From: Rhodanobacteraceae bacterium ZG21-1
Lineage (GTDB): Bacteria; Pseudomonadota; Gammaproteobacteria; Xanthomonadales; Rhodanobacteraceae
Reading direction: 5' to 3'
NCBI GenBank assembly: GCA_021390615.1
Contig: JAJEJU010000023.1
Span: 356,686 to 420,685 of the forward strand
DNA length: 64,000 nucleotides
The position numbers were made by a program, and so were the translations under genes. Positions 1 to 64,000 of this stretch are shown here, one piece after another; the first letter of the stretch is position 1, and every line of letters starts with the position of its first letter. The notes under the pieces are model-generated. The model had not been told where the DNA came from. It did not search any database and worked only from the letters and a program-made list of their open reading frames with translations.

Positions 1-149
1 GATGCGCGGCCTCGATCTGGAATACCTTGAAGATGTGCATGAGCGCGTTCCGCGGCGGTGCGGACACGCCGCGCCGCAAGCAAGCCATGCCCGGTATTTG
101 GAGACGGATCCGAAGGACCGTCCGGCGGCGTGTCGCCGGAGAAGCGGCG

Positions 150-226
150 TGGTGGCTATGGGTGGACTCGAACCACCGACCCCAGCATTATGAGTGCTGT
201 GCTCTAACCGGCTGAGCTACATAGCC
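150..226 (-). tRNA. tRNA-Met (elongator type, anticodon CAT)
   Basis: The reverse complement reads GGCTATGTAGCTCAGCCGGTTAGAGCACAGCACTCATAATGCTGGGGTCGGTGGTTCGAGTCCACCCATAGCCACCA. It has a cloverleaf with a CAT anticodon loop, a GTTCGAGTC T-arm and an encoded CCA. The overall sequence closely resembles elongator tRNA-Met. Confidence 0.85.
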
Positions 227-406
227 GTCAATTCCAACCTCGGGGACCACAACGTGTCCGTCCGAGGGCGCGGCAGTGTAGTCGTGTCGGCGACTTCGTT
301 CAAGTCTCGGCTTGCCGCCTCTTTGCCCGCTATGGTTGAATCGAGCCAAGGGATCGAGCGCGACGGCAGAATGATCGCAGCGCGCCGGTGGATCCCGGGA
401 GACGTC

Positions 407-973
407 ATGATCGATGTAGATGGCTACCGTCCGAACGTGGGCATTGTTTTGCTGAATGCGCACGGGCGCCTGTTCTGGGCGCGCCGGATCCATCGTGACG
501 GCTGGCAGTTCCCCCAGGGCGGCATGCGCAGCGACGAGACGCCGCTGGAGGCCATGTACCGCGAGCTGCAGGAAGAAACCGGCCTCTCCCCCGAACACGT
601 TGAAGTGCTGGCGGCCACCCGCGGCTGGCTGCGCTATCGGCTGCCGAATCGCTACGTGCGGCACCAGCAGCGCCCGACCTGCATCGGCCAGAAGCAGGTG
701 TGGTTCCTGCTCAAGCTGGTCGGCGGCGAGGAGGCTTTACGCCTGGACGCCGCCGAGAAGCCCGAGTTCGACCTGTGGCGCTGGGTCGATTTCTGGTATC
801 CCGCCGCGCACGTGGTGAACTTCAAGCGTGATGTGTACGAACGGGCCCTGCGCTACTTCGCCCCCCTGGTGGAAAGCATGCTCAGCGTGGAGATAGGGCC
901 CCATCCGCAACGCGAGGGCTCGCATCCGGGCCAGCGCGGCCCGGTGAGCAGCGGCGGCTGCGAAGCTGCCTGA
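407..973 (+). CDS. rppH: RNA pyrophosphohydrolase (Nudix, RppH/NudH)
   Basis: The N-terminus [17 protein letters not shown]...WQFPQGG...[13 protein letters not shown] carries a Nudix box, and the C-terminal region ...[11 protein letters not shown]...FDLWRWV...[12 protein letters not shown] is near-collinear with E. coli RppH. The start was set at the conserved MIDxDGYRPN motif inside the longer track ORF 194..973. Confidence 0.85.
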
Positions 974-994
974 GCGCCAGGTCAAGCTTCTCAG

Positions 995-1016
995 TTGACA
1001 ATCATTCGCATTCGCG
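995..1016 (+). promoter_or_regulatory. Candidate Fur box upstream of bfd
   Basis: The sequence TTGACAATCATTCGCATTCGC, 15-35 bp upstream of the bfd ATG, partly matches the GATAATGATAATCATTATC Fur consensus through its AATCATT core. bfd genes are classically Fur-regulated. Confidence 0.3.
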
Positions 1017-1030
1017 TTCTTATACGCGGC

Positions 1031-1228
1031 ATGTACATCTGCCTGTGCAACGCCGTCACCGACCACGACATCCGCCGCGCCGCGGCCGATGGGGTGCGCT
1101 CGTTTGGTGAGCTGCAGGCCCGCACCGGTTGCTCCGACTGCTGCGGCTGCTGCGAATCGGAAGCCCGCGCGACGCTGGACGGCGCCCTCGCCCTGACCTT
1201 CATCCAGGGCGCACCACTGGCGGCCTGA
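1031..1228 (+). CDS. bfd: Bacterioferritin-associated ferredoxin (2Fe-2S)
   Basis: MYICLCNAVTD...GCSDCCGCCE shows the CxC...CxxC 2Fe-2S ligand pattern typical of Bfd. It lies directly upstream of bfr. The start was set at MYICLC, downstream of the track ORF start at 995. Confidence 0.8.
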   Translation: MYICLCNAVTDHDIRRAAADGVRSFGELQARTGCSDCCGCCESEARATLDGALALTFIQGAPLAA

Positions 1229-1362
1229 TCGTCGGCCTGCCGCTTCAGAGCGCTCCTGGCCCCATGCCGGATGCACCAGCAAAGCATTCCCATTTGCGTT
1301 ACGTCATGTGCGCCCGGGAATCCGTATAGTCCCCGGTCATCACTCACCGGAGGCCGCATCCC

Positions 1363-1833
1363 ATGAAAGGCGACGCCAAGGTCATCGAGTACCTCAACAA
1401 GGTGCTCTACAACGAACTGACCGCGATCAACCAGTACTTCCTGCATTACCGCATGTTCAAGGACTGGGGTTACCGGGAGCTGGCCGAGCACGAGTACAAG
1501 GAATCGATCGAGGAAATGAAGCACGCCGATCACCTGATCGAGCGCATCCTGTTCCTCGACGGCCTGCCCAACCTGCAGCACCTGGGCAAGCTGCGCATCG
1601 GCGAGAACGCGCTGGAATGCATCCAGGGCGACCTGGATCTGGAGTTGGCCGCGGTGAAGGACCTGCGCGAGGCGATCGCCTACAGCGAGGGCGTCGCCGA
1701 CTACATCAGCCGCGACATGTTCAAGACCATCCTGCACGACGAGGAAGAGCACATCGACTGGCTGGAAACCCAGCTCAGCCTGGTCAAGGACATCGGCGCC
1801 GAACGCTACCTGCAGAGCAAGATCGACAGCTGA
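1363..1833 (+). CDS. bfr: Bacterioferritin
   Basis: [37 protein letters not shown]...[17 protein letters not shown]... is a hallmark Bfr sequence, with a ferroxidase-centre Glu/His pattern and the haem-ligand Met52 context. Confidence 0.92.
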
Positions 1834-1859
1834 GCCGCGCGTTCTAAGTGACTGGCAGA

Positions 1860-1900
1860 ACACACACTTCGCACGAATAGTGCGGAGTGTGTCACTGTTC
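1860..1900 (+). terminator. Possible stem-loop terminator after bfr
   Basis: ACACACTTCGCAC-GAATA-GTGCGGAGTGTGT forms a 13-bp stem with one mismatch 27 bp after the bfr stop. The T-tract is weak. Confidence 0.3.
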
Positions 1901-1956
1901 CTTGACGCACCCGGTCGGGCGCGGCTATATCTCGGCTTTTGCCGGAACCCGTCCGC

Positions 1957-2712
1957 ATGGCCACACGACCGCCACCGCGCTTTGTCGTGCGTCCGCACAG
2001 CGACATCGGCCAACCGCGCCACTGGCTATGGCTGGGTCTGGCGTGGGCCGGCACCCTGGTGCTGGCCGGACTGATCGGCTTCGCCACGAGCGGCCGACAA
2101 GGTCCTGCCCACTCAGAGCAGGATCGCCTGCGCGCCCTGCAGACCCAGAACGACGATCTGCAGCAACAGGTGGCCAACCTGCAGCGCTCGCAGCAGGTCA
2201 ACGACATCGCCACCCGCTCGCTGCGCGAATCCCTCGCCGAACGCGAGGAGGAAATCAGCGGCCTGCGCACCGACCTGGGCTTCTATTCCCGCCTGATCGG
2301 CGGTGATGCCCAGCGCGAAGGCCTGAAGGTACAAGAGCTGCGCGTGCAGGCAGTGGCCGCCGATCCGCACGCCTGGAACTTCGCCATCAGCCTGACCCAG
2401 AACGTCAAGCGCGGCGAGGACGTGAGCGGCCTGGCGACCTTGTCGGTGGACGGCCTGCGCGCTGGCAAGGTGGTGCAGCTCGACTGGCCGGCGCTCGGCG
2501 AAACCGCCCAGAAGGACGGCATTCCGTTCCGCTTGAAATACTTCCAGCAGCTGCATGGCAGCCTGGTACTGCCGGCGGACTTCCGTCCGACCCGGCTGCA
2601 TGTCCGCGTTCAGCCGGAGGGCGACCAGCCGGTCGCCCGCGACGTCGCATGGAACGACGCGCTCGCCGGCAAACTCACCACCATCCAAGGGGACCACGAT
2701 GCTCAACCGTAA
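1957..2712 (+). CDS. Membrane-anchored coiled-coil protein (hypothetical)
   Basis: It has one N-terminal transmembrane helix (HWLWLGLAWAGTLVLAGLIGFA) followed by a Q/L-rich coiled-coil region. It overlaps the downstream bactofilin gene by 14 bp. The ATG was taken at 1957; the track ORF begins at a TTG at 1939. Confidence 0.55.
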   Translation: MATRPPPRFVVRPHSDIGQPRHWLWLGLAWAGTLVLAGLIGFATSGRQGPAHSEQDRLRALQTQNDDLQQQVANLQRSQQVNDIATRSLRESLAEREEEISGLRTDLGFYSRLIGGDAQREGLKVQELRVQAVAADPHAWNFAISLTQNVKRGEDVSGLATLSVDGLRAGKVVQLDWPALGETAQKDGIPFRLKYFQQLHGSLVLPADFRPTRLHVRVQPEGDQPVARDVAWNDALAGKLTTIQGDHDAQP

Positions 2713-3127
2713 ACGCACCGACCGGGCCGGCGACGGCCACGACACCAGCCTGATCGCCCGCGGCACCGTGCTGCGCGGCGACCTGCACTTCAGCGGCACC
2801 CTGCATCTTGACGGCTGCATCGAAGGCGCCGTGCTGGCCGAGGGCGACGATGCGGTGTTCACGCTCAGCGAGAACGGCCGCGTGCAGGGCGACATCCGCG
2901 TGCCGCACGCCGTGATCAACGGCCAGGTCCAGGGCGACATCCACGTCGGCAACAAGCTGGAACTGGCGGCCCGCGCGCGCATCGTCGGCGACGTGCACTA
3001 CAGCCTGCTGGAGATGGCCGTCGGCGCCCAGGTGAACGGCCGCATGACCCACACCGCCGAGGCCGCGGCCCCGCTGCCGCGCCTGACCAGCGATGCGCCC
3101 GCCGTGGCCGAGACCGTGCCGGCCTGA
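2699..3127 (+). CDS. Bactofilin family cytoskeletal protein
   Basis: Repeated beta-helical motifs GDLHFSGTLHLDGCIEGAV...GRVQGDIRV...GQVQGDIHVGNKLEL...ARIVGDVHY are typical of the bactofilin (DUF583/CcmA) fold. Confidence 0.8.
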   Translation: MLNRKRTDRAGDGHDTSLIARGTVLRGDLHFSGTLHLDGCIEGAVLAEGDDAVFTLSENGRVQGDIRVPHAVINGQVQGDIHVGNKLELAARARIVGDVHYSLLEMAVGAQVNGRMTHTAEAAAPLPRLTSDAPAVAETVPA

Positions 3128-3490
3128 GAACTCGTTCGCGAGCTCCGAGCCTCTCACACCGGGAACGGTTTGCGCGCAGCCGGGCAAGGACGCGGAGGTG
3201 GGTGTCGATCCGCGACGGATGGCAGACACCCGGATGCGGGCGAACAGCCTGCATGCGAGCTGCCATCAAGCGGCTGCCGTGCGGCAGCGTGCCTTGATCT
3301 GGCCAAGCCGTCAGTCCGGCGCCATGCACGACCGCCCGGCTGCCGGTCGATGACGTCGCCAGGTGCCGGGAGATCATGAACAGGCTCCCGGCGAGTCCTC
3401 GCCATCAAACAGTCAAGCGGCGGTCACCCTTCGACCGTCGGGAATCGCGCTATCCTTGAGGCCTGCGAGGCCAGACCGCATATCCAACTC

Positions 3491-3859
3491 ATGGAAACTC
3501 TGCTCACCATCCCCGATTACCGCCAGGCCGGCGCGCCGCTGGTGTTCACCGAGGCCGCCGCGCGCAAGGTGCACGAACTGATCCAGGAAGAAGGCAATCC
3601 GGAGCTGAAGCTGCGCGTCTACATCAGCGGCGGCGGCTGCTCCGGCTTCCAGTACGGCTTCACCTTCGACGAAGCGCAGGCCGAGGACGACTTCGCACTG
3701 GCCCGCGAAGGCGTCACCCTGCTGGTCGACCCGCTCTCGCTGCAATACCTCACCGGCGCCGAGATCGACTACGCCGAGAACCTCAGCGGCTCGCAGTTCG
3801 TCATCCGCAATCCCAACGCCAAGACCACCTGCGGCTGCGGCTCCTCCTTCTCGACCTGA
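3491..3859 (+). CDS. erpA: Iron-sulfur cluster insertion protein ErpA (A-type carrier)
   Basis: The C-terminal CGCGxSF motif ([10 protein letters not shown]) plus an upstream Cys (GGGCSGFQY) match HesB/IscA/ErpA family length and pattern. Confidence 0.85.
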
Positions 3860-3871
3860 GCGCGCCACGGC

Positions 3872-4846
3872 ATGCAGCGGACCACGCAGCCTGAGACCAA
3901 CACCTTCGCCGGACTCAGCCTGATCCTGGATCGCGTGGCCGAGCGCCGCGACGAGCAGGACTGGGTGCAGGGCCAGATCGAATCGCCCGATGCCCGCTAC
4001 CTGCTGATCGACAGCGCCGGCGACACTTGGCTGCTGCGCGACGGCAGCGGGCTGCGCTGGCTCGATCCGACCGAACGGCAGCTGCTGGCGGACACGCCGG
4101 CCACCTTGCTCGGGCTGATCGGAACGCAGCCGCACTTCCTGCTGACGGTCGACCAGGCGCCGGTCGCCGAGGCGCTGGATTTCAAGCTCGACGCCGTGCG
4201 CGCCAGCCTGCGCAGTGCCGGCCTGCAGCTGCCGACGGCCGAGGCAGGCCTGTTCGCCTACGCCAAGGGCCTGGCCCACTGGCAGCGCGAAACCCGCCAC
4301 TGCGCCTACTGCGGCGCGCCGCTGAGCCTGGTCGCCTCCGGCCATCGCGCGCAGTGCAGCGACGCGAGCTGCGGCCGCATGCATTTCCCGCGTACCGACG
4401 CGGCGATCATCGTGATCGTCGAGCACGAGGGCGCATGCCTGCTCGGACGTCAGGCCGGCTGGCCGAAGGGGCGCTATTCCACCCTGGCCGGCTTCGTCGA
4501 GCCGGGCGAATCGCTGGAAGATGCGGTGCGCCGCGAGGTGGCCGAAGAATCCGGCGTCATCGTCGACCAGGTGCACTATCACTCCTCCCAGCCCTGGCCG
4601 ATGCCGGCCTCGCTGATGGTCGGCTTCACCGCCACCGCCCGCGGGCCGGAGATCCGGCTGCGCGACCGCGAGCTGGAGGATGCGCGCTGGTTCACCCCGC
4701 AGCAGATCGTCGACGGGCTGGCCGACGGCAGTTTCGCGCCGCCGACCGCGCTGTCGGTGTCCTACCGCCTGCTCTCGCACTGGCTGCGCGAGCGCGCCCA
4801 GCTCGAGCTCGACGCGCTGGTCGCTGCCGCACGCAAGACCGCATAG
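3872..4846 (+). CDS. nudC: NAD+ diphosphatase (NADH pyrophosphatase, Nudix)
   Basis: It has a central zinc ribbon (CAYCGAP...CSDASCGRMHFPR) followed by a Nudix box (GFVEPGESLEDAVRREVAEESG) and SQPWPMP, the canonical NudC architecture. Confidence 0.85.
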   Translation: MQRTTQPETNTFAGLSLILDRVAERRDEQDWVQGQIESPDARYLLIDSAGDTWLLRDGSGLRWLDPTERQLLADTPATLLGLIGTQPHFLLTVDQAPVAEALDFKLDAVRASLRSAGLQLPTAEAGLFAYAKGLAHWQRETRHCAYCGAPLSLVASGHRAQCSDASCGRMHFPRTDAAIIVIVEHEGACLLGRQAGWPKGRYSTLAGFVEPGESLEDAVRREVAEESGVIVDQVHYHSSQPWPMPASLMVGFTATARGPEIRLRDRELEDARWFTPQQIVDGLADGSFAPPTALSVSYRLLSHWLRERAQLELDALVAAARKTA

Positions 4847-4892
4847 CCCTCGCACTCCCCTACAATCGACGGACTTCGCCGGAGCCCGTTCC

Positions 4893-5762
4893 ATGGCCGT
4901 CAGCCTGCTCGCCGCCCTCATCGCCCTAGGCCTGCTGCACCTGCGCCCGCAACTCGCGCACTGGCGCGGCGACGGCGGCTTCCGCCAGTGGGTGGCGCAG
5001 CTGCGCGACACCAGCGGCCCCGGCCGCGTGCTGCTTACCCTGCTGGTGCCAGTGGCCTTGTGCATGCTGCTGTCCTGGCTGTTCGGGCGGCTGCCGCTGG
5101 GCGACCTGCTGCGGCTGATCTTCGCCCTGGTCGTGCTGCTCTACAGCTTCGGCCCGCACGCCTTCGAAGCCGACCTGGAAGCGATCCTGCGCGCACCGGA
5201 CGAGGTCAGCCGCAGCGCCGCCGCGCAGGCCCTGGGTGAAGACGGCGAGCGGGTGCCCTGGCGCGCCGTCGAACTGGGCGAAGCCACCGCCTATGCCGCG
5301 CTGCGCCGGCGCTTCGGCGTGCTGCTGTGGTTCTTCCTGCTCGGCCCCGCCGGGGCGCTGCTCTATCGCCTGGCGCGGGCACTGGCGCGGGACAGCTCGC
5401 TCGACCTGGACAGCGCGAGCCGCACGCCGGCGCTGCATGTCGCCAACGCGCTGGACTGGCTGCCGGCGCAGCTGATGGTGTTCACCCTGGCCCTGGTCGG
5501 GCACTGGGAGGCCGTGATCGCCGCCTGGCGCCGCTGGCACGACCAGGCGGCGCCGACCAGCTGGTACGGCGAAGGCCCCGGCTTCCTCGGCGCCGCCGCG
5601 CGCGCCGACATCCAGACCGATATCCAGGCCGGCGACGGTTACGCCGAAGAGCGTTGCGACCCGCTGGTGGAACTGCGTCGCCTGCGCGCCGCGCTGCTGC
5701 GCGCTCTGCTGGCGTGGCTCAGCGTGGTGGCGCTGATCGTGCTGTCGGGGTGGATCGGCTAG
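4893..5762 (+). CDS. AmpE-like inner-membrane protein (hypothetical)
   Basis: It is a multi-transmembrane protein (MAVSLLAALIALGLLHL..., LLTLLVPVALCMLLSWLF, LLWFFLLGPAGALLY, C-terminal LLAWLSVVALIVLSGWIG) with the length and topology of the AmpE/COG3725 family. The start was set at the ATG with the hydrophobic N-terminus. Confidence 0.45.
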   Translation: MAVSLLAALIALGLLHLRPQLAHWRGDGGFRQWVAQLRDTSGPGRVLLTLLVPVALCMLLSWLFGRLPLGDLLRLIFALVVLLYSFGPHAFEADLEAILRAPDEVSRSAAAQALGEDGERVPWRAVELGEATAYAALRRRFGVLLWFFLLGPAGALLYRLARALARDSSLDLDSASRTPALHVANALDWLPAQLMVFTLALVGHWEAVIAAWRRWHDQAAPTSWYGEGPGFLGAAARADIQTDIQAGDGYAEERCDPLVELRRLRAALLRALLAWLSVVALIVLSGWIG

Positions 5763-6289
5763 GGCCTTTGGGGGGCGCTTCGCTGGCGCTGGCGCCAGAG
5801 CGAGATTTGCTGGTCGTCGCTTGAAGGCTTCTGTAGGGAGCGCCGTGGTCAGCGGTCAGCCGAAGTCTGCGCGAGGCTTGCTCAAGCTTCGCGGAATGCT
5901 TCCGATCGAGTGGTGGGCTTTCACAAGCTCAGGCTTTGAGGCGCGAGCTTTCGATTGCCTACGGCGCGCTCAAGCCGCTTCTCTTGATTTGATCCACAAT
6001 GTCGCATCAACGGCGACGCATGGATGGATGCTGGCGCAGGCTGGCACTCTAGGCGATTTCACGACTTGGCTCGCCTCCGACCGCAGTAGTCCCTGTGGGA
6101 CAGTAGGCTTTGGGTCTCTGCTTAGGGTCGAGTTATTCGCATCCTGGCTCGCCTCCGGCGGGGTTTCGGTCGCCTCCCGGCGCCCGAGCCACTTTTCTTT
6201 GCTGGCCCACGACGCCGCAGGAGCGGCGGCGAACGGCGCAGCCGGCCCGAAGGGCGGAGGGCAGGATGCCCGGAGTCAAGAAAAGTAGC

Positions 6290-6900
6290 CCAAAGAAATG
6301 GCCTTTGGAGCACGCCGAACATACAAGCCTGAACTGCCAAGCCTTGTTGACGATGGGCGCTCCTCAAGAGGAGCTATTACCGCTACACCGCGATCGCTTG
6401 AGAATTGCATCGAGCACGCCGGAGATACAAGCCCGAACCGCAGCGCTTTGCTGACCAAGGGCGCTCCTCAAGAGGAGCTACTGAGGCTACACCGCGAACG
6501 CTCGATGACTGCGGCGGGGCCAACCCGGCTCGCTACGCATCGCCGGGCCTGGAAGGTCGAGGCAAATACGGAGCGGGATGTCACCGCAAAGCGCATGACG
6601 TTGCGGGCATCCAAATAAGCCCATTTGAATGCGCAATTTTGAATTGCCAACTCCAAATTGCCAAAGCGCCTCTCTTGCGCCAGTTCCCGAGCGATGACGG
6701 TGTAGCCGCAGTAGCTCCTCTTGAGGAGCGCCCTTCGTCCGCAAAGCGTCATCTCACAAGGTCTATCCCCGGCGTGCTCGATGCAGTTCCCGAGCGGCCG
6801 CGGGGTAGCCCCATTAGCTCCTCTTGAGTAGTGCCCTTCGTCGACAAGGCATTGCGGTTCAGGCCTGTATGTTCGGCGTGCTCAACAAGGCCGTTTCTCT
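6290..6900. repeat. Array of about four ~100-bp repeat units (two direct, two inverted) forming a large imperfect palindrome
   Basis: Direct units lie at about 6308-6411 and 6412-6515 (GAGCACGCCGAACATACAAGCC...GGGCGCTCCTCAAGAGGAGCTA...GCTACACCGCGATCGCTTGA). Reverse-complement units lie at about 6683-6779 and 6780-6883. Each unit contains the perfect 16-bp palindrome GCTCCTCAAGAGGAGC. The outer flanks (AAAGAAATGGCCTTT / AAGGCCGTTTCTCTT) are also inverted. Confidence 0.75.
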
Positions 6901-7088
6901 TGGTGACTTCTCTTTGGGCCAGCAAAGAGAAGTCACTCTCGCCGCGGCAGCGGCACGAAACCAAGGCAAGTCCGCGAAGGGGTGACTCCTCTGCGAGCGC
7001 CGCATCACGCCGACGTAGCGCCACCTCACCCAACCCTCATTCGTACCGTTCGCATCCAGCGCGCCAGCGCCAACAAGCAAATGCCCGC

Positions 7089-8981
7089 TCAGGCAAGATC
7101 CCCGCGCAACACGCGCACCCGCGCCTCCAGCGAGGCCGCGCTCACCTGCTCCGGCGCCACCGCAGGGTCCACCACCAGTTCCACGCGGGCGCGGAAGCGG
7201 CGCGGCAGGCGCGCGCGGTGCAGCATGGAGTCGCGGCGGCTCCACACGCTGCCCCACAGGCCGCGCAAGGCCATCGGCACCACCGGCACCGGCCGGCGCG
7301 CCAGGATCTTCTCCACGCCGGGACGGAACGGCGCCACCTCGCCATCCATGGTCAGGCCGCCCTCGGGGAAGATGCACACCACTTCGCCGGCGGCCAGCGC
7401 GGCGTCGATGGCGTCGTAGGCCTGCTGCAGCACGGCGGGGTCTTCTTTCTGGCCGGCAATCGGGATCGCCTTGGCGGTGCGGAACACGAAGCGCAGCAGC
7501 GGGATGTTGAAGATCTTGTAGTACATCACGAAGCGCGCCGGGCGCCGCAGGTTGGCCATCAGCAGCAGCGGGTCCATGAAGCTGACGTGGTTGCACACCA
7601 GCAGCGCCGCGCCCTCTTCCGGCAGGTTGCGCATGCCGTCCACGCGCACCCGGTACAGCACGTTCACCAGCACCCAGGTGATGAAACGCATCAGGAATTC
7701 GGGCACCAGGGTGAAGATGTACACCGCCACCGCCACGTTCAGCAGGGCCGCGCACAGGAAGATCTGCGGCGCGTCCAGGCCGAGCGCGCCGAGACCGAGG
7801 CCGAAGCCGGCGGCCAGGCAGATCAGCACGGCGTTGAGGATGTTGTTGCCGGCGATCACTCGCGACAGCTGCTCGCGCGGCGTGCGCGCCTGCACGTAGG
7901 CGAACAGCGGCACCACGTAGAAGCCGGAGAACACGCCGATCAGGGTGAGGTCGAGCATCACCCGCCAGTTGCCGGCGCCATGCAGGAAGGCCAGCCAGTC
8001 CAGCCCCTGCACGGCGGCATGGCCGTGCCGCGCCAGGTACAGGTCGACGCCGAACGCGGTCAGGCCGAACGCGCCCATCGGCACCAGGCCGATCTCCACG
8101 CGTCGCCCCGACAGGCGCTCGCACAGCAGCGAGCCGATGCCGGTGCCCAGCGAAAACAGGGTCAGCACCAGGGTGTTCACCGAGCCGTCGCCGCCCAGCG
8201 TCTCGCGGGTATAGCCGGGCAGTTGCGCGATCAGCACGGTGCCGAAGAACCAGAACCAGGAGATGCCCAGGATCGCGTTGAACACCGCGTGGTCGCTGCG
8301 GGTGATGCCGAGCACCCGCGAAGTCTCGCTGAACGGGTTCCAGTTGAACTTGAGCTGCGGCGCGGTGGCCGGCGCCGGCGGAATGCGGCGACTGACCAGG
8401 TAGCCCGCGAGCGCCACCGCGATGGTCAGCGCTGCCGACAGCAGCGGGCCGAGCTCGACCTGGCTGTCCTTGAACTTGATCAGCATCAGCGCGCTGCCGG
8501 CGATCATGCCGATCAGGATCGCCAGCTGGGTGCCCATCTCGACCAGGCCGTTGCCGCCGACCAGTTCCTCCGGCTTCAAAGCCTGCGGCAGGATCGCGTA
8601 CTTGATCGGGCCGAACATGGTCGAGTGCAGGCCCATCATCAGCAGCACCAGCAGCAGCAGGCTCACGTGATGGGTGTAGAAGCCGAAGGCCGCCAGCAGC
8701 ATCGCAGCGATCTCGAACAGCTTCACGTAGCGGATGATCCGCGTCTTCTCGTACTTTTCGGCCAGTTGCCCCGCAGTGGCGGAAAACAGGAAGAACGGCA
8801 GGATGAACAGCGCCGGCGCCAGGTTCGTGTAGATCGAAGCGGAACGCTCGCTCAGTCCCATCTGGAACGCCACCAGGGTCAGCATGGCGTTGCGGAACGC
8901 GTTGTCGTTGAAGGCGCCCAGCGCCTGGGTCCAGAAGAACGGGGCGAAGCGCCGGCTGCCGAGCAGTTTGAATTGACTCAT
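7089..8981 (-). CDS. Fusion protein: LplT-like MFS lysophospholipid transporter + lysophospholipid acyltransferase (PlsC-type)
   Basis: The N-terminal ~400 aa form a 12-transmembrane MFS fold (MSQFKLLGSRRFAPFFWTQALGAFNDNAF...). The C-terminal ~200 aa carry the acyltransferase HX4D motif (VCNHVSFMDPLLL) and an FPEGG motif. Codon usage fits the host. Confidence 0.8.
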   Translation of the reverse strand: MSQFKLLGSRRFAPFFWTQALGAFNDNAFRNAMLTLVAFQMGLSERSASIYTNLAPALFILPFFLFSATAGQLAEKYEKTRIIRYVKLFEIAAMLLAAFGFYTHHVSLLLLVLLMMGLHSTMFGPIKYAILPQALKPEELVGGNGLVEMGTQLAILIGMIAGSALMLIKFKDSQVELGPLLSAALTIAVALAGYLVSRRIPPAPATAPQLKFNWNPFSETSRVLGITRSDHAVFNAILGISWFWFFGTVLIAQLPGYTRETLGGDGSVNTLVLTLFSLGTGIGSLLCERLSGRRVEIGLVPMGAFGLTAFGVDLYLARHGHAAVQGLDWLAFLHGAGNWRVMLDLTLIGVFSGFYVVPLFAYVQARTPREQLSRVIAGNNILNAVLICLAAGFGLGLGALGLDAPQIFLCAALLNVAVAVYIFTLVPEFLMRFITWVLVNVLYRVRVDGMRNLPEEGAALLVCNHVSFMDPLLLMANLRRPARFVMYYKIFNIPLLRFVFRTAKAIPIAGQKEDPAVLQQAYDAIDAALAAGEVVCIFPEGGLTMDGEVAPFRPGVEKILARRPVPVVPMALRGLWGSVWSRRDSMLHRARLPRRFRARVELVVDPAVAPEQVSAASLEARVRVLRGDLA

Positions 8982-9202
8982 GCGGTCCCCTGGCGGTCAG
9001 GTCGATGGCTAGCCCAGCACGATGCGCGGCCGGACGACCGGCGCAAGCTTGCCACAACCTCCACCCGCCGCAGCGCAGCCTGCCTGGTAGGCGGCCTCCA
9101 TGCCCTGCGATCGCGCGTGTCCGTATGCAGCATGCCATCATGATACCTATTGCCAGCGCAGCAGCGCGGTACTTCAAGCCTCATTCCGGACAGGATGCCC
9201 CC

Positions 9203-9841
9203 ATGACCCGCATGGCCGAACTGCAAGCCGACGCACTCGCCGAGCATGCGTTCAATGTTTTTCTCACCCAGGGACGGCATGTCGAAGGGGCACGCCTGAT
9301 TTATCGCGCTTTGCAGCTGGCGCCCGAGCACCCCAGGGCCCTGCGCTGCCTCAGCGATTTCCATGCACGCGAGGGCACCGAGGTTTTCGCGGCCGTGGCG
9401 CTGGAATATGCGCTGGCCCATGGCCATCCGATCAGCGAGCAAGAACGCCGCTCGCTCGACGACCTGCGCTTTCTCTCGCTGTGGTCCTGGGGTTTCTCCC
9501 GGCACAAGAGCGGCGACGTGCACCTGAGCGGCGAAGCCTTCGAGCAACGCGACGATTTCACGCTGGACCAGACTGCCTACAATGAGTTTCTGGCCCATCT
9601 GCTGAAGCCGGCCGGTTCCTTGCAGGCCGCCTGCGCGAGCGCCCTTCGCCTGTGCGGCGCGCTCGCTGGATTCCTGCAACACACCGGCAAGCCCGGCCCG
9701 GATTTCGAGGACTTACTGGACCCGGCTCATTTCGTCGAGACGGAACAGTACCGGTCTTGGCTACAGACATCCTCTGCATCGCTGGACGAACTCGCGCAAT
9801 CGGTTCGCCGCATGCAGGAACAGCAGGTGAAACACCCATGA
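9203..9841 (+). CDS. Hypothetical protein
   Basis: This helical ORF (MTRMAELQADALAEHAFNVFL...) has no recognisable catalytic motif. Its stop overlaps the GNAT start (ATGA) at 9838-9841. The ATG is at 9203 within the track ORF 9005..9841. Confidence 0.5.
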   Translation: MTRMAELQADALAEHAFNVFLTQGRHVEGARLIYRALQLAPEHPRALRCLSDFHAREGTEVFAAVALEYALAHGHPISEQERRSLDDLRFLSLWSWGFSRHKSGDVHLSGEAFEQRDDFTLDQTAYNEFLAHLLKPAGSLQAACASALRLCGALAGFLQHTGKPGPDFEDLLDPAHFVETEQYRSWLQTSSASLDELAQSVRRMQEQQVKHP

Positions 9842-10341
9842 TCGGGCACGTCACAGTGAATACCCTGGCGATCCGCATCGGCGGCCTCGACCATCCGGCG
9901 GTGGTGAACCTGCTGAGCGAACACCTGCAGAGCATGGCCCTGCATTCACCGCCCGAAAGCATTCACGCGCTCGACCTCGATGCACTGCGCCAGCCGGCCA
10001 TCACCTTCTGGTCGGCATGGCAGGGCGAGCAGCTGAAGGGCTGCTGCGCGCTCAAGCAGCTGGCTGCCGACCACGGCGAAGTGAAATCGATGCGCACGTC
10101 GAACGCATCCCGGCGCCAAGGCGTCGGCGCGCAGATGCTGCGTCATCTGCTGGCCGAGGCGCTGCGCAGAAACTACCGGCGGCTAAGCCTGGAAACCGGT
10201 GCGGCGCAGGCCTTCGAGCCGGCGCATCGACTGTATGCCAGCTTCGGCTTCAGCCGCTGCGGCCCGTTCGGCGACTATGTGGAAGACCCGTACAGCGTGT
10301 TTATGACCCGAGACGTTACACCGGCCGACGCCGCTCCATAA
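9838..10341 (+). CDS. GNAT family N-acetyltransferase
   Basis: It has an acetyl-CoA binding motif, RRQGVGAQMLRHLLAEA (Q/RxxGxG/A), the typical GNAT size and the C-terminal motif YASFGF. It is translationally coupled to the upstream ORF. Confidence 0.75.
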   Translation: MIGHVTVNTLAIRIGGLDHPAVVNLLSEHLQSMALHSPPESIHALDLDALRQPAITFWSAWQGEQLKGCCALKQLAADHGEVKSMRTSNASRRQGVGAQMLRHLLAEALRRNYRRLSLETGAAQAFEPAHRLYASFGFSRCGPFGDYVEDPYSVFMTRDVTPADAAP

Positions 10342-10957
10342 GCGCCGCTTGATCGGTATCGCGTTCTCGGCATCGAGCAACGCATGGTGTGCCCAGTACC
10401 CAAGGCGGCGTTCGATCGTAGTGCGGCGAGCGTTGTGCGCAGCATGAGCTGATCGTCAGCTTGTCGCCAGAACCGCCGTCGACGCCTCCTGCCACCGCGT
10501 ACTCGCGTCGGCAACGGCGTCTAGAGCGTCATCCCATCGGCGACTTATCGGCATGCGATGATGGATCAGAGGCCCGCCAAGCCGCACAGTCTGCACCGTG
10601 CATGCTCGGAGAAGCGTCTGGCGATCGCCTGCCGAGTGGCTGCCACATCGATCCGAACGCTCCGCGCCGGGTGGATCGCCGCCGGCAAGAGCATCTGCGT
10701 CGAGCCGTGAGTGGGCTGGCATCGGCCCGCCGCCCGATCGCATGCCTTACCGCCTGCGCATACCGGCCAACCACGCGGTCACCCGTGCACGTGCCGGCCA
10801 CGTGGAGCCCAATCGACCCGCGCCGCAGCGCAGCGGCTTGTCCATGACGATCACCGTCAACGGCAGCGCGCGATCGATGCAGATGATTCAAGCAGGATGA
10901 TTCAAGCAGCAAGCAGCGGTTCGCGGCACACAGGGCAACCGCCGATGCTGGCAGCGT

Positions 10958-12241
10958 TCAACTGCGGTGCAAGGCCCGATGCGCGATATCGCGGCGGTAG
11001 AAGGCGCCCTCGAAGTGAAGCTTCGCGGCCGCGGCATAGGCATGCTCGCGCGCGGCGGCGATGTCCTTGCCCAGCGCGCATACGGTGAGCACGCGGCCGC
11101 CGGCGGTGACCACGCGGCCCTGCTCGTCCAGCCTGGTGCCGGCATGGAACACCTTGGCCTCGGCGCCGAAATGTCCGTCCAGGCCCTCGATCACGTCGCC
11201 GCTGCGCACCTGGCCGGGATAACCGCCGGCTGCCAGCACCACGCCCAGCGAGGGTCGCGGATCCCAGTGAGCATGGGTGTGGCGCAGCTCGCCGTCGAGC
11301 GCGGCCTCGATCAATTCGACCAGGTCGGACTTCAGGCGCAGCATGATCGGCTGGGTTTCGGGATCGCCGAAGCGCACGTTGAACTCGATCACCTTCGGTG
11401 CGCCGGTCTTGTCGATCATCAGGCCGGCATACAGAAACCCGATGAAGGGCGCTCCTTCGGCGGCCATGCCGTGCAGGGTCGGCTCGATCACCTCTTTGAG
11501 AATGCGCCGCTCGACCTGCGGCGTGACCACCGGCGCCGGCGAGTAGGCACCCATGCCGCCGGTGTTCGGACCGAAATCGCCGTCGTCGCGGCGCTTGTGG
11601 TCCTGGCTGCTGGCCATCGGCAGGGCGTGGCTGCCGTCGCTCATCACGATGTAGCTGGCTTCCTCGCCGTCCAGGAATTCCTCGATCACCACCCGTGCCG
11701 AGGCATCGCCGAAGGCATGCGCGCCCAGCATGTCGTGCAGGGCCAGCTCGGCGTCGGCCAGGGTCAGCGCCACCACCACGCCCTTGCCGGCGGCCAGGCC
11801 GTCGGCCTTGATCACGATCGGCGCGCCATGCAGCCGCACATAGGCCAGCGCCGGTGTCAGCTCGGTGAACACCGCATAGTGCGCGGTGGGAATGTTGTGA
11901 CGCTGCAGGAAATGCTTGGCGAAGGCCTTGGAGCCCTCCAGCTGGGCGGCGATCGCGCGCGGCCCGAAGATGCGCAGCCCCGCCGCGCGGAAGCGATCGA
12001 CCACGCCCGCCACCAGCGGCACCTCGGGGCCGACCACGGTCAGCGCGACATGCTCGTCGCGGGCCAGCTTGAGCAGGCCGTCGAGGTCGTTGGCGGCCAC
12101 CGCCGCGTTGCGCACGCCGCGTTCGCGCGCGGTGCCGGCATTGCCGGGCGCGACGATCACCTCGCTGACCCGCGGCGACTGCTTGAGCTTCCACGCCAGC
12201 GCGTGCTCGCGACCGCCGTTGCCGATGACCAGGACCTTCAT
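10958..12241 (-). CDS. purD: Phosphoribosylamine--glycine ligase
   Basis: The sequence [19 protein letters not shown]...ATP-grasp...GNAGTA... is collinear with PurD. The start was set at the conserved MKVLVIGxGGREHA, shortening the track ORF (to 12391) by 50 codons. Confidence 0.92.
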
Positions 12242-13069
12242 GCCGTGCTCCGAATCGATATGGCGCTCGTGGCGCAGGCGCGCATTGTAGCGGGTGCCTC
12301 GCGCGACGCCTTCATGCCGGGGCGCCGGGGCTTGCTGTGGCACGCGTTCGGATCGCCAGACCAGGCTGGCCGACAGCCTGCATGCACTCATGGCCTCTCC
12401 GACCCGGTGAAGGCCTGATCGCCAGGGCGCGAAGGGCGCTGGCGTGGCCGCTCCGCACAGACGCAGCGGCTGCGATCGTGCAGGAAGCTTCCATAGCGGC
12501 GATCCTTCGCTTCGCCGAACGCTCGATGCTTCGCCGAAAAGCCGAACCGCTGCGTTTCCCGAACCTGATGCCGCCAGGATGTTGATGCGACGGCCGCACT
12601 CGATGGTCTACAGCTCTGCCTACGTCCGTCCCAGCGCTGGGGGCGGCTCCGGCAGTTCCACTTGCGTCGACGCTTCGTGGGAACATGCCTTCGCGCCGCC
12701 GGAACTGCCGCAGCTGCCGCTCTTACTGGATTCGTTGCAGCCGCCATGGCGGTGCGGCGGCCTTGCCCGGATAACCCACGGCATTGCGCGCCCCAGCCTC
12801 GTCGATGGCGGCATGGCCGAGAGATCCAGCACAACGGCAAGGCATCGTTCGACATGCACGCCGTGCTCGAAGCCGGAGATGCGACGCCGCAGATGAGGCG
12901 GCTCCGATGCAGCACCTAGGCCTCGGCTGCGTGCAGCAGGCGCGCGAAATCGCACAAGGCCGCGATAGGCTTTTGCCGCATGCTGCCGGGCGGGCCTCGG
13001 CGAATCAGCCGTAGCCGCCCATTCGCTTCGAGCATCCCCGCCGCGACGACGCGGCGAAAGCATGCCGCC

Positions 13070-14470
13070 TCAGTCGCGCTGGGCCAGCCGCTCCAGCAGG
13101 GCCGTGCGCGGCAGTTTGCCGGTCTCGTTGCGCGGCAGGGCCTCGACCAGGCGCAGGGGGCGCGGCAGGAACAGCGGATCGATGACCTCGCGCAGCGCGG
13201 CCAGGATGGCCTGCTCGTCCAGCCCCGGCGCCACCGCCAGCGCGGCGATGCGGCGCACGCCCATCGCCTCGGCCTCGTCGAGCTGGAACACCACGCCGTC
13301 GCGCACGCCGGGAATGGCCAGCAGGCGGCGCGTCAGGTCGCCCAGCGAGGCGCGCTTGCCGGCGATCTCCAGCATGTCGGCGTGGCGCCCGCGCAGCTGG
13401 AAGCGCCGTCCGCCGTCGGACAGGCTGACGATATCGGCCAGCATCATCGGCTGGTCCAGCTGCGGCGCTTCCACCAGGGTGCCGTCGGGCTGCGGATGCA
13501 GCTGCACGCCCGGATACAGCGTCCAGGCCTCGTCGGTGCCGCTGCGCCGGCTGGCGAACACGCAGGTTTCGGTGGAGCCGAACACTTCCAGCAGCGGCGC
13601 GCCGAAGCGCTGCTCGGCCGCGCCCGCCAGTTCGGTGGGCATCGGCGCGGTGGCCGACATCATCGCGGCGATCGGCGGCAGCTCGACGCCCGACTCGACC
13701 AGCGCGCGCAGGTGCACCGGCGTGGTCACCAGCAGGCGCGGCGCCGGCACCTCGGCCAGCGCCGCGGCGACGTCGGCAGGGAAGAACGGACGCCCGGCGT
13801 GCACGCTGACGTCGCCCAGCAGGGGCAGCAGCACGGTGGTCTCGATGCCGTACATGTGCTGCGAAGGCACCGTGGCCACCACGGCGAAGCGCGCGCCGAT
13901 CGCCGGCCCCAGCATGGCCAGGTTGCCGGCATTGCTGGCGCTGAAGCTGGCCCAGGTTTTCAGGTTGGGCTTGGGTGCGCCGGTGGAGCCGGAGGTGTAG
14001 GCGACCGCCACCACCTGGTCGGCGGGCAGTTCGGGCAGCTCGATCGTTTCGTCGGCCGGCGACGAAACCAGCAGCGGCGGCAGTTGCCGGTAGTGGCGCG
14101 GCGCCGGCTCCAGCGGCTGGTCGCCCACCGCGTGGCTGCCGGGATGTGCCGCCATCACCTCGTCGACCGCCTGGTGCGCACGCGAAGGCGGCAGCAGGTT
14201 GGTCTGGCCGCGCAGGGCGATGGCGCAGAACGCGACCAGGAAGGCATAGCGGTCCTCGCACAGGTTCACCGCGGCGCCGGCGACCGGCAGCAAGGCGGCG
14301 ACCTGGTGCACGTGGGCCAGGAACTGCGCTGCGCTGACCGCTTGCCCGTCGCGCCAGAACAAGGGCCGGCCGGGCTCCGCGGCCGCCAGCAGCGGCAGTC
14401 GCTGCGGGGCTTCGCCGGGGCGGGTGTCGTGGACGATGGCCAAACCGTGTTCTCCCTCGTGGACTGTCAT
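13070..14470 (-). CDS. AMP-dependent synthetase/ligase (acyl-CoA synthetase-like, adenylate-forming)
   Basis: AMP-binding core motifs are present: YTSGSTGAPK (A3), a GIETTV / FGSTE region, and the C-terminal RNETGKLPR. No flanking partner genes are present. The start was set at MTVHEG. Confidence 0.75.
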   Translation of the reverse strand: MTVHEGEHGLAIVHDTRPGEAPQRLPLLAAAEPGRPLFWRDGQAVSAAQFLAHVHQVAALLPVAGAAVNLCEDRYAFLVAFCAIALRGQTNLLPPSRAHQAVDEVMAAHPGSHAVGDQPLEPAPRHYRQLPPLLVSSPADETIELPELPADQVVAVAYTSGSTGAPKPNLKTWASFSASNAGNLAMLGPAIGARFAVVATVPSQHMYGIETTVLLPLLGDVSVHAGRPFFPADVAAALAEVPAPRLLVTTPVHLRALVESGVELPPIAAMMSATAPMPTELAGAAEQRFGAPLLEVFGSTETCVFASRRSGTDEAWTLYPGVQLHPQPDGTLVEAPQLDQPMMLADIVSLSDGGRRFQLRGRHADMLEIAGKRASLGDLTRRLLAIPGVRDGVVFQLDEAEAMGVRRIAALAVAPGLDEQAILAALREVIDPLFLPRPLRLVEALPRNETGKLPRTALLERLAQRD

Positions 14471-14593
14471 GCGGACGGCGCCAAGCCATAGCGGCCTCCG
14501 TCGGAAGCCGACATGAACAGGCCTTGGGAGCATCCCGCGTCGATCCAGTTCGACGGCGCGCGCACCACGGCTGCCGACGCGTCCCTCCGGACG

Positions 14594-15166
14594 CTAGCCG
14601 CGGATCATAGCGCCTGTCAGCGCGTCGCGGATGGTGGTGGGCTGCTGCAGCCCGCCCAGCGGCGCGTCCAGCACGCCGTCCAGGGCGTTGCCAAAATAGT
14701 CCGCGGCGGCCTGGGCGGAGCGCGCCGGCGGCTGGCCGTGCGGATTGGCGCTGGTCGAGACCAGGCCGCCGCCGAAGGCGCGGCACAGTGCGGCGGCGGG
14801 CTCATGCGCAGTGACCCGCAAGGCGATGCCCTGATGCGCGCCGGCCACCCAGGCCGGCACCGCGGCCGAGCGCGGAAAGATCCAGGTGTGCGGCCCCGGC
14901 CAGCTGGCGCGGGCGCGGCGCAGGGCTTCCGACGGCACCGCATCGAGCTGGACATAGCGCTCCAGCTGCGCGAAGTCCGCGCCGATCAGCAGCACGCCCT
15001 GGGTGGGCGGCCGCTGCTTCAACGCGAACAGGCGCTCGAAGGCGGCGCGGTCCTGGGGATCGCAGCCGAGGCCGTAGACCGCCTCGGTGGGATAGGCCAG
15101 CACGCCGCCTTCGCGCAGCAACGCGGCCGCCTCTTCCACTTGGGCGAGGAGGTAGCGCCGCGTCAC
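14594..15166 (-). CDS. tsaC: L-threonylcarbamoyladenylate synthase (YrdC/TsaC)
   Basis: It has the YrdC fold signature ...AYPTEAVYGLGCDP...LFALKQRP...LLIGA... and is about 190 aa. It uses a GTG start abutting the topA stop. Confidence 0.85.
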   Translation of the reverse strand: MTRRYLLAQVEEAAALLREGGVLAYPTEAVYGLGCDPQDRAAFERLFALKQRPPTQGVLLIGADFAQLERYVQLDAVPSEALRRARASWPGPHTWIFPRSAAVPAWVAGAHQGIALRVTAHEPAAALCRAFGGGLVSTSANPHGQPPARSAQAAADYFGNALDGVLDAPLGGLQQPTTIRDALTGAMIRG

Positions 15167-17683
15167 TTAGGCGTCGGCCTTCTTCGACGCGGCTTTCTTG
15201 CTGGCGGTCTTCTTGCTCGCGGTTTTCTTCGCCGCCGTTTTCTTGGCAGTGGTTTTCTTGGCCGCGCTCTTCTTGGCGGTGGCCTTCTTGGCGACGGTCT
15301 TCTTCGCCGCAGCCGGCTTGGCTGCCGCCTCTTTCTTCGGCGCCGCCTTGGCAGCCGCGGTCTTCCGGCCGAAACGGCCGCCCTTCTTCGCTGGCGCGGC
15401 GGCCAGCAGTTCCAGGCACTGCGCCTCGGTCAGTTCCTTCGGCTCGGTGTCCTTGGGGATGCGCGCGTTCTTCTCGCCGTCGGTGATGTAGGGACCGAAG
15501 CGGCCGTTGAGCACCTGCACGCCATTGCCGAAATCCTGGATCACCCGGTTGGCCAGCATTTCCAGCTTCTCGCGCACCACCTGCAGCGCGCGCGGCAGCT
15601 CGATGGTGTACGGGTCGTCCTCGGCCTTGAGCGAGGCATAGGTGCTGCCCTGCTTCACGAACGGGCCGAAGCGGCCGACGCCCACACTCACCTCGTCGCC
15701 GTTGTCGGCCTGGCCGAGCTTGCGCGGCAGCTTGAACAGCTCCAGCGCCTCCTCCAGCGTGATGGTGTGCATGCTCTGGCCGGTACGCAGGCTGGCGAAG
15801 CTGGGCTTGTCGGCGTCGTCCTTGGTGCCAATCTGGGCGAACGGCCCATAGCGACCCAGGCGCACCGACACCGGCTTGCCGGATTTCGGATCGCTGCCGA
15901 GCTCGCGTGCGCCGGTGGCCTCGCTGCGGTCGACCGACTCGGTCTTCTCCTCGACCTGGCGCCGGAACGGCTGCCAGAAGCGCTGCATCAGCGGCACCCA
16001 GGCTTCCTCGCCGCGGCTGACCGCGTCCAGCTCGTCTTCCAGCCGCGCGGTGAAGTCGTAGTCCACGTACTGGGTGAAATGCTGGGTGAGGAACTTGCTC
16101 ACCGCGCGGCCCACGTCGGTCGGCTTGAAGCGGCGGCTGTCCAGCAGCACGTATTCGCGGTTGAGCAGCACCTGGATGATGCTGGCGTAGGTCGAGGGAC
16201 GGCCGATGCCGTATTCCTCCAGCGCCTTGACCAGGCTGGCTTCCGAGTAGCGCGGCGGCGGCTCGGTGAAGTGCTGGTCGGCGGCGATGTCGTGCAGCGG
16301 CACGCGCTCGTCCACCGCCAGTTTCGGCAGGCGGCGTCCCTCGTCTTCGTCCTCGGCGGCCTTCTGGTCGCGGCCTTCCTCGTACACGGCGAGGAAGCCG
16401 GGATCGACCACGGTGGTGCCGGTGGCGCGGAACGAGGCGTCGCCGCCGCGCACGTTGCGCAGGGCGAAGTCCACCGACACGGTGTTGAGCGTGGCGTGGA
16501 TCATCTGGCAGGCCACGGCGCGCTTCCAGATCAGCTCGTACAGCTTGCGCTGGTCGTCGTTGAGGAAGCCGGCCACTTCGCGCGGCGTGTACATCGCCGA
16601 AGTGGGACGGATCGCCTCGTGCGCCTCCTGCGCGTTCTTCGACTTGGTGCGGTAGACCTGCACCCCGTCCGGCAGCGCCTTGGTGCCGAAGTCGCGCGCG
16701 ATCAGCTGGCGCAGCTCAGCCACCGCGTCGTCGGACAGCGCGGTGGAGTCGGTACGCATGTAGGTGATCAGGCCCACGTTGCCTTCACTGCCCAGGCTGA
16801 CGCCCTCGTACAGCCCCTGCGCGATCTTCATGGTGCGGCTGGTCGAGAAGCCGAGCTTGCGCGAGGCCTCCTGCTGCAGGGTGGAGGTGGTGAACGGCGG
16901 CGCCGGACGGCGCTTGCGCTCCTTGCTGGACACCTCGCTGACAGTGAGCCGGCCGGCGGCGGCTTCCTTCAGCGCGGCGCGCGCGGCCAGCGCGTCGGCC
17001 TCGTTGGTGAGGTCGAACTGCTCGAACTTCTTGCCGTTGAGCTGGGTCAGGCGGGCGCTGAAATCGCCGTCGGGATGACGCAGCTGGGCCTCGATGGTCC
17101 AGTACTCGCGGGCGACGAAGGCTTCGATTTCCTCTTCGCGCTCGACGATCATGCGCAGCGCCGGCGACTGCACGCGGCCGGCCGACAGGCCGCGCTGCAC
17201 CTTGCGCCACAGCACCGGCGACAGGTTGAAGCCGACCAGGTAATCCAGCGCGCGGCGCGCCTGCTGCGCGTCCACCAGGTCGTGCGAGAGCTGGCGCGGC
17301 TGCGCCACCGCCGCCTTGATCGCTTTCGGCGTGATCTCGGAGAACACCACGCGGTGCAGCTGCTTGCCGTCGGTCAGCCCGCGCTCCTTGAGGATCTCGC
17401 TGATGTGCCAGCTGATCGCCTCGCCTTCGCGATCCAAGTCGGTCGCGAGGTAGATGTCTTCGGCCTGCTTGGCGGCCTTGGCGATGGCGTCGACGTGCTT
17501 CTCGTTGCGCTCGATCACCTCGTAGGCCATGCGGAAACCGTGTTCGGTGTCGACCGCGCCCTCTTTCGGCTTGAGGTCGCGCACGTGGCCGTAGGACGCC
17601 AGCACCTGGAAGTCCTTGCCGAGATATTTGTTGATCGTCTTGGCCTTGGCGGGCGACTCGACGATGAGCAGGTTTTTTGCCAT
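15167..17683 (-). CDS. topA: DNA topoisomerase I
   Basis: The protein has a Toprim N-terminus (MAKNLLIVESPAKAKTINKYLG) and the active-site region ...GRVQSPALRMIVEREEEI... It has C-terminal zinc-ribbon-less repeats followed by a lysine/alanine-rich tail typical of Xanthomonadaceae TopA. Confidence 0.93.
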   Translation of the reverse strand: MAKNLLIVESPAKAKTINKYLGKDFQVLASYGHVRDLKPKEGAVDTEHGFRMAYEVIERNEKHVDAIAKAAKQAEDIYLATDLDREGEAISWHISEILKERGLTDGKQLHRVVFSEITPKAIKAAVAQPRQLSHDLVDAQQARRALDYLVGFNLSPVLWRKVQRGLSAGRVQSPALRMIVEREEEIEAFVAREYWTIEAQLRHPDGDFSARLTQLNGKKFEQFDLTNEADALAARAALKEAAAGRLTVSEVSSKERKRRPAPPFTTSTLQQEASRKLGFSTSRTMKIAQGLYEGVSLGSEGNVGLITYMRTDSTALSDDAVAELRQLIARDFGTKALPDGVQVYRTKSKNAQEAHEAIRPTSAMYTPREVAGFLNDDQRKLYELIWKRAVACQMIHATLNTVSVDFALRNVRGGDASFRATGTTVVDPGFLAVYEEGRDQKAAEDEDEGRRLPKLAVDERVPLHDIAADQHFTEPPPRYSEASLVKALEEYGIGRPSTYASIIQVLLNREYVLLDSRRFKPTDVGRAVSKFLTQHFTQYVDYDFTARLEDELDAVSRGEEAWVPLMQRFWQPFRRQVEEKTESVDRSEATGARELGSDPKSGKPVSVRLGRYGPFAQIGTKDDADKPSFASLRTGQSMHTITLEEALELFKLPRKLGQADNGDEVSVGVGRFGPFVKQGSTYASLKAEDDPYTIELPRALQVVREKLEMLANRVIQDFGNGVQVLNGRFGPYITDGEKNARIPKDTEPKELTEAQCLELLAAAPAKKGGRFGRKTAAAKAAPKKEAAAKPAAAKKTVAKKATAKKSAAKKTTAKKTAAKKTASKKTASKKAASKKADA
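15170..15400 (-). repeat. Degenerate tandem ~15-nt repeats encoding the K/A-rich C-terminal tail of TopA
   Basis: The plus strand shows repeated GCGGTTTTCTTGGCN / GTCTTCTTGC units. On the coding strand these give iterated AKK(T/A)AAKK motifs. Confidence 0.7.
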
Positions 17684-17989
17684 GCGGCTCGATTTCCGAA
17701 ACGGACCGCCGTCGCCGGGGCGACGGTCGGTTGCTGACAGCCCGGAAGCGGACTGCCAAGTCTTGAGAAGGGCCTGCAGCCGGCCAGGCACGAGGGCCGG
17801 CGGCGGCGAGGCGCGAACGGAATCGCCGACCAGGCATCCTGCCTGGTGCGGAGACTTCCTTATTTAGTTGAGCCATGGCCCTGCGCCAGCTGTCAAGCAC
17901 AGAGCCGTGAAACCGCCGCCTGCATCCGCTTTGGGCATGCCCGACCGCGCGCATGATCGGGGCGGAGCGGGGGCTGCAGCCGGGCTCGC

Positions 17990-19126
17990 CTAATCGGCCA
18001 CGCGCTGATAACGGTTGCCGGGCAGGCCTTCCACACGCCCCTCCAGTTCCAGCATCAGCAGCTGCGAGGACAACTCCGCCGCCGGCTGGCCGGTACGCGC
18101 GGCGAGTTCGTCCAGGGACACCGGGTCATGGCCCAGCGCCTGCAGCAGGCGAGCATGCTCGGCGGCGACGTCGCCATCGCTGCGCGGCGTCGGCGGCGGT
18201 GACGGGGCGGCACCTTCCGCCAGACGCGCCGCCAGTTCGCCGCCCAGGTGGCGCGCGCCGGGCGCCAGCGCCTCGACGATCTCCTCCGGCGCTTCCACCA
18301 GCCGCGCGCCGTCGCGGATCAGCCGATGGCAGCCGCGGGCCAGCGGATGATGGATGGATCCGGGCAGGGCGAACACCTCGCGCCCCTGCTCGGCGGCCAG
18401 CCGTGCGGTAATCAGCGAGCCGGAGTGCAGCCCGGCCTCGACCACCAGGGTGCCCAGCGCGAGCCCGGCGATGAGTCGATTGCGGCGTGGGAAATGATCC
18501 GGATGCGCCGCGGTGCCCGGCGGGAACTCGCTCACCAGCGCACCGGCCGCGGCGATCCGCTCGGCCAGGGCGCGGTGCTGGCGCGGGTAGACGCCATCCG
18601 GACCGGTGCCCATCACCGCCAGGGTGGGCGCGCCCGCATCCAGCGCGGCGGCATGCGCGGCACCGTCGATGCCGGCAGCCAGGCCGCTGGTCACCAGCAG
18701 GCCCGCGCGCGTCAGCTCGACGGCAAAGGCCCGCGCATTGGCCAGGCCGCTCGCGCTGGCCCCGCGCGCGCCGACGATGGCTACCTGGGGATAAAGCAGC
18801 AGGCCGGCCTCGCCAACCACGAACAAGGCGACCGGCGGTTGCGGAATCGCACCGAGCTGCGGGGGAAAATCGGCCTCGTCGAAGCGCAGCAGGCGTCGAC
18901 CCGGCTGGGCCAGCCAGTCCAGGTCGGCCTGCAGTCGCCCCTCGTCGGGATGCCGCAGCCAGGCCTGCGCAGCCGGCTCCAGGCCGCCCGGGCTTCGTTG
19001 CAGCTGCACCACGACCGATGAGGCCTCGCCGCCCGCTGCAAGCAGCCGCTCGCGCAGCCCGGCCGGCCCCAGGCCGGGCGTGCGCAGCAGGATCAGCCAA
19101 TCACGAAGCTCGCGAGATTTGCCCAT
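17990..19126 (-). CDS. dprA: DNA-processing protein DprA (Smf)
   Basis: It has a Rossmann-like DprA core (...GARGASASGLANARAFAVELTRAGLLVTSGLAAGIDGAAHAAAL...VMGTGPDGVYP...) and a C-terminal winged-helix domain. It sits next to topA, a conserved neighbourhood. Confidence 0.88.
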   Translation of the reverse strand: MGKSRELRDWLILLRTPGLGPAGLRERLLAAGGEASSVVVQLQRSPGGLEPAAQAWLRHPDEGRLQADLDWLAQPGRRLLRFDEADFPPQLGAIPQPPVALFVVGEAGLLLYPQVAIVGARGASASGLANARAFAVELTRAGLLVTSGLAAGIDGAAHAAALDAGAPTLAVMGTGPDGVYPRQHRALAERIAAAGALVSEFPPGTAAHPDHFPRRNRLIAGLALGTLVVEAGLHSGSLITARLAAEQGREVFALPGSIHHPLARGCHRLIRDGARLVEAPEEIVEALAPGARHLGGELAARLAEGAAPSPPPTPRSDGDVAAEHARLLQALGHDPVSLDELAARTGQPAAELSSQLLMLELEGRVEGLPGNRYQRVAD

Positions 19127-19281
19127 GCGCCCAGTCTGGCGGGCGGCGCGGTGCGGCCCGGCACGCCGGCGCCGGCTGGGCGCGTAGGAAAGCGCCGCCA
19201 CCGCCGGTCGGGAGACGGCGCGGCGGATCAGGTCGCGAACGGGATAGCCGACGGGACGCGCTCGCGCGCCCCGTCAGCGGG

Positions 19282-20409
19282 TCATTCGGGCATGCGCAGA
19301 TGGTCGCCCAGGTTCACCGGGCGCAGGCCGTCCATCACCAGGCCGTAGCTGACCCGGTCGAAGGTGCGGAACACCATCACATGGCCGACGTACTCTTCCG
19401 GCAAGGTGACCTTCTTGCCCACGCCGCGGTCCCAGCTGTTGCTGGCCACGTCGTCGGAGATGCGCTCGCCCGGCTGGTAGATCGAATAGGTCTGGCCGTT
19501 GTCGACGCCATCGCGGGCGCCGATCGACAAGGCGACCACCTGCTTCGGACCGACCGCGTCGAGCGCGTCGGAGAAGGCGATCACCCGTGCGTTGGCGGTC
19601 AGCGACTTCGGCGCATGCGGGTAGTAGTAGGGATCGTACGGCGCATCGTCGACCGGCATGATGCGGTCGCCCGCACGGATCTCCACGGTGGAGTTGAGCA
19701 GCAGCAGGGTGGACGGATCGCCCATGCGCAGCGTCTCGGCAGTGCCGATCACGGCCACTTCCATGCCCAGGTCGCGGCCGCGGGTGGCATGGCCGCTGTT
19801 GCGCATGTCCTCGCTCCACGGCGTGCGCACCATCGACACGTCGGCATCCACCGGGTCGCCGATGATCTCGCTGTCGGAGCGGTCGCGCTGATCGTCGCCG
19901 AAGCCGCGGAACACCTGGCTGGGACGCACGATCGCCCAGTGCTGGCCGGGCTGGCCTTGCAGGCCGCGCACGTAGATGTTCTGGCCGACCGTGCCACGCA
20001 GCTGAGCCTCTTCCAGGCCGACCACGTAGGGCGCCTTGCTGACCGCGCTGGAATCCATCACGCGCAGGTCTTTCAGGAAGTTCTGCAGATCCGCCAGCGG
20101 AATCGCCGGGATCGCATCCTGCTCGGGATGCACGCGCGGCTGCAGACCCAGGCGCGGCCCGTCCTGGAAGGACAGGTTCAGCACGTCGCCGGGGTAGATC
20201 AGATGAGGATTGTGCACCTGGGGATTGGCCTGCCAGATCTCCGGCCACAGCCAGGGCTTGGACAGGAACTTGGAGGAAATGCTCCAGAGGGTGTCGCCGC
20301 GACGGACGGTGTAGGTATCCGGATGATCGGCGCGAAGCTGCACGCCAGCAGCATAGACGGCCACGGTGACCAGCATGCCGGCCAGCAGCCCAATGGACTT
20401 TCTGATCAT
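19282..20409 (-). CDS. LysM peptidoglycan-binding domain protein
   Basis: It has a signal/transmembrane N-terminus (MIRKSIGLLAGMLVTVAVYAAG), and the LysM motif YTVRRGDTLWSISSKFL is found immediately after it. It is divergent from def, a conserved dprA-lysM-def neighbourhood. Confidence 0.8.
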   Translation of the reverse strand: MIRKSIGLLAGMLVTVAVYAAGVQLRADHPDTYTVRRGDTLWSISSKFLSKPWLWPEIWQANPQVHNPHLIYPGDVLNLSFQDGPRLGLQPRVHPEQDAIPAIPLADLQNFLKDLRVMDSSAVSKAPYVVGLEEAQLRGTVGQNIYVRGLQGQPGQHWAIVRPSQVFRGFGDDQRDRSDSEIIGDPVDADVSMVRTPWSEDMRNSGHATRGRDLGMEVAVIGTAETLRMGDPSTLLLLNSTVEIRAGDRIMPVDDAPYDPYYYPHAPKSLTANARVIAFSDALDAVGPKQVVALSIGARDGVDNGQTYSIYQPGERISDDVASNSWDRGVGKKVTLPEEYVGHVMVFRTFDRVSYGLVMDGLRPVNLGDHLRMPE

Positions 20410-20598
20410 AAAATAGGGATCCCCCCACTCCCAGTACTCGGCGGAGTGTAGCCGAACCGGGCACGCACACAACGGGCACCGGTTGGCACTTTGCCTGCCG
20501 GCGGGACGCGGGACGACGTACAATCGCGTTTCCAACATATAGCGCGCCCGGGCTTGGCATTCCGTCGCTTGGCCCGCATCTTGGCGTCGAGGTTCACC

Positions 20599-21108
20599 AT
20601 GTCCAAGCTAGCCATACTCGAATTCCCCGATCCGCGCCTGCGCACCCGCGCCGCGCCCGTAGAACATTTCGACGCCGAACTGAAACAGCTCGTCGCCGAC
20701 ATGTTCGAGACCATGTACGGCGCCGACGGCGTCGGCCTGGCCGCAACCCAGGTCAACGTGCATCGCCAGGTGCTGGTGGCCGACATGAGCGAGGGGCGCA
20801 ACGAGCCGTTGGCCTTGATCAATCCCGAGATCCTCGAGAAGGACGGCTCCCAGGTCTACCAGGAGGGCTGCCTGTCCTTCCCCGGCATCTACGCCGATGT
20901 CACCCGCGCGCTGAAGGTGAAGGTGAAGGCACGCGACGTCGAGGGCCGCGAGATCGTGGTCGAGGTGGAAGGGCCGCTGGCGGTGTGCATCCAGCACGAG
21001 ATGGACCACCTGGCCGGCAAGGTGTTCGTCGACTACCTGTCCCCGCTGAAGCGCTCCATGCTGCTGAAGCGGCTGGAGAAGCAGCGCAAGCAGGCGGTCG
21101 GCGGCTGA
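20599..21108 (+). CDS. def: Peptide deformylase
   Basis: It carries the three PDF motifs [17 protein letters not shown] and QHEMDHL. Confidence 0.93.
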
Positions 21109-22076
21109 TGCCGTCCGCAGCGGAGCCGGGCGCGACCGGCACGCGCGCGCTGCGGCTGGTGTTCGCCGGCACGCCGGAATTCTCGGTACCCTGCCTCGAG
21201 GCCTGCCTGCGCAGCGGCGCCGAGGTGGCGGCCGTCTACACCCAGCCGGATCGTCCGGCCGGACGCGGGCGCAAGCTCACGCCCAGTCCGGTGAAGCAGG
21301 CGGCGCTGGCCGCCGGCATCGCGGTGGAGCAGCCCGAATCGCTCAAGTCCGCCGAGGCGCAGGCCGCGCTGGCGGCCTATCGCGCCGACCTGATGGTGGT
21401 GGTGGCCTACGGCCTGATCCTGCCGCGCAAGGTGCTGGCGCTGCCCCGGCTGGGCTGCTGGAACGTGCATGCCAGCCTGCTGCCGCGCTGGCGCGGCGCC
21501 GCGCCGATCCAGCGCGCCATTCTCGCCGGCGACGCCGAGAGCGGAGTCGACCTGATGCAGATGGAGGCCGGCCTGGACACCGGTCCGGTGCTGCTGGAAC
21601 GGCGCACCGCGATCGGTCCGGAAGACACCGGCGGCAGCCTGCACGATCGCCTCTCGACTCTAGGTGCGGAAGTGCTCGCCGAGGGTCTGGCGCGCACCCT
21701 GACCGGCGAAATTCTGGCGGCCACGCCGCAGCCGGAGCTGGGCGTCGTCTACGCGCACAAGCTGGACAAGGCCGAGGCGCGGCTCGACTTCGGCCGTTCC
21801 GCTATCGAACTGGCGCGCCAGGTGCGCGCCTTCGACCCCTGGCCGGTGGCCGAGGCCGAGATCGCCGGCGAGAGCCTGCGCGTGTGGGCGGCGCAGGCGC
21901 TGGACGTCACGCCGAACGCGGCCCCGGGCAGCCTGGTCGCGGCCGGTCGCGTCGGTCTGGATATCGCCTGCGGCGAGGGCGTGCTGCGCATCACGGCGGT
22001 GCAGCGCGCCGGCGGCAAGCGCATCGGCGCGGCCGACTACCTCAACGCCCGCCCCGCCCTGCGCCAGGCGCCATGA
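21108..22076 (+). CDS. fmt: Methionyl-tRNA formyltransferase
   Basis: The TGATG start overlaps the def stop. It has a formyl-transferase N-domain ([14 protein letters not shown]...[20 protein letters not shown]) and the Fmt C-terminal domain. Confidence 0.92.
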
Positions 22077-23371
22077 GCGTCGACACGCGCGCGCTGGCCG
22101 CCGAAGCGCTGGCCGAAATCGCCTTGCGCGGCGCCTCGCTGCGCGAGGTGATGGAACGCAGTGCACCGAAACTTGCGGATTCGCGCGACCGCGCCCTGCT
22201 GATGGCCTTGCTCAGCGACGGCGCGCGCTGGTGGCTGCGCTTCGACGCCGCCCTGGACCTGCTGCTGGACAAGCCGCTGCGGCGCAAAGAGCCCGCCGTG
22301 CACGCCCTGCTGGTGCTCGGCCTGGTGCAGCTGGAAATCCTGCAGTTGCAGGACTATGCAGCGGTGGCGGCCACGGTGGAAGCGGCGCGCGCGCTGCGCC
22401 GGCCGCAGCTGGCCGGCCTGGTGAACGCCGTATTGCGGCGCTGGCAGCGCGAGCGCGAAACCTTGCTGACGCGGCTCGACGCCGACCCGCAGGCGCGCCA
22501 CGCCCATCCGGCCTGGCTGGCCGCCACGCTGGCGCGCGACTGGCCAGAACGCGCCGAGGCGGTGATGGCCGCCGACAACCAGGAACCGCCGCTGATGCTG
22601 CGGGCGAACCGGCGCCGGATCGAGCGCGACGCGCTGATCGAGCGCCTGCGCGCAGCCGGTCACGACGCCCAGGCGCACGCTTGGTTGCGCGACGCCATCG
22701 CACTGCCGCACAGCACCGACGTCACCCGCCTGCCCGGCTTCGCCGAAGGCGCCTTCGCGGTGCAGGACGGCGCAGCCCAGGTGGCTGCGGACCTCGCCGA
22801 GCTGCGCGACGGCCAGCGCGTGCTGGACGCCTGCGCCGCACCGGGCGGCAAGACCTGCCACTTGCTCGAGCGCGCCGCAGTCGAGCTGACCGCTCTCGAA
22901 CTCGACCCGGCGCGCGCCGCGCGCATCGGCCAGAATCTGGACCGGCTGGGCCTGGAGGCGCAGGTGCTGATCGGCGACGCCAGCACGCCGCGCGCGTGGT
23001 GGAACGAGCAGCGCTACGAACGCATCCTGGTCGACGCGCCCTGCTCCGCCACCGGCGTGCTGCGCCGTCGCCCCGACGTGCGCCTGCACCGGCGCGAACA
23101 GGACATCGCCGCGCTAAGCACGCTGCAGCGACGCATCGTCAGCGGGCTATGGCCGCTGCTGGCGCGCGGCGGGCGACTGATCTACGTGACCTGCTCGGTG
23201 CTGCGCGCCGAGAACGAGGCGCTGATCGATTTCCTGCTCGAAGCCACTGTCGACGCGCGTGTGCTGCCGTTCACCCTACCGGTCGGGCAGGCCGCCGGCC
23301 ATGGCTGGCAGATCCTGCCGGGCGATGGCGATCTCGACGGCATGTACTATGCCGTACTCGAAAAAATCTGA
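22073..23371 (+). CDS. rsmB: 16S rRNA (cytosine967-C5)-methyltransferase RsmB/Sun
   Basis: It has a NusB-like N-domain and the SAM-methyltransferase motifs [23 protein letters not shown] and YVTCSV. Its ATGA start overlaps the fmt stop. Confidence 0.9.
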
Positions 23372-23384
23372 GCCGCCGCATCGC

Positions 23385-25121
23385 ATGCTTTCCGTCACCG
23401 CCGCGACACCCCGGGAACGCCGCCAGTTCTGGCTGCTGATGCTGTTCGCCCTGGTGGTGATCGGGGTCGGCATCGGCCTGCGCGATCCGTGGCCTTCGGA
23501 CGAACCGCGCTTCACCCTGGCCGCCAAGCAGATGGTGGAAAGCGGCGACTGGCTGTTCCCGCATCGCGGCAGCGAGCTGTATTCGGACAAGCCGCCGATG
23601 CTGCTGTGGCTGGAGGCGTCCAGCTTCGAGGCGGTGCGCAACTGGCGCATCGCCTTCCTGCTGCCGTCGCTGCTGGCCGGCCTCGCCACGCTGGTGCTGG
23701 TCTACGACCTGGGCCGCCGCCTGTGGAGCCGCAAGGTGGGCCTGTATGCGGCGATGGCGCTGCTGCTGAGCTTCCAGTTCGTCTACCAGACCAAGCGCGC
23801 GCAGATCGATCCGCTGGTGATGTTCTTCATCACCGCAGCCAACTGGGGCTTGCTGCGGCACTGCCTGCTCGGGCCGAACTGGCGTGCCTACTGGCTGGGC
23901 TGCTTCTGTGCCGGCCTGGGCGTGATCACCAAGGGCGTCGGCGTGCTCGCCCTGTTCATGCTGGTGCCGTATGCCTATGCCGCGGCACGGCGCTGGGACG
24001 GGGTGGCGACGATGGGCCGCGGCGCAGCCTGGCGCTGGGCGCTGGGCCTGCCAGCGCTGCTGCTGGCGGTGGCGCTGTGGCTGCTGCCGATGCTGCTGGC
24101 GGTGCATGCGCATGCCGGCCAGCCGAGCTATGCCGCCTACGCCAACGACATCCTGTTCCACCAGACCGCCGGCCGCTACGCGAAGTCCTGGGACCATCAT
24201 CATTCGCCGCTGTACTACGTGCCGATCGTGCTGTTCAGCTGGCTGCCGCTGTCGCTGACCTACCCGGGCACGCTGCCGCGCTGGTGGCGCCGGCTGCGCG
24301 AGCGCGATGCGCGGATCCTGCTGCCGCTGGGCTGGATCGTGCTGATCCTGGTGTTCTTCAGCATCCCGATGGGCAAGCGCGACGTCTACATCATGCCGGC
24401 GCTGCCGATGCTGGCGCTGGTCAGCGGCCCCTTCCTTGAAGAGCTGCTGCAGACCCGCTGGCTGCGCATGCTCGGCCTGGGCTTCATCGGCATCGTCGCC
24501 ACCGGCATGCTCGCCACCGGCGCCTACGCGCTGGCGGCGCATCCGAAATTCGCCGCCGAACTGGCCACCGCACGCGGCTTCACCGACGGCGGACGCTCGC
24601 TGTGGCTGCTGCTGATCAGCATCGGCGCGCTGCAGTGGCTGCTGCTGGCGGCGCTGCGTCTGCGCCGCGCCGGCTGGGCGGTCGCCGGCGGCATGGCCGT
24701 GATGTGGCTGGGCTGGGGCCTGTGGGGCTACCCGCTGCTCAACGATTCCAGCTCGGCGGCCGGCCTGATGGCCGAGGTGCGTACCCACCTCGCGCCCGGC
24801 GACCAGCTGGGCATGGTGGCCTGGAAGGAGCAGAACCTGCTGATGCTGGACCAGCCGGCCACCGATTTCGGCTTCACCGTCCCGTTCCACCAGCAGTACG
24901 TCGACGGCGTGCGCTGGCAGGCGCAGGACCCGGCGCGGCGCTGGCTGTTCGCGCTGGATTCGGTGATGGGCCAGTGCGTGGACCGCAGCAAGGCCTTGAG
25001 CCTGGGCCACGCCAATCGCCGCGAATGGTGGATGTTCAAGGCCGACGCGGTGGTGCCGGGCTGCACGCCGAACGCCGATGTCGATCGCGTGGGCGCCGAC
25101 GCCACCGACAACGGCGACTGA
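23385..25121 (+). CDS. Glycosyltransferase family 39/83 (ArnT/PMT-like, lipid-carrier dependent)
   Basis: It is a polytopic membrane protein with an N-terminal DE-containing loop (RDPWPSDEPRFTLAAKQMVESGDWLFP...YSDKPPMLLWL), matching the ArnT/PMT_2 signature. Confidence 0.75.
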   Translation: MLSVTAATPRERRQFWLLMLFALVVIGVGIGLRDPWPSDEPRFTLAAKQMVESGDWLFPHRGSELYSDKPPMLLWLEASSFEAVRNWRIAFLLPSLLAGLATLVLVYDLGRRLWSRKVGLYAAMALLLSFQFVYQTKRAQIDPLVMFFITAANWGLLRHCLLGPNWRAYWLGCFCAGLGVITKGVGVLALFMLVPYAYAAARRWDGVATMGRGAAWRWALGLPALLLAVALWLLPMLLAVHAHAGQPSYAAYANDILFHQTAGRYAKSWDHHHSPLYYVPIVLFSWLPLSLTYPGTLPRWWRRLRERDARILLPLGWIVLILVFFSIPMGKRDVYIMPALPMLALVSGPFLEELLQTRWLRMLGLGFIGIVATGMLATGAYALAAHPKFAAELATARGFTDGGRSLWLLLISIGALQWLLLAALRLRRAGWAVAGGMAVMWLGWGLWGYPLLNDSSSAAGLMAEVRTHLAPGDQLGMVAWKEQNLLMLDQPATDFGFTVPFHQQYVDGVRWQAQDPARRWLFALDSVMGQCVDRSKALSLGHANRREWWMFKADAVVPGCTPNADVDRVGADATDNGD

Positions 25122-25160
25122 GCCGCGCACGGGCACCTCCGCGCCCATTCGCCTTCGTGT

Positions 25161-26327
25161 TCAATCCTGGCCCAGCAGGCGCCGATAGACCGCCTCGGTG
25201 CGTTCGACGAACAGCGGCAGGCCGAAGTCGCGTTCGGCGTGCATTCGCGCCGCAGCACCCATTGCAGGCAGCCGCTCCCGCTGGTCGAGCAGGCGCTGCA
25301 CCTGCGTCGCGATGGCGGCGTGATCGCGCGGCGGCACGCGCCAGCCGTCCTCGCCTTCGCGGATGTTTTCCGGCAGCCCGGCGTAGTCGCTGACCAGCAC
25401 CGGCTTGCCCATCGCCATCATCTCGCGACAAGCGAAGGAGATGGTTTCCACATCCCAGGACAGCACGAAGCCGGCATCGAAGGCGGCCACCGCCGGGCGC
25501 ACGTCGTCGAGCAGACCGGCGAAGTGCACCTGCGCGGTCAGGCCGAGCTGCTCGATGCGCTGGCGCGTCTCGGCCGGCGGCTCGTGTCCGGCCAGCAGCA
25601 GGTGCACCTGCGCGCGCGCCGGCCCCGGCAGTGTCGCCAGCGCTTCGACCAGGTCCATCCAGCCCTTGTAGGCAGCCGTGCCGGCGTTGCTGCCGAGCAG
25701 CAGGCCGCTGCGTCCGCCCACCCATCGCTCGCGTTGCGCGGCGCCGGCATCCGCCGGCCACGGCCGGAAATGCGCGATGTCGACACCGTTCGGCACGGTA
25801 TCCAGGCGACAGCGCCGGTAGGGCGAAGCCTCCAGCGCGCGTCGGGTGTAGTCGCATACGGCGATCACCTGATCGGTGCCCCAGCGCGCACGCCAGGCAT
25901 GGCCGAGGCCGTTCATCGGCTTGGAATTGTGCTTGGTCAGCACGATCCGCGGCGACCGGCGCAGGCCGCGCCGCGCGGCCAGGGTCAGCCGGTGATCGGC
26001 CGAGCCGTTGACGTGGACGAGGTCGAAGGCGTGCTCGCGAAGATAGGCGGCCAATTGGCGGCGCGCCCGCCGCCGCGCGGCCAGCCGGTTCAGGCCGTTC
26101 GGGAAGGGCTGCGCCAGCGCGTGCACGCCGGGCAATACGCGGGCTTCACGGTATAGACGGCTAACTGGCGGCGCCGCCACGTGTACCTCGTGACGGTCGG
26201 CCAGGGCCGCCGCCAAGGTAGCCACGTAGGTAGTGTGTCCGCCGCCGTCGCCGTCGTGGAAATTGGTGAACAGCAGCTTCAAGGGCCGGGCCTCGACATG
26301 AAGGATTTTGCGGCATGGCCGCCTCAC
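25161..26327 (-). CDS. Glycosyltransferase family 4 (GT-B, RfaG-like)
   Basis: It has the GT4 C-terminal motif (...VLVSDYAGLPENIREGEDGW...) and a GGG-loop N-terminus (KLLFTNFHDGDGGGHTTY). The true start may be the in-frame TTG at 26282 (MKLLFTNF...) rather than the GTG at 26327. Confidence 0.8.
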   Translation of the reverse strand: MRRPCRKILHVEARPLKLLFTNFHDGDGGGHTTYVATLAAALADRHEVHVAAPPVSRLYREARVLPGVHALAQPFPNGLNRLAARRRARRQLAAYLREHAFDLVHVNGSADHRLTLAARRGLRRSPRIVLTKHNSKPMNGLGHAWRARWGTDQVIAVCDYTRRALEASPYRRCRLDTVPNGVDIAHFRPWPADAGAAQRERWVGGRSGLLLGSNAGTAAYKGWMDLVEALATLPGPARAQVHLLLAGHEPPAETRQRIEQLGLTAQVHFAGLLDDVRPAVAAFDAGFVLSWDVETISFACREMMAMGKPVLVSDYAGLPENIREGEDGWRVPPRDHAAIATQVQRLLDQRERLPAMGAAARMHAERDFGLPLFVERTEAVYRRLLGQD

Positions 26328-26579
26328 TGCACCGACGATGAATGCGCTCCGGCCGCGCCAGCCCCAGGCCAGTGCGATTAAGCATGCCTAAAGTACCATG
26401 CGGTATAGATGGACCCGGGATGTCGAGGCTTTCCGGCAGCACATGGCAAGGTCGTCGCAGGCGTGTGCCGTGCGATGTATCCGCGATGGGCTTGGAGCGA
26501 GGTCGATGGGCATATACGACGAGGCGGGCTCACCCTGCGCCACCGGCAAGCCCTACGAGGGAGGATGGGAAGGTTCCGC

Positions 26580-27863
26580 ATGACTAAGGCTTTGATGCTG
26601 GCTGAAGGCTATCTCGCACAGGAGAAATCCAGGTCCTGGCAGCCGTGGACGTTCTCCGTCCTGGTCGCCATGATGCCCCTGTCCTTCGCCGTGGATCAGC
26701 GCCTGAAGATCCTGCCCAGCGTGCTGCTGTTCGTGCTCGGCCTTGGCCTGATCGTCAGCAACGCGCAGACCCGCGCCAGCTATCGGATGGCCTGGACAGT
26801 AGTGGCGACGGCCTTGCTCAGCCTGCTCTACGCCGCGCTCAACATCGTCGGCCACCGCCTGAGCTGGCGCCCGCTGGATCTGCCGACCCACGTGCTGCTG
26901 TACGTGGTGACCGCCGCCGCCTTCACCGCGCCGCTGCGCATGCGCACGGTGTGGCTCGGCTTCAGCCTCAGCGCGATCGCGCTGGGCACCGTCTGTGTGC
27001 TGCAGCACTACGTGCTCGGCGCCGACCGCGCCTACGGACTGAACGGCGGCGACTGGGGCGCGATCGAATTCGCCATGGTGATGCTGGCGCTGGCCCTGAT
27101 GGCCCTGGTGCAGGTGCTCAGCCCCGTCACCGGCTATGCCGAGAAGCTGCTGCACGGCGCCGGTATGCTGCTGGGCATCTACGGCGCCATGCTGACCCAG
27201 AGCCGCGGCCCGCTGCTGGCCTTCGTGCCGGTGTTCCTGCTGCTGGTGCTGCTGCATGTGCGCCGCACCGGCCGCTGGCGCCGCAGCCTGCTGATGGTCG
27301 GCCTGGTCGGGCTCGCCGCGGTCATCGCCACTGCGTCGCTGCGCGGCGAGATGCTGGGGCGCTTCGCCGCGATCCAGCAGGAAATCACCACCTTCGACCA
27401 TCAGCACGAAGCCGAGGGCGCCGTGCGCGAACGCATCGAAATGTGGCGGACCGCCCGCCGCGCCTTCGCCGAGCACCCGCTGGGCGGCGTCGGCATCGAC
27501 CAGTTCGGCACTTACGCGCGCAATGAGGTCGCGGCTGGGCGCAGCAATCCGGTGATCGTGAAATACGACCATCCGCACAACGAATACCTGGAGGCGGCCG
27601 CCACCGGCGGCGTGCCCGGCCTGCTGGTGCTGCTGCTGACCTTCGGCGTACCGCTGGCCTGCTTCGGGCGCTACCTGCTGGACCAGGACGAGGAACTCGC
27701 CGTGCCCGCCGCGGCCGGCGCGGCGGTGGTGATCCTCTACGTGCTGTGCGCGCTCACCGACAACGTGTTCTATCGGGCGATGCCGCAGTCGCTGTATTTC
27801 TTCATCGTGCTCGGGCTGGCGGTGCTGATCGGACGCCGGCAGCTGTCGCGCGCGGCAACCTGA
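26580..27863 (+). CDS. waaL: O-antigen ligase family protein (WaaL-like)
   Basis: It has 10-12 transmembrane helices and a large periplasmic loop carrying the Wzy_C motif (...RGPLLAF...YDHPHNEYLE). A GGAGG-like ribosome-binding site lies upstream of the ATG at 26580. The start was reset from the track ORF at 26409. Confidence 0.8.
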   Translation: MTKALMLAEGYLAQEKSRSWQPWTFSVLVAMMPLSFAVDQRLKILPSVLLFVLGLGLIVSNAQTRASYRMAWTVVATALLSLLYAALNIVGHRLSWRPLDLPTHVLLYVVTAAAFTAPLRMRTVWLGFSLSAIALGTVCVLQHYVLGADRAYGLNGGDWGAIEFAMVMLALALMALVQVLSPVTGYAEKLLHGAGMLLGIYGAMLTQSRGPLLAFVPVFLLLVLLHVRRTGRWRRSLLMVGLVGLAAVIATASLRGEMLGRFAAIQQEITTFDHQHEAEGAVRERIEMWRTARRAFAEHPLGGVGIDQFGTYARNEVAAGRSNPVIVKYDHPHNEYLEAAATGGVPGLLVLLLTFGVPLACFGRYLLDQDEELAVPAAAGAAVVILYVLCALTDNVFYRAMPQSLYFFIVLGLAVLIGRRQLSRAAT

Positions 27864-27998
27864 GCGATCGGCCAGGCCCTGCCGGAACTGTGCCGGGATT
27901 ACCGCGGCGCCGCGCGCCGGCGTAAACTGCCCCGCCTTCTTCCGGCGCGCGCAGGCGACGCGCCATCCGAGCCACCCGACAGGTACGAACAGACCGCG

Positions 27999-29003
27999 AT
28001 GGCGCGCATCAACCTGATCGCCTGGGACAACGGCCGCGGGCTCAGCCACGATATTCGCCTGCTGCGCGCGGCGCTGGAGTCGCTGCGCCACGAGGTCACC
28101 GTGACCGACGTCGGCCCGTCGCGCAAACGCCAACGGCTGCGCGCGCTGGCCCAGCGGCTGCGCCTGCTGCGGCGATGGCTGCGCGGCGGATGTCGCGGCA
28201 GCTGGCGGCATGACGTGAACATCACCCTCGAACATGCCTTACCGGCGTACCTCGGACTGGCCCGGCGCAATCTGTTCATTCCGAATCCGGAGTGGCTGTC
28301 GCCGCGCGACGAGCGCCACCTGCACCGCTTCGACGCCTTGCTGGCCAAGACCCGCGTCGCCACCGCGATCTTCGCGGCGCGCGGCCTGACTACCCGCCAT
28401 ATCGGCTTCCAGAGCGTCGACTGTCTCGATCGCTCGGTGCCGCGCGAGGCGGGCTTTCTGCATCTGGCCGGGGCCAGCCGCATGAAGGGCACGGCGCGCC
28501 TGCTGGCGGTGTGGGCGCGCCATCCGGAATGGCCGCGGCTGCTGGTGCTGCAGTCGGCGCAGACTGCTGCCGCGATGCCCGACGTCGCGGCCTGCGCCAA
28601 TATCGAGCATCGCGTGGGCACCGTGGCGGAGATCGCCGAGATACGCCGGCTGCAGAATGCGCATGCGGTGCATCTGTGCCTGTCCGAGGCGGAAGGCTGG
28701 GGCCATTACATCGTCGAGGCGATGAGCTGCGGCGCAGTGGTGCTCAGCTGCGACGCGCCACCGATGAACGAACTGGTGGAGGCCGACCGCGGCATTCCGG
28801 TGGCCGCCCATCCGACCGAACCGTTGAACGCGGCGATGCGCTACGCCTTCGACGAGGCTGCACTGGAGGCCGCGATCGAGCGCGTGCGCACGACGGATGC
28901 GGCCGAGCTGCACGCGCTGGGCGAGCGGGCGCGAGCCTGGTTCGAGGCCAATCAGCGCGACTTCGCCGCCCGGCTGGAAGCCGCGCTGCGGCCGGAGCTC
29001 TGA
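27999..29003 (+). CDS. Glycosyltransferase (GT1/GT4-like C-terminal domain)
   Basis: It has a C-terminal EX7E-like motif (SEAEGWGHYIVEAMSCGAVVL). It is an LPS-core type glycosyltransferase. The N-terminal half is divergent. Confidence 0.6.
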   Translation: MARINLIAWDNGRGLSHDIRLLRAALESLRHEVTVTDVGPSRKRQRLRALAQRLRLLRRWLRGGCRGSWRHDVNITLEHALPAYLGLARRNLFIPNPEWLSPRDERHLHRFDALLAKTRVATAIFAARGLTTRHIGFQSVDCLDRSVPREAGFLHLAGASRMKGTARLLAVWARHPEWPRLLVLQSAQTAAAMPDVAACANIEHRVGTVAEIAEIRRLQNAHAVHLCLSEAEGWGHYIVEAMSCGAVVLSCDAPPMNELVEADRGIPVAAHPTEPLNAAMRYAFDEAALEAAIERVRTTDAAELHALGERARAWFEANQRDFAARLEAALRPEL

Positions 29004-29048
29004 GCTGCGGTGGGCAAAGCCCACGTCGCGATCCGCTAGAATTCGGCC

Positions 29049-29864
29049 ATGTCGACCCTGCCGATCACGCTCGCCGTCATCACCTACAACGAAGCGGCGA
29101 ACATCGCCCGCTGCCTGGACAGCGTGCCGTTCGCGGCGGAAAAGCTGGTGCTCGACAGCGGCAGCGAGGACGCCACGGTGGCGATCGCCCGCGCCCACGG
29201 CGCGCGGGTGGAGCATCAGGACTGGCTGGGCTTCGGCCCGCAGCGCAACGCCGCCTCGGCGCTGTCCGCGCACGACTGGATCCTGGTGCTCGACGCCGAC
29301 GAATATCTTTCGCCCGAGCTTGCGGCCGAGCTGCAGCAGCGGCTGCCGGCGCTGATGGCCGGTACGGGCGCCGCCGCCTGGCTGCGCCGCAGCACCATCT
29401 ACATGGGCAAGCCGATGCGCTGGTATCGCCCGGCGGTGGGCGAGAAGATGGCCCGGCTCTACCATCGCGGCCGGGCACGCTGGAGCGATGCGCGCGTGCA
29501 CGAGTCGCTGCGCTTCGACGGCGAGGCGCCCACCCTGCGCGCACCCTTCAATCACATCAACAACCCGACCCTGGTGCACAAGCAGCTCAAGGTGCTGCGC
29601 TACTCCGAGCTGAAGTGCCGCGACTGGCTGGACAAGGGCAAGCCGGTGCGCATGTGGCAGACCCCGTTCGTGCTGCTGTTCGCCTTCATCAAGGACTATG
29701 TGTTCCGGCTGGCCTTCCTGGACGGCTGGCGCGGCTACATGGTGGCGCATACCGCCGCCACCTACGCCGCCTACAAGCGCATGCGCTACTACGAGATGCG
29801 GCACAACCCCGACTCCGTCGCGCTGGCTGCCGACGCATTGTCGCGCCACGCCATCGACCGCTGA
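29049..29864 (+). CDS. Glycosyltransferase family 2 (LPS core, WaaE/KdtX-like)
   Basis: It has the N-terminal motif ITLAVITYNEAANIARCLDS, a DAD motif (LVLDADEYLS) and the typical GT2 Rossmann domain. Confidence 0.8.
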   Translation: MSTLPITLAVITYNEAANIARCLDSVPFAAEKLVLDSGSEDATVAIARAHGARVEHQDWLGFGPQRNAASALSAHDWILVLDADEYLSPELAAELQQRLPALMAGTGAAAWLRRSTIYMGKPMRWYRPAVGEKMARLYHRGRARWSDARVHESLRFDGEAPTLRAPFNHINNPTLVHKQLKVLRYSELKCRDWLDKGKPVRMWQTPFVLLFAFIKDYVFRLAFLDGWRGYMVAHTAATYAAYKRMRYYEMRHNPDSVALAADALSRHAIDR

Positions 29865-29871
29865 GCCACGC

Positions 29872-30897
29872 ATGAAAAAACACTATCTCCTCTACGGCTC
29901 GGAACGTTACGCGCTGGCCATCCTGCGCCCACTGCAGGCGGCGATCCGCGCGCGCGGCGATGAAACGGCCTGGTTCTTCGACGGCCCGGGTGCCACCGAC
30001 CTGGCCGCGGACGAGCGCCTGCTGAGCGTCGAAGAAGTGCGTCGCTGGAAGCCGCTGGCGGTGTTCACCCCGGGCAATCATCTGCCGCATTTCTTTCCCG
30101 GCGCGAAGGTCGAGGTATTCCACGGCTTCGACGCCGGCAAGCCGCGCCATATCTATATCCGCGGCTTCTTCGACCTGTATTGCACCACCGGGCCGCGCGA
30201 CACCGCGCAGTTCCAGGCGCTGGCGGACCAGCTCGGCCACTTTGCGGTGGCCGAAACCGGCTGGCCCAAGCTCGATCCCTTCATGCGCGAGATCGCCGGG
30301 CCGCTGCCGCCGCTGCAGTCACCGCCGGTGATCCTGTACCACTCCACCTTTTCGCCGTCCTGGAGCGCCGCCGAGACGCTGTATGAGGAGGTGAAGCGGC
30401 TTTCGCGCGACGGCCGCTGGCGCTGGATCGTCAGCTTCCATCCGAAGATGAGCGCGGACACCGTGGCCAAGTTCAAGGCGCTGCAGAACGACCACCTCAG
30501 CTTCGCCGAGAACGACAACATCCTCGAACTGTTCCCGCAGGTCGACATGATGTGCTCGGACACCTCCTCGGCGCTGAGCGAGTTCCTGCTCACCGGCAAG
30601 CCGGTGGTGACCTTCAAGAACCGCCGCCCTGGCCCGCAGCTGATCGACATCGACGATCCGGCGCAGTTCGAGCCGGCGGTCGAGCGCGCGCTGGCGCGGC
30701 CGCCCGAGCTGATGCAGGCGATCCGCGAGTTCGCCGACGCCATCCATCCCTACCGCGACGGCCGCTCCAGCGAGCGCGTGCTGGAGGCGGTGGATGCCTT
30801 CCTCGCCGCCGGCGGACGCAGCCGGCGGCGCAAGCCGCTGAACCTGTGGCGCAAGTTCAAGCTGCGCCGGCGCATCGGCTACTGGGGACCGGCCTGA
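29872..30897 (+). CDS. CDP-glycerol glycerophosphotransferase-like (TagB/TagF family) protein
   Basis: It has a TagF-type C-terminal fold (...YHSTFSPSWSA...FHPKM...DMMCSDTSSALSEFLLTGKPVV...). The start was set at the ATG at 29872 (MKKHYLLYG), downstream of the track ORF start 29698. Confidence 0.55.
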   Translation: MKKHYLLYGSERYALAILRPLQAAIRARGDETAWFFDGPGATDLAADERLLSVEEVRRWKPLAVFTPGNHLPHFFPGAKVEVFHGFDAGKPRHIYIRGFFDLYCTTGPRDTAQFQALADQLGHFAVAETGWPKLDPFMREIAGPLPPLQSPPVILYHSTFSPSWSAAETLYEEVKRLSRDGRWRWIVSFHPKMSADTVAKFKALQNDHLSFAENDNILELFPQVDMMCSDTSSALSEFLLTGKPVVTFKNRRPGPQLIDIDDPAQFEPAVERALARPPELMQAIREFADAIHPYRDGRSSERVLEAVDAFLAAGGRSRRRKPLNLWRKFKLRRRIGYWGPA

Positions 30898-31137
30898 GCG
30901 CGGCAGCGCGGTGAGGCCGATCGCGGCTGACGCGTCGCGGCCATCAAGATCGGGGCATCGCCTGCCCGATTCGACGCAGGTTCTCGCGACGGCTGATGCG
31001 GCCGGCGCAGGCCACGCCCCGATACGGCTCTGCGTGGCTGCACCGCCCTTGCCGGGGCTCACGGGCGAGCAAACGGGCCTCGGGCGCGCGCTGTCGTTAG
31101 AATCCCTTCTTTCCTTTGTCGGACGAGTCGACGCCGC

Positions 31138-32865
31138 GTGACCTTGAACACCTCCAGCCGTCTCGAATCTCTCCGCGCCCTGTGGCCCTGGCTGCCGCTG
31201 TGGAGCGCGGTCGCCCTGCTGGCGATCTTCTCGCACGGGCCGATGCCGCTGTACTCGACGCGCACCCTGGCGGTGGCCTGGGAAATGTGGAGCCAGCACC
31301 ACTGGCTGGTGCCGCATATCAACGGCGAGCCCTACAGCGAAAAGGCGCCGCTGCTGTTCTGGCTGATCCACGCCGGCTGGCTGGCGTTCGGCGTCGGCGA
31401 CGTGTGGCCGCGCGTGCTCGAGGTGATCTTCGGCGGCGTGCAGCTGGTGCTGGCGGCGACCCTTGCCCGGCGGCTGTTCCCGCAGCATCCCTGGGTGGCG
31501 CGCGCCACGCCGTGGATGCTGATGGCGCTCAGCTACGCCTTCCTGTTCGGGCTGCAGATCATGTACGAGGTGCTGCTCGCCGACTGCGTGCTGGGCGCCC
31601 TGCTGTGCCTGACGCCGAGCCCGTCGCGCAGCGAGCCGCGCTGGTGGCTGTTCGGCCTGTGCATCGGCGCAGGCCTGCTCACCAAGGGGCCGGTGATGCT
31701 GCTGCACATCGCCTTCCCGTGGCTGCTCGGTCCGCTGTGGAACGACTGGGCGCGCGAGCACCGCGTGCGCTGGTACGGCCGCGGCGTGCTGGCGATCCTG
31801 CTCGGCCTGGCCCTGCTGCTGGCCTGGGCGGTGCCGGCCGGCTTCAGCGGCGGCGAGGCCTATCAGCATCGGCTGTTCTTCACCCAGACCGCCGGCCGCG
31901 TGGTCAAGGGCATCCAGCACGAGCAGCCGCTGCAGAGCCATGCGCGCCCGCTCTGGTGGTACCTGCTCTATCTGCCGGTGCTGATGTTCCCGTTCAGCGC
32001 CTGGCCGCGCGCGACGGCCGCCCTGCTCACCCTGCGCAAGCCGCTGAACACCGGTCTGCGCTTCCTGCTGTGCTGGCTGCTGCCGAATTTCCTGGTGTTC
32101 TCGCTGGTCAGCGGCAAGCAGGCCTACTACCCGCTGCCCGAGTTCGGCGGCGGCGCCATGCTGATCGCCGCCGCCGTGGCCCTGCTGCGCGAACGCCGCC
32201 CGGCGCTGGCCAACAACGCCTGGCTGGGCACTTGGCCGCTGGGCGTGGGCGGCGTCCTGTTCGCGCTGTTTCTGTTCGCCCTGCCCAACCTGGTGGCGGC
32301 GCATCGCCTGCACGGCGAATGGTTCGAGGGCGCGGCGGCCTACAGCCGCAGCTTCAGCGTGGCCTTCCTGCTGCTGGGCGCCCTGCTGTTGCTGCGCGGC
32401 CGCGGCGAGATGCGTCGGCTGGCCTTCGCCGGCCTGATCGGCACGCTGGTGCTCAACACGCTGTTCACCCTCACCCTGTGGCACAAGTACGACCTCGAGC
32501 CGGCCACCCGCCTGCTCGGTGCGGCCGATGCCGCCGGCCACGCGATCGGCATCGTGGGCAGCTACGAGGGCCAGTTCCAATTCGGCGGACGCCTGCACCA
32601 GCCGATCAGTGAACTGCGGCCTGGCCAGCCGATCGAGGATTTCGCCCAGGCGCATCCCGACGGCTTGATCGTGGAGCACCCCGAGAAGCTCGACGACGAC
32701 GTATTGCGCTACGCCGTACTGGTGCAGCCGTTCCGTTCGTCCTGGCTGGCGATCTGGCCGGCCAGTACGCTGGCCGACCTGCGCGCCCATCGCCAGCCGC
32801 CGGAGCCGACGGCGCCGCCACAGCTGATCTCGGTGTATCCGCCGGGACATCGCGGACTGCCGTGA
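31138..32865 (+). CDS. Glycosyltransferase family 39/83 (ArnT-like 4-amino-arabinose/mannosyl transferase family)
   Basis: It is a polytopic membrane protein with periplasmic loops (YSEKAPLLFWLIHAGW...) and a KGP motif (GLLTKGPVMLLH), matching the ArnT/PMT_2 signature. It uses a GTG start. It is the second ArnT-like protein in the locus. Confidence 0.75.
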   Translation: MTLNTSSRLESLRALWPWLPLWSAVALLAIFSHGPMPLYSTRTLAVAWEMWSQHHWLVPHINGEPYSEKAPLLFWLIHAGWLAFGVGDVWPRVLEVIFGGVQLVLAATLARRLFPQHPWVARATPWMLMALSYAFLFGLQIMYEVLLADCVLGALLCLTPSPSRSEPRWWLFGLCIGAGLLTKGPVMLLHIAFPWLLGPLWNDWAREHRVRWYGRGVLAILLGLALLLAWAVPAGFSGGEAYQHRLFFTQTAGRVVKGIQHEQPLQSHARPLWWYLLYLPVLMFPFSAWPRATAALLTLRKPLNTGLRFLLCWLLPNFLVFSLVSGKQAYYPLPEFGGGAMLIAAAVALLRERRPALANNAWLGTWPLGVGGVLFALFLFALPNLVAAHRLHGEWFEGAAAYSRSFSVAFLLLGALLLLRGRGEMRRLAFAGLIGTLVLNTLFTLTLWHKYDLEPATRLLGAADAAGHAIGIVGSYEGQFQFGGRLHQPISELRPGQPIEDFAQAHPDGLIVEHPEKLDDDVLRYAVLVQPFRSSWLAIWPASTLADLRAHRQPPEPTAPPQLISVYPPGHRGLP

Positions 32866-33191
32866 ACGCCATGCTGATCGCCAGCCTGCGCGCGCAGTGC
32901 GGCGGCCCGCGCGACGGCGCGCTGTTGCGTTTCTCGCTGGGCAACGCGCTGCTGAATACCGGCGACGCGCAAGCTGCGATAGAGGAGCTGCAACGCGCCG
33001 TCGCCTTCGATCCGGCGTATTCGGCAGCCTGGAAGTTGCTCGGCAAGGCCTGCCTGGCCACGGACCGCCGCGACGACGCAGCCGCCGCATGGCGACAAGG
33101 CATCGAGGCCGCCCGCCAGCGCGGCGACAAGCAGGCGGAGAAGGAAATGGCGGTATTTCTGCGGCGGCTGGAAAAGCCCGCGCAGGACTGA
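32862..33191 (+). CDS. Small TPR-repeat protein
   Basis: It has two or three tetratricopeptide-like repeats (...GNALLNTGDAQAAIEELQRAVAFDPAYSAAWKLLGKACL...). Its GTGA overlaps the ArnT-like stop. Confidence 0.6.
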   Translation: MNAMLIASLRAQCGGPRDGALLRFSLGNALLNTGDAQAAIEELQRAVAFDPAYSAAWKLLGKACLATDRRDDAAAAWRQGIEAARQRGDKQAEKEMAVFLRRLEKPAQD

Positions 33192-33262
33192 GTGCCGCCT
33201 TGTCCGGCGACCCCGGCATGACCGCCCCCGCCGGCGCATCACTCATACCGAGGATCGGCCCA

Positions 33263-33757
33263 ATGGACATCCCCGCCGCCTTCCATGTGCACGAAACCGC
33301 GCACTGGCTGGTCAATCATCGAATCAACTCGGCGCTGCCGGGCTACCTGATGGTGGGCTCGAAGCACGGCGCGAACGATCTATCCGGCCTGCCGGCGCCG
33401 GCCCTGGCCGAGCTCGGCCCCTTGCTGGCCCGCGCACAGGGCGCGCTGCGGCAGACCCTGCAGGCGCCACGGGTCTATCTCGGGCGCTACGGCCATTCGC
33501 CGGGCTATCCGATCCATTTTCATGTGATCCCGATCTATGCCTGGGTGGAGGCGCTGTTCTGGCAGGACACGCGCTACCGGATCCTGGAAAGCCTGGCGGA
33601 CGGGCCAGGCGAGACGCCCACCGACGGCGCCGAGCTGACCTTGTTCGTGTGGCGCGAATTCTGCGAACGGGCGGTGCCGCCGCCGGTGCAGGGGCCTTCG
33701 GTGGCCGCGTCAATCGCCTTGCTTCGCGCCGCCATGCAGGCGGAAGAGCTCGCCTGA
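33263..33757 (+). CDS. HIT-family (histidine triad) hydrolase
   Basis: It has the HxHxHxx motif HFHVIPI preceded by a nucleotide-binding loop. The start was set at MDIPAAFHV. Confidence 0.65.
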   Translation: MDIPAAFHVHETAHWLVNHRINSALPGYLMVGSKHGANDLSGLPAPALAELGPLLARAQGALRQTLQAPRVYLGRYGHSPGYPIHFHVIPIYAWVEALFWQDTRYRILESLADGPGETPTDGAELTLFVWREFCERAVPPPVQGPSVAASIALLRAAMQAEELA

Positions 33758-33787
33758 CCGCACTGGTGTGCGATGCGGCGGCTGTCG

Positions 33788-34696
33788 CTAGCCGCCGCCG
33801 TCGATGGCGCTTTCGTTGTCGTACGGGCTAGTGCGGTCGTCCGCCGAATAGCGCTTGTAGTGCCACTGATACTGCGCGAAGGCGCGTTCGACACAGTGTT
33901 CGACGCCGCGGTTGAGCGCCGTGCAGGCCACGCCGAGATCGGCGTCAGCCAGGCCTTCCGGCGCCGGCAGGATATGCACGCGGTAGCCCTCGCCCCGCGG
34001 CAGCCGCTCGGCGAAGGCGTACAGCACGGTGGCGCCGGTGCGCGCGGCCAGCCGCGGCAGCAGCACCATGGTGAGCGCGTCGCGGCCGAAGAACGGCGCG
34101 AACTCGCCCTCGCCCGCGCGCGGCTTCTGGTCCGGCAGGATGCCCACCGTGCCGCCGGCCGCCAGCCGCTTGTACAGCGTGCGCACGCCGGCGCCGTCGG
34201 CGCGCACCTGCTCCGGCGCCAATGCGCCGCGTACCTTGCGCAGCAGCGCCTCAACCGCACCGATGCGCGGCGGCCGGTACAAGATCGCCATCGCAGTGCG
34301 GCTGCACAGCCAGTAGTTCAGCAGCTCCCAGCAGCCCAGATGCGGCGCCGCGATGATCACGCCCTTGTCGCTGGCCAGGGCGGCATCGAACAGCTCGATG
34401 CCACGCACCTCGCGGATCAGGCCCAGCGCGCGCTCGGCGCCGCCGCCCCAGATCTTGGCCAGCTCGGTGATCGACTTGCCGCTCTCGATCATGATCTCGC
34501 GCAGCAGCCCGGCCCTTGCCGAGGCGTCGAGCCCCCGCCGCACGATGCGCAGATTGACCTCGCTGTAGTGGGCCGGGCCGCTGCGCCGCCACAGCGAAAG
34601 ACGACCCAGCCCCGCGCCGATCGCATGCAAGGCGCGCAGCGGCAGCAGGCCGAGCAGGCGCAGCAGCAGGTAGATGATGCGGATATCGAGGCGCAT
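33788..34696 (-). CDS. lpxL: Lipid A biosynthesis lauroyl/myristoyl acyltransferase (LpxL/HtrB family)
   Basis: It has an N-terminal membrane anchor (MRLDIRIIYLLLRLLGLLPL) and the HX4D-type motif (IIAAPHLGCWELL), typical of the lysophospholipid acyltransferase (LpxL) family. The start was set 27 codons inside the track ORF. Confidence 0.8.
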   Translation of the reverse strand: MRLDIRIIYLLLRLLGLLPLRALHAIGAGLGRLSLWRRSGPAHYSEVNLRIVRRGLDASARAGLLREIMIESGKSITELAKIWGGGAERALGLIREVRGIELFDAALASDKGVIIAAPHLGCWELLNYWLCSRTAMAILYRPPRIGAVEALLRKVRGALAPEQVRADGAGVRTLYKRLAAGGTVGILPDQKPRAGEGEFAPFFGRDALTMVLLPRLAARTGATVLYAFAERLPRGEGYRVHILPAPEGLADADLGVACTALNRGVEHCVERAFAQYQWHYKRYSADDRTSPYDNESAIDGGG

Positions 34697-34811
34697 AAGC
34701 CGTGCAGTGTAACTGTGCCGGCGCCCTGCCCGACAAGGCGCGCGGCGGCCGCCGATTCCACGCCGGCCGTGCTCCACGTAAGCTGGTCCGCCCTATGAAG
34801 GCCTCGTCCCG

Positions 34812-35252
34812 ATGATCGCTCTGATCCAGCGCGTCCGTTCCGCCCGCGTCGAGGTCGAACAGCAAATCGTCGGCGCCATCGATGCGGGGCTGCTGGCGCT
34901 GGTCGCGGTCCAGCCGGACGACGGCGAGGCGCAGGCCAAGCGCCTGCTGGAACGCCTGCTCGGCTATCGCGTGTTCGGCGACGAGCAGGGCCGGATGAAC
35001 CGTTCGCTGGCGGACACCGGCGGCGGCCTGCTGCTGGTCAGCCAGTTCACCCTGGCCGCCGACACGCGCAAAGGCATGCGCCCCAGCTTCACTTCCGCCG
35101 CGCCGCCGGAACACGGCCGCCACTGGTTCGAGCGCCTGGTCGAGCTGGCACGCGCCGCACATCCGGGGGTGGAAATCGGGCGCTTCGGTGCCCATATGGA
35201 GGTGCACCTGGTCAACGACGGCCCGGTGACGTTCTGGCTGGAGGCTCCCTGA
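34812..35252 (+). CDS. dtd: D-aminoacyl-tRNA deacylase
   Basis: [15 protein letters not shown]......SQFTL....GxRPSF... is collinear with Dtd (145 aa, C-terminal SQFTLAAD motif). Confidence 0.9.
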
Positions 35253-35339
35253 ACCGGGAGCGCGCAACGGCTGCGAAATAGCCCTTTAAAACACCGGAAA
35301 ACGTCGATCTGGCGCGATTCTTGCTGCGTATTGCACAGC

Positions 35340-35385
35340 AAAAATATCACTTGAAATCTGGTCAAAAAAGCAGCACATCGCTATA
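35340..35385 (+). promoter_or_regulatory. Candidate sigma70-type promoter region for rpoD
   Basis: An AT-rich segment with TATACT as a -10 candidate lies about 38 bp upstream of the rpoD ATG, preceded by TTGAAA/TTGCAC-like hexamers. Spacing is ambiguous. Confidence 0.25.
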
Positions 35386-35416
35386 CTGATTGGTTCTTAA
35401 CCCCACGGCGGTCGGC

Positions 35417-37282
<1,866 letters not shown>

Positions 37283-37304
37283 GCGCCAGCCTCGGCCTGA
37301 AACT

Positions 37305-37334
37305 AAAAGCCCCGCATGTCGCGGGGCTTTTTTA
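37305..37334. terminator. Bidirectional rho-independent terminator (rpoD and the convergent NTF2-like gene)
   Basis: AAAAGCCCCGC-ATGTC-GCGGGGCTTTTTT forms a GC stem flanked by an A-tract on one side and a T-tract on the other, between the convergent stops at 37282 and 37353. Confidence 0.85.
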
Positions 37335-37352
37335 TGGCTTGCTCAAGCGCGC

Positions 37353-37724
37353 TCAGCCGGCGTCGTAGAAGAACTGCTCGTGATCGATCTTGCCGTTCTT
37401 CACGTGGTAGACGCAGATCTCGCTCATGTTCATGCGCCCGACTTCCTTCATGCTCAGGTCCAAGATCATCGTCATGCTGAACCAGTCACCGGCCACCAGC
37501 GGATCGCTGACTTCGATGCCGTGCACCTGCTCGACCCGCGCCATGAACACCTCGCCCTTCCTGTAGATCGCCTCGAGGCCGCGCACGTTGCCCAGCTCGC
37601 CCTGCGACATGTTCTCCGGTTCGACGCTGGTCGCGTCCTGCGCATACAGCTCGCGCTGCGCATCCTCGAATTTGCCTTCGCGGCACAGTGCCACCAGTCG
37701 TTTCGCGATGTCTTGGGTATTCAT
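37353..37724 (-). CDS. NTF2-like / SnoaL-like domain protein (hypothetical)
   Basis: It is 123 aa with the alpha+beta cone fold pattern (...DATSVEPE...WFSMTMILDLSMKEVGRMNMSEICVYHVKNGKI...), typical of SnoaL/DUF4440-like proteins. Confidence 0.55.
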   Translation of the reverse strand: MNTQDIAKRLVALCREGKFEDAQRELYAQDATSVEPENMSQGELGNVRGLEAIYRKGEVFMARVEQVHGIEVSDPLVAGDWFSMTMILDLSMKEVGRMNMSEICVYHVKNGKIDHEQFFYDAG

Positions 37725-37946
37725 GTCACGACTCTCCTGCCTTGGGGCTCTTTAGCGTACACCTGCGGCTCGGGCGGTCATGCGGTGCGCATCGCGGTAG
37801 CCTGCGAAGCGCACCTCGGTTTACCACCATCCATCCTGGCGGCCATCGGAGCAGCCACGGTGGCGGCACATGCGTGCGGCATCCAAGCCATCGATCGCTG
37901 CCTTCCTGGCGCCGCCACCGCAGACTGACTCATGGCCCGCACAGGC

Positions 37947-39938
37947 TTATCCGCGCGCTTCCGTCGATGACGGTTCCAGCGAGCGGCCCGGCAGTTCCGC
38001 GTCGACCCGGTCGGCCAGCAGGGAGCTGGCGAGCTGGATCAACGACGACAGGCCCTGGCCGCCGCTCTCGCCGCCCAGGGCAATCCGCGGCACGATCGGA
38101 ATCTGACCGTCGCGGATCGCCTCAGCGAACTGCGCACCCAGCGTATTGATCAATTGCAGGCGCGCGCCCTCGCCGGTCAGCGCCTGCGACTTGGCCTGGA
38201 TCGCCTCGGCCTCGGCCTTGCCCACCGCAGCGACCGCCGAGGCCTTGCCATCACCTTCGGCGGTAAGGCGGCGACGCTCGGCGTCGGCATTGATGCCGAT
38301 CACCTCGGCGCGCTTGTTGGCTTCCACCACGGCCGCCTCGCCCACGTTCTTCTTGATCTCGATGTGGATCACCGAATTGGTCAGTTCGGCCTGGATGTCC
38401 GTCTTCGCACGCGCCTCGCGCAGCGAGCGCTCCTTCATCGCCGACTGCTCCTGCAGTTCGTAGGTGGCCACCTGCTCGATGGCGACCTGGCGATCGCGCA
38501 ACTGGTTGAGGATGGTGTCGATGCGCGCGCCGGAGGCATCGCCAGCGCTGCCGTGCGGCGTGCCGATGAGCACTTCCTGCAGTTCCAGGTTGTAGGCGGC
38601 GAAGCGCTCCATCATCTCCACGCCGGCCAGCTTCTGCACTTCCGCACGGTCCTGGATCAGCTGGATCAAGGTCTTGGTCTGGCCGATGTTCTTGAAGTAC
38701 GCGCTGACCATCGGGTCCAGCGTCTGGTCGACCAGGCGCTTGATGTCGCCGAAGCGCTGCACCACCAGCGGCGCCTTGCGGTAGTCGATATGCACGACCA
38801 CCGACAACGGCAGCAGCGGCTCGAAGGCATCCTTGGTAATCAACGACACCTCGGTGAGGTTCTCGTCGAACTTATGGATATTGGTCACTTCCGGCGTCCA
38901 CTTAAGGATGAAGTTGGTGGTCGGCACCAGCTGGATCTTGCCGGCGTAGCTATTGAAGGCGTACTTGCCCGGCAGCAGCGGCTCTTTCCACACGCCACGG
39001 CATTCGCTGTCCACCAGCTCGCCGTGCGAGTAGCCCTCGCCCGAACGGTCCATGCCCGCCTTGCCGATGTAGGAGACCACCACGCCCACGAAGCCGACCG
39101 GCACCACCGTCTTCGGAATGAAGTCCACGGTGGCGAACAGGCGGTTGATGTAATACGTGCCTTCCACCAGCACCTGGTGCTGGCGGCCGCGATTGCCGCC
39201 AGCGCGCAGGAAGGCGTCGATGTTCTGGAAGTTGTTGTGGAAGGTGGCCTTGTTGGCCGGGTCCTGGCCGACACGCGGTGCGACGATCTCGTCCGGCGGC
39301 AGCACCGGACCGTCATGCACCGTCACCACGCCGAGCATGTCGTTGACCGCATCTTCGGCCGCGCCCTTCGGGTGACCGCCCACGATGATGACCGGGGAGA
39401 AGCCGCCACGATCGCGCAGCACATTGCCCATCTGGTCGATGGTGCCGCGCTCCTCCTCGGAAAGCAGCAGGCCATGCACGCGCGAGGCGGTAATGATGGC
39501 GAACTGCGCGACGTTGATCGCGTAGGTGCCCTCGCGAAGAATCGCGCGCTGCGGGCCCTTCTGCCCGCCCGCCTTGAGATAGCCGGCCGTATCCTCGATG
39601 CCGGCTTCAATGTTCCGACCGAGCGCCTGGCCATCCGACAGCTCGCGACCGTCGCGGGCGAAGATGTAGCCGATCTCGCCCTGCGGAATCGTCACCAGAT
39701 CCACTTTGTGCACGCGGTACTGGAACGGATAGAAATAATGCAGGCCGCCGCGCAGCACTTCCGGCTGATAGCCCACCTCGGCGTTCAGCGCGATCAGGCC
39801 GCGCTTGAGCGAAGGCGCGCCCCATAGCCGCTCGACCACGCCCACGCGATCGTTGGGGATGTAGACGATGGCGTTGGAGATATACACCATCAACCCCAAC
39901 GCAATGACAGAAACGGCGACCTCGATTAGCCAGTTCAT
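37947..39938 (-). CDS. Flotillin-like SPFH (band-7) domain protein
   Basis: An N-terminal transmembrane helix (MNWLIEVAVSVIALGLMVYI) is followed by an SPFH domain. The long EA-rich coiled coil (...ANKRAEVIGINADAERRRLTAEGDGKASAVAAVGKAEAEAIQAKSQAL...) matches the YqiK/flotillin architecture. The start was set at MNWLIEV. Confidence 0.85.
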   Translation of the reverse strand: MNWLIEVAVSVIALGLMVYISNAIVYIPNDRVGVVERLWGAPSLKRGLIALNAEVGYQPEVLRGGLHYFYPFQYRVHKVDLVTIPQGEIGYIFARDGRELSDGQALGRNIEAGIEDTAGYLKAGGQKGPQRAILREGTYAINVAQFAIITASRVHGLLLSEEERGTIDQMGNVLRDRGGFSPVIIVGGHPKGAAEDAVNDMLGVVTVHDGPVLPPDEIVAPRVGQDPANKATFHNNFQNIDAFLRAGGNRGRQHQVLVEGTYYINRLFATVDFIPKTVVPVGFVGVVVSYIGKAGMDRSGEGYSHGELVDSECRGVWKEPLLPGKYAFNSYAGKIQLVPTTNFILKWTPEVTNIHKFDENLTEVSLITKDAFEPLLPLSVVVHIDYRKAPLVVQRFGDIKRLVDQTLDPMVSAYFKNIGQTKTLIQLIQDRAEVQKLAGVEMMERFAAYNLELQEVLIGTPHGSAGDASGARIDTILNQLRDRQVAIEQVATYELQEQSAMKERSLREARAKTDIQAELTNSVIHIEIKKNVGEAAVVEANKRAEVIGINADAERRRLTAEGDGKASAVAAVGKAEAEAIQAKSQALTGEGARLQLINTLGAQFAEAIRDGQIPIVPRIALGGESGGQGLSSLIQLASSLLADRVDAELPGRSLEPSSTEARG

Positions 39939-40272
39939 GGCAGCATGTCCTTTGTGGATGTAGAAGGGCCCGGCATCAGGCCGGGAAACGAAACCGGTGC
40001 AGGCGCGGCACGACGCATGACGCAAGCTCGCTGGCCTGGGTCGCGCCTGGAATTCGAAGAGCTGAATGCGGTCAGCCGAAGCCGAGCACTCTCGATGGCT
40101 GCCGCCATGAGATCGGCACGGACGGCATGGGAGCGCAGCTACGTTGGAAGCCGCAGCGCTACCGAAGAAGCAAAACCGCCGCGGGCCGTGGCGGCAGTGC
40201 CGGCCGGGACCAGGGCATCGGACTCGCCTGCATGGCGAACCGGGTTTGCATGGGTGTTCATGTCCACACTTC

Positions 40273-40875
40273 CTACCGAATCAGGTCAGAAAGCTCGTTG
40301 AGCGCATCGACCGTATTGCGGCCAAGCACGTCCAGTTCCTCGACGATATTGGCCAGCGGCGCATGCGCGGATAGTTGCCCGAAAAGAATGTAGTACTCGC
40401 CCACCAGGCCGACATTCGACAGCGGCAGGGTCGGACCCAGACGCAGACAGGCGTCGTTGAACCTGGCGACGTCGCTCACGGCCTGGCGCTTGCAGAGCGC
40501 CGTCGCCACGAGAATCTCGTGGTTGGCGACCACCAGCTGGGCCATTCTTCCGCCATAGCGGACCAGGGCGAGTTCGATGGTTGCCGTCTCGGCATGTTGC
40601 TCGAGATCGGCCAGCTCTCCGTGCGTGTCGGCATAGACCTGCAGCGCGGCGTGCAGGCTGGCCATGCTCCAGGACGCACTCGGGTTCGCGGTATCCATGC
40701 CCTCGATCAGCTGCTCGGTGCGGGCGCTGCGATAGCGGCGCAGAAAGGCGCGCACGAGCGCCTGCTCGTCCTCGGCCATGTAGATGCGCGGAATGGTCAT
40801 GCCCAAGCCGGCCATCCGCTCGCGAAACGCCTTCTGGCGCTTCGCCCCTGGGCTGACATGCTGCTTGGACGACAT
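40273..40875 (-). CDS. Hypothetical protein
   Basis: It is a 200-aa soluble helical ORF with host-like codon usage and no recognisable motif. Confidence 0.4.
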   Translation of the reverse strand: MSSKQHVSPGAKRQKAFRERMAGLGMTIPRIYMAEDEQALVRAFLRRYRSARTEQLIEGMDTANPSASWSMASLHAALQVYADTHGELADLEQHAETATIELALVRYGGRMAQLVVANHEILVATALCKRQAVSDVARFNDACLRLGPTLPLSNVGLVGEYYILFGQLSAHAPLANIVEELDVLGRNTVDALNELSDLIR

Positions 40876-41216
40876 AGGACTGCCGAACTCCCTGGTACGC
40901 ACGCTGTTAGGCGTAACGTTAGGCGTAACTTACTCCCAGGGCTGGCCGCTACACAATCACATCTTGCTGCAACGGAGGCCGCGGCCTTGGTTCATCCATC
41001 CCCGGTAGCTTCAGCCGAAAGGAAGCGAAACAGACTGAACTCCGACCATGCCTTCCGCGCGACGCGATCGGGGACTACCGCTACTGCTCCAAAGATGCCC
41101 TGCGAACTTCGACACGAACACGCAAGCCGAGGGAATAGAAGACCTGCACCCTCGACGCTACCGCCCCCCACCGCTAAGATTGCGGCCTTGTGCCAAACCG
41201 CGCGCGGCATGCATGC

Positions 41217-41292
<76 letters not shown>

Positions 41293-41721
41293 CCCCCTCC
41301 TCGCGAACCGCTCTCTCAAGCGAATCGCCCATCCCTTGAAACCCTGGTGCGGCACGGTTTCTAAGATTTGCCCCTTGGACTTCAGCCTTGCGCAATCCGG
41401 CGAAAATTTCGCCAGATTCTTCACCTTCGCTCTCCGTTTCTCCGTCCCTCTGGACTTGGCATTCCAAAGACCATTGGCATTCCAAAGACCAAGGGATGCT
41501 TGACGTGTCCGGTTGGAAATCAGCGCACTACGCCTGGCTCCGGGACAGCAATTCCTGCGTCACACCTACGCAGCGAAAGATGCAACCGGCGTCATCGCGG
41601 GTACTCAAGCGCAGCAACAAGGAGCCCAAGCTGACATCGGGTATCTTGTGTTTGAATGAACTGCCAGCTACTCCCGACACCAAGCGGACATTGCCAGGAA
41701 GAGGCCTCAGGGACAGGGAAT

Positions 41722-42039
41722 ATGACCCATATTGCCGAGACGCTTTTTAAGAACAGGGAATCAACAGCGACACCCGCCTCAATAGCCGATCAACTCGGCA
41801 GGCTGGTCTGGCAGGGCGCAGATAACGGTGCCTCCATTCACAGAGCATTGGAAGGCTGGATCGAGCACGGCGACGAAGAGCGTGCGGCCATCGCAATCGC
41901 CTATGACGAGGCCCTGCTGTTTGGGTCTCTGGAGCAGATGATCGCGATGCTCGATCGTCTGGCCGTTCGGCTTCCCAGGCTACGAACTTCTATCGAATTC
42001 CGACGGAGCTGGCTCCAGGAGAATTTTTCCGGCCCCTGA
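41722..42039 (+). CDS. Hypothetical protein (island cargo)
   Basis: The ORF begins MTHIAETLFKNREST... with an AGGGAA ribosome-binding site. It has lower GC than the host and no motif. Confidence 0.4.
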   Translation: MTHIAETLFKNRESTATPASIADQLGRLVWQGADNGASIHRALEGWIEHGDEERAAIAIAYDEALLFGSLEQMIAMLDRLAVRLPRLRTSIEFRRSWLQENFSGP

Positions 42040-42094
42040 TCCCCGCCGTCAACCCGAAGCAGACATCACAAATATAGACTGGAGAGTCGTACGC

Positions 42095-42475
42095 ATGGCC
42101 TCGGACGAGATTCAAGCCTTGAAGTTGGCGCTCAGCGCCGCCTCCTCCCGTGGAGCCCCCCATCGCACTTCCTACTTCATTGCATCTAGTGATGACGAGT
42201 GGGTCGTTTATGTTGAGGCCTCACTGAGTTTCCGCATCAGTCAATCAACGGGAATGCTGATTCCCGACGATCAACGTCTGGATGCCGCCGAGGCACTGAG
42301 CATTGCTCGCGCCTATGCCGTCGATCATCAATTGAGATGGGAGCCGGCGTTTTCGCTCGAGCCGACACGCAGCGGTTGGAGAGTAGGAGCCCGCCAGAGT
42401 CAGTTCGGTGGGCAGCTCTCCATTGAGGTTTGCTCCGACGGTCGCGTCTTAGAGCATCGAGTGAACCCCAAGTAG
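42095..42475 (+). CDS. Hypothetical protein (island cargo)
   Basis: It is a 126-aa ORF with a GGAGAG ribosome-binding site and lower GC. Confidence 0.4.
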   Translation: MASDEIQALKLALSAASSRGAPHRTSYFIASSDDEWVVYVEASLSFRISQSTGMLIPDDQRLDAAEALSIARAYAVDHQLRWEPAFSLEPTRSGWRVGARQSQFGGQLSIEVCSDGRVLEHRVNPK

Positions 42476-42608
42476 TCAGTCCGACAGTTAGGGCGTCTGG
42501 AAGTGTTAGTTGCTCGGGTGGATAAGAACGCCAGGCGCGCTTCCGACCCGAAGCGTACAAGACCGAGATGTATCTTGATGGCCGATCAATCGAGCATGGA
42601 AATCGACG

Positions 42609-43079
42609 ATGGTGACGCAGTCTGAGGCCATTGCGGCCGTGGATCTGGCATTTGGCTCAACGCCCAAGCCCGATCACTTCACGAACTACACCCATTGCGA
42701 AGAGTGCGCCGAGCACGACGAGCTGCTTAGGAACCGCACCCGAGAAACGCTGGCCATCCAAGATGTCGGGAATCCCGGCTGGGAGCCGCTGTGCTTCTCA
42801 AGCCCTGAAGGCATCGCGTTCTACATGCCTTCGCTGGCTCGCCTGGCGTTTGCAGAGCCAGCTTATGGCTATGACTGGTACGGCGAGCAGTTGCTGTTCC
42901 ACCTCTATTCCGGTGGATTGAACAATGAGCTCTACATGTACTGCAACGCAAAGCAGAGAGAGGCCGTTGCAATCCTCATCGGGGCGATGATCGAGTTAAA
43001 ATTCGCTGACATCGAATCAAGTGCCAGCGAAGATGAGTTCCTCCGCGCGCACGAAATTTGGTCGTACGGTAGGTCTTGA
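42609..43079 (+). CDS. Hypothetical protein (island cargo)
   Basis: It is 156 aa and contains HCEECAEHDE. It has lower GC. Confidence 0.4.
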   Translation: MVTQSEAIAAVDLAFGSTPKPDHFTNYTHCEECAEHDELLRNRTRETLAIQDVGNPGWEPLCFSSPEGIAFYMPSLARLAFAEPAYGYDWYGEQLLFHLYSGGLNNELYMYCNAKQREAVAILIGAMIELKFADIESSASEDEFLRAHEIWSYGRS

Positions 43080-43204
43080 CGAGCAATCCATCTGGTTGCG
43101 GAACGTTCCTTTTGACTGCGCCTGCAGCCGGTCGGCGCAACACGCCATAGATACCTGTTGGCCAATATCAGCGACGTGGGGCATACATCACAACGAGACA
43201 CCGA

Positions 43205-43903
43205 GTGAAAGCCATCCTTGAAATCGCGCTCCTTCTCGGAGCCGCCATCTCCGCAGCCCACGCAAGCCCAGCGCCAACCAATCAGCCTCAGGTGGGGTAC
43301 CAGGTGCCGGCCTCCTGGAAACTGCTGAAGAACGGCGGTCCTGACGACAAGGATCGCACGGTGATGTACGAGGTCCTGAAAGGCGCAGATTCCGGCGATC
43401 ACCCCACCGTGATAATCAAGACCCACGCGGTACCGCCTGGCCTTCGCGCGGACGACGTCGATGTTGCCGAAGTAGCCCGACAGGTCGTTCCGTCCGGCGC
43501 ACCAGTCAGCGATGTCCACGACGGGCCGAATTGGAGAACCTGCGTCTTTCTCGGTCACGTCGACAACGCCAAGATCGTTGCTCTCTATCGCATCGGCCTG
43601 CAGGATGGCGAAGCCGTGGAGGCGGTGTTTATTTTCCCCCTGCCCAATGGCAAGCCCGAAGAGCTTGCCCTGCTGACCGTCGACGGTCAGGCTGACGAGC
43701 AGGGCCGGACAACCGGTGTCTACGCACCGCTGCAGAGCACGTACGAGATGATTTCGATATTCAACGATTTCACGAAGACGCTGACCATCAACGGCAAAAC
43801 GTCTTTCCACGCCAGGGCGGTCATGGCCAAACCAACGGAGAAGCCCACTGCGGTCTATCGCTGGATCGACTCCCCCGCCAGTTCAGCTTCTACCGGCGGC
43901 TGA
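43205..43903 (+). CDS. Secreted hypothetical protein (signal peptide)
   Basis: It has an N-terminal signal peptide MKAILEIALLLGAAISAAHA with an AHA-SPA cleavage context. It is 232 aa with no motif. Confidence 0.5.
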   Translation: MKAILEIALLLGAAISAAHASPAPTNQPQVGYQVPASWKLLKNGGPDDKDRTVMYEVLKGADSGDHPTVIIKTHAVPPGLRADDVDVAEVARQVVPSGAPVSDVHDGPNWRTCVFLGHVDNAKIVALYRIGLQDGEAVEAVFIFPLPNGKPEELALLTVDGQADEQGRTTGVYAPLQSTYEMISIFNDFTKTLTINGKTSFHARAVMAKPTEKPTAVYRWIDSPASSASTGG

Positions 43904-43969
43904 TCCTTGTCCTCAACGCTTACGATACCCGCGGCCATTTAATACACCGCCGTGGCGAGAGACTCGACC

Positions 43970-44404
43970 ATGATTCCTAGTGACATCGCTGAAGAACTGA
44001 CGCTTCGCTTCTCCGAAGCGTCGAAGGAATGCGACAGATCGCTTCGGGTGGTGATGACTCACCAAAGCCTGGGCGAAGTGAAGGTTCTTGGCAAACTGGT
44101 GGCCGACTTCATGGGGCACAGCTATCTGAACATACTCAAGCCCATCTGGGCTGCTCATCCAGAGCTCGAACCGATAGAAATGAAGGCGCCCTATAAGCCA
44201 CCTGTGGCGGAGCTCGCTCCCGAATCACGTGAGGCGCTTCAAGCGTTCCTGGCGGCAGCCCGATCCAGCATCGAACTTGCGAAGCAGCATATTCCCGAGG
44301 ATGAGCAGAAATCCTTATTTGCCTACGGCGGCATGGATGAAGTCGTCAAGGCTACCGAGGCGATCGCGGACTTCTTGGCGAACCCGCGCTTTCGGGACTC
44401 ATGA
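43970..44404 (+). CDS. Hypothetical protein (island cargo)
   Basis: It begins MIPSDIAEELTLRFSEASKECDRSL... and is helical. It has lower GC. Confidence 0.4.
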   Translation: MIPSDIAEELTLRFSEASKECDRSLRVVMTHQSLGEVKVLGKLVADFMGHSYLNILKPIWAAHPELEPIEMKAPYKPPVAELAPESREALQAFLAAARSSIELAKQHIPEDEQKSLFAYGGMDEVVKATEAIADFLANPRFRDS

Positions 44405-44461
44405 CGACGCACAGCCATGTCCGTTTCGTCCCAATGCGGAGAGGCTTCAAAAGGGAATGAC

Positions 44462-44740
44462 ATGACCGGCCACAACGACAGCCAGCTGATGGATCAGGGA
44501 AAGCACTTATTGGGCTCGACACTCACACATCGAGCATGGACGCCGGCGCATGCCGATGAGGATCATGACCATTGCACGCTGTGCTGGGCCAAATTTTCGA
44601 ATCTCGGCGCTCCGCGCGAGCTGAAGTCTGGATTTTGTACCTCGGACGGCCAGCACTGGGTTTGCCGGGAGTGCGTGGACCATTTCAAGGCCCGCTTTCG
44701 GTGGCTACTGGTCGACGCCATGGATGTGCGCGCTTCTTGA
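44462..44740 (+). CDS. Small Cys/His-rich (zinc-ribbon-like) hypothetical protein
   Basis: HDHCTLCWAKF...CTSDGQHWVCRECVDHF suggests a C4/C2H2-type metal site. An AAGGGAATGAC ribosome-binding site lies upstream of the ATG at 44462. Confidence 0.4.
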   Translation: MTGHNDSQLMDQGKHLLGSTLTHRAWTPAHADEDHDHCTLCWAKFSNLGAPRELKSGFCTSDGQHWVCRECVDHFKARFRWLLVDAMDVRAS

Positions 44741-45547
44741 GCTGTCCGCTTCCGCCCCGATGCAGACCCTGGCGATCACTTTGAAGCACATGAACGGACT
44801 GGCTGAACCCTTGGTTCGCGGCCATAGATCTGTCTTGAGCCGTTGTACTGGCGCAGGAACGTAGATAGCCATCAAGGCCCGATGGGTGATGCCTCGCATG
44901 GCGGGCCGGCCGAACCCATCGCGTGCGGCCGTGGTGGCGGCGCCTCCATTGAATGGATGAACAGCACCGCGCAAGTAGCGAACGCGCCGCTTACTTGAAG
45001 CAAGCCCCAGCAACGACGCCCCTGACCGGCCGGCGCCCGCGCTCATGCATCACTGGAAGCATGGCTCATGAAGGTCATGGTGCCGCAACATCAGGCTGCC
45101 AACCTTCCGATCGTTGTGGGATGGCGCTGTCGGTGATCGGCGAGCCTGTCTTCGCTCGCGTCCCGATGCGCCCCGGATCAGATCCGTCTCCGCATGCAGT
45201 TCTTCTTCTCTACCGTGCTCAGACTGAAGCGCGCACGCCGGAAGCGCAGCTCCTCTCGCGCCATCTTTGCCAGGGCATCTTCCACAGGCAAGCCCGCCAG
45301 CGCGGAGCCGGAATGCACCAGCCGATATCCGTCGAGATTCACGATCCAGCGCTTCACTGCTCGCGCGTGAAGGCTGCAGAACATTGGAGTGCGCTAAGCT
45401 TGAGGCTGGATGAAGTTCATCGCGAGGGGATCCCGGCCATACGAATTGAAATTATTTCGATGCGTTCTTTGCATTGAAAACCGGGATCGCGTCCAATTGC
45501 ATTAGATTAATCAGGCCAAGCTCTTTGATTTCCCAAGAGGATAAATC

Positions 45548-45898
45548 ATGTCCGAAACTCCACTACCGCCCGTACCGGCGGCACTCCGTGAAGCACTCAA
45601 GAACTATCCGGAATACCTGAGCCGCTTGCAAGATACGCTTAATACCCTGATTCGCGAACCAGCCCCTGGCGTCGATCCTTTTGAGCGGGCAGTCTGGCTG
45701 CTGGACGGCCAAATCGAGGCCTTCTATCACGAAGCGCAATCCGAACTGAATGCCGCCCGGGCCGGCGGAGATGCCAGGACTGTCGAAGCCGCAAAAGCCA
45801 AATCCACGTTAATGATACAAGCCGGCTCAAAAGCTTCGTGGATTGCAGATAAAGACCTTTCAGACTATATCCGCGACCACCGGAGGGCATTCTCATGA
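45548..45898 (+). CDS. Putative epsilon-like antitoxin of zeta-toxin TA pair
   Basis: It is a 116-aa helical protein. Its stop overlaps the toxin start (TCATGAGT, ATGA coupling). It has an AGAGGA ribosome-binding site, and its upstream region has TTGCATT direct repeats. Confidence 0.5.
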   Translation: MSETPLPPVPAALREALKNYPEYLSRLQDTLNTLIREPAPGVDPFERAVWLLDGQIEAFYHEAQSELNAARAGGDARTVEAAKAKSTLMIQAGSKASWIADKDLSDYIRDHRRAFS

Positions 45899-47196
45899 GT
45901 CTTGTCGGAGAGATACTCCCGGTTGACCCGATGGAACGCATGAGGAAGTCGCGTCTTCCGGAGGAAGAGCACAGGCAGGTTTTCAGGGATCAAGTCCTGA
46001 ATTCAAGCGGATTTCCGCAGGCCCAAAAAGTAGATGAAAGCAGCCAGCCCAAGGTCATCATCCTGGCCGGACAACCTGGCGCCGGCAAGGGCAACCTTAC
46101 GGCTGCCGCACAGTCCGAGCTTGCATCCAAGGGAGGAGCGGTAACCATCGATCCGGATGAGCTTCGGCGATTTCACACCAACGTTGAAACATTCCGCGAG
46201 AAAAGCCCTTATACGTGGGCGGACGACACTCAGCTGGATGCAAGCGCCTGGGCCAAGTCTCTACGCGACGAAGCCATCAATGGCAGGAAGAATGTCATTC
46301 TGGACACCACGCTCGGCGAGCAGCAAAAGGCCATTGAACTGGTCGAAATGTTTCAGAAAAAGGGCTATGCGGTCGAAATACGAGCGATGGCCGTACCACA
46401 GAGCGAGAGTGAGCTCGGCGTCGACAAGCGCTTCACTGACGGCCTCGTCAGAGAAGGCTTTGGTCGTTATGTGCCGGAAAAGCTCCGGGACGACGTCTAT
46501 AAAAACCTGCCGTCCGTCCTCGACGCCGTACATGACGAATCGCTGAAACCGGAAAGTCGCTTCAAAGAAGCTATCAAAATTAGCGTTTATGACCGCGGAA
46601 GCTTTGAGGCAGACCGCCTTCACCCAACGCCTCGATATAGCCAGATAGCCACCGAGGCTCGTGATGACAAACCTGGCCAGGCCATGGACAAGGTCCGCAC
46701 GGATCGAATGAATGACCCGCAGGTCGCAAGCCAACTCAGAGATGGCTGGGCGGCTCAAAAAGATTGGCATGCAAAACTAGAAACCAACCTGCCGACCTTT
46801 GATAAGGTCAAGCAGGATTCCAGAGCTCCCTTACTCCAGGAATTGGCTCTGGAAAAGGTGGCCGACAGTGTCAACAGGCGCTTTGAAGAAGCCGAGAGGC
46901 ATCTTTCCTCCGTGAAGGAAAGGCAATCACCATCAGAAAGCCCATCGCAACCCAAGAACGAACTGCTGGAAAGAGTTCAAAACATGAGGGAATCGATGCA
47001 GAGCGGCCATTCGGTCTCTGTGAGCGACATTCATGGCCTTGTCGATCCCGTGCAGGGAGCGCAACTGCATAGTCAATCTCAGAGCGCCGTGGATTTGCAG
47101 CAAACCCTTTCAAAGCCAAGTCCGGATCGTTCGCAGACGCCCGAAGTTCACGTAACGCCGGAAACCCCGAAAGATCAGTCGAATGTTCGCAAGTGA
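45895..47196 (+). CDS. Zeta-toxin family P-loop kinase (PezT/zeta-like) with long C-terminal extension
   Basis: A Walker A motif (ILAGQPGAGKGNLT) is followed by TIDPDELRRFH (catalytic Asp context) and VILDTTLG, matching the zeta/PezT UDP-GlcNAc kinase core (about 270 aa). An additional ~160-aa S/Q/E-rich low-complexity tail follows. It has lower GC. Confidence 0.7.
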   Translation: MSLVGEILPVDPMERMRKSRLPEEEHRQVFRDQVLNSSGFPQAQKVDESSQPKVIILAGQPGAGKGNLTAAAQSELASKGGAVTIDPDELRRFHTNVETFREKSPYTWADDTQLDASAWAKSLRDEAINGRKNVILDTTLGEQQKAIELVEMFQKKGYAVEIRAMAVPQSESELGVDKRFTDGLVREGFGRYVPEKLRDDVYKNLPSVLDAVHDESLKPESRFKEAIKISVYDRGSFEADRLHPTPRYSQIATEARDDKPGQAMDKVRTDRMNDPQVASQLRDGWAAQKDWHAKLETNLPTFDKVKQDSRAPLLQELALEKVADSVNRRFEEAERHLSSVKERQSPSESPSQPKNELLERVQNMRESMQSGHSVSVSDIHGLVDPVQGAQLHSQSQSAVDLQQTLSKPSPDRSQTPEVHVTPETPKDQSNVRK

Positions 47197-47958
47197 TCCA
47201 TAGGATTCAGTGACCATTGGGCGCGCGGAGATCTTCCGCGCGCCGCTTTCATCTATGCAGTGCTCTCTTTGACCGCAAGGCTTTTGAGCTGCACTCGAAG
47301 CCGAGCCGCCTTGGGCGGAAATTTTCGTCCGGATTTAAGCCAGCTGCGAGATCCGCCGCCCACTGCCTGGATCAAGTCGCGCTGCGCCTGGCGGCTCGCC
47401 CCGGGCGAGGATTCCGGCTCGTCTTCAGTGGATATCAACGGATCGAGCGAGCATCGCGCTCGAACTCGCATGGATGCCCAGATCGTGCCCGACCGTTCTT
47501 TCCAACCTGGGCAGGACCGTTCGGCCGGACGGCGGCAACCATCGCCCATGAAATCGCCGATGAATATGCCGCTGCCCTGCCGATCCCATCTCTGTGCGAA
47601 AGCGGCGCCCAACCCCAGCAAGGCCAGAACCGCAGCGAGTACCGATGCCAGGCCCGATTGGCGGTGCCGGCCGGCGCGGTTCAACCGGCTTGCCGGCAGC
47701 ATGCTGTCTTGCACAGTTAGCCGCGACGATTGCGGCGAGACTTTCGCCCAGGCGGAGCGCTGCATCCTCGATCTCCGCGACCAGGGGGTTCGCCGACATG
47801 CACACCGACGATGCACGATCCGGGACTCGCTGCCTGTGCGCGGCATTTGCCGCCGCGCCACGGCACCACAACACGTGCCGTGTATCGGCCCAGCCAAGCG
47901 CATCGTCCTCGGCGCGCCTGGCGCTGACTCCGCCCCCGACCTGTCCGTCGCCGATCCG

Positions 47959-49122
47959 ATGACACATGCTCCCCGCATCGCCATCGTCGGCGCCGGCCCC
48001 GGTGGCTTGACCCTGGCCTGCATGCTGCAGCAGGCCGGGCACTCCTTCACCCTGTTCGAGCTAGACGGCCACGCCCAGGCACGCCCGCAAGGCGGCACGC
48101 TCGACCTGGACCAGGAGATGGGACAGCTTGCGCTTCAACGCGCCGGGCTGATGGCCGCATTCCGTCGCCGGGCAAGGTACGAGGACCAGGAAACCCGTCT
48201 TTTCGACAAGACCGGCAAGCTGCTGTTCGAAGACTGCGGCGCGCCCAGCGACGAACGTCCCGAAATCGATCGGGCGCAACTGCGCGAACTGCTGCTGGAG
48301 GGCTTGCCGGAAGCCTCGATCCGGTGGAACCACAAGCTCCGCGAAGTATTGCCTCGCGCCGACGGCAAGTACGACCTGGTGTTCGACAAGGGCGTCTGCG
48401 ACGGCTTCGACCTGGTCGTCGGCGCCGACGGCACCTGGTCGCGCGTGCGTCCGCTGGTTTCTTCGTATAGCCCGCAGTACACCGGCGTCACCTTCATCGA
48501 ATTCGGCATAGACGATGCGGATCGCCGGCACCCGGCGCTGGCCCGCGTGGTAGGCCACGGAACGATGTCCGTGCTGGGAGACGGCATGGGCCTGTTCGCC
48601 CAACGCAACGCCGACGCCCATCTGCGCGTCTACGCGACCTTCCGCGCGCCCAAGGAATGGGCCAGCAGCACCTTCGACTTTTCCCGCCCGGCCTCGGTGC
48701 TGGCCGAGCTCAAGGCGCAATGCAGCGGATGGGCGCCGCTATGGCATGCGCTGATCGACGCCGGCAACGATCAGCTGCAGGCCCGCCGGATCTTCGCCCT
48801 GCCGGTAGGGCATCACTGGCTGCATCGACCAGGCATCACCCTGCTCGGCGACGCCGCCCACGTCATGTCGCCCTATGGAGGCAACGGGGTGAACATCGCC
48901 ATGTTCGATGCCGCCGAACTGGGCAGGCGATTGACCGAGCAGGCGGACTGGTCGGCGGCCGTCCAGGCCTACGAGCGCGACATGTTCGAACGTGCCCGCC
49001 CCTATGCGCTGTTCGCGGCCGAAGGCGTGGCGATCGCGCTCTCGCCGGCTTATCTGAAGCACGAAATCGACGCCCTGGAGAGAAGGCGCGCACGGCGAGC
49101 GGAACCGAGCACGCCGGCCTGA
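47959..49122 (+). CDS. FAD-dependent monooxygenase (TetX/UbiH-like flavin hydroxylase)
   Basis: It has a GxGxxG Rossmann motif (RIAIVGAGPGGLTLACML), DGxxS (VVGADGTWSRVR) and a C-terminal GDAAH motif (LLGDAAHVMSPYGGNGVN). It is convergent with the NRPS-PKS operon end. The start was reset to the ATG at 47959 inside the track ORF 47260..49122. Confidence 0.85.
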   Translation: MTHAPRIAIVGAGPGGLTLACMLQQAGHSFTLFELDGHAQARPQGGTLDLDQEMGQLALQRAGLMAAFRRRARYEDQETRLFDKTGKLLFEDCGAPSDERPEIDRAQLRELLLEGLPEASIRWNHKLREVLPRADGKYDLVFDKGVCDGFDLVVGADGTWSRVRPLVSSYSPQYTGVTFIEFGIDDADRRHPALARVVGHGTMSVLGDGMGLFAQRNADAHLRVYATFRAPKEWASSTFDFSRPASVLAELKAQCSGWAPLWHALIDAGNDQLQARRIFALPVGHHWLHRPGITLLGDAAHVMSPYGGNGVNIAMFDAAELGRRLTEQADWSAAVQAYERDMFERARPYALFAAEGVAIALSPAYLKHEIDALERRRARRAEPSTPA

Positions 49123-49257
49123 ACTTCGCCGCCCAGCGACCTGCCCGCGCGCAGCAGACTCGAACGTCAGACCTCGCCCACGTCGGACCGCCGCGGCGGG
49201 CCGACACCTACGCCGCTTCCATCCGCGACGATCGATCAAGCGGAAGCGATCCGGCGC

Positions 49258-50511
49258 TCAGCTTGTCCGGGTCGCCTCCACCGGCGATACGCGCGAGGCG
49301 CGCATGGCCGGCGCCAATACCGCGCCCTGCCCCAGCAGCAGCAGCAGCAGCATGCCCAGCAGGACGTAAAGCGGAGACAGGCGCTTCATCTCGAAGGCGC
49401 CCATCATCCATTGGTTGAGTCCGACGGCCAGCAGGGCGCCGACGATCACGCCGCCCGCACTGATCAGGAAATTCTCCAGCAGGAAGTAATGCAGGATGCT
49501 CTGCTGAGTCGCTCCCAAGGCGCGGCGCACGCCGATCTGCTTGCGGCGCTGGCCGACCCAGAAACTGGTCAGGCCCACGATGCCGGCTGCCGTCACGATC
49601 AGCAGCACGGCGCTGACGGCGCCCATGAAGGTGGCGATGCCGATATCGGTCTTGTAAGCCTGCGCGCGCACCTCGGCGAATGTACGCACACCGCGGCGGT
49701 CCGGGATCACCCGCATGCGATTGGTGCGGAACAGCGCCTGCGGCACGCTCTTGCTGATCGCTTCCAGTTGGCCCGGCTGCGCCCGCACCAGATAGACATT
49801 GCGCTCGTCGGTAAGCTGGATCGGCGTCAACACGACATAGTCGCTGAATGCGTCGGTCCAGCTGCCGGGCCAAGGCACCTGCAGCTGCTCGACCACGCCG
49901 ATCACCGTGCTCGGCGTGCCGTTCTTGATCAGATAAATCGACTTGCCGAGGATGCTGCCGCCCGGATACAGGCGATCCGCAAGCGCCTTCGTGACGATCA
50001 CCGCCGGCGTGGGAACGAAGGTCTTGGAGTCGGCAGTGGCCACTTCGTCCGAGCGGAAATTGCGCCCTTCCAGCAGCCTGGCCCCCAGCGTCGCCAATGC
50101 ATGATCGTCGGTGGAGTACTGGGCCGCCCTGGTGATCGCCTTGTCGGTCGCCGGGTCCAGCCTTACGCCGGTCACCCGCCCGCCCACTCGCAGCGGAAAG
50201 GAATCGCTGAGCGTCGCGTCGCGCACGCCGGGCAGCTGGCGAATCGCCGCCAGGTCGGTGCGGATCAGCGCAGGCACGGCGTCGTTGCTGGCGCCGACCC
50301 AGCTGTTCTCGATCGCCAGCAGGCCGCTTTCTTCCACCCCGGAGGGGCGCGATATCCGATCGACCCGCTGCTTGATGATAAACAGGGCGTTGCAGACGAC
50401 CGCCAGGGTCAAGGCGATCTGCAAAGTGATGAGAATGGTGCCGGCCTTGTGCTTGCGCAGCGCGGCAAGGATCGGCTCGATCTGCAGGGTCACGGTTTGC
50501 CAGGTCATCAA
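49258..50511 (-). CDS. FtsX-like ABC transporter permease (MacB/LolCE-type topology)
   Basis: It has an N-terminal transmembrane helix (ILITLQIALTLAVVCNALFII), a large periplasmic domain and three C-terminal transmembrane helices with a conserved RRALGAT segment (RKQIGVRRALGATQQSIL). Confidence 0.8.
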   Translation of the reverse strand: MMTWQTVTLQIEPILAALRKHKAGTILITLQIALTLAVVCNALFIIKQRVDRISRPSGVEESGLLAIENSWVGASNDAVPALIRTDLAAIRQLPGVRDATLSDSFPLRVGGRVTGVRLDPATDKAITRAAQYSTDDHALATLGARLLEGRNFRSDEVATADSKTFVPTPAVIVTKALADRLYPGGSILGKSIYLIKNGTPSTVIGVVEQLQVPWPGSWTDAFSDYVVLTPIQLTDERNVYLVRAQPGQLEAISKSVPQALFRTNRMRVIPDRRGVRTFAEVRAQAYKTDIGIATFMGAVSAVLLIVTAAGIVGLTSFWVGQRRKQIGVRRALGATQQSILHYFLLENFLISAGGVIVGALLAVGLNQWMMGAFEMKRLSPLYVLLGMLLLLLLGQGAVLAPAMRASRVSPVEATRTS

Positions 50512-50518
50512 CGCATCC

Positions 50519-51832
50519 TCAATTCGACTTCAGCTGCCATGCCGGCTGCACTTGTGCCGCCCGCCAGGTGGGATAGAAGGCCGCCAGCAGCGTGGCCACG
50601 ATCGCGACCAGCAGGGTCAGCGCGATCAGCACCGCGTCGAGCCTGACCAGCCTGGCGATGTTCGGATCGAAGACCAGACCAACCCCGAGCATGCCGGCGC
50701 CGGTCAGCAGCAGGCCCAACAGGCCGCCTGCCGCACCGATCGTCCCCGCCTCGATCAGGAATTGCTTGTAGATGTCGTTGCGCGATGCGCCCAGCGCGCG
50801 CCGCAGGCCGATCTCTCCCGATCTGCGCAGGCTCTTCGCCAGCAGCAGGCCGATCGTGTTGACCAGGCAGATCAGCAGGAAGCCCAGCGACACCAGCATG
50901 GACATGCGCGATTCGGGGGGTACCACGTGCCGGTCGGCCAGCCACCGGGTCACATCGCTCAAGCGCACGTTCGGCGCCCAGTGGAAGCGTCCCGCACGCT
51001 GCTGTTCGGCGGCATAGCCCTGCAGGAACTGGCGATAGGCATCCGCCTCGGATGCGCTGGGCAGCTCCGCCCAGAACGCGATCCACACGCACTCCGAACG
51101 CAGAAAGTCCTCCCATCCGCTGCCGGTATCCTGATTGCACGCCGTATCGCCGGCAGTCGGCATCTGCAGATCGATCGCGCGGGTGAACGGCACGAACAAC
51201 TGCACCGCATCGCTGAAGCCCGAGGTGTTCACCGGATCGAAGAACAGCGGCTGCGGGTTCCAGGTATCCATCACGCCGGTGATCCGATAGTCCCGGCCGT
51301 CCAGGTTGATCGTGCGCCCGACGCTGTTGGCGCCGCCGAACAGGCGCTGATTAGTGTCGCGGCCGATCACCGCCACCGCGGCGTGCGCCTGATCGTCCGC
51401 CGCCGTCCAACCGCCGCCGTATTCGAAGGGGATATCGAACATCGCGAAGGTGTCGGCGTAGGCCGCATAGCTCAGCGGACGGAAGGGCAGCCGGTTCGGA
51501 TCGCTGGGCACCAGAGACGGCGCGATCGGGAACAGCGCGGTCTGGCGCGGCGCCTTGTGCGCCAGCATCAGGGCCGTCGCGTCCGCATAGCTCAACGCAT
51601 CCGGCGGATCGCCCCCGTTCTCGGCCGCCCTGGCGGGGCCCCAGTTGTCGATCTGGGGCGCGAACAACTGCGCCGATTTCTGCGGGATCGGATTATTGGA
51701 GGTGGCGCGAAAAACCGCATAGCTGGTGATCGAAGCCGATACGCCGAAGCCCATGGCGATAATCATCAACAACGTCAGTGCCGGGTTCCGACGCAAACTG
51801 CGCAGCCCAAGACGGGCGTAATAGGCAAACAT
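50519..51832 (-). CDS. FtsX-like ABC transporter permease (paralogue)
   Basis: It has the same architecture: LTLLMIIAMGFGVSASITSY..., a periplasmic domain and ...EIGLRRALGASRNDIYKQFLIEAG... It is 8 bp upstream of the paralogue, and no ATPase gene is adjacent. Confidence 0.8.
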   Translation of the reverse strand: MFAYYARLGLRSLRRNPALTLLMIIAMGFGVSASITSYAVFRATSNNPIPQKSAQLFAPQIDNWGPARAAENGGDPPDALSYADATALMLAHKAPRQTALFPIAPSLVPSDPNRLPFRPLSYAAYADTFAMFDIPFEYGGGWTAADDQAHAAVAVIGRDTNQRLFGGANSVGRTINLDGRDYRITGVMDTWNPQPLFFDPVNTSGFSDAVQLFVPFTRAIDLQMPTAGDTACNQDTGSGWEDFLRSECVWIAFWAELPSASEADAYRQFLQGYAAEQQRAGRFHWAPNVRLSDVTRWLADRHVVPPESRMSMLVSLGFLLICLVNTIGLLLAKSLRRSGEIGLRRALGASRNDIYKQFLIEAGTIGAAGGLLGLLLTGAGMLGVGLVFDPNIARLVRLDAVLIALTLLVAIVATLLAAFYPTWRAAQVQPAWQLKSN

Positions 51833-51927
51833 GAAAACTCCCTTGGCTGATCTCTATCGCCCGCTGTCGCCGCACCAGGCCGGCTGCACACCCGAGGCTT
51901 CGACATGCCGAAGCCTCGCGGCAAGCC

Positions 51928-53571
51928 TCACAGCACCAGCTCGCTGCAGCCGTACAGACGCTCGGACTCGATGCCGTTCGAGGCGCAATACTCGACGAAA
52001 CTATTGGACTCGAGGATCTGGATGCTGTCGGGCTGGTACTGCAGGCCCATCAGCGCGCGCAACCACGGCTCCTGGCCCATCGCATAGACGTAGGCGCGCG
52101 ACGGCTTGATCTTCGCCACCGCATTCCTGGCCCGCTCGAAATTCGAGCCCGACAGCCGGCGGGACTCGTCGTCCTTGCGGCTGGGCTGCCGATTCAGCAG
52201 CGGCCCGTACAGCCAGGTCAGCGGCGCGCCGTGGCATTCCATGCCCAGGAACACCACGTCGACGCGACCGAGCACGCCGGCGAGATGATCGAAAATCCTT
52301 TCGTCGACGGTGTCCGAGTCGGCCATGAAGAGCAGCCGCTGCCCCGCCAGTTCGACCAGCAGGCAGTGCTTGCTGAGCACGTCGAGGCCCGAGTGCTCGC
52401 CGATGAACGGCAGGCTGGTCAGCGAACCGCCCGGCAGCTCGATCGCGTCCAGTGGGTCGACCACTCGCACGCGGCGGAAGCCCAGGGTCGCGAGCATCAG
52501 CTTCAAGGACGGATCGGCGACATTGCCGGCATCGTTGCGCGGCACGATCACCTCGCCCACGCGCTCGCGCAGCTGCAGCAGCATGTCGGGCACCAGATGA
52601 TCCTGATGGCCGTGCGTCAGCACCAGATAATCGATCTTGTCCGGCAGGTCGACGAAGGTCAGCGTGGCCTCCTGCTGGTCTCGCTCCCATGCGGTCAGCG
52701 CATCGATCAGGATGGCCACGCCGGCCGCCTCCACCAGTACGCAGGCATGACCGAAATACCTGATGCGCAGGCCCTGGCCGTCGAAGTTCGGCGCATTGCG
52801 CCCCGGCGCCTGGTTGGTGAAGAAACGCTCGAAGCCGCCTTCGTCGACCAATTCCGGCGGCAGGCTGGCGCGAATCTCGGCGGCGCTCATCGGCTGGTAG
52901 CGCAACTTCGCCAGCAGATCGACCCGCTCGTCTAGGAACGGCATCTTGAGCACCACCCGCTCGGGCGACTTCAGCAGCGGCGTGCTCATGAAAAAAGTCC
53001 GCTCGATCGAGCGCGTGGTATGCACGCAGATTTCCTGCAGCTCGGTGGTATGCGCCCGCCAGCGCTGATACGACAACTCTTCGAGCACGCGGATCTTCGG
53101 GTGGCTGTTGATGTCGTAGGTCAGCTCCACCAGGCCGCGCAGCGAGTCGGGAACCTGGGCGTAGAACTCGTCGAGACAGAAGCCCTTGGCGCCGCCCTGC
53201 AGCTTGAGGTCGAACTCCTGGAAATCCTGGGCGATTTTCAGCAGCTCGCCGCCGCGCCCGTGGATGTCGTCGATCAGCTCGCGCACCGCCGGAATGTCGC
53301 TCATCGCCAGGCAGACGAACGGCCCACCGAGCATGTCGGGATCTTCGGCGGCGGCCACATGCACCGACGGACTGGCGACGAAGGACTTCAGATTCGGCAG
53401 CTGCCGGTTGGCCAGATTCATGGCGTACTGCAGTGGCGGCAGCAGATGCGGCCAGGTCGGCCAGCCGCACATCAAGGGTTCTATCTTCACGTCCGATTTC
53501 AGATACCACTGATCCTTGCCCGGCGAAGCCACTTCGCCGGACGCCGTCGTCTCACCGCTTACGCGCTTCAT
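51928..53571 (-). CDS. MBL-fold metallo-hydrolase with ~300-aa N-terminal extension
   Basis: The C-terminal half has the metallo-beta-lactamase motif set (...[15 protein letters not shown]...[11 protein letters not shown]...FIGEHSGLD...). The N-terminal 300 aa match no recognisable domain. A GGAGA ribosome-binding site is present, and its ATG overlaps the NRPS stop by 4 bp. Confidence 0.8.
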
Positions 53572-56500
53572 GCCTGTCTCCTGTCTACATTTCTGACCAG
53601 CTGGATCAGCGTGGATTCGAAGCTTCTCGCCAGCTTGCGCAGCGTCTCTTCGTGATGCAGCTGATCGCTGTATATCCACGAGCAGCGCAGCACGTCGTCC
53701 ACGAAAACCGTCTGCAGTTCGATGTCATTCCTGCGCATGGCGCGGTCCGGCAGCACATAGACCGGGCCGTCCGGCAGGGGGATTCTTCCCAGCAGGCCGG
53801 CCGCCTGCGACGGCGCCTTCTGCTCGCCCTGGTGGTTCAGACACAGGGCACAGGCCTGCCAGTCCATGCCGCGCTCGAAGCGCTGCGCGGCGCTGGCCCA
53901 GTAGGCCAGTCCGGCCGCGTCCGCACGCTCGCCCTGGACGACGATCTGCCGCACCAGCGTGGCCAGGTCGCGCGGGCCGCGGAAATCGATCGTCACCGGC
54001 ACGCCGGCGGTGAACCAGCCGACCGAGCGCGAAAGATCGCCCTGCAGATGCAGTAGTTCGCGCCCGTGGAACAGCTGCTCCACGGCGACGGCGTCGTGCC
54101 CCGTCCACAACTGGATCGCCTGCGCGAGTGCAATCAGCAGCAAGTCTTCGACGCGTATGCCCAGCTGGCTGGCGGCGGCCATGCAGGCCTGCGGCGAAAT
54201 CTCCGGCGCCGATACGACCAGCCACTGCGTCGACGCGACGGTGTTGTTTCCGGCCGGATGATCCTTCGGCAGCGGCTGCTGCAAGGATGCCTCGCGCGCC
54301 GCCCCTTCCAGCTCGGCCTGGCCTTGTGCGGTGGCGAAATGCTCGGCGACCGCGCGCGCCCAGGCCGAGAAGCTGGTGCCCGGCGGCGGCAGCTGCGCCG
54401 CAGCGCCTTCCTCGCACTGCAGGCAGAGCTGCTGCAGCTCCTCGGCAAGCACCGGGTACGACAGCACGTCGTTGGCGAAGTGATGGATCGCCAGCACCAT
54501 GCGCTGCGGCCGGGCATCGCCGTAGTCGAACAGCACCGCCTTCAGCAGGCGGCCCGACGCCAGATCGATGTCGCGCCGCAGCTGATCGATCTCGCCGGCC
54601 ACCCGCAACGACAGCTCCGGCTCGGCGACGGCCGAGAGATCGACAACGCTGCACAGGGCTTCCGCAGGCGTAGGCGCCGGCCCTTGTCGTTGCTGCCATG
54701 ACCCGTCGCTCTCGGACACCACCAGGCGCAGCGCGTCATGGCGCGCGACCAGGGCGTGCAGCGCCTTGCGCAGCGCCTCCGCCGACACGCGCCGGCTCAA
54801 TTCGTAGTGGTAGGTGTTGGAGAGTATCGATATCTCGTCCCGCCACAGGGCGAGCATGATGCGTTGCACCGGCGTCAGCGGCACGCGGTCGTCCTGCACG
54901 CCCTGCTCGACGGTCGCCGATGCGGGAGCGGCTTCGGCGACCTTCACCATCGCCGCCAGCTCGGCGATGGTCTGGTAGCGGAACAAGTCCTTGGGCACGA
55001 ACACCATGCCTGCCCGCTTGGCCAGGCTGACCAGCTGGATCGCTGTGAAGCTGTCGCCGCCGAGCTCGAAGAAATTCTCGTCGATGCCGACCTGCTCGCG
55101 CTTCAGCAGCTCGCAGAACAGGCCCGCGAGCAGCCGCTCCTGCGCTGTTCTCGGCTCGCGCCGCGTGGCCGCTGCGAGATCCGGCGGCGGCAGCCGGTGG
55201 CGATCGACTTTGCCGTTGGCACTGAGCGGCAGGCTGTGCAGGGCGACCACGACGGCCGGCACCATATGCTCCGGCAGCTGCTCGGCCATGAACTGACGCA
55301 GCGTTGCGGGCACGGCGTCCTGGCCGGCCGCCGCCACGGCATAGGCGACCAGTTGCTTTTGTCCGGGTCGATCTTCGCGCAACAGCACGGCTGCCTGGGC
55401 CACGCTGGAGTGGCGGGTCAGACAGGCCTCGATTTCGCCCAGCTCGATGCGGAAACCACGCAGCTTGACCTGGTCGTCGGTGCGGCCGAGATAGTCGAGC
55501 CGCCCGTCGGGCAGCCAGCGCACCAGGTCGCCGCTGCGATAGAGCCGGCTGCCGGGCGCACCGAAAGGATTCGCCACGAAGCGCGAAGCGCTCAGGCCCG
55601 GGCGATTCAAATAACCGCGGGCGAGTCCGTGGCCGGCGATATAGAGCTCGCCGGGCATGCCGGCCGGCACCGGCTTCAGCGCATGGTTCAACACATACAC
55701 CTGTGTGTTCCAGATCGGCCGGCCGATCGGCACCAGGCCCTCCCGATGATTCTCCAGGCGCACCTCGTGGAACACGCAGCCGACCACCGTCTCGGTCGGT
55801 CCGTACTCGTTGACGATGCAGGCGTGCGGCGAATGCGCGAACCAGTCGGCGACGGTCGCAGCCGGCAGTGCTTCGCCGCCGACGACCACGTGATGCGCCA
55901 GATCGACGCCGCTCGACGACGACAGCAGCTGATTGAGGATGGCGAGCTGGGCCGGCGGCAGTTTCAGCAGGCTTAGTCCGCGCGGGCCGTCGGCGCCGGC
56001 GAGGGTTTCGAACTCCTCCGACTCCGGCAGCAAGGTGACCGCCTTGCCGCAGAGCAGGGGCAGGAACAGGCTGGTGACGGTGGCGTCGAAGGACAGCGAG
56101 GTACTGATCGCCGCTCCCGTTCCCTGCTCCATCTGGTAGGCGGCGGCAGCCCAGGCGGCGTAGTTGTGCAGCCCGCCGTGGGTGATCACCACCCCCTTCG
56201 GCCTGCCGGTCGAGCCCGAGGTGTAGATCACGTAGGCCGGATGCTGTGCGCCGGCTTTTGCGGGAGGCGCGCTGGCGGGCTTGCGCGCGATCGCGGGCCA
56301 ATCCAGGTCGAGCATGATGGCCCGTCCGCGATAAGCCGGCAGCCTGCCTTCGGCGGACTCGACGGTGAGCAGCACCGGCGCCAGCGAATCCTCCAGCATG
56401 AAGGAGATGCGCTGGGTGGGATAAGCCGGGTCGATCGGGAGATAGGCGCCGCCGGCCTTCAGGATGCCCAGCAGGCCGATCACCATTTCCGGCGAGCGCG

Positions 56501-58184
56501 GCACGCACAGCGCGACGACGATCTCGGGCCCCACGCCCGACCGCTGCAGGTAATGCGCGAGCTGGTTGGCCTGCTGATCCAGCTCGCGATAGCTCAGCGT
56601 GCGATCGCCGTGGATCAGCGCCGCCGCGTCCGGCGAACGCTGCGCCTGCTCCTCGAACCACTCGTGGATGCGCCGTTCGCGCGGAAACTCCATGCCGGTG
56701 GCATTCCATGCCTGCAGCAGGCGCAGCCGCTCGTCCGGATTCAACAGCTCCAGCTGTTCCAGCGGCTGCTCCGGGCGCGCGACCACTTCCTGCAGCAGCC
56801 GGCCGAAGTGTTCGACGAAACGCTCGATCGTCGGCGCGTCGAACAGATCGGCCGCGTATTCGAGGCCGCCGCGGAAACCTTCCTCGGTTTCCCCGATCAC
56901 CAGAGTCAGGTCGAACTTCGCGGTGACATGCCGCGAACCGATCAGCTCCAGCTGCAGATCGCCCAGCTCGAAGTTGCCGGCGGCGCCGCTGCGCAGTTCC
57001 ATCAGCACCTGGAACACCGGCTGGCGCGACAGGTCGCGGGTCGGCGCCAGTTCCTTCACCAGCCGCTCGAACGGAAGATCCTGGTTGGCGTAGGCGGCCA
57101 GCGCGGTCTCCTTCACCTGGTGCAGCAATGCCCTGAAATCCTTCGCCCGATCCAGCCGCGCCCTGATCGCCAGCGTGTTGACGAACAGCCCGATCATGTG
57201 TTCCGTCTGCGGGTGTGTACGGCCCGCCGTGGAGGTGCCCACCACCACGTCCTGCTGTCCGCTCCACTGCGACAGCGCCAATTGGAAGGCCGCCATCAGC
57301 AGCATGAACAGGGTGACTTCTTCCTGCTTCGCCAGTCGCGCGACGGCGTCGCTCAATGCCTTGGGCAGGACGATCGGGCAGGTGCCGCCCCGATGGCTCG
57401 GCACCACCGGCCGCGCACGATCCGTGGGCAGCTCCAGCACCTCGGGTGCGCCGTCCAGCTGCTTGCGCCAGTGCTCCAGCTGCCGGGCCAGCGCCTCGCC
57501 TTCGGAAGACCTGCGCTGCCACAGCGCGAAGTCGGCGTATTGCGCGGCCGGCTCGGCAAGCGGCGACGTCTCGCGGCGGCAGTAAGCCTCGTAGAGGCTT
57601 TTCAGTTCCCGCTCCAGCACGCCGTTGGACCAGCCGTCCGAAATGATGTGGTGCATCGCCAGCGCCAGCACGTGCTCCTTCGGCCCCAGCCGCAGCAGGC
57701 TCACTCGGAACAGCGGGCCGCGCGCCAGATCGAAGGGGCGCAGGAATTCCTGCCGCACGAAGGCCGGCAGCACGTCGCCGTCGCCTGCGGCGGCCAGCTC
57801 GTCCACGCTGCGCCGCAGAATGGAGAAATCCTCCGCGCGCCCGATCAGCTGATGCGCCTGGCCGTCCACCGCGTCGAAGCGCGTGCGCAGGCTCTCGTGG
57901 CGGCGCACCAGTTCGCGGAAGCTGTTTTCCAGCGCGTCCTCGTTCAACTCGCCCACCAGGCGCATGGCGATGAACATGTGGTAGGCCGAGCCCACCAGGC
58001 CCATCTGCTCGACGAACCACAGCCGCTCCTGTGCATACGAAAGCGGCAGCCGCTCGCCCGGCTGGCGCAACCCCTGCAGCGAACCCGCCGCCGCGCCGGC
58101 CTGCCGCGCGTTCCTGCGGCTCGCCAGCTGCTTCAACTGCTGCGGCGAAAGCTGGGCGATGCGATCTGCGATGGAACCGTTCAC
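53568..58184 (-). CDS. Non-ribosomal peptide synthetase module C-A-T plus terminal condensation-like (Ct) domain, no TE
   Basis: The C domain has HHIISDGWS (HHxxxDG). The A domain has [51 protein letters not shown] and [20 protein letters not shown]. The PCP has [15 protein letters not shown] second C-like domain with HHFANDVLS sits at the C-terminus. The protein is 1538 aa. Confidence 0.92.
53571..54887 (-). other. Terminal condensation-like (Ct) domain of NRPS (approximate)
   Basis: It spans aa ~1100-1538 ([10 protein letters not shown]...[11 protein letters not shown]...). It shows a C-domain fold signature downstream of the PCP in place of a thioesterase. Boundaries are estimated by residue counting. 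Confidence 0.6.
55185..56672 (-). other. Adenylation domain of NRPS 53568..58184 (approximate)
   Basis: It spans aa ~505-1000 from the A1 (LSYRELD) through the A10 region. The A4 segment is [10 protein letters not shown] and A5 is [12 protein letters not shown]. Substrate is not assignable by eye. Confidence 0.6.
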
Positions 58185-61100
58185 GCGTATTTCTCGCTGC
58201 TGGTGGTTTCGCTCACGGCTCGGACATCGCGGGACTGACCATCCAGCACGACGGCGGCGTCGCCCGCCTCAAGAGTCTCCAGGTAGGCGCCCATGTCGCC
58301 TTCGTCGATCTCGTCGGCGAGCTGCGCCACGATCTCTTCGGCCAGTGCCTTGACCGTGCCGCTGGCGGAAATCAGCACCTTGGGCGAGATCCGCACGCCG
58401 TACTCGTCCCTGATCCGCGAGATCACCCGCAGGGCGATCAGCGAATCGCCGCCCAGCGACATGAAGGTGTCGCTGCGACCCACGGCATCGATGCCCAGCA
58501 CTTCCTCCCACATCGCCGCCATGCTGGCCTCGAGCTCGCTCCAGCCGCTGGCGATGACGGGCGCCTGCACCGGCGCAGCCTGCAGCGGCGCCTCGGTGCG
58601 CGAAGCCGCGGGCTGCTCGTGCACCGGCGCCTCGCGCTTCCTGACCTCGATCCAATAGCGCTGGCGCTGGAACGGATAGGCCACCAGGCCCACCCGCGAA
58701 CGCCGCTCGCCGCGATGAAAGGCCTGCCAGTCGACGGCTGCGCCCAAGGTCCACAGACGGGCCAGCTGCCCGAGCAGCGCGCTGCGGTCGGACGAACCAT
58801 CGCTAGCCAGCGATCCCACGTAGGCATGCTCCGGCGCGCTGCCGAACTGCTGCCGGGCCAGGCCGGTCAGCGCCTGGCCGATACCCAGCTCGAGCCAGAT
58901 CGTCGGACTGCCGCCGGCAGCGGCAGCCAGAGCCGCCTGGAAATCCACCGGCTCGCGCAAGTGACGCGCCCAGAACGAGGCCTCCAGTGGCGCGGTCGCG
59001 CTCACCGGCGCACCGGTCAGGCACGACACATAGCGGATGCCCGGCGTCGCGTAGCGGCAGGAGCGCGCCGCCTGTTCAAGCCCGGCCATGGCCGGCTCCA
59101 TCAGGCGCGAGTGGAACGCATGCGACACCGACAGCCGGTGATGCTCCACGCCGCGCGCGGCGAGCGTGGCGGCCAGCGCGTCGATCGCCGCCGCAGGCCC
59201 GGACAGCACGCACTGCGTCGGCGCATTGATTGCAGCCACCGACAGTGCTTCGCCCAGCAGCGCCTGCACCTCGCCCACCGGCAGTCGCACCGCCAGCATG
59301 GCGCCGGCAGGCTGCTCGCTGACCAGCTGCGCCCGGCGCGCCAGCAGCGCCACCGCGTCATGCAGCGAAACGGCTCCGGAGATGCAGGCCGCGATGTATT
59401 CGCCGACGCTGTGCCCGACCACCGCGGCGGGCTTCACACCCCAATGCATCCACAGCTTCGCCAGGCTGTAGCCCACCGTGAACACGGCAGGCTGGGTGAA
59501 CAGCGTGCGATCGATGGATGCCGCCGCCTCCGTGCCGGCCGGCGCGCAGATGACGCTGCGCACGTCGAAGCCCAGGCGCTCCTGGAACAGCGCCGCGCAC
59601 TCGTCGATGCGGGCGCGGAAGTAGGCGTCCGTGTCGTACAGCGCCTGCACCGCTCCCGATCGCTGCGAACCCTGCCCCGGGAACATGAAGACCACCGGGC
59701 GATCCACATGCTGGTCGTGCACGTCCTGGGCCGCCACCGCCTCGTCGCGCAGGGCGCGGATCAGTTCCTCGCGATGCTTCGCCACCACGCTGCGCCGATG
59801 GGCGAAGCGGCGGCGGCCGCGTTGCAAGGTGTAGGCCACGTCCGCCAGATCCAGCTGCGGCCGCTCCTCGAGGTGGCGCGCCAGCGCGGCGCCGAGCTGC
59901 CGCAGCGCTTCGCCGGTATGCGCCGACAGCGGGAATACCTGGGCGGAGGGATCGGCCGCCGATGGCGCCGGCCGGGCCGGCGCTTCCTCCACCACCACGT
60001 GCGCATTGGTGCCGCCCATGCCGAACGAGCTGACGCCAGCGCGGCGCGGCTTGCCGTCGCTGTGCCAGGGCGCGTACTTGGTGCTCACGTAGAACGGGCT
60101 GGTGGGGGATTCCAGCGCCGCATTCGGCCGGCTGAAGTTCGCCGACGGCACCAGGTGCTTGTGCTTCAGGCACAGCACGGCCTTGATCAGCCCGGCCACG
60201 CCCGCCGCGCAGTCCAGGTGGCCGATGCTGCCCTTGATCGAGCCCAGCGCGCACCACTGCTTGTCGGCCGTGCCGGTGTCGAAGGCCTCGCCCAGCGCGG
60301 TCAGCTCGACCGCGTCGCCCAGCACGGTGCCGGTGCCATGGCCTTCGAGCATGCCGATGTCGGTCGGCTGCAGCTCGGCGAAGGCCAGCGCCGAGGCGAT
60401 CAGCCGCGCCTGCGCCTTGATGCCCGGCGCGGAAAATCCGGCCTTGTCGGCGCCGTCGTTGTTGACCGCGCTGCCGCGGATCACCGCATGGATCTCGTCG
60501 CCGTCGCGAAGCGCCTCGTCCAGCCGCTTGAGCACCACGATGCCGCAGCCGCTGCCGCCGATGGTGCCGGTGGCGTCGGCGTCGTAGGCGCGACAGATGC
60601 CGTCCCGCGAGGAGATGCCGCCTTCCTCGTAGATGTAGCCGCTGTCCTGGTTCAACTTGATCGACACGCCGCCCGCCAGGGCCATGTCGCTCTCGAAGGT
60701 CAACAGGCTCTGGCAGGCCATGTGCACCGCGACCAGCGAACTCGAGCAGGCGCTCTGCACCGTGACGCTGGGCCCGTTCAGGCCGAGCTTGTACGACACC
60801 CGCATGGTGAGGAAGTCTTTCTCGCCGTCGAGCGAGGTCTGGTGCCAGTTGCCCGAGTTGGATTCGATCAGCTCCTGCATGCGGGTATACAGGTACAGAT
60901 TGCTGCCGCAGCCGCCGTAGATCCCCACGATGCCCTTGTACTGCTCGGGGTCGTAGCCGGCGTGCTCCAGGCCTTCCCAGGCGCATTCGAGGAACAGCCT
61001 GCCCTGCGGATCGAGGCTGCTCGCCTGTCTCGGGCTGTAGCCGAAGAAGCCCGCGTCGAAGCGGTCGTAATCCGCGAGCGGCACGGTGGCCTTCACGTAA

Positions 61101-61277
61101 TGCGGGTTCTGGATCAGCGAGGGACTCACCCCGGCCGCGGCCAGCTCGGCATCGGACAGCTTGACGATCGAATGGCGTCCGCTTTTCAGCAGCTGCCACA
61201 ACTCGTCGACGCTCTTCGCCCCCGGAAAGCGGCCCGCCATGCCGATGATGGCAATGGCATTGGCGCTGTTTGCTTGC

Positions 61278-61285
<8 letters not shown>
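58181..61285 (-). CDS. Type I polyketide synthase module KS-AT-ACP (no KR/DH/ER)
   Basis: The KS domain has [15 protein letters not shown] (active Cys), EGHGTGT and GHLDCAAG (His/His). The AT domain has FPGQGSQ, GHSVGEY and HAFHS. The ACP has LGGDSL. The N-terminal [13 protein letters not shown] is typical of a hybrid KS downstream of an NRPS module. The protein is 1034 aa. Confidence 0.92.
58316..58543 (-). other. ACP/thiolation domain of PKS (approximate)
   Basis: It spans aa ~915-990 with GGDSL at ~945-948. Confidence 0.55.
58796..59698 (-). other. Acyltransferase domain (approximate)
   Basis: It spans aa ~530-830, with GQGSQ at ~537, GHSVGE at ~624 and HAFHS at ~722. The HAFH motif is more typical of malonyl-CoA-specific ATs (inference). 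Confidence 0.55.
59984..61261 (-). other. Ketosynthase domain (approximate)
   Basis: It spans aa ~9-434, with Cys180 in TVQSACSSS, His315 in EGHGTGT and His356 in GHLDCAAG. Confidence 0.65.

Positions 61286-64000
<2,715 letters not shown>

Follow-up and report, generated by a model that had tools for sequence, protein, structure and literature searches.

The non-coding DNA between two convergent genes at 5763-7088 of the window (the whole 64-kb stretch of DNA analysed here) contains an insertion, which we consider probably to be a non-autonomous, non-coding element of the REP/BIME/MITE kind with structured ends. The insertion itself, the dispersal of its end modules and their preference for a head-to-head arrangement are shown by the sequence comparisons. 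Each outer end is one copy of a dispersed module, the two copies being inverted with their conserved hairpins facing outward. In the mechanism that we propose, a single-stranded fold, of DNA or RNA, would be recognised by a trans-acting enzyme that copies or moves the element, by analogy with the supposed handling of REP sequences by Y1/HUH transposases. The element may persist here because the site downstream of two convergent genes tolerates it.

A palindromic insertion between convergent genes

The gap measures 1326 bp, lies between genes at 4680-5762 (+) and 7089-8981 (-), and has a lower G+C content (0.57-0.65) than its flanks (0.70-0.79). ORFs of 81-155 aa can be drawn in every frame, and a Pfam search gave zero matches among these internal ORFs, in agreement with an earlier note on this DNA that had described 1.3 kb of non-coding sequence. 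The region is an insertion because the same gene pair is only 16-76 bp apart in related Rhodanobacteraceae (16 bp in Frateuria, L003; 76 bp in Rhodanobacter, L002). These empty sites are not alignable to the locus, so that no target-site duplication or exact junction can be defined, and for this reason mobility is deduced from the distribution of the element.

The element is an imperfect palindrome of ~830 bp built around a 165-bp centre. Its features, with the helices as predicted, are:

5763-6137, no strand: left non-coding flank outside the palindrome; weak, decayed pieces of the end module (suggestive)
6086-6101, +: small GTAG-tagged palindrome GTAG-TCCC-TGT-GGGA-C, a REP-like mini-repeat recognised by sequence; one copy in the window
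6148-6163, -: P0, the small hairpin at the outer edge of the left module, GCTCGCC-TCC-GGCGGGG when written as + strand; lines up with the GCCCGCCGCAGGCGAGCC block in other copies
6164-6303, functional strand -: left end module (covariance model R1 65.8 bits, E 2e-16; nhmmer 6153-6209 and 6278-6310)
6167-6186, -: P1 hairpin of the left module
6188-6201 and ~6279-6289, -: P2 arms of the left module; loop 6202-6207
complement of 6292-6298, -: U-rich strand Y1 of the left module; pseudoknot partner GGCC at 6300-6303
6210-6278, no strand: G+C-rich insert of 68-69 nt at the apex of left P2, comprising three small hairpins
6308-6411, -: unit 1, left arm, outer; 84% complementary to unit 4
6412-6515, -: unit 2, left arm, inner; 87% complementary to unit 3
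6516-6680, no strand: asymmetric centre with the lowest G+C; partly conserved in relative L001
6681-6783, +: unit 3, right arm, inner; contains GTAG and CTCCTC-TT-GAGGAG
6784-6883, +: unit 4, right arm, outer; small palindrome degenerate
6889-6960, functional strand +: right end module (covariance model R1 80.9 bits, E 7e-21; fold z = -4.1; family covariation)
6889-6892, +: pseudoknot strand GGCC of the right module
6894-6901, +: Y1 of the right module, TTTCTCTT
6903-6916, +: P2 5′ arm of the right module; loop GGCCAG 6917-6922
6923-6936, +: P2 3′ arm of the right module; purine tract AAAGAGAA 6924-6931
6938-6957, +: P1 hairpin of the right module
6961-7088, no strand: right non-coding flank without a detected repeat, reaching the MFS-acyltransferase stop codon

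Pairwise comparison bore out the nested arrangement described before, with two direct and two inverted units of ~104 bp that are ~80% alike. The direct units are 80% identical (6308-6408 vs 6412-6512) and the inverted ones 82% (6681-6747 vs 6784-6850), the arms are 84% (6308-6427/6764-6883) and 87% (6444-6511/6681-6748) complementary, and 6290-6504 matches 6903-6688 at 81% (BLAST E 2.8e-44). The outer flanks are likewise inverted, as had been claimed (6162-6209 vs 6915-6962, 75%), and 6138-6966 as a single strand does fold into the one long hairpin that had been envisaged (-521 kcal/mol, z = -24). The spacer between the arms exists, its exact length being 165 bp (6516-6680) rather than ~170 bp. 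The 16-bp palindrome GCTCCTCAAGAGGAGC, said to be perfect in each unit, is in fact a 7-bp inverted repeat around a non-palindromic AA/TT (7+2+7); it is exact in only three units (6359, 6463 and 6714), carries two mismatches in the fourth (6817-6832) and is broken also in relative L001. When the units were folded, as the same note had advised, they did no better than shuffled sequence (z -0.1 to -0.7). We agree that this is not a CRISPR array, the units being ~104 bp long, abutting and in both orientations. On the - strand, the centre holds a single promoter-like site (6664..6636, TTGGCA-17-CAAAAT), where shuffles give 0.3 +/- 0.5; a sigma-54 promoter there was rejected, since its spacing is off by 2 nt.

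In the left flank, 5946-5985 resembles the P1/P2 5′ half of relative L001 (BLAST vs L001 7551-7514, 82.5%, E 0.004), and the TTGGCTCGCCTCCG start present at 6136-6157 is repeated directly at 6058-6079. Both resemblances are suggestive, and the covariance model gave zero matches in 5763-6137. The motif of the 6086-6101 palindrome occurs also within the P2 hairpin of L073 and at two more loci.

The repeat units are confined to one lineage

The earlier note took the ~100-bp unit for the likely dispersed element. This did not hold: the unit core had 0 matches in 185,579 species-representative genomes and one match only, a chance one, in JGI metagenomes, and no further copy was found within the 64-kb window. 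The unit is common only to the orthologous locus of one close relative, the 91%-identical L001, where the gap is 669 bp instead of 1326 bp. The layout in L001 is alike, but each arm has one unit, which resembles the outer unit on its hairpin side and the inner unit towards the centre. Most simply, the four 104-bp units would go back to a tandem duplication older than the palindrome, and the L001 arms would each have collapsed to one hybrid unit through recombination between tandem copies. A profile of 15 Rhodanobacter-type interiors reached only E = 0.37 against the unit; short motifs (GGCTTGTA, GCGGnnTAGCC) are common to both, and homology to other members' interiors is not claimed. The 585-bp interior is best read as lineage-specific cargo, a ~104-bp unit tandemly duplicated in each arm around the 165-bp centre.

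The ends of the element belong to a dispersed family

It is the two outer arm ends (6164-6303, - strand; 6889-6960, + strand) that are dispersed, the hairpin-bearing sequence that had been treated as an 'additional' hairpin. That hairpin is present, although it lies at 6903-6936 with a 14-bp stem and the 6-nt loop GGCCAG, not at 6907-6940 with a 13-bp stem. Its left counterpart (6188-6289) is not merely a degenerate version: it keeps that hairpin, the apex being expanded by a 68-nt insert. Module size is ~70 nt, or 140 nt where the apex holds the insert. Inserts ~90% identical and at the same position occur in L020 and L104, a truncated one occurs in L023, and in L008 and L015 the insert sits between Y1 and P2. 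CsrA/RsmA-type GGA loops in the 68-nt insert were rejected as binding candidates, being on the strand opposite to the wobble-supported one and barely above expectation.

An 18-nt hairpin core matched at least 119 stretches, compared with ~17 expected by chance, a figure estimated from ~1.2e12 scanned positions / 4^18. Since GGCCAG was a fixed loop in the genome scan, all loop variants stem from partner copies. BLAST coverage of the region by other loci was limited to 6113-6312 and 6838-6962. With the covariance model R1, 100 fetched sources yielded 165 copies, and the 64-kb window yielded exactly two. The end-module family has at least 150 copies in the fetched loci and spans Rhodanobacteraceae, Lysobacteraceae and outliers: carriers are mostly Dyella, Rhodanobacter, Frateuria, Lysobacter and Luteimonas, with a few Flavobacterium, Patescibacteria, Desulfuromonadales and other MAGs.

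Searches with Rfam 15 gave zero matches up to E = 1 in window 5000-8000 and, in 15 loci, none at gathering score except an unrelated tmRNA and tRNA; the sub-threshold matches in L020 and L119 lie far below gathering score (E up to 5), none of them credible. No match was found in the literature for the motif strings of the end module, and a keyword search on Xanthomonadales MITEs returned nothing relevant. We regard the structured ends as newly described. A phage or plasmid origin was rejected, since viral contigs gave four chance matches and plasmids no BLAST match for the element. One module copy is carried by a Dyella plasmid (L006).

The end module is predicted to fold on one strand

Comparison of the copies establishes, at the level of sequence, a predicted fold with two hairpins (P1 and P2), a pseudoknot and a strand bias. 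The fold would form on a single strand, + in the right arm and - in the left, where a 4-6-nt segment (GGCC) would pair with the loop of the 14-bp A/U-rich P2 hairpin as an H-type pseudoknot, and the G+C-rich hairpin P1 would come after P2. In an alignment that was itself fitted to the model, 96.8% of paired cells could pair (83.0% in shuffles), double changes occurred at 21/22 pairs, 13/14 in P2, and the covariation score was 0.339 against 0.115, with slid controls at or below 0.091. G•U wobbles in P2 number 139 on one strand and 2 on the other, those in P1 17 and 3, and a U•G conserved in 75 sequences becomes G•U in two. Choosing the strand from minimum free energies gave mixed answers, confounded by G/U content, and wobble counts were used instead. 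P2 stem lengths vary in steps that break any reading frame; this variation excludes fixed protein sites and reading frames, and with them an attC site, a dif/Xer site, a toxin-antitoxin gene and small ORFs. Inserts are confined to the loops and linkers of the proposed fold.

Across the copies, the pseudoknot is represented by ten different complementary pairings, including GGUC:GACC, GACC:GGUC, UGUC:GACA, GGCU:AGCC, GUGCC:GGCAC, GUGGCC:GGCCAC, GUGCCC:GGGCAC and CCGG:CCGG. When non-standard combinations were scored for at least 4 Watson-Crick pairs, 10/18 succeeded with their own loop, compared with 7% with foreign loops. A competitor of the pseudoknot exists in Flavobacterium, where GGCC also forms the 3′ half of a good terminator-like hairpin with the U-tract after it; the hairpin preceding GGCC and UUUCUUUGG is good in Flavobacterium and weak in Proteobacteria. 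A closing helix between the Y1 end (CUUGG) and CCAAG after P0 is seen in the window fold and in Rhodanobacter-type copies, and is absent from Dyella-type ones.

In addition, a triple helix on the same strand is suggested because the U-rich strand tracks the purine strand in parallel register: the Y1 linker may lie along the P2 purine strand in U•A-U and C+•G-C major-groove triples. For the register test Y1 was kept whole and trailing G residues of the stem were trimmed. The parallel register was favoured in 7/7 asymmetric stem classes and was at least as good as the antiparallel one in 71/71 instances of these classes, and better in 42 (mirror register), the direct register being favoured in none. 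Y1 has CTC in 34/34 copies with GAG in the stem, compared with 6/76 otherwise. Since the tracts are almost mirror-symmetric, the lead of the parallel register over a shifted antiparallel one is a single nucleotide per class, and the two reciprocal classes, the most telling for a triplex, are each represented by one distinct sequence.

Modules occur as head-to-head pairs in intergenic DNA

Module pairs were head-to-head in 32 cases (interior 107-651 bp), tandem in 9 and tail-to-tail in 2, and the interiors differed wholly between lineages. As to gene context, 22 lay between convergent genes, 29 between co-directional genes without orientation bias and 6 between divergent ones. One genome of Dyella marensis carries three ~950-bp composite copies, ~95% identical, with no target-site duplication common to the three. 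The outermost bases vary between subfamilies, the conserved part being subterminal (P2/Y1). Accessory small palindromes with tags are found alongside the modules: CGTC hairpins in L024, L033 and L071, CGTCATCCCGGCGTAGGCCGGGAT (CGTC-tagged) at the ends of the Dyella composites, and the GTAG palindrome at window 6086-6101.

Among the loci, no transposase or other recurrent protein adjoined the copies. A RAYT-like ORF was found neither in the window nor in ~0.9 Mb of fetched loci by motif regex and by tblastn with an approximate query, which makes this a weak test. The sole transposase between modules belongs to an IS30-family IS with its own inverted repeats and a 3-bp duplication, inserted into a module and not bounded by modules. 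No reverse-transcriptase or integrase gene was seen to adjoin the copies, and a retron was dropped along with the attC and dif/Xer sites. An IS200/IS605-type PATE was rejected, as the ends are inverted copies of one module with no associated ORF family.

Comparison with known systems

Repetitive extragenic palindromes (REPs), together with the inverted doublets that they form (BIMEs and REPINs), are believed to owe their mobility to Y1 transposases of the RAYT group (Di Nocera et al. 2013, PMC3733652; Ton-Hoang et al. 2012, PMC3333891). The module resembles them as a high-copy, intergenic palindrome, mostly downstream of genes, between convergent or co-directional ones. Inverted pairs are usual and able to fold into larger structures, copies and other small repeats together make up mosaic clusters, the hairpin is specific to one strand and has a conserved wobble, and GTAG- and CGTC-tagged small palindromes are physically associated. 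The REP/MITE-like repeat cluster put forward in the earlier note, lying between convergent genes, is supported. The module differs in size (70-140 nt vs 20-40 nt), in its A/U-rich 14-bp main stem without a tag at the foot (REP stems are G+C-rich with a GTAG/CGTC tag), in its putative pseudoknot and third-strand tract, in pairs that enclose 107-651 bp of variable sequence, in having no RAYT adjoining any copy, and in a conserved core common to several phyla. Thus it is high-copy, intergenic and arranged in inverted pairs like a REP/BIME, and it is not a short tagged G+C-rich palindrome.

According to PMC3733652, TIRtrons have long inverted repeats flanking TIRYT tyrosine-transposase genes, two families in Stenotrophomonas maltophilia K279a being an example. 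As described there, these repeats come from the same bacterial order as the module carriers and are long, partly self-complementary, moderately abundant and arranged in dimers or clusters, but no tyrosine-transposase gene was seen near any module copy; the motif strings of the module are absent from that text, and the comparison with the TIRs is by description only. With MITEs, the element shares a non-coding length of a few hundred bp, conserved inverted ends, a variable interior and several near-identical copies per genome, and differs in that no target-site duplication was seen, conservation is subterminal and a single-stranded fold is indicated.

H-type pseudoknots with major-groove U•A-U triples are known from telomerase RNA and the SAM-II/SAM-V and preQ1-II riboswitches, and a triple helix from MALAT1/ENE (PMC7583470). 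As in these, loop 1 of the module would be U-rich and parallel to the purine strand of stem 2 and, as in MALAT1, its run of U•A-U triples would be interrupted by one or two C+•G-C triples. The 7-9 consecutive triples proposed exceed the 2-5 of known bacterial examples (PMC7583470), and the molecule may be DNA rather than RNA. Those bacterial examples belong to riboswitches that are single-copy and upstream of genes, unlike the module, which is multi-copy, downstream of genes and in either orientation.

Alternative explanations

The preferred mobile element has to be weighed against a rather unlikely reading, in which central promoters drive two divergently transcribed structured small RNAs to the left and right, each made of units followed by a 3′ pseudoknot/triple-helix module that shields the 3′ end from exonucleases as a MALAT1/ENE analogue. 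The family would then be a multi-copy sRNA family and not a selfish repeat. The structured strand of each arm indeed runs from the centre outward, so that head-to-head pairs put a module at both 3′ ends; the central promoter-like site is directed at the left arm; in Flavobacterium, a TATAAT box precedes the copies, which also show a canonical hairpin and U-tract; and strong covariation with loop-only inserts is typical of functional RNAs. However, no such site points into the right arm, the count of promoter-like sites being 1, compared with 0.3 +/- 0.5 for shuffles. The units fold like shuffles and are not conserved beyond the locus, pair interiors differ completely between lineages, copies show no orientation bias relative to neighbouring genes, and the Flavobacterium terminator-like hairpin would stop the RNA before P2. 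A classical MITE, with the modules as long terminal inverted repeats and a DDE transposase, its gene lying elsewhere, that binds them, moves the element by cut-and-paste and leaves a target-site duplication, seems improbable to us. It would account for head-to-head pairs with conserved ends and a variable 107-651-bp interior, for near-identical composites in one genome and for the intergenic sites preferred by the copies. Yet conservation peaks in subterminal P2/Y1, with outermost bases that vary among subfamilies, no target-site duplication is visible around the three D. marensis copies, and the only transposase between modules is that of an IS30-family IS, itself inserted into a module. Furthermore, strand-specific G•U pairs, the pseudoknot and stem-length variation point to a single-stranded fold rather than a duplex protein-binding site.

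Two further readings are local. In one, very improbable in our judgement, the region is an immobile bidirectional terminator or insulator of the convergent genes, its palindrome having arisen by local duplication and inversion. The position between convergent genes, the long hairpin that read-through RNA could form and the GGCC plus U-tract, which resembles a terminator tail most clearly in Flavobacterium, are compatible with this, but 16-76 bp suffices at this site in relatives. The structured bidirectional terminator put forward in the earlier note found no direct support either, as terminator-like sites are not enriched (3 vs 1.5 +/- 1.0 in shuffles), with none at the main hairpin. Moreover, the ends are module copies found at at least 150 other places in many genera, and hence did not evolve locally. 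The other, a decayed pseudogene or remnant of a coding gene, is hardly credible: its ORFs of 81-155 aa in all frames lack any Pfam match, the 103-104-bp unit period is not a multiple of three, G+C is under the coding level, and relatives, where a coding gene was to be expected, show a near-empty spacer instead.

Implications

The locus itself is ordinary, a probably selfish repeat inserted between convergent genes, and there is no indication that the element matters to the flanking genes. For the end module we put forward, tentatively, that it may be an undescribed, phylum-spanning fold, an H-type pseudoknot with 7-9 consecutive triples through which a family of palindromic intergenic elements would be recognised or stabilised. 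If true, no longer natural triple helix would be known from bacteria, and the 72-nt module would offer a compact, easily testable model. As an RNA, it could give transcripts MALAT1/ENE-like 3′-end protection; as single-stranded DNA, it could be a new kind of substrate for a hairpin-specific transposase. Should the triple helix hold, bacteria would have in the module either a counterpart to the triple-helix stability elements of eukaryotes and viruses or a structured transposon end of a new class. The family is also a specific target for an IS30-family insertion sequence and a docking site for other mini-repeats, and for this reason it is of use as a marker of genome plasticity among these soil bacteria.

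The inserted element and its history

The non-coding gap at 5763-7088 runs from stop codon to stop codon between two convergent genes and has a G+C content of 0.57-0.65, versus 0.70-0.79 in the flanking genes. Its layout, including the end modules (the dispersed outer end of each arm), was as follows.

4680-5762, + strand: CobD/AmpE-like membrane protein gene, left neighbour
6164-6303, - strand: left end module (covariance model, 65.8 bits)
6308-6408 and 6412-6512: left direct units, 80% identical (repeat finder)
6681-6747 and 6784-6850: right units, inverted relative to the left, 82% identical (repeat finder)
6889-6960, + strand: right end module (covariance model, 80.9 bits)
7089-8981, - strand: MFS-acyltransferase fusion gene, right neighbour

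The repeat finder and self-BLAST both agreed with the earlier note's description of a nested inverted array of ~100-bp units between convergent genes. Across the arms, outer units matched at 84% and inner units at 87% (repeat finder), and self-BLAST aligned 6290-6504 with 6903-6688 (81%, E 2.8e-44), with no additional copy of the arm sequence in the 64-kb window. The repeat finder also recovered the inverted outer flanks that had been described (6162-6209 versus 6915-6962). As had been proposed, the region folds into one long hairpin (6138-6966 as a single strand, -521 kcal/mol, z = -24), a result that simply restates the inverted repeat; individual ~104-bp units folded no better than shuffles (z -0.1 to -0.7). 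Two details needed correction: the supposedly perfect 16-bp palindrome of each unit, GCTCCTCAAGAGGAGC, has AA between two 7-bp inverted arms and is exact in 3 units only, and the "clean 13-bp-stem" hairpin placed at 6907-6940 spans 6903-6936 and has a 14-bp stem capped by the loop GGCCAG. ORFs inside the gap gave no Pfam match, and the region matched no family in Rfam at E values up to 1.

The region's sole sigma-70-like site (TTGGCA-17-CAAAAT, 6636-6664, - strand) lies in the centre and is directed into the left arm, and the block around it, TGGCAATyyrAAATTGCrC, is kept in L001, the locus of a 91%-identical relative. The window also holds two tRNA-Met (CAT) genes, at 150-226 (-) and 41217-41292 (+).

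The gap is an inserted element. The acyltransferase protein is 80-84% identical to proteins of Rhodanobacter, Dyella and Frateuria and 91% identical to one metagenomic protein, which assigns the organism to Rhodanobacteraceae. The same two genes lie 76 bp apart in Rhodanobacter sp. (L002) and 16 bp apart in Frateuria sp. Soil773 (L003), and are separated by a 669-bp gap in L001. The L001 element has the same layout, with a single unit per arm and the hairpin at both ends. Because this unit is a hybrid, matching the window's outer unit near the hairpin and its inner unit near the centre, the simplest history starts from an ancestral element with two units in each arm, each tandem pair later collapsing through recombination in the L001 lineage.

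Dispersed ends and lineage-specific interiors

The idea that the ~100-bp unit is itself a dispersed repeat was not borne out: its conserved core had 0 matches in one genome each of 185,579 species, its one match in JGI metagenomes was unrelated, and a profile of Rhodanobacter-type interiors did not match it significantly (E = 0.37). Lacking relatives in genomes, metagenomes and this profile, the 104-bp unit is, as judged from sequence, lineage-specific cargo.

A genome scan for the 18-nt terminal-hairpin core, with the loop sequence held fixed, returned at least 119 matching stretches versus an estimated ~17 by chance. The matches listed came from Dyella (dozens of copies in strain OK004), Rhodanobacter, Frateuria, Fulvimonas, Lysobacter, Luteimonas and Marilutibacter, and from MAGs of Flavobacterium, Bacteroidia, Patescibacteria, Desulfuromonadales, Eubacteriales and Brevinematales. 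When the window region was compared with these loci by BLAST, coverage was restricted to 6113-6312 and 6838-6962. A covariance model trained on 18 gap-free copies of the end module gave 165 matches in 100 sources, exactly two of them in the window (6889-6960 and 6164-6303).

The 150 non-overlapping model matches formed 32 head-to-head, 9 tandem and 2 tail-to-tail pairs; a sequence-only profile counted 29, 35 and 3, respectively. Head-to-head pairs carry the conserved hairpins outermost around interiors of 107-651 bp, which are wholly different from lineage to lineage, and the window element, with an interior of 585 bp, is a typical pair of this kind. Dyella pairs combine two distinct arm types, and this combination recurs at several loci (L119:5823-6262, L104:1100-1640, L028:7480-7990), and the copied unit there seems to be the pair rather than the single arm. 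These three pairs have a common central hairpin, GAGGGCTTAAAGC...GCTTTAAGTCCTCAG. D. marensis has three ~950-bp composites, ~95% identical and bounded by CGTC-tagged small palindromes. Such hairpins (CGTCATCCCGGCGTAGGCCGGGAT, loop GTAG) lie at L024:5826-5850 and 6727-6755, with equivalents in L033 and L071, and are also found ahead of most copies in Dyella sp. OK004. Many copies in that strain are flanked by another repeat, CCCTCTCCCC-TCC-GGGGAGAGGG-TTGGGGTGAGGG.

Copies with callable neighbours lay between convergent (22), divergent (6) or co-directional genes (29, split 14 to 15 by orientation), and no recurrent protein family was found among the neighbours. Neither a motif search nor tblastn with a RAYT sequence, the latter a weak test, revealed an HUH/Y1-like ORF in the window or the fetched loci.

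In a Flavobacterium sp. BFFFF2 MAG (L056, L068, L089) the module is repeated in direct tandem every 370-590 bp, preceded by either of two upstream modules, one of which has a TATAAT box. The GGCC strand here supplies the 3′ half of a canonical terminator hairpin, GGGCC-AAAAA-GGCCC, with UUUCUUUU after it. Patescibacteria (candidate-phyla-radiation) MAGs carry copies at L087:3988-4420 and L122:~3121. The L087 copies form a head-to-head pair ~1.5 kb from a tmRNA gene, and one end has a TTCCGG variant loop paired with GCCGG; the G+C-rich hairpins P1 there have GGA-containing loops (GGGGC-UGGAA-GCCCC and GGGGC-AGGA-UGCCCC).

Predicted fold of the end module

Non-Watson-Crick positions of P2, the main hairpin, were G•U 139 times on one strand and twice on the other. 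Flavobacterium copies have the wobble elsewhere in the stem, and U•G is swapped for G•U in two Luteimonas-group copies. P1 stems came in 36 different sequences; G•U occurred 17 times on P2's favoured strand versus 3 times on the opposite one. Paired cells make up 96.8% of the model-guided alignment, versus 83.0% in shuffles, changes on both sides occur in 21 of 22 pairs, and the covariation score is 0.339 versus 0.115 (slid controls at most 0.091). These figures lean towards structure because the alignment was fitted to the model; even so, the covariation margin for the putative fold, drawn from related and partly redundant copies, remains large.

The order 5′ of P2 is GGCC, then the U-rich strand Y1, then the hairpin with loop GGCCAG. 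In partner copies without the standard loop, the segment at the GGCC position and the loop change together.

Segment:loop combinations, 4 nt: GGUC:GACC, GACC:GGUC, UGUC:GACA, GGCU:AGCC, CCGG:CCGG
Segment:loop combinations, longer: GUGCC:GGCAC, GUGGCC:GGCCAC, GGGCC:GGCCC, GUGCCC:GGGCAC

At least 4 contiguous Watson-Crick pairs with the copy's own loop were found in 10 of 18 non-standard combinations, versus 7% with foreign loops. The GGCC segment and the P2 loop are thus predicted to form an H-type pseudoknot. Rfam 15 contained nothing comparable to the module, and a full-text literature search found no match to its sequence.

The H-type topology requires loop 1 (Y1) to follow the P2 deep groove, parallel to the purine strand. 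Y1 tracks this strand in parallel (mirror) register in 7 of 7 asymmetric stem classes, with 42 instances favouring mirror and 0 direct. Where stem classes are reciprocal (AAAGAAAA versus AAAAGAAA; AAAGAGAA versus AAGAGAAA), Y1 is likewise reciprocal; CTC occurs in Y1 in 34/34 copies with GAG in the stem versus 6/76 others, and TTTCTCTT (6894-6901) of the window's right arm agrees with AAAGAGAA (6924-6931) at 8/8 positions. A triple helix of Y1 and P2 is likely, and is put no higher because the parallel register differs from a shifted antiparallel one by just one nucleotide per class. Known natural bacterial RNA triple helices contain two to five triples and occur in riboswitches or group II introns (PMC7583470).

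Inserts occur only at positions where the proposed fold tolerates them. A G+C-rich, 68-nt three-hairpin insert, ~90% identical across genera, sits at the P2 apex in Rhodanobacteraceae (window left arm, L020, L104, L023); in Luteimonas it separates Y1 from P2. It may represent an optional structural domain, or else a mini-element strongly preferring the end module.

Sites of the 68-nt insert: window 6210-6278; L020:975-1046; L104:7511-7585; L023:139-185; L008:3239-3302; L015:439-488

An IS30-family IS (369-aa ORF with HTH_38 and rve domains, inverted repeats GGCGGAGTCAATCTAGAAGTGCA, 3-bp GTT duplication) also lies between Y1 and P2, at L042:5988-7115 and in L018 from ~6636. It occupies the identical GTT target in D. 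acidisoli and D. choica, its orientation being reversed between the two species, and looks like a target-specific element with the module as landing site. A GTAG-tagged, REP/SMAG-like mini-palindrome, GTAGTCCCnGTGGGA(C), was found at window 6086-6101, L073:7525-7538 (inside the P2 stem), L091:6851-6864 and L105:746-759. The window units also bear GTAG and CTCCTC-TT-GAGGAG on the structured strand (e.g. 6709-6728).

Class and most likely nature of the element

The earlier note's REP/MITE-like label stood as regards distribution, which matches that of the REP/BIME/MITE class as set out in PMC3733652 for REPs with tags and for TIR families. Copies abound in intergenic sequence downstream of genes, most of them arranged as inverted pairs; one genome holds several near-identical composites, and orthologous sites vary in presence. 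The label did not hold in its strict senses, since the end module departs from REPs in size, composition and tag, and the element departs from MITEs in target duplication and in the location of conservation. It is best called a variant within this class.

The main rival, a divergent pair of sRNA genes whose 3′ ends a triple helix would protect, would fit the structured strands, which run outward from the centre, and the one correctly oriented promoter-like site; however, the interiors are neither conserved nor structured, and we consider this reading less likely. On the sequence evidence, the element is most likely non-autonomous, relying on an activity in trans that would recognise the single-stranded end fold, and is probably tolerated here because the site lies downstream of both neighbouring genes. 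The acting molecule may be DNA or RNA, the sequence being compatible with either.

Follow-up and report, generated by a model that had tools for sequence, protein, structure and literature searches.

A zeta-type kinase gene paired with an unannotated helical protein family shared with XVIPCD-bearing type IV effectors

The 64-kb window (the whole stretch of DNA that was analysed) encodes a 433-aa zeta-type kinase toxin together with a 116-aa helical protein, and the two genes lie at the right end of a low-GC islet. The kinase fold and its catalytic residues are intact, the pairing with the 116-aa family is conserved among relatives, and many of the longer relatives end in an XVIPCD, the secretion signal of effectors of the bacteria-killing X-T4SS, which this copy does not contain. 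On balance, the pair is probably a toxin–immunity module that stems from a clade of zeta X-T4SS effectors but is itself devoid of an XVIPCD, and which would act in the producing cell as a toxin–antitoxin (TA)-like pair resembling an ‘atypical T4E’.

Genomic location of the gene pair

The islet spans about 6 kb (41293..47250) and has a tRNA-Met gene (41217..41292, + strand) at its left edge. Its GC content is 0.54-0.59, its GC3 is 0.56-0.72 compared with 0.85-0.93 in the flanking host genes, and every open reading frame (ORF) within it lies on the + strand. At the left end of the islet, ~160 nt 3’ of the tRNA-Met gene, positions 41456-41491 hold an 18-nt perfect tandem duplication (TTGGCATTCCAAAGACCA x2). 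In addition to the gene pair, the islet contains six more small + strand ORFs that received no Pfam family assignment and no PADLOC match. Those at 41656-42039, 42095-42475 and 43952-44404 matched no family, the ORF at 42609-43079 has a weak match to DUF6714 (E=1e-3), that at 43205-43903 has a signal-peptide-like N-terminus, and that at 44417-44740 is Cys-rich with weak zinc-finger matches. The six could encode orphan immunity proteins or represent cargo of another kind. An anti-phage defence system was considered and rejected, given that PADLOC matched neither the pair nor the islet ORFs.

Ordinary chromosome flanks the islet on both sides, with purD, topA, dprA, def, fmt, rsmB, LPS genes, dtd and rpoD on the left and a FAD monooxygenase, MacB-type permeases, a CmlA-like hydroxylase and an NRPS-PKS cluster on the right. 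In the secondary-metabolite region (49258-63974, - strand), two MacB/FtsX-type permeases occupy 49258-51832 and a CmlA-like diiron beta-hydroxylase occupies 51928-53679; the hybrid NRPS-PKS at 53568-63974 has C-A-T-C, KS-AT-T and C-A-T modules and continues past the window edge. No T4SS or T3SS genes were seen within the 64-kb window, virB1-11/virD4 and a VirB7 with an N0 domain included.

The 116-aa gene (45548..45898, + strand) is present here as a single copy immediately 5’ of the toxin gene (45895..47196) and on the same strand. A strong Shine-Dalgarno sequence, AAGAGGA (45535..45541, + strand), was read from the sequence 6 nt 5’ of its ATG. The ATGA overlap reported in the initial annotation was confirmed at 45895-45898 (…ctcATGAgt…), where the toxin ATG and the stop codon of the 116-aa gene overlap, and the two genes are translationally coupled. 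The right edge of the islet is marked by a terminator-like GC-rich hairpin of 11 pairs, nine of them G-C, located 24 nt past the toxin stop codon (47220..47244, + strand).

The kinase module and its C-terminal extension

Assignment of the 433-aa protein to the zeta type is solid at the level of sequence. All of the motifs quoted in the initial annotation are present, and the Pfam Zeta_toxin family (PF06414) matches aa 44-223 (46024..46563, + strand) with E=9.4e-47. Among PDB sequences the protein matched ζ (1gvn_B, E=4.6e-13) and PezT (E=1.6e-5), and the PDB alignment mapped the catalytic set of ζ (K46, D67, E116, T118, R158 and R171) to K65, D88, D137, T139, R179 and R191, with K65 as the Walker A lysine and D88 as the catalytic aspartate. 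Since these six columns are invariant or almost so in the family alignment, the kinase looks active. The substrate of ζ and PezT is UDP-GlcNAc. By homology, the 433-aa kinase would act on a UDP-sugar cell-wall precursor, presumably UDP-GlcNAc as for ζ and PezT.

In common with zeta and PezT (PDB 1GVN, 2P5T), the protein is a PF06414 P-loop kinase with a Walker A lysine and a catalytic aspartate, but it differs from both in possessing an extra conserved helical extension (aa ~300-345) and a ~90-aa disordered tail. The AF2 model is confident over aa ~10-345. The extension (aa 260-344; 46672..46926, + strand) contains a W..Q..WH motif, is modelled with high confidence and is conserved in homologs, which align to 72-78% of the query with the helical extension included. 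The tail (aa 345-433; 46927..47193, + strand) is Ser/Gln/Pro-rich, mostly disordered (pLDDT 38-65) and ends in QSNVRK, and its sole better-modelled part is a helix at residues 355-369 of moderate AF2 confidence. A low-complexity tail of 160 aa had been proposed initially; the disordered Ser/Gln/Pro-rich tail exists but comprises only ~90 aa, as the protein is folded and conserved as far as about residue 345. The total length of 433 aa had also been thought unusual, yet it is not long for a clade in which most relatives have 750-1330 aa. Long zeta toxins exist in Gram-negative bacteria, since zeta1 of the epsilon1/zeta1 pair of Neisseria gonorrhoeae (PDB 6EPG), which has a non-canonical antitoxin, is a 390-residue chain and longer than canonical zeta.

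A dedicated partner family outside the epsilon family

The 116-aa protein had no match in Pfam, NCBIfam or PADLOC. Its AF2 model is all-helical (pLDDT 93), and an N-terminal PPVP..LRE.LKDYPE motif is conserved in its family. A profile search returned about 100 homologs, every one of them labelled ‘hypothetical’. With an HMM made from five members, the partner gene was found in at least one copy in 80/80 loci with a zeta gene, in 2-4 tandem copies in 25/80, and directly 5’ of the zeta gene in 77/80. Because a homolog adjoins the zeta gene in 77 of the 80, the 116-aa protein is, as judged from gene order, a dedicated partner of the zeta clade, ε-like in role and outside the ε family. It is predicted to inhibit the kinase by binding and neutralising it. 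Tandem arrays of partner genes are typical of effector–immunity loci and not of TA systems.

In L015 (8275-9989), L043 (2-2243), L009, L018, L019, L042, L064, L075 and L076, one zeta effector gene comes after a tandem series of as many as four 116-aa family paralogs. In L039 (8545-10038), several domain copies of the 116-aa family are fused in one reading frame. One relative locus holds two tandem pairs, each of a partner and a zeta gene.

The initial annotation had described an epsilon/zeta-type pair, and this stands for the zeta toxin and its upstream inhibitor gene. It does not stand for the partner, which is no homolog of epsilon or PezA by sequence profile or fold and is unrelated to Arc1. 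In epsilon/zeta and PezAT, as here, the inhibitor gene lies immediately upstream and is co-translated, whereas the partner in this locus belongs to an unrelated helical family. A search for an autoregulator matched neither the 116-aa protein nor the upstream islet ORFs to any HTH or RHH family and detected no omega-like gene, and the AF2 model of the 116-aa protein gave no DNA-binding-like structural match; a lack of HTH/RHH matches is no proof of absence.

These observations bear on the possibility that the pair represents a chromosomal type II TA module of the classical epsilon/zeta (PezAT-like) kind, serving in addiction or stress and unconnected with secretion. Such a module would explain the intact zeta catalytic residues, the small upstream gene with its ATGA overlap, the location in a small mobile-looking islet and the fact that no secretion domain was detected in the 433-aa protein. 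It would not account for a partner outside the epsilon and PezA families, nor for the omega-like or HTH regulator that was not found, and all relatives that were found fall in a clade of long XVIPCD effectors with partner arrays, which are not TA-like; the clade is otherwise built of secreted-effector architectures. A classical module is rather unlikely for these reasons. Its function would overlap with that of the module proposed here, as both comprise an intracellular toxin and its inhibitor, and the two differ in evolutionary origin and in the cross-protection that only the latter predicts.

Relatives of the toxin among X-T4SS effectors

Homologs of the 433-aa protein were found in Lysobacter, Stenotrophomonas, Xanthomonas, Dyella and Luteibacter, and a scan of species-representative genomes added Thermomonas, Vulcaniibacterium, Rhodanobacter, Hydrogenophaga and Variovorax. 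Most of the genomic relatives, 750-1330 aa in length, come from the families Lysobacteraceae and Comamonadaceae. Over aa ~18-333, the 433-aa protein is 35-48% identical to relatives in which Pfam or an iterated model marks an XVIPCD. Several relatives carry the C-terminal Pfam domain PF20410 “X-Tfes_XVIPCD” (P0054, E=1e-25; P0076, E=4e-27), and an iterated XVIPCD model marked 42 of the 65 long relatives, some with two XVIPCDs in tandem. Tandem double XVIPCD-like C-termini were observed in L014, L015, L024, L071, L030, L007 and L070, and in P0040.

The bacterial groups with these homologs are reported to carry an X-T4SS, and the putative X-Tfes already listed include some with Zeta Toxin as the N-terminal domain (PMC6536674, legend of Fig. 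5). No experimental study of a zeta-domain X-Tfe was found in the literature searched. With the zeta-domain X-Tfe/X-Tfi pairs (Sgro et al. 2019, PMC6536674) the present locus shares a homologous toxin module (aa 1-~330, 36-48% identity), the same upstream partner family and the same taxa. It differs from them in that the toxin lacks an XVIPCD and has 433 aa rather than 750-1330 aa, and in that a single partner gene is present with no array.

Further architectures were noted among the relatives. In P0006, P0013, P0020 and many relatives of 580-750 aa, the kinase module is separated from the XVIPCD by a Gly/Ala-rich membrane-like segment (…GGAAATVVEAATEG…GIESGPGAIVTGIIGAGLGAWG…) and, after it, a conserved W-rich region. 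In L001 (686-12937), a 1316-aa Zeta_toxin plus PG_binding_1 effector with the partner upstream adjoins TniQ/TniB (Tn7-like) and a DUF1963 protein, which suggests that transposon-like elements carry zeta effector/partner pairs. The L020 contig (‘MAG: Chitinophaga pinensis’, Bacteroidota) encodes a Xanthomonadales-type zeta effector with an XVIPCD and a partner gene; its placement is probably a binning error, and otherwise a transfer event.

The family setting is one of interbacterial warfare, in which soil bacteria would normally deliver such toxins into rivals by type IV secretion, and not of type III plant effectors. The initial annotation had conceived of a plant-targeted role on the model of AvrRxo1, and the AvrRxo1/Arc1 (XopAJ) pair of Xanthomonas (PDB 4Z8Q) does resemble the present one in combining a zeta-fold kinase with a bound inhibitor and in its Xanthomonadales origin. 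However, the match of the 433-aa protein to the AvrRxo1/XopAJ family (NCBIfam NF041405) was weak and below the cut-off, and the window is devoid of recognisable T3SS genes. Plant-inducible promoter (PIP) boxes, which had been suggested as a check, occurred at chance level (37 observed, 35.3 expected), with none upstream on the + strand. An AvrRxo1/XopAJ-like type III plant effector with an Arc1-like chaperone or antitoxin is therefore disfavoured and scarcely credible.

The C-terminal tail is not an XVIPCD

The XVIPCD is a VirD4-binding secretion signal made up of an ααβββ core and, C-terminal to it, a Gln-rich tail that is disordered and whose last six residues include Arg but none that is acidic, and are small or hydrophobic (PMC8740702). 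The folded core binds the all-alpha domain of VirD4, and the core mutations F375A/V377A cut killing to <5% (PMC8740702). By eye, the segments ELLERVQ..SVSD and AVDLQQ..SKPSP of the tail resemble helix 1 and the final β-strand, respectively, of the XVIPCDs in P0040 and P0003, and the tail was considered as a shrunken XVIPCD. This reading was ruled out by four comparisons. PF20410 matched neither the full 433-aa protein (E<=1) nor the isolated tail (E<=10), and hhalign of the tail against the XVIPCD gave P=0.5. Iterated HMM searches were also negative, with jackhmmer seeded with a validated XVIPCD recruiting 64 relatives but neither the 433-aa protein nor P0002, the one close homolog with the same short architecture (51% identity). 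In Smith-Waterman alignments of the tail with 69 XVIPCD-type termini the best score was 47, which is the shuffled level (47.6 ± 5.6; reached by 105 of 200 shuffles), while the positive control P0005, a divergent XVIPCD missed by Pfam, scored 203 against a shuffled 46 ± 5. A frameshift-split XVIPCD fragment downstream was likewise rejected, as no remnant was present in any frame of the 64-kb window. The tail of the 433-aa protein is not an XVIPCD.

The tails of the 433-aa protein and P0002 are 39% identical with few gaps, which is on par with the 40% identity of their folded extensions. The final six residues, QSNVRK here and QGGRHK in P0002, contain a basic and no acidic residue. Basic, non-acidic ends of this kind were found in 43 of 65 long zeta effectors (66%) and in 7 of 32 host genes (22%), and are thus weak evidence. 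Conservation of the tail with P0002 hints at a function, possibly export, where conclusions on the short-architecture lineage are drawn from these two sequences. A phmmer search with aa 321-433 against 1.84e9 representatives returned only the protein itself and low-complexity multi-stretch matches, and with no relatives found the tail was rejected as a shared modular domain.

The properties of the tail would fit a 433-aa protein that is still secreted as an interbacterial effector. The disordered, basic-ended tail would then be a non-XVIPCD translocation signal, recognised by the X-T4SS (with or without the help of an adaptor) or by some other contact-dependent system. True immunity against attack by sister cells would in that case be conferred by the 116-aa protein. 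Besides the tail identity with P0002, the basic, non-acidic ends of both proteins agree with the description of XVIPCD C-termini, and the T4SS signals of Agrobacterium and Bartonella are disordered, positively charged C-termini (discussed in PMC8740702). The tandem immunity arrays of the relatives further indicate an arms race. Against continued secretion, the folded XVIPCD core needed for VirD4 binding (PMC8740702) is missing, none of the other proteins in the 1.84e9 representatives carries the tail, which is thus no shared modular signal, secretion genes were not seen within the window, and the only studied XVIPCD-less homolog, Le1637, had no part in T4SS killing (PMC10989847). Taken together, a secreted effector is unlikely. 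That the tail represents a new XVIPCD-independent translocation signal by which a minimal zeta effector reaches rival bacteria, with the 116-aa protein founding a new immunity family against cell-wall-precursor kinases, is decidedly improbable.

The short form as a maintained architecture

The short form could in principle be a decaying remnant, in which a long X-T4SS zeta effector has lost its C-terminal half and is becoming a pseudogene while its immunity gene is kept as an orphan. Decay of this kind does occur in the family: the short zeta ORFs of L046, L048 and L082 are pieces of frameshifted genes, each closely followed by an ORF that encodes an XVIPCD, and fragmentation of X-Tfe genes has been noted (PMC6536674). 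In the window, ~50 nt separate the end of the toxin gene from the islet’s right boundary. However, its ORF is intact with the full catalytic set, and no XVIPCD remnant follows it in any frame. Since a second genome (P0002) keeps the short form and a homologous tail at 51% identity, the short architecture is old and maintained, and intact short XVIPCD-less and long XVIPCD-bearing zeta paralogs are found together in the same MAGs (L035/L021 and L040/L071). Decay is accordingly very unlikely.

A described counterpart of the short form is the ‘atypical T4E’, a homolog of an XVIPCD-bearing T4E that is itself without an XVIPCD and is detoxified by its neighbour (Shen et al. 2023, PMC10989847). Le1637/Le1636 of Lysobacter enzymogenes has in common with the present pair an XVIPCD-less effector homolog and an adjacent partner of the neutralising type. 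Le1637 is a phospholipase A1 and not a zeta kinase, and its toxicity, co-transcription with Le1636 and binding were shown experimentally (PMC10989847), whereas those of the present pair are predicted. The literature searched contained no atypical T4E of the zeta type.

Without the ααβββ core through which an XVIPCD binds VirD4, this copy most likely does not leave the cell by the canonical X-T4SS route, and the favoured TA-like module would probably work inside the producer. There, the 433-aa kinase would phosphorylate a UDP-sugar precursor and in this way block peptidoglycan synthesis, and the 116-aa helical protein would serve as its cytoplasmic inhibitor, as either immunity protein or antitoxin. 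The inhibitor could also shield the cell when neighbours inject related zeta effectors, and the horizontally acquired islet would be held in place by the toxin. Against this TA-like reading, the tail hints at a function, possibly export, for which a purely intracellular module has no need, and no DNA-binding autoregulatory domain of the type II TA kind was found.

Implications for zeta kinases as interbacterial effectors

The familiar roles of zeta kinases are those of a TA toxin, encoded on plasmids or chromosomes, and, in AvrRxo1, of a plant effector. To our knowledge, interbacterial type IV effectors of the zeta kinase kind appear solely in lists drawn up from domain scans, and no study has been devoted to them. 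The locus described here overturns no current view, but together with its 80 relatives it delimits the zeta effector clade more sharply. Across the clade, a conserved kinase module of ~330 aa is combined with a dedicated, unannotated immunity family of ~115 aa, often in tandem arrays, and the delivery region at the C-terminus is interchangeable. The window’s copy is a natural minimal version without an XVIPCD, and as such offers a handy entry to the question of the kinase substrate. The pair could also reveal how a protein outside the epsilon family blocks a zeta kinase. Finally, it bears on what XVIPCD-less effector homologs are, whether TA-like modules, reservoirs of immunity or effectors exported by another signal.

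Follow-up and report, generated by a model that had tools for sequence, protein, structure and literature searches.

A gene named for its MBL fold in a Rhodanobacteraceae NRPS-PKS cluster very probably encodes a CmlA/FrsH-family diiron β-hydroxylase

The window analysed here, meaning the whole 64,000-nucleotide stretch of DNA from a Rhodanobacteraceae bacterium, carries part of a hybrid NRPS-PKS cluster on its minus strand. In the direction of transcription this comprises the 3' end of a large NRPS gene, a KS-AT-ACP PKS gene, the gene of a 1538-aa NRPS, a gene which we assign to a non-haem diiron monooxygenase (NHDM), and two permease genes. The genes and NRPS domains are given below, with the evidence for each in brackets.

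61278..64000, minus strand: 3' part of the large NRPS gene, (C)-A-T, running off the window (Pfam; His-like A code)
58181..61285, minus strand: PKS module KS-AT-ACP, without reductive domains (Pfam, NCBIfam)
53568..58184, minus strand: NRPS of 1538 aa, C-A(Asn)-T-E (Pfam, code, PDB comparison)
56718..58049, minus strand: C domain of the 1538-aa NRPS (Pfam)
55209..56657, minus strand: A domain of the 1538-aa NRPS, with an Asn code (Pfam and Stachelhaus code)
54945..55133, minus strand: T domain of the 1538-aa NRPS (Pfam; motif GGDSF)
53571..54887, minus strand: E domain of the 1538-aa NRPS (best PDB matches are E domains)
53568..53571, minus strand: ATGA, in which the start codon of the NHDM gene overlaps the NRPS stop codon (read from the sequence)
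51928..53571, minus strand: putative NHDM gene, 547 aa, with its stop codon at 51928..51930 (ORF and translation)
50519..51832 and 49258..50511, minus strand: two MacB_PCD/FtsX permease genes (Pfam)

Elsewhere the window holds housekeeping genes, among them rpoD, topA, dprA and those for LPS glycosyltransferases, together with a convergent flavin monooxygenase gene and, separately, a low-GC island that includes a zeta-toxin gene. The RpoD encoded here is 90-94% identical to that of Frateuria, Dyella and Rhodanobacter, in keeping with a source among the Rhodanobacteraceae of the gammaproteobacteria.

At 53571 the ATG of the NHDM gene overlaps the stop codon (TGA) of the preceding NRPS ORF (53568..58184) to form ATGA, and 8-12 nt 5' of this ATG there is a GGAGA. 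Three close homologues (70-79% identity) are each exactly 547 aa in length, with 100% coverage, and for this reason we place the start at 53571 and not at the in-frame upstream GTG at 53679. Codon-position GC content of the ORF is also coding-like (GC3 0.82, GC2 0.42, in a window of ~68% GC). A scan for promoters and terminators across 47-54 kb of the window gave no signal exceeding shuffled expectation. The gene lies between the NRPS gene and the two permease genes, all on the same strand, which bears out its membership of an assembly-line operon as proposed in a preliminary description of this DNA; the permeases are of the MacB_PCD/FtsX ABC type and are probably for export. That description had also read the gene product as a large MBL-fold hydrolase with an unknown N-terminal domain of ~300 aa, translationally coupled to the last NRPS, and had suggested that it could be an off-loading or proofreading thioesterase, or else a tailoring or self-resistance hydrolase.

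The coupling is real, in that the ATGA joins the gene to the final NRPS gene of the operon, although the NRPS itself ends in an E domain and is not chain-terminating. Pfam labels its terminal domain 'Condensation', and a C-A-T-C arrangement was considered and rejected on PDB comparison, where the best matches are the E domains of PvdL, TycA (2xhg, 1e-26) and GrsA (5isw). The domain also carries E-type motifs, and the T domain that precedes it reads GGDSF, with the other T domains reading GGHSL. Since the protein ends in E, its D-residue must pass to a module encoded elsewhere, with release also taking place elsewhere, and so its module is not the last of the line, although no further NRPS gene follows in the operon. 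An MBL-type thioesterase for off-loading or proofreading, like those of fungi that partner TE-less polyketide synthases, would fit with the coupling to an NRPS gene and with the lack of a TE or R domain in the portion of the cluster that the window covers; however, the chain has to move on from the E domain to a further module.

A-domain codes were taken by alignment to GrsA, with GrsA itself as a control giving DAWTIAAICK. The module adjoining the NHDM gene has the code DATKVGEVGK when extracted by hand and DATKVGEVCK in the pairwise alignment to GrsA, one position different, and DATKVGEVGK corresponds to Asn (PMC3547906 Table 2). The module before the PKS has the code DSASVAEVWK, with 8 of its 10 positions common to DSALIAEVWK, a code for His (PMC12283262). 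The window shows neither a reductase nor a ferredoxin partner, and its portion of the cluster has no gene for a TauD/αKG-type Asn β-hydroxylase.

Using Pfam, the NHDM divides into two domains.

52810..53505, minus strand: CmlA_N domain, residues 23-254 (Pfam PF18456, 3.3e-68, profile positions 1-231 of 232)
51931..52779, minus strand: MBL-fold domain with the predicted diiron site, residues ~265-547 (Pfam; alignment to the FrsH and CmlA MBL domains)

The N-terminal region, ~265 aa rather than ~300, is not an unknown domain, as it is matched by PF18456 (CmlA_N), which Pfam entitles 'Diiron non-heme beta-hydroxylase N-terminal domain', and it is a named and structurally solved domain present in two solved structures. 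From residue ~269 the C-terminal half is matched by Lactamase_B_2, Lactamase_B_3 and Lactamase_B, and the MBL fold of the preliminary description is correct. The protein has the two-domain order of the family, CmlA_N followed by an MBL fold, in which total length is about 530 aa. Furthermore, a phmmer search of the PDB matched it over its full length to 8a90 (E 1.5e-162, query residues 20-546), and the CmlA entries 4jo0, 5kik and 5kil were also full-length matches at about 1e-85. Pairwise identity is 47% to FrsH (8a90, full length) and 31% to CmlA, whereas the only hydrolases among the PDB matches were UPF0173 proteins (E 2.5e-4 to 1.7e-3) over ~60-70 residues.

An AlphaFold2 model of the NHDM, made with a 20-sequence alignment as input (pLDDT 87, pTM 0.90), gave the same picture. 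Using Foldseek this model superimposed on 8a90, titled 'Crystal structure of FrsH' in the Foldseek table, with a TM of 0.91/0.94 and an rmsd of 2.2 Å, and on CmlA with a TM of 0.85/0.89. FrsH and CmlA were matched over both domains, contrary to the notion of an unknown N-terminal domain, and the remaining PDB matches were MBL proteins restricted to the C-terminal half (TMq <=0.36, 10-18% identity). Hydrolytic MBL proteins are therefore weak matches to this half only, while homology to CmlA and FrsH runs the full length, and neither a hydrolase nor a thioesterase is what these comparisons describe. The thioesterase reading has the MBL fold in its favour, but full-length homology is to oxygenases and not to hydrolases, the 230-aa CmlA_N is specific to NHDMs, and FrsH, the closest solved relative, is a hydroxylase that stands beside a separate TE (PMC7794379).

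Likewise, NCBIfam models of RNase Z, β-CASP nucleases, PhnP and β-lactamases all scored far below their cut-offs. A match to an RNase J/Z-type protein had been named beforehand as the sign that would speak against the thioesterase or tailoring hydrolase; none was found (NCBIfam E 0.01-0.3), and the hydrolase reading fails on the other grounds given here. A housekeeping RNA-processing MBL protein of the RNase J/Z or β-CASP type would share the HxHxDH motif with the NHDM, and only that. Matches to RNase Z (E 0.28, 10.2 bits against a cut-off of 293), aCPSF1 (E 0.013, 13.7 bits against a cut-off of 580) and Cas14 (E 0.01) each cover ~50 residues and lie below their cut-offs, Pfam finds no β-CASP domain in the NHDM, and the CPSF73 and ELAC structures align poorly with the model (TMq 0.2-0.33), which makes this reading exceedingly improbable.

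We located the residues of the predicted metal site by alignment to CmlA.

52597..52614, minus strand: HxHxDH motif, H320-G-H322-Q-D324-H325 (aligns with CmlA HNHQDH; conserved in 20/20 and 89/89 sequences)
52396..52398, minus strand: E392, predicted iron ligand, equivalent to CmlA E377 and HynC E375 (alignment; invariant)
52318..52320, minus strand: D418, predicted bridging carboxylate, equivalent to CmlA D403 (alignment; 89/89)
52237..52239, minus strand: E445, predicted carboxylate ligand, equivalent to CmlA E430 (alignment; 89/89)

The diiron ligands of CmlA, which we take to be H305, H307, D309, H310, E377, D403 and E430, fall in the HMMER alignment on H320, H322, D324, H325, E392, D418 and E445 of the NHDM, and the bridging role of D418 and the ligand role of E445 are presumed to carry over from the CmlA structure. 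These seven ligand positions are invariant in an alignment of 20 homologues (D418 at >=90%), and all seven are again invariant in a second alignment of 89 sequences that includes CmlA and FrsH. The set comprises three His (H320, H322, H325) and four carboxylates (D324, E392, D418, E445), and is not the His/Asp set of hydrolytic MBL proteins, some β-lactamases also using Cys, since E392 and E445 are Glu and are family-invariant. The habitual MBL ligand sets consist of His and Asp only, with more acidic sets in the iron oxidoreductases (PMC7785958), and the carboxylate-rich set found here favours a diiron oxygenase over a Zn hydrolase. Changing the Glu equivalent to E392 into Asp inactivates both CmlA and HynC (PMC8252469), and PDB entry 5kil bears the title 'CmlA E377D mutant'.

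Compared by description, the fungal MBL-type thioesterases, like hydrolytic MBL proteins in general, share with the NHDM the αββα MBL fold and the HxHxDH motif. They are, however, single-domain proteins of about 300 aa, and the NHDM differs from them in its additional CmlA_N domain and in its later ligands. These are Glu/Asp/Glu, where the habitual MBL hydrolases have only His and Asp (PMC7785958). Taking all these comparisons together, we regard an off-loading or proofreading thioesterase as very unlikely.

The full NHDM as query retrieved >6,000 clusters at 90% identity (E <=1e-20), usually annotated as 'MBL fold metallo-hydrolase' or 'UlaG', and the CmlA_N domain alone retrieved 522 clusters at 50% identity, mostly of 525-545 aa. 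In species-representative genomes there are at least 590 NHDM loci, distributed over Proteobacteria, Acidobacteriota, Cyanobacteria, Bacteroidota and others. An NRPS A or C domain lies <=10 kb away in 53 of 81 homologue loci, and natural fusions of the forms NHDM-A-T, NHDM-C and NHDM-docking-R (R being a reductase) also occur in the family. Co-occurrence with NRPS genes, which the preliminary description had suggested checking, holds for this majority but not throughout, as about a third of the loci have no NRPS within 10 kb, and some members of the family may consequently act in other settings. For the window NHDM itself the NRPS context is given by the ATGA overlap with the C-A-T-E gene and by orthologous contigs, in addition to these 53 loci and the fusions.

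This association also bears on whether the protein might be a hydrolase for self-resistance or product modification, with the finished metabolite as its substrate. The MBL fold and the adjoining exporter permease genes would suit such a role, but a family found beside NRPS loading domains, and in places fused to them, does not, there is no β-lactamase similarity (NCBIfam bla models, E 0.07-0.25), and the oxygenase homology, ligand set, CmlA_N and E-domain ending count against it as they do against a thioesterase. We consider this reading slightly less probable still. Of the tailoring or self-resistance hydrolase proposed earlier, tailoring enzyme survives in the broad sense, whereas hydrolase does not, given the full-length homology to diiron β-hydroxylases; the 'hydrolase' label derives from the fold and not from something present in the sequence. 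Sequence, fold, ligand set and NRPS context each support membership of the CmlA/FrsH family, and we conclude that the gene very probably encodes an NHDM of this family which tailors a building block and neither releases nor hydrolyses.

CmlA is the β-hydroxylase of L-p-aminophenylalanine (PAPA), and the characterised NHDMs, namely CmlA, Tcp25, FrsH and HynC, all use L-amino acid thioesters on NRPS carrier domains as substrates for β-hydroxylation. By analogy with these enzymes we infer NHDM chemistry on a carrier-bound substrate for the window protein. In such a scheme the NHDM would first dock in trans onto an NRPS module and accept the L-aminoacyl thioester on the phosphopantetheine arm of the T domain. 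The diiron centre would then be reduced and O2 used for hydroxylation of the β-carbon, and this hydroxylation would precede condensation of the residue into the chain, with extension following. NHDMs have been described for chloramphenicol, teicoplanin and FR900359 (PMC8252469). HynC acts on Tyr and Leu on T domains (PMC8252469), and FrsH hydroxylates L-Leu loaded on FrsA, as reconstituted in vitro with chemical reduction (PMC7794379).

The window NHDM belongs to a small clade with partners of 70-79% identity, every other relative being 55% identical or less. In a metagenome contig with a 71%-identical NHDM the gene order is kept, with NRPS, KS-AT-ACP, C-A(Asn)-T-E, NHDM and two permeases; on this orthologous contig the NRPS/NHDM overlap is also 4 nt and the Asn module has the code DATKVGEVGK. 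In a third relative (70% identity) this E domain again lies immediately 5' of the NHDM gene. The orthologous NRPS that corresponds to the large gene running off the window is 5380 aa in length and ends in a Phe module (DAWTIAAVCK) followed by a His module (DSALVAEVWK); a metagenome scan lengthened the orthologous contig by 4.6 kb, equal to one added module (Phe). With the partial upstream NRPS of the window as query, only generic NRPS fragments of 41-57% identity were retrieved, and the 5380-aa orthologue was absent from the matches. Past the permeases the neighbourhoods differ between relatives, and so we place the end of the cluster there.

Wherever context is known in this clade, a C-A(Asn)-T-E module lies just before the NHDM gene, and because the translational coupling to the Asn module is conserved we favour Asn as the target. 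L-Asn on the coupled C-A(Asn)-T-E module is our leading guess, offered tentatively and at somewhat less than an even chance, and would give a D-β-hydroxy-Asn residue after epimerization. Among the other candidates Phe is possible but rather unlikely, a different upstream residue more doubtful, and His the least likely. We know of no characterised NHDM that acts on Asn or His, and found none in the literature searched, so that Asn would be a new substrate for an NHDM. In general terms, it may be, though we would put it below evens, that this clade hydroxylates carrier-bound Asn, or with less likelihood the His that feeds the PKS, which would be a new substrate class for the diiron β-hydroxylases, as hydroxylation of Asn and His has up to now been ascribed to αKG enzymes.

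Set against Asn is the prospect that an enzyme of the same class has Phe, a His-like residue or a residue activated beyond the window as its target, and not the adjoining Asn, to which we give an even chance. The β-OH-His residues known so far are products of αKG-dependent enzymes, which counts against His, and in two relatives the start of the NHDM gene overlaps the stop of the Asn-module gene, with a third having its NHDM gene just behind this same E domain, which counts against any residue other than Asn. On the other side, Phe-code and His-code modules lie just upstream in the orthologous 5380-aa NRPS, the substrates of characterised NHDMs are all aromatic or Leu (PAPA, Tyr and Leu; PMC8252469, PMC7794379), and the His code DSALIAEVWK reportedly accepts the β-OH modification (PMC12283262). 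Furthermore, FrsH is a modifying enzyme with a gene of its own, and yet it works for FrsA as well as for the FrsD-G line (PMC7794379). This, together with the diversity of A codes beside homologues (Phe, Tyr, Leu, Val, Ile, Ser, Thr, Asn, His, Dab and others), makes gene adjacency a weak guide to the target of an NHDM. For the same reason of diversity, and because the flanks were too short, the A codes beside the 53 homologue loci were rejected as a predictor of substrate.

Comparison with characterised systems places the window NHDM nearest to FrsH (PDB 8A90), the L-Leu β-hydroxylase of FR900359 biosynthesis in Chromobacterium vaccinii. Both have the two-domain architecture (531 aa in FrsH, 547 aa here) and an identical seven-residue metal site, and both are encoded by a stand-alone gene in an NRPS cluster. 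Unlike the setting of FrsH, the window cluster is a hybrid NRPS-PKS and its adjoining module is predicted to activate Asn and not Leu, and the window NHDM sits in a separate small clade. CmlA (PDB 4JO0/5KIK), the chloramphenicol enzyme and founding member of the family, likewise combines CmlA_N with an MBL-fold diiron domain, but identity is only 31%, and its partner CmlP is a single A-T-R module whereas the partner here is a multimodular hybrid line. HynC of hypeptin and Tcp25 of teicoplanin are similar by description, as stand-alone NHDMs acting on T-bound Tyr or Leu, and hynC is also encoded in a cluster with NRPS and transporter-related genes (PMC8252469).

Hypeptin differs, however, in that its Asn is hydroxylated by the αKG enzyme HynE and not by the NHDM HynC. 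If Asn is the target of the window NHDM, its product would be the same β-OH-Asn that is made by the TauD/αKG Asn β-hydroxylases HynE, CloD and the AsnO type, although these have an unrelated fold and use mononuclear Fe(II) with α-ketoglutarate in place of a diiron centre. In hypeptin and clovibactin β-OH-Asn is the product of a TauD-type enzyme, and HynE also works on T-bound Asn (PMC8252469; bioRxiv 10.1101/2023.05.15.540765).

The main value of this analysis is one of correction, as the names 'MBL fold metallo-hydrolase' and 'UlaG', taken from the fold, lead to the wrong chemistry. The NHDM family is already known and structurally characterised, and what is mildly novel is only the possibility of an Asn- or His-specific diiron β-hydroxylase. 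With the protein identified as a β-hydroxylase, the product of this uncharacterised NRPS-PKS cluster is predicted to contain a β-hydroxy amino acid, and E392D becomes a ready-made mutant control. If the substrate is indeed Asn or His, the substrate range of diiron β-hydroxylases would become modestly wider, which is no conceptual advance but would help with structure prediction from gene clusters and with engineering. For the Rhodanobacteraceae bacterium itself, Asn as the target would mean D-β-hydroxy-Asn in an undescribed hybrid peptide-polyketide.

Two features of the operon were delimited as follows, one being the domain that closes the 1538-aa NRPS, a C-A(Asn)-T-E protein encoded directly before the CmlA/FrsH-type non-haem diiron monooxygenase (NHDM), and the other the PKS module:

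53571..54887, minus strand: epimerization (E) domain, C-terminal in the 1538-aa NRPS, assigned from PDB matches and motifs
58181..61285, minus strand: PKS module, with the domain content KS-AT-ACP

The Pfam label 'Condensation' for 53571..54887 was rejected because the best PDB matches were the E domains of PvdL, TycA and GrsA. E-type motifs are present, the preceding carrier (T) domain carries GGDSF, and on this sequence evidence the terminal domain is classed as an epimerization domain. The window contains no domain that would release the chain (TE, R or terminal C). The PKS module is flanked by the His-like NRPS module on one side and by the Asn module on the other, and contains no KR, DH or ER, and we therefore predict a His-derived γ-amino-β-keto acid as the intermediate, afterwards amide-linked to Asn.

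Examination of the surroundings of the operon gave a flavin monooxygenase gene, a low-GC island and a housekeeping marker:

47260..49122, plus strand: flavin monooxygenase (FAD_binding_3), with a Tet(X)-like C-terminal part
40000..47200: low-GC island, GC 58-61% vs ~68-70%
45895..47196, plus strand: zeta-toxin/AAA_33 ORF, inside the island
40375..41226, plus strand: ORF in the island, no Pfam match
42932..43810, minus strand: ORF in the island, no Pfam match
35390..37282, plus strand: RpoD gene

The flavin monooxygenase gene is convergent to the NRPS operon and is missing from the orthologous metagenome contig. Its ~380 C-terminal residues are similar to Tet(X)/tetracycline destructases (NF033111, 1e-45), with a score of 156 bits that is far under the 750-bit cut-off of that model. 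The ~230-aa N-terminal extension of the listed ORF is probably not translated. The low-GC island, which separates housekeeping genes from the cluster tail, could represent inserted mobile or accessory DNA adjoining the gene cluster. RpoD is 90-94% identical to that of Frateuria, Dyella, Rhodanobacter and Fulvimonas, which assigns the window to the Rhodanobacteraceae. In the scan of species-representative genomes no NHDM more than 52% identical to that of the window was present among the matches listed, and these genomes do not contain an exact 51-mer taken from the end of the window.

Searching with the NHDM N-terminal domain also showed that natural fusions to NRPS parts occur, namely NHDM-A-T, with the Ser-like A-domain code DVFHFSLVDK, NHDM-C, and NHDM-TubC_N docking domain-reductase (proteins P0442, P0410 and P0431). 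Two further proteins (P0407 and P0385) have 250-300 additional C-terminal residues, with no Pfam match there. At one homologue locus (L085; Xanthomonas arboricola MIGG01000015.1, 8224..11620) two NHDM genes form a tandem pair that adjoins an MbtH gene, and the A-T-sulfotransferase protein also encoded next to the pair has the A code DFSAVGLVWK. Locus L086 is similar in that a sulfotransferase, a PKS and an MbtH gene accompany the NHDM, and together these look like a recurring hydroxylate-then-sulfate arrangement. No NRPS A or C domain lies inside 10 kb at 28 of the 81 homologue loci (L039, L042, L067, L014 and L018 among them), where neighbours include formyltransferases, aminotransferases, ABC exporters, an argininosuccinate-lyase-like gene and a D-aminoacyl-tRNA-deacylase-like gene. 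Either the NRPS is located beyond 10 kb at these loci, or certain NHDMs function outside NRPS pathways.

Follow-up and report, generated by a model that had tools for sequence, protein, structure and literature searches.

A minimal non-reducing KS-AT-T subunit inside a predicted NRPS-PKS assembly line of Rhodanobacteraceae bacterium ZG21-1

Described KR-less stations and the PKS gene of the window

PKS subunits made only of a KS, an AT and a carrier domain (T/ACP), working between NRPS modules, are a common design with characterised precedents in colibactin and in cyanobacterial peptides. The BlmVIII-type PKS module of bleomycin extends (beta-hydroxy)histidine within an NRPS line, and its chain is then taken up by an NRPS C domain. 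NosB of nostopeptolide, from Nostoc, is said to be a KR-less PKS station, and nostopeptolide A reportedly retains the ketone. The Amopa-forming PKS modules of minutumamide and nostopeptolide KVJ3 are KR-less too, and a 4-amino-3-oxo acid is found in the mature product (PMC12184294). In the statine pathway of pepstatin (discrete NRPS/PKS enzymes with the F420H2-dependent PepI) and in that of pyridomycin (PyrF/Pyr2), a KR-less PKS step converts an amino acid into a beta-keto intermediate (PMC12081711; bioRxiv 10.1101/2021.10.14.464479).

The window, a stretch of 64,000 nucleotides from strain ZG21-1, encodes a free-standing minimal PKS subunit, KS-AT-T, at positions 58181..61285 of the minus strand, within a large gene cluster of the peptide-antibiotic type. 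By its RpoD, the organism was placed as a Frateuria/Dyella-like member of the Rhodanobacteraceae. An earlier sequence-only reading had given these coordinates, which correspond exactly to an ATG-to-TGA ORF of 1034 aa, and had left the strand unstated. A long plus-strand ORF, at 58031..61324, is a high-GC shadow frame; the minus-strand frame has a GC3 of 0.89.

The KS domain (60134..61261, minus strand; residues 9-384) is covered by the Pfam families ketoacyl-synt at 9-258 (1e-69) and Ketoacyl-synt_C at 266-384 (1e-36), and KS-AT linker families follow at residues 395-514. The AT domain (58742..59692, minus strand; residues 532-848) matches Acyl_transf_1 (1e-51) and the FabD model (1.7e-42), and the carrier domain (58334..58519, minus strand; residues 923-984) matches PP-binding (1e-13). 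The catalytic Cys/His/His of the KS, reported before as present, are Cys180 (SAC; codon at 60746..60748, minus strand), His316 (EGHGTGT) and His356 (GSIGH). The AT carries Ser626 (GHSVGE), Arg651 and HAFH at 722-725, and the carrier has Ser948 (LGGDSL). The catalytic residues of all three domains are invariant across 10 orthologues. A PCP-like assignment of the carrier, suggested by PDB matches, was dropped; homologous loci show no discrimination between PCPs and hybrid-module ACPs.

No match to KR, DH, ER or MT was obtained in the protein with Pfam or NCBIfam, in agreement with the earlier claim, and hidden domains of these types are excluded because only ~65 residues separate the post-AT motif YPFQRQRYW (870) from the carrier domain. 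The KS begins at residue 9, with the N-terminal docking region absent, and the carrier is followed by a poorly conserved C-terminal tail of ~45 aa. By its predicted domains, the subunit belongs to the type I modular (cis-AT) PKSs as a minimal non-reducing KS-AT-ACP module. HAFH, from which malonyl-CoA had already been suggested, was found together with GHSVGE when the AT residues were inspected, and both point to a malonyl-CoA-specific AT.

The best solved match is ClbI of the Escherichia coli colibactin pathway (PDB 8xju/8xjy; CFT073 WP_000829570.1), with an E-value of 1e-228 and 41% identity from end to end; 8xju was taken to be ClbI after its alignment was compared with CFT073 ClbI. Both proteins are free-standing KS-AT-T subunits of ~1010-1034 aa located between two NRPS genes (clbH and clbJ for ClbI), with a HAFH malonyl AT and neither an N-terminal docking domain nor reductive domains. 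However, CFT073 ClbI has Ser at the position of Cys180 (TSSSTS versus SACSSS), and the two systems differ in upstream partner and product class. The 41% identity and neighbours unrelated to clbH, clbJ and clbG argue against the window PKS being a ClbI orthologue. In addition, many Nostoc KS-AT-T proteins of ~1010 aa are 45-49% identical to it.

BlmVIII carries MT and KR domains, unlike the window PKS. The Amopa modules are likewise KR-less stations that extend an amino acid in an NRPS line, but their unit is also C-methylated and they extend Phe, whereas the window PKS is predicted to extend His. The pepstatin enzymes are dissociated and iterative, while the window line is a colinear multimodular operon.

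A PKS gene translationally coupled to NRPS genes

The PKS gene lies between two NRPS genes, as the sequence-only reading had proposed. The upstream gene, of which the 3' part is included (61278..64000, minus strand), runs past the window end and encodes a partial C, an A and a PCP (GGHSL) followed by a ~45-aa tail. The downstream gene (53568..58184, minus strand) encodes a subunit of 1538 aa with C (46-489), A (510-992), PCP (1018-1080, GGDSF) and E-like (1096-1538) domains. The upstream NRPS and PKS genes overlap by 8 nt (ATGACTGA), the PKS stop and the downstream start overlap by 4 nt (GTGA), and Shine-Dalgarno-like sequences, GGGAGA and GGAGA, were seen as well. The PKS gene is thus translationally coupled to a PCP-ending NRPS on one side and to a C-starting NRPS on the other.

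Substrates of the A domains were assigned from the 10-residue codes only, interpreted with PMC12283262 and PMC3547906; the upstream code, DSALVAEVWK, is predicted to select His, and the downstream one, DATKVGEVGK, corresponds to Asn. A single residue separates the first from DSALIAEVWK, a His code for which tolerance of beta-OH has been stated (PMC12283262).

The C domain that would accept the PKS product (56718..58049, minus strand; HHIISDGWS motif) is 58-62% identical to C domains placed after A-T in orthologous NRPSs, and at most 28.5% identical to those following E domains. By similarity it belongs to the ordinary in-line (LCL-type) C domains. A DCL-like assignment, taken from one 12-residue motif, was overturned by this comparison of context-labelled C domains. 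From the module order without reductive domains it follows that this C domain must take a beta-ketoacyl-S-carrier donor, unless reduction occurs in trans; the gene order and overlaps bear out the earlier claim to that effect.

An NRPS-fed KS conserved among cluster variants

Among KSs labelled by context, the 23 closest to that of the window all receive their chain from an NRPS, and when orthologues were left out the 15 nearest still did. The prediction of partner type from the single nearest neighbour, leaving one locus out each time, was right for 67/72 and 36/37 KSs, in a sample biased to relatives of the query. In the NJ tree, the window KS falls in a clade whose sister is PKS-fed, and the deeper nodes are without resolution. 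An A-PCP (GGHSL) immediately precedes the KS, an arrangement also seen in the related loci L081-L086. Gene context and whole-domain similarity show that the window KS is NRPS-fed ("hybrid"), and in the comparison of hybrid and non-hybrid KSs it groups with the NRPS-fed ones by nearest neighbours. The sequence-only reading had reached the same type from the N-terminus, a basis that needs correcting: the 13-residue N-terminal motif has a near-identical column composition in the sampled NRPS-fed and PKS-fed KSs, and is not diagnostic. Of the N-terminal features, only the missing docking region agrees with an NRPS-fed type, and ClbI has this feature too.

Orthologues of the PKS with 76% and 63-65% identity present the same Pfam content and are KR-less. 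Against the 76% orthologue, dN/dS was 0.08 for the KS, 0.20 for the AT and 0.24 for the T domain, so the three domains are under strong purifying selection; the C-terminal tail presented an omega of ~1. Clusters L086 and L081/L088 are syntenic with the window. The variants L083, L084 and L085 have the same PKS downstream of a Ser module or upstream of a Phe module, so that it acts as a portable working module. Among the best 120 database matches, 48 have the KS-AT-T architecture, and a KR probe matches 60 of the best 120 homologues, the window PKS not being one of them; among these relatives, KR-less and KR-containing versions occur about equally often.

From its predicted domains and gene order, we consider it very probable that the PKS is functional, as a free-standing KS-AT-T subunit of the non-reducing type I class and one station of a long NRPS-PKS line. 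The opposite view, in which the subunit is a relic skipped by the line and the upstream PCP hands the peptide straight to the downstream C domain, has hardly any probability. Nothing specific speaks for it: assembly lines in general are known to skip modules, and the tail at the C-terminus of the PKS evolves neutrally. On the other hand, the invariant catalytic residues, the selection on KS, AT and T, the translational coupling on both sides and the retention of the PKS in four different cluster variants all argue against a relic.

Proposed assembly, ketone and chain release

In the proposed assembly, the upstream module would load His at the end of the peptide, which in the 65% orthologous line may read ...Phe-X-Asp-like-Phe-His before the PKS. 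The AT would load malonyl from malonyl-CoA onto Ser948, the peptidyl chain would move from the PCP to Cys180, and a decarboxylative Claisen condensation by the KS would give peptidyl-4-amino-5-(imidazolyl)-3-oxopentanoyl-S-T. With no KR in cis, the LCL-type C domain at the start of the downstream subunit would then join this beta-ketoacyl thioester to PCP-bound Asn. The resulting beta-keto amide would correspond to a gamma-amino-beta-keto acid residue, "His-acetate". Most likely, the PKS inserts one unreduced two-carbon keto unit between His and Asn. The His-acetate unit is considered the likeliest on-line product because the acceptor is an ordinary in-line C domain and no reductase occurs in the conserved flanks; the point of least certainty is whether it survives as a ketone into the final product. 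The beta-keto-amide or statine-like units proposed before are supported by the literature on such modules (PMC12184294, PMC12081711).

A CmlA-like diiron beta-hydroxylase of metallo-beta-lactamase fold (51928..53571, minus strand; 547 aa), whose start overlaps the NRPS stop (ATGA), has the same position in the L081 and L086 clusters, and would probably beta-hydroxylate one PCP-bound residue, His or Asn. Two MacB_PCD/FtsX permease genes follow (50519..51832 and 49258..50511, minus strand), each corresponding to one half of the ADOP duplicated-permease model and also conserved in L081 and L086; together they are likely an exporter for the product. An FAD_binding_3 flavin monooxygenase (47260..49122, plus strand) has Tet(X) as its best NCBIfam model, below cut-off, and probably starts near 47977, since the Pfam match begins at residue 240. 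A monooxygenase of the same family occupies the corresponding place in L086, and this gene probably marks the 3' border of the cluster. A siderophore assignment, considered from the beta-hydroxylase, the MacB-type permeases and an aminotransferase in L081, was set aside: the visible codes are mostly Phe-/Leu-like, and no receptor or iron-regulation genes were seen.

The module could also work in the same way and a separate enzyme reduce the beta-ketone, giving a His-derived statine-like 4-amino-3-hydroxy acid, either on the carrier, by an SDR of the Pyr2 type known from pyridomycin, or following release, by a reductase of the PepI type known from pepstatin. Reduction in trans of the ketone of KR-less modules has these precedents (PMC12081711; bioRxiv 10.1101/2021.10.14.464479), and the part of the cluster upstream of position 64000 and the rest of the genome lie beyond view. 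The orthologous contig L088, in the metagenome scan, shows the NRPS continuing 10 kb farther upstream; a search with the upstream fragment, cut at 64000, returned generic NRPS matches only. A trans-acting reductase, a starter and a thioesterase could be located in that upstream part or elsewhere in the genome. However, pepstatin and pyridomycin biosynthesis each have a trans reductase of their own, and the visible part of the window cluster shows none: neither the first 53 kb of the window nor the conserved 3' flanks of three syntenic clusters (L081 and L086 included) yielded an SDR, KR or F420-type reductase gene. A trans-acting KR, which the sequence-only reading had advised looking for elsewhere in the genome, is absent from these regions. 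The conserved tailoring genes encode oxygenases (diiron and FAD), not reductases, and the ketone is kept in characterised relatives (PMC12184294). Such a reduction is a serious possibility, though an unlikely one, and the unreduced His-acetate unit is preferred.

A feature more unusual than the PKS is that the line seems to end in an E-like domain devoid of the catalytic Glu. This domain, E* (53571..54899, minus strand), shares its fold and motifs with epimerization domains, and its best PDB matches are E domains; a label of C_T ("C-terminal condensation domain") was dropped in favour of E-like. The Glu of the EGHGRE motif is replaced by Leu (EQLFHGRE), and the His motif is HHFANDV. The domain lacks a C-terminal tail of the COM type, and no C domain or NRPS gene follows it. 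Lacking the catalytic Glu, the HHxxxDG motif and a following DCL C domain, E* does not appear to be an epimerization domain. In several phyla, E* is again the last domain of single-module NRPS subunits, in the order C-A-T-E* or C-A-T-E-E*. The E-like domain of LgrA, of linear gramicidin, is also inactive, epimerase-like and terminal in its NRPS subunit (PMC10510592). However, it passes the chain to LgrB, and E* has no later NRPS gene.

No thioesterase is in view in the window cluster, and E* might release the beta-keto-acyl-Asn thioester by cyclisation through its activated methylene or its ketone, giving for example a tetramate (Dieckmann type), a lactam or a lactone. The E*-ending module stands directly after the PKS in the window, L086, L081, L085 and L043, with no TE seen, and E* retains the HH...D motif of the condensation superfamily. 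This association is nevertheless a sampling artefact, since all loci had been collected through their PKS homology, each with flanks of 10 kb; moreover, L083 and L084 have two NRPS modules between the PKS and the E* module, and the PKS module before E* in L007 carries a KR. To our knowledge, no Dieckmann cyclase derived from an E domain has been described, and we regard a cyclising E* as quite improbable.

A limited literature search on Rhodanobacteraceae returned no characterised product from such a cluster. We tentatively propose, as a rather doubtful possibility, an undescribed peptide-polyketide that keeps the ketone of the His-derived 4-amino-3-oxo acid ("histidyl-acetate", possibly beta-hydroxylated), its line being terminated by E* and not by a TE or R domain. 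If true, E* would represent a new type of domain, for chain release or for the recruitment of a partner.

The PKS itself is one more example of a known route to a gamma-amino-beta-keto acid, or to a statine-type one after reduction in trans. The cluster is a reasonable target for genome mining, since a His-derived keto or statine unit would be attractive as a protease-inhibitor-like pharmacophore. A portable PKS that occurs after His or Ser and before Asn or Phe modules, feeding an unspecialised C domain, may interest assembly-line engineers, and it is from E* that new insight into chain termination could come.

The KS-AT-T module and its occurrence

The PKS gene at 58181..61285, as placed by the sequence-only reading, is an exact ATG-to-TGA ORF on the minus strand and encodes a protein of 1034 aa. 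Pfam assigned residues 9–258 to ketoacyl-synt, 266–384 to Ketoacyl-synt_C, 395–514 to the KS-AT linker families of the usual type, 532–848 to Acyl_transf_1, and 923–984 to PP-binding; NCBIfam added no domains to this set. The absence of KR, DH, ER and MT domains, claimed earlier, was borne out in both databases, and none is hidden in the protein, since the post-AT motif YPFQRQRYW (870) is separated from the carrier domain by only about 65 residues. The claimed KS triad is complete (Cys180, His316 and His356); the AT presents Ser626 in GHSVGE, Arg651, and HAFH at 722–725; and the carrier domain has Ser948 within LGGDSL. In the alignment, these catalytic residues are unchanged across ten orthologues. 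GHSVGE together with HAFH is a malonyl-type AT signature, also found in the AT of ClbI, which agrees with the earlier proposal that HAFH points to malonyl. The antisense strand also holds a long ORF (58031..61324), which was rejected as a high-GC shadow frame; the minus-strand frame has a GC3 of 0.89.

Among the 120 best database matches, 48 are KS-AT-T and 60 are KS-AT-KR-T proteins. In the sample of loci fetched by PKS homology, KS-AT-T placed between NRPS modules was found 16 times (plus eight with an uncalled T), versus 18 with a KR. The best match of solved structure was 8xju (E 1e-228), which corresponds in sequence to ClbI of E. coli CFT073. ClbI is likewise a KS-AT-T protein between NRPSs (ClbH and ClbJ), with 41% identity over the whole length, but the alignment shows that the wild-type protein (158-3190, minus strand, of the fetched CFT073 sequence, L087) presents a Ser (ITVQTSSSTS) in the place of the KS active-site Cys. 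The frequency of KS-AT-T proteins and the ClbI precedent therefore include this PKS in a known design.

Orthologues with 76% and 63–65% identity have identical domain content, and their contigs presented four arrangements. The 76% orthologue locus (L086) shows full synteny, with NRPS, PKS, C-A-T-E* (E* being the terminal epimerase-like domain), CmlA-like gene, two permeases and FAD monooxygenase. The 65% loci (L081 and L088) have the same arrangement, but an aminotransferase replaces the monooxygenase. In the loci L083 and L084, a Ser-code module is followed by the PKS and three further modules; and in L085 a PKS with a tandem carrier domain precedes C-A(Phe)-T with two E-like domains, and then transporters. 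These arrangements indicate that the KR-less state is conserved and that the module was reused in different positions. Between this PKS and that of L086, dN/dS (Nei-Gojobori) was 0.08 for the KS, 0.20 for the AT, and 0.24 for T. The L085 PKS was called as two genes (693-4084), with products of 821 aa (KS-AT) and 317 aa (carrier protein), which represents either a frameshift or assembly error or a truly split subunit.

Gene order in and around the cluster

At its 5′ end the PKS gene overlaps, start codon on stop, the upstream NRPS gene of the same strand (ATGACTGA); this NRPS gene ends in C-A-PCP and extends past the window edge. At its 3′ end the PKS gene overlaps the downstream NRPS gene, stop on GTG start (GTGA); this second NRPS gene encodes 1538 aa, and its own stop overlaps, as ATGA, the ATG of a translationally coupled gene for a CmlA-like diiron/metallo-beta-lactamase beta-hydroxylase (51928..53571, minus strand), kept in L081 and L086. 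His, Asn or another PCP-bound residue are candidate targets of this hydroxylase. Two MacB_PCD/FtsX permease genes follow (49258..51832, minus strand), also kept in both loci; each fits one half of the 'ADOP duplicated orphan permease' model, and no ABC ATPase gene adjoins the pair. After the permeases, 47260..49122 (plus strand) encodes a FAD_binding_3 monooxygenase, for which the top NCBIfam model was Tet(X) (1e-45, under the cut-off). The N-terminal 240 aa of this ORF have no Pfam match, so its start is probably near 47977. A gene of the same family is likewise found at the cluster edge in L086.

Next to a tRNA-Met (41217-41292), in the stretch that separates the cluster from the housekeeping genes, stands an islet with 58–59% GC over about 6 kb, in a genome of about 68% (41217..47196). 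Its content is mostly small ORFs that could not be annotated, together with a zeta-toxin gene (45895-47196), and it resembles a small integrated element. Past the islet are rpoD, topA, dprA, fmt, purD and LPS glycosyltransferase genes; RpoD is 90–94% identical to the Frateuria, Dyella, Fulvimonas and Rhodanobacter proteins, a match that assigns the organism to the Rhodanobacteraceae. The ORF at 7089..8981 (minus strand), which joins an MFS transporter and a PlsC-type acyltransferase domain in one protein, is lysophospholipid transporter/acyltransferase-like and unrelated to the cluster.

Feeding partner, substrates and fate of the ketone

The KS, AT, KR, T, A, C and E-like domains were mapped by phmmer probes in 88 sequences (87 loci and the window), and each of the 127 KSs was typed by its preceding domain. 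All of the 23 labelled KSs nearest to the KS under study are NRPS-fed, as are 15 of 15 after removal of the orthologues. A leave-one-locus-out 1-NN classifier was right for 67 of the 72 NRPS-fed and 36 of the 37 PKS-fed KSs; thus, KS sequence carries signal for the feeding partner. The deeper nodes of the NJ tree were without resolution. The hybrid-type N-terminal motif claimed for this KS did not discriminate NRPS-fed from PKS-fed KSs. The best PDB matches of the carrier domain are PCPs, but in the loci sample it did not separate PCPs from hybrid-module ACPs. The acceptor C domain presented 58–62% identity to C domains after plain A-T modules of orthologous NRPSs and at most 28.5% to those that come after E domains; it is an unspecialised domain of the LCL type, with the motif HHIISDGWS.

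Ten-residue A-domain codes were read by alignment to the downstream A domain, with positions anchored on the A4, A5 and A10 motifs. The upstream code is DSALVAEVWK, read as His, and the downstream code is DATKVGEVGK, an Asn code (PMC3547906). Most likely, the product of the PKS step is a gamma-amino-beta-keto acid derived from His, which is then handed to the Asn module. More of the line is visible in L088, where ...A-T and C-A(DAWLLGQVVK)-T precede a five-module NRPS, C-A(Phe)-T-C-A(DAWLLGHVVK)-T-C-A(DGTKVGHVGK, Asp-like)-T-C-A(Phe)-T-C-A(His)-T, followed by KS-AT-T and C-A(Asn)-T-E*. This five-module protein (5398 aa, upstream of the PKS) has a TubC_N-type docking domain at its N-terminus (L088 3812-3960), which indicates that at least one more NRPS subunit feeds it, and that the line has at least eight amino-acid modules plus the PKS.

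For KR-less modules both retention of the ketone and its reduction in trans or post-assembly are described, the latter as for PepI in pepstatin (PMC12081711) and Pyr2 in pyridomycin. Neither window 1–53 kb nor the conserved flanks 3′ of the orthologous clusters contained an SDR/KR gene, and the conserved tailoring genes of the cluster are oxygenases. A distant reductase could still act on the beta-ketone, because the 5′ end of the assembly line lies beyond the sequence covered by this search. On balance, retention of the ketone in the product is the favoured outcome.

The terminal E-like domain

In the downstream NRPS, the 'second condensation domain' (E*, 53571..54899, minus strand) has epimerization domains as top matches (PvdL, TycA 2xhg and GrsA). 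Five further loci contain such a domain: L086 (9224-10546), L081 (16291-17580), L085 (8832-10124), L007 (17992-19281) and L043 (18290-19489). Canonical E domains of the sample have a C domain after them, or a tail of 34–44 aa at subunit ends, and present the motifs PLTPIQHWFF, HHLxVDGVSW, EGHGRE and FNYLGQ. In the window, L086, L081 and L085, the catalytic Glu is replaced by Leu (EQLxHGR; EGHGRE becomes EQLFHGRE in the window), and this clade has an altered HHFANDV/A motif and CLNHQGE (CFNHQGE in L081). The more distant domains of L007 and L043 have Leu or Met for the Glu, with the other motifs nearer to canonical. All six are the last domain of their protein, with a tail of 0–17 aa and no COM-type tail, and are followed by non-NRPS genes (hydroxylase or transporters).

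A search of 1.84 billion representatives recovered the window clade again, in single-module proteins of 1538–2053 aa, and a second Glu-less group in which the domain immediately follows a canonical E (C-A-T-E-E*); 22 of the 32 terminal E-type domains among the matches listed were canonical. No TE or R domain was visible in the sequence examined, and E* may be a release domain. By analogy with LgrA (PMC10510592), it may be an inert docking domain; or it may recruit the hydroxylase in the manner of I domains (PMC13638107), which differ from E* in having no second His and in standing at module N-termini.

The earlier observation of a minimal PKS module between NRPS modules is thus confirmed and its interpretation supported. 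Judged from its sequence, the PKS is a functional, NRPS-fed, malonyl-specific, non-reducing module, and it is ordinary in kind; the parts worth pursuit are the terminal E* domain and the product of the line.
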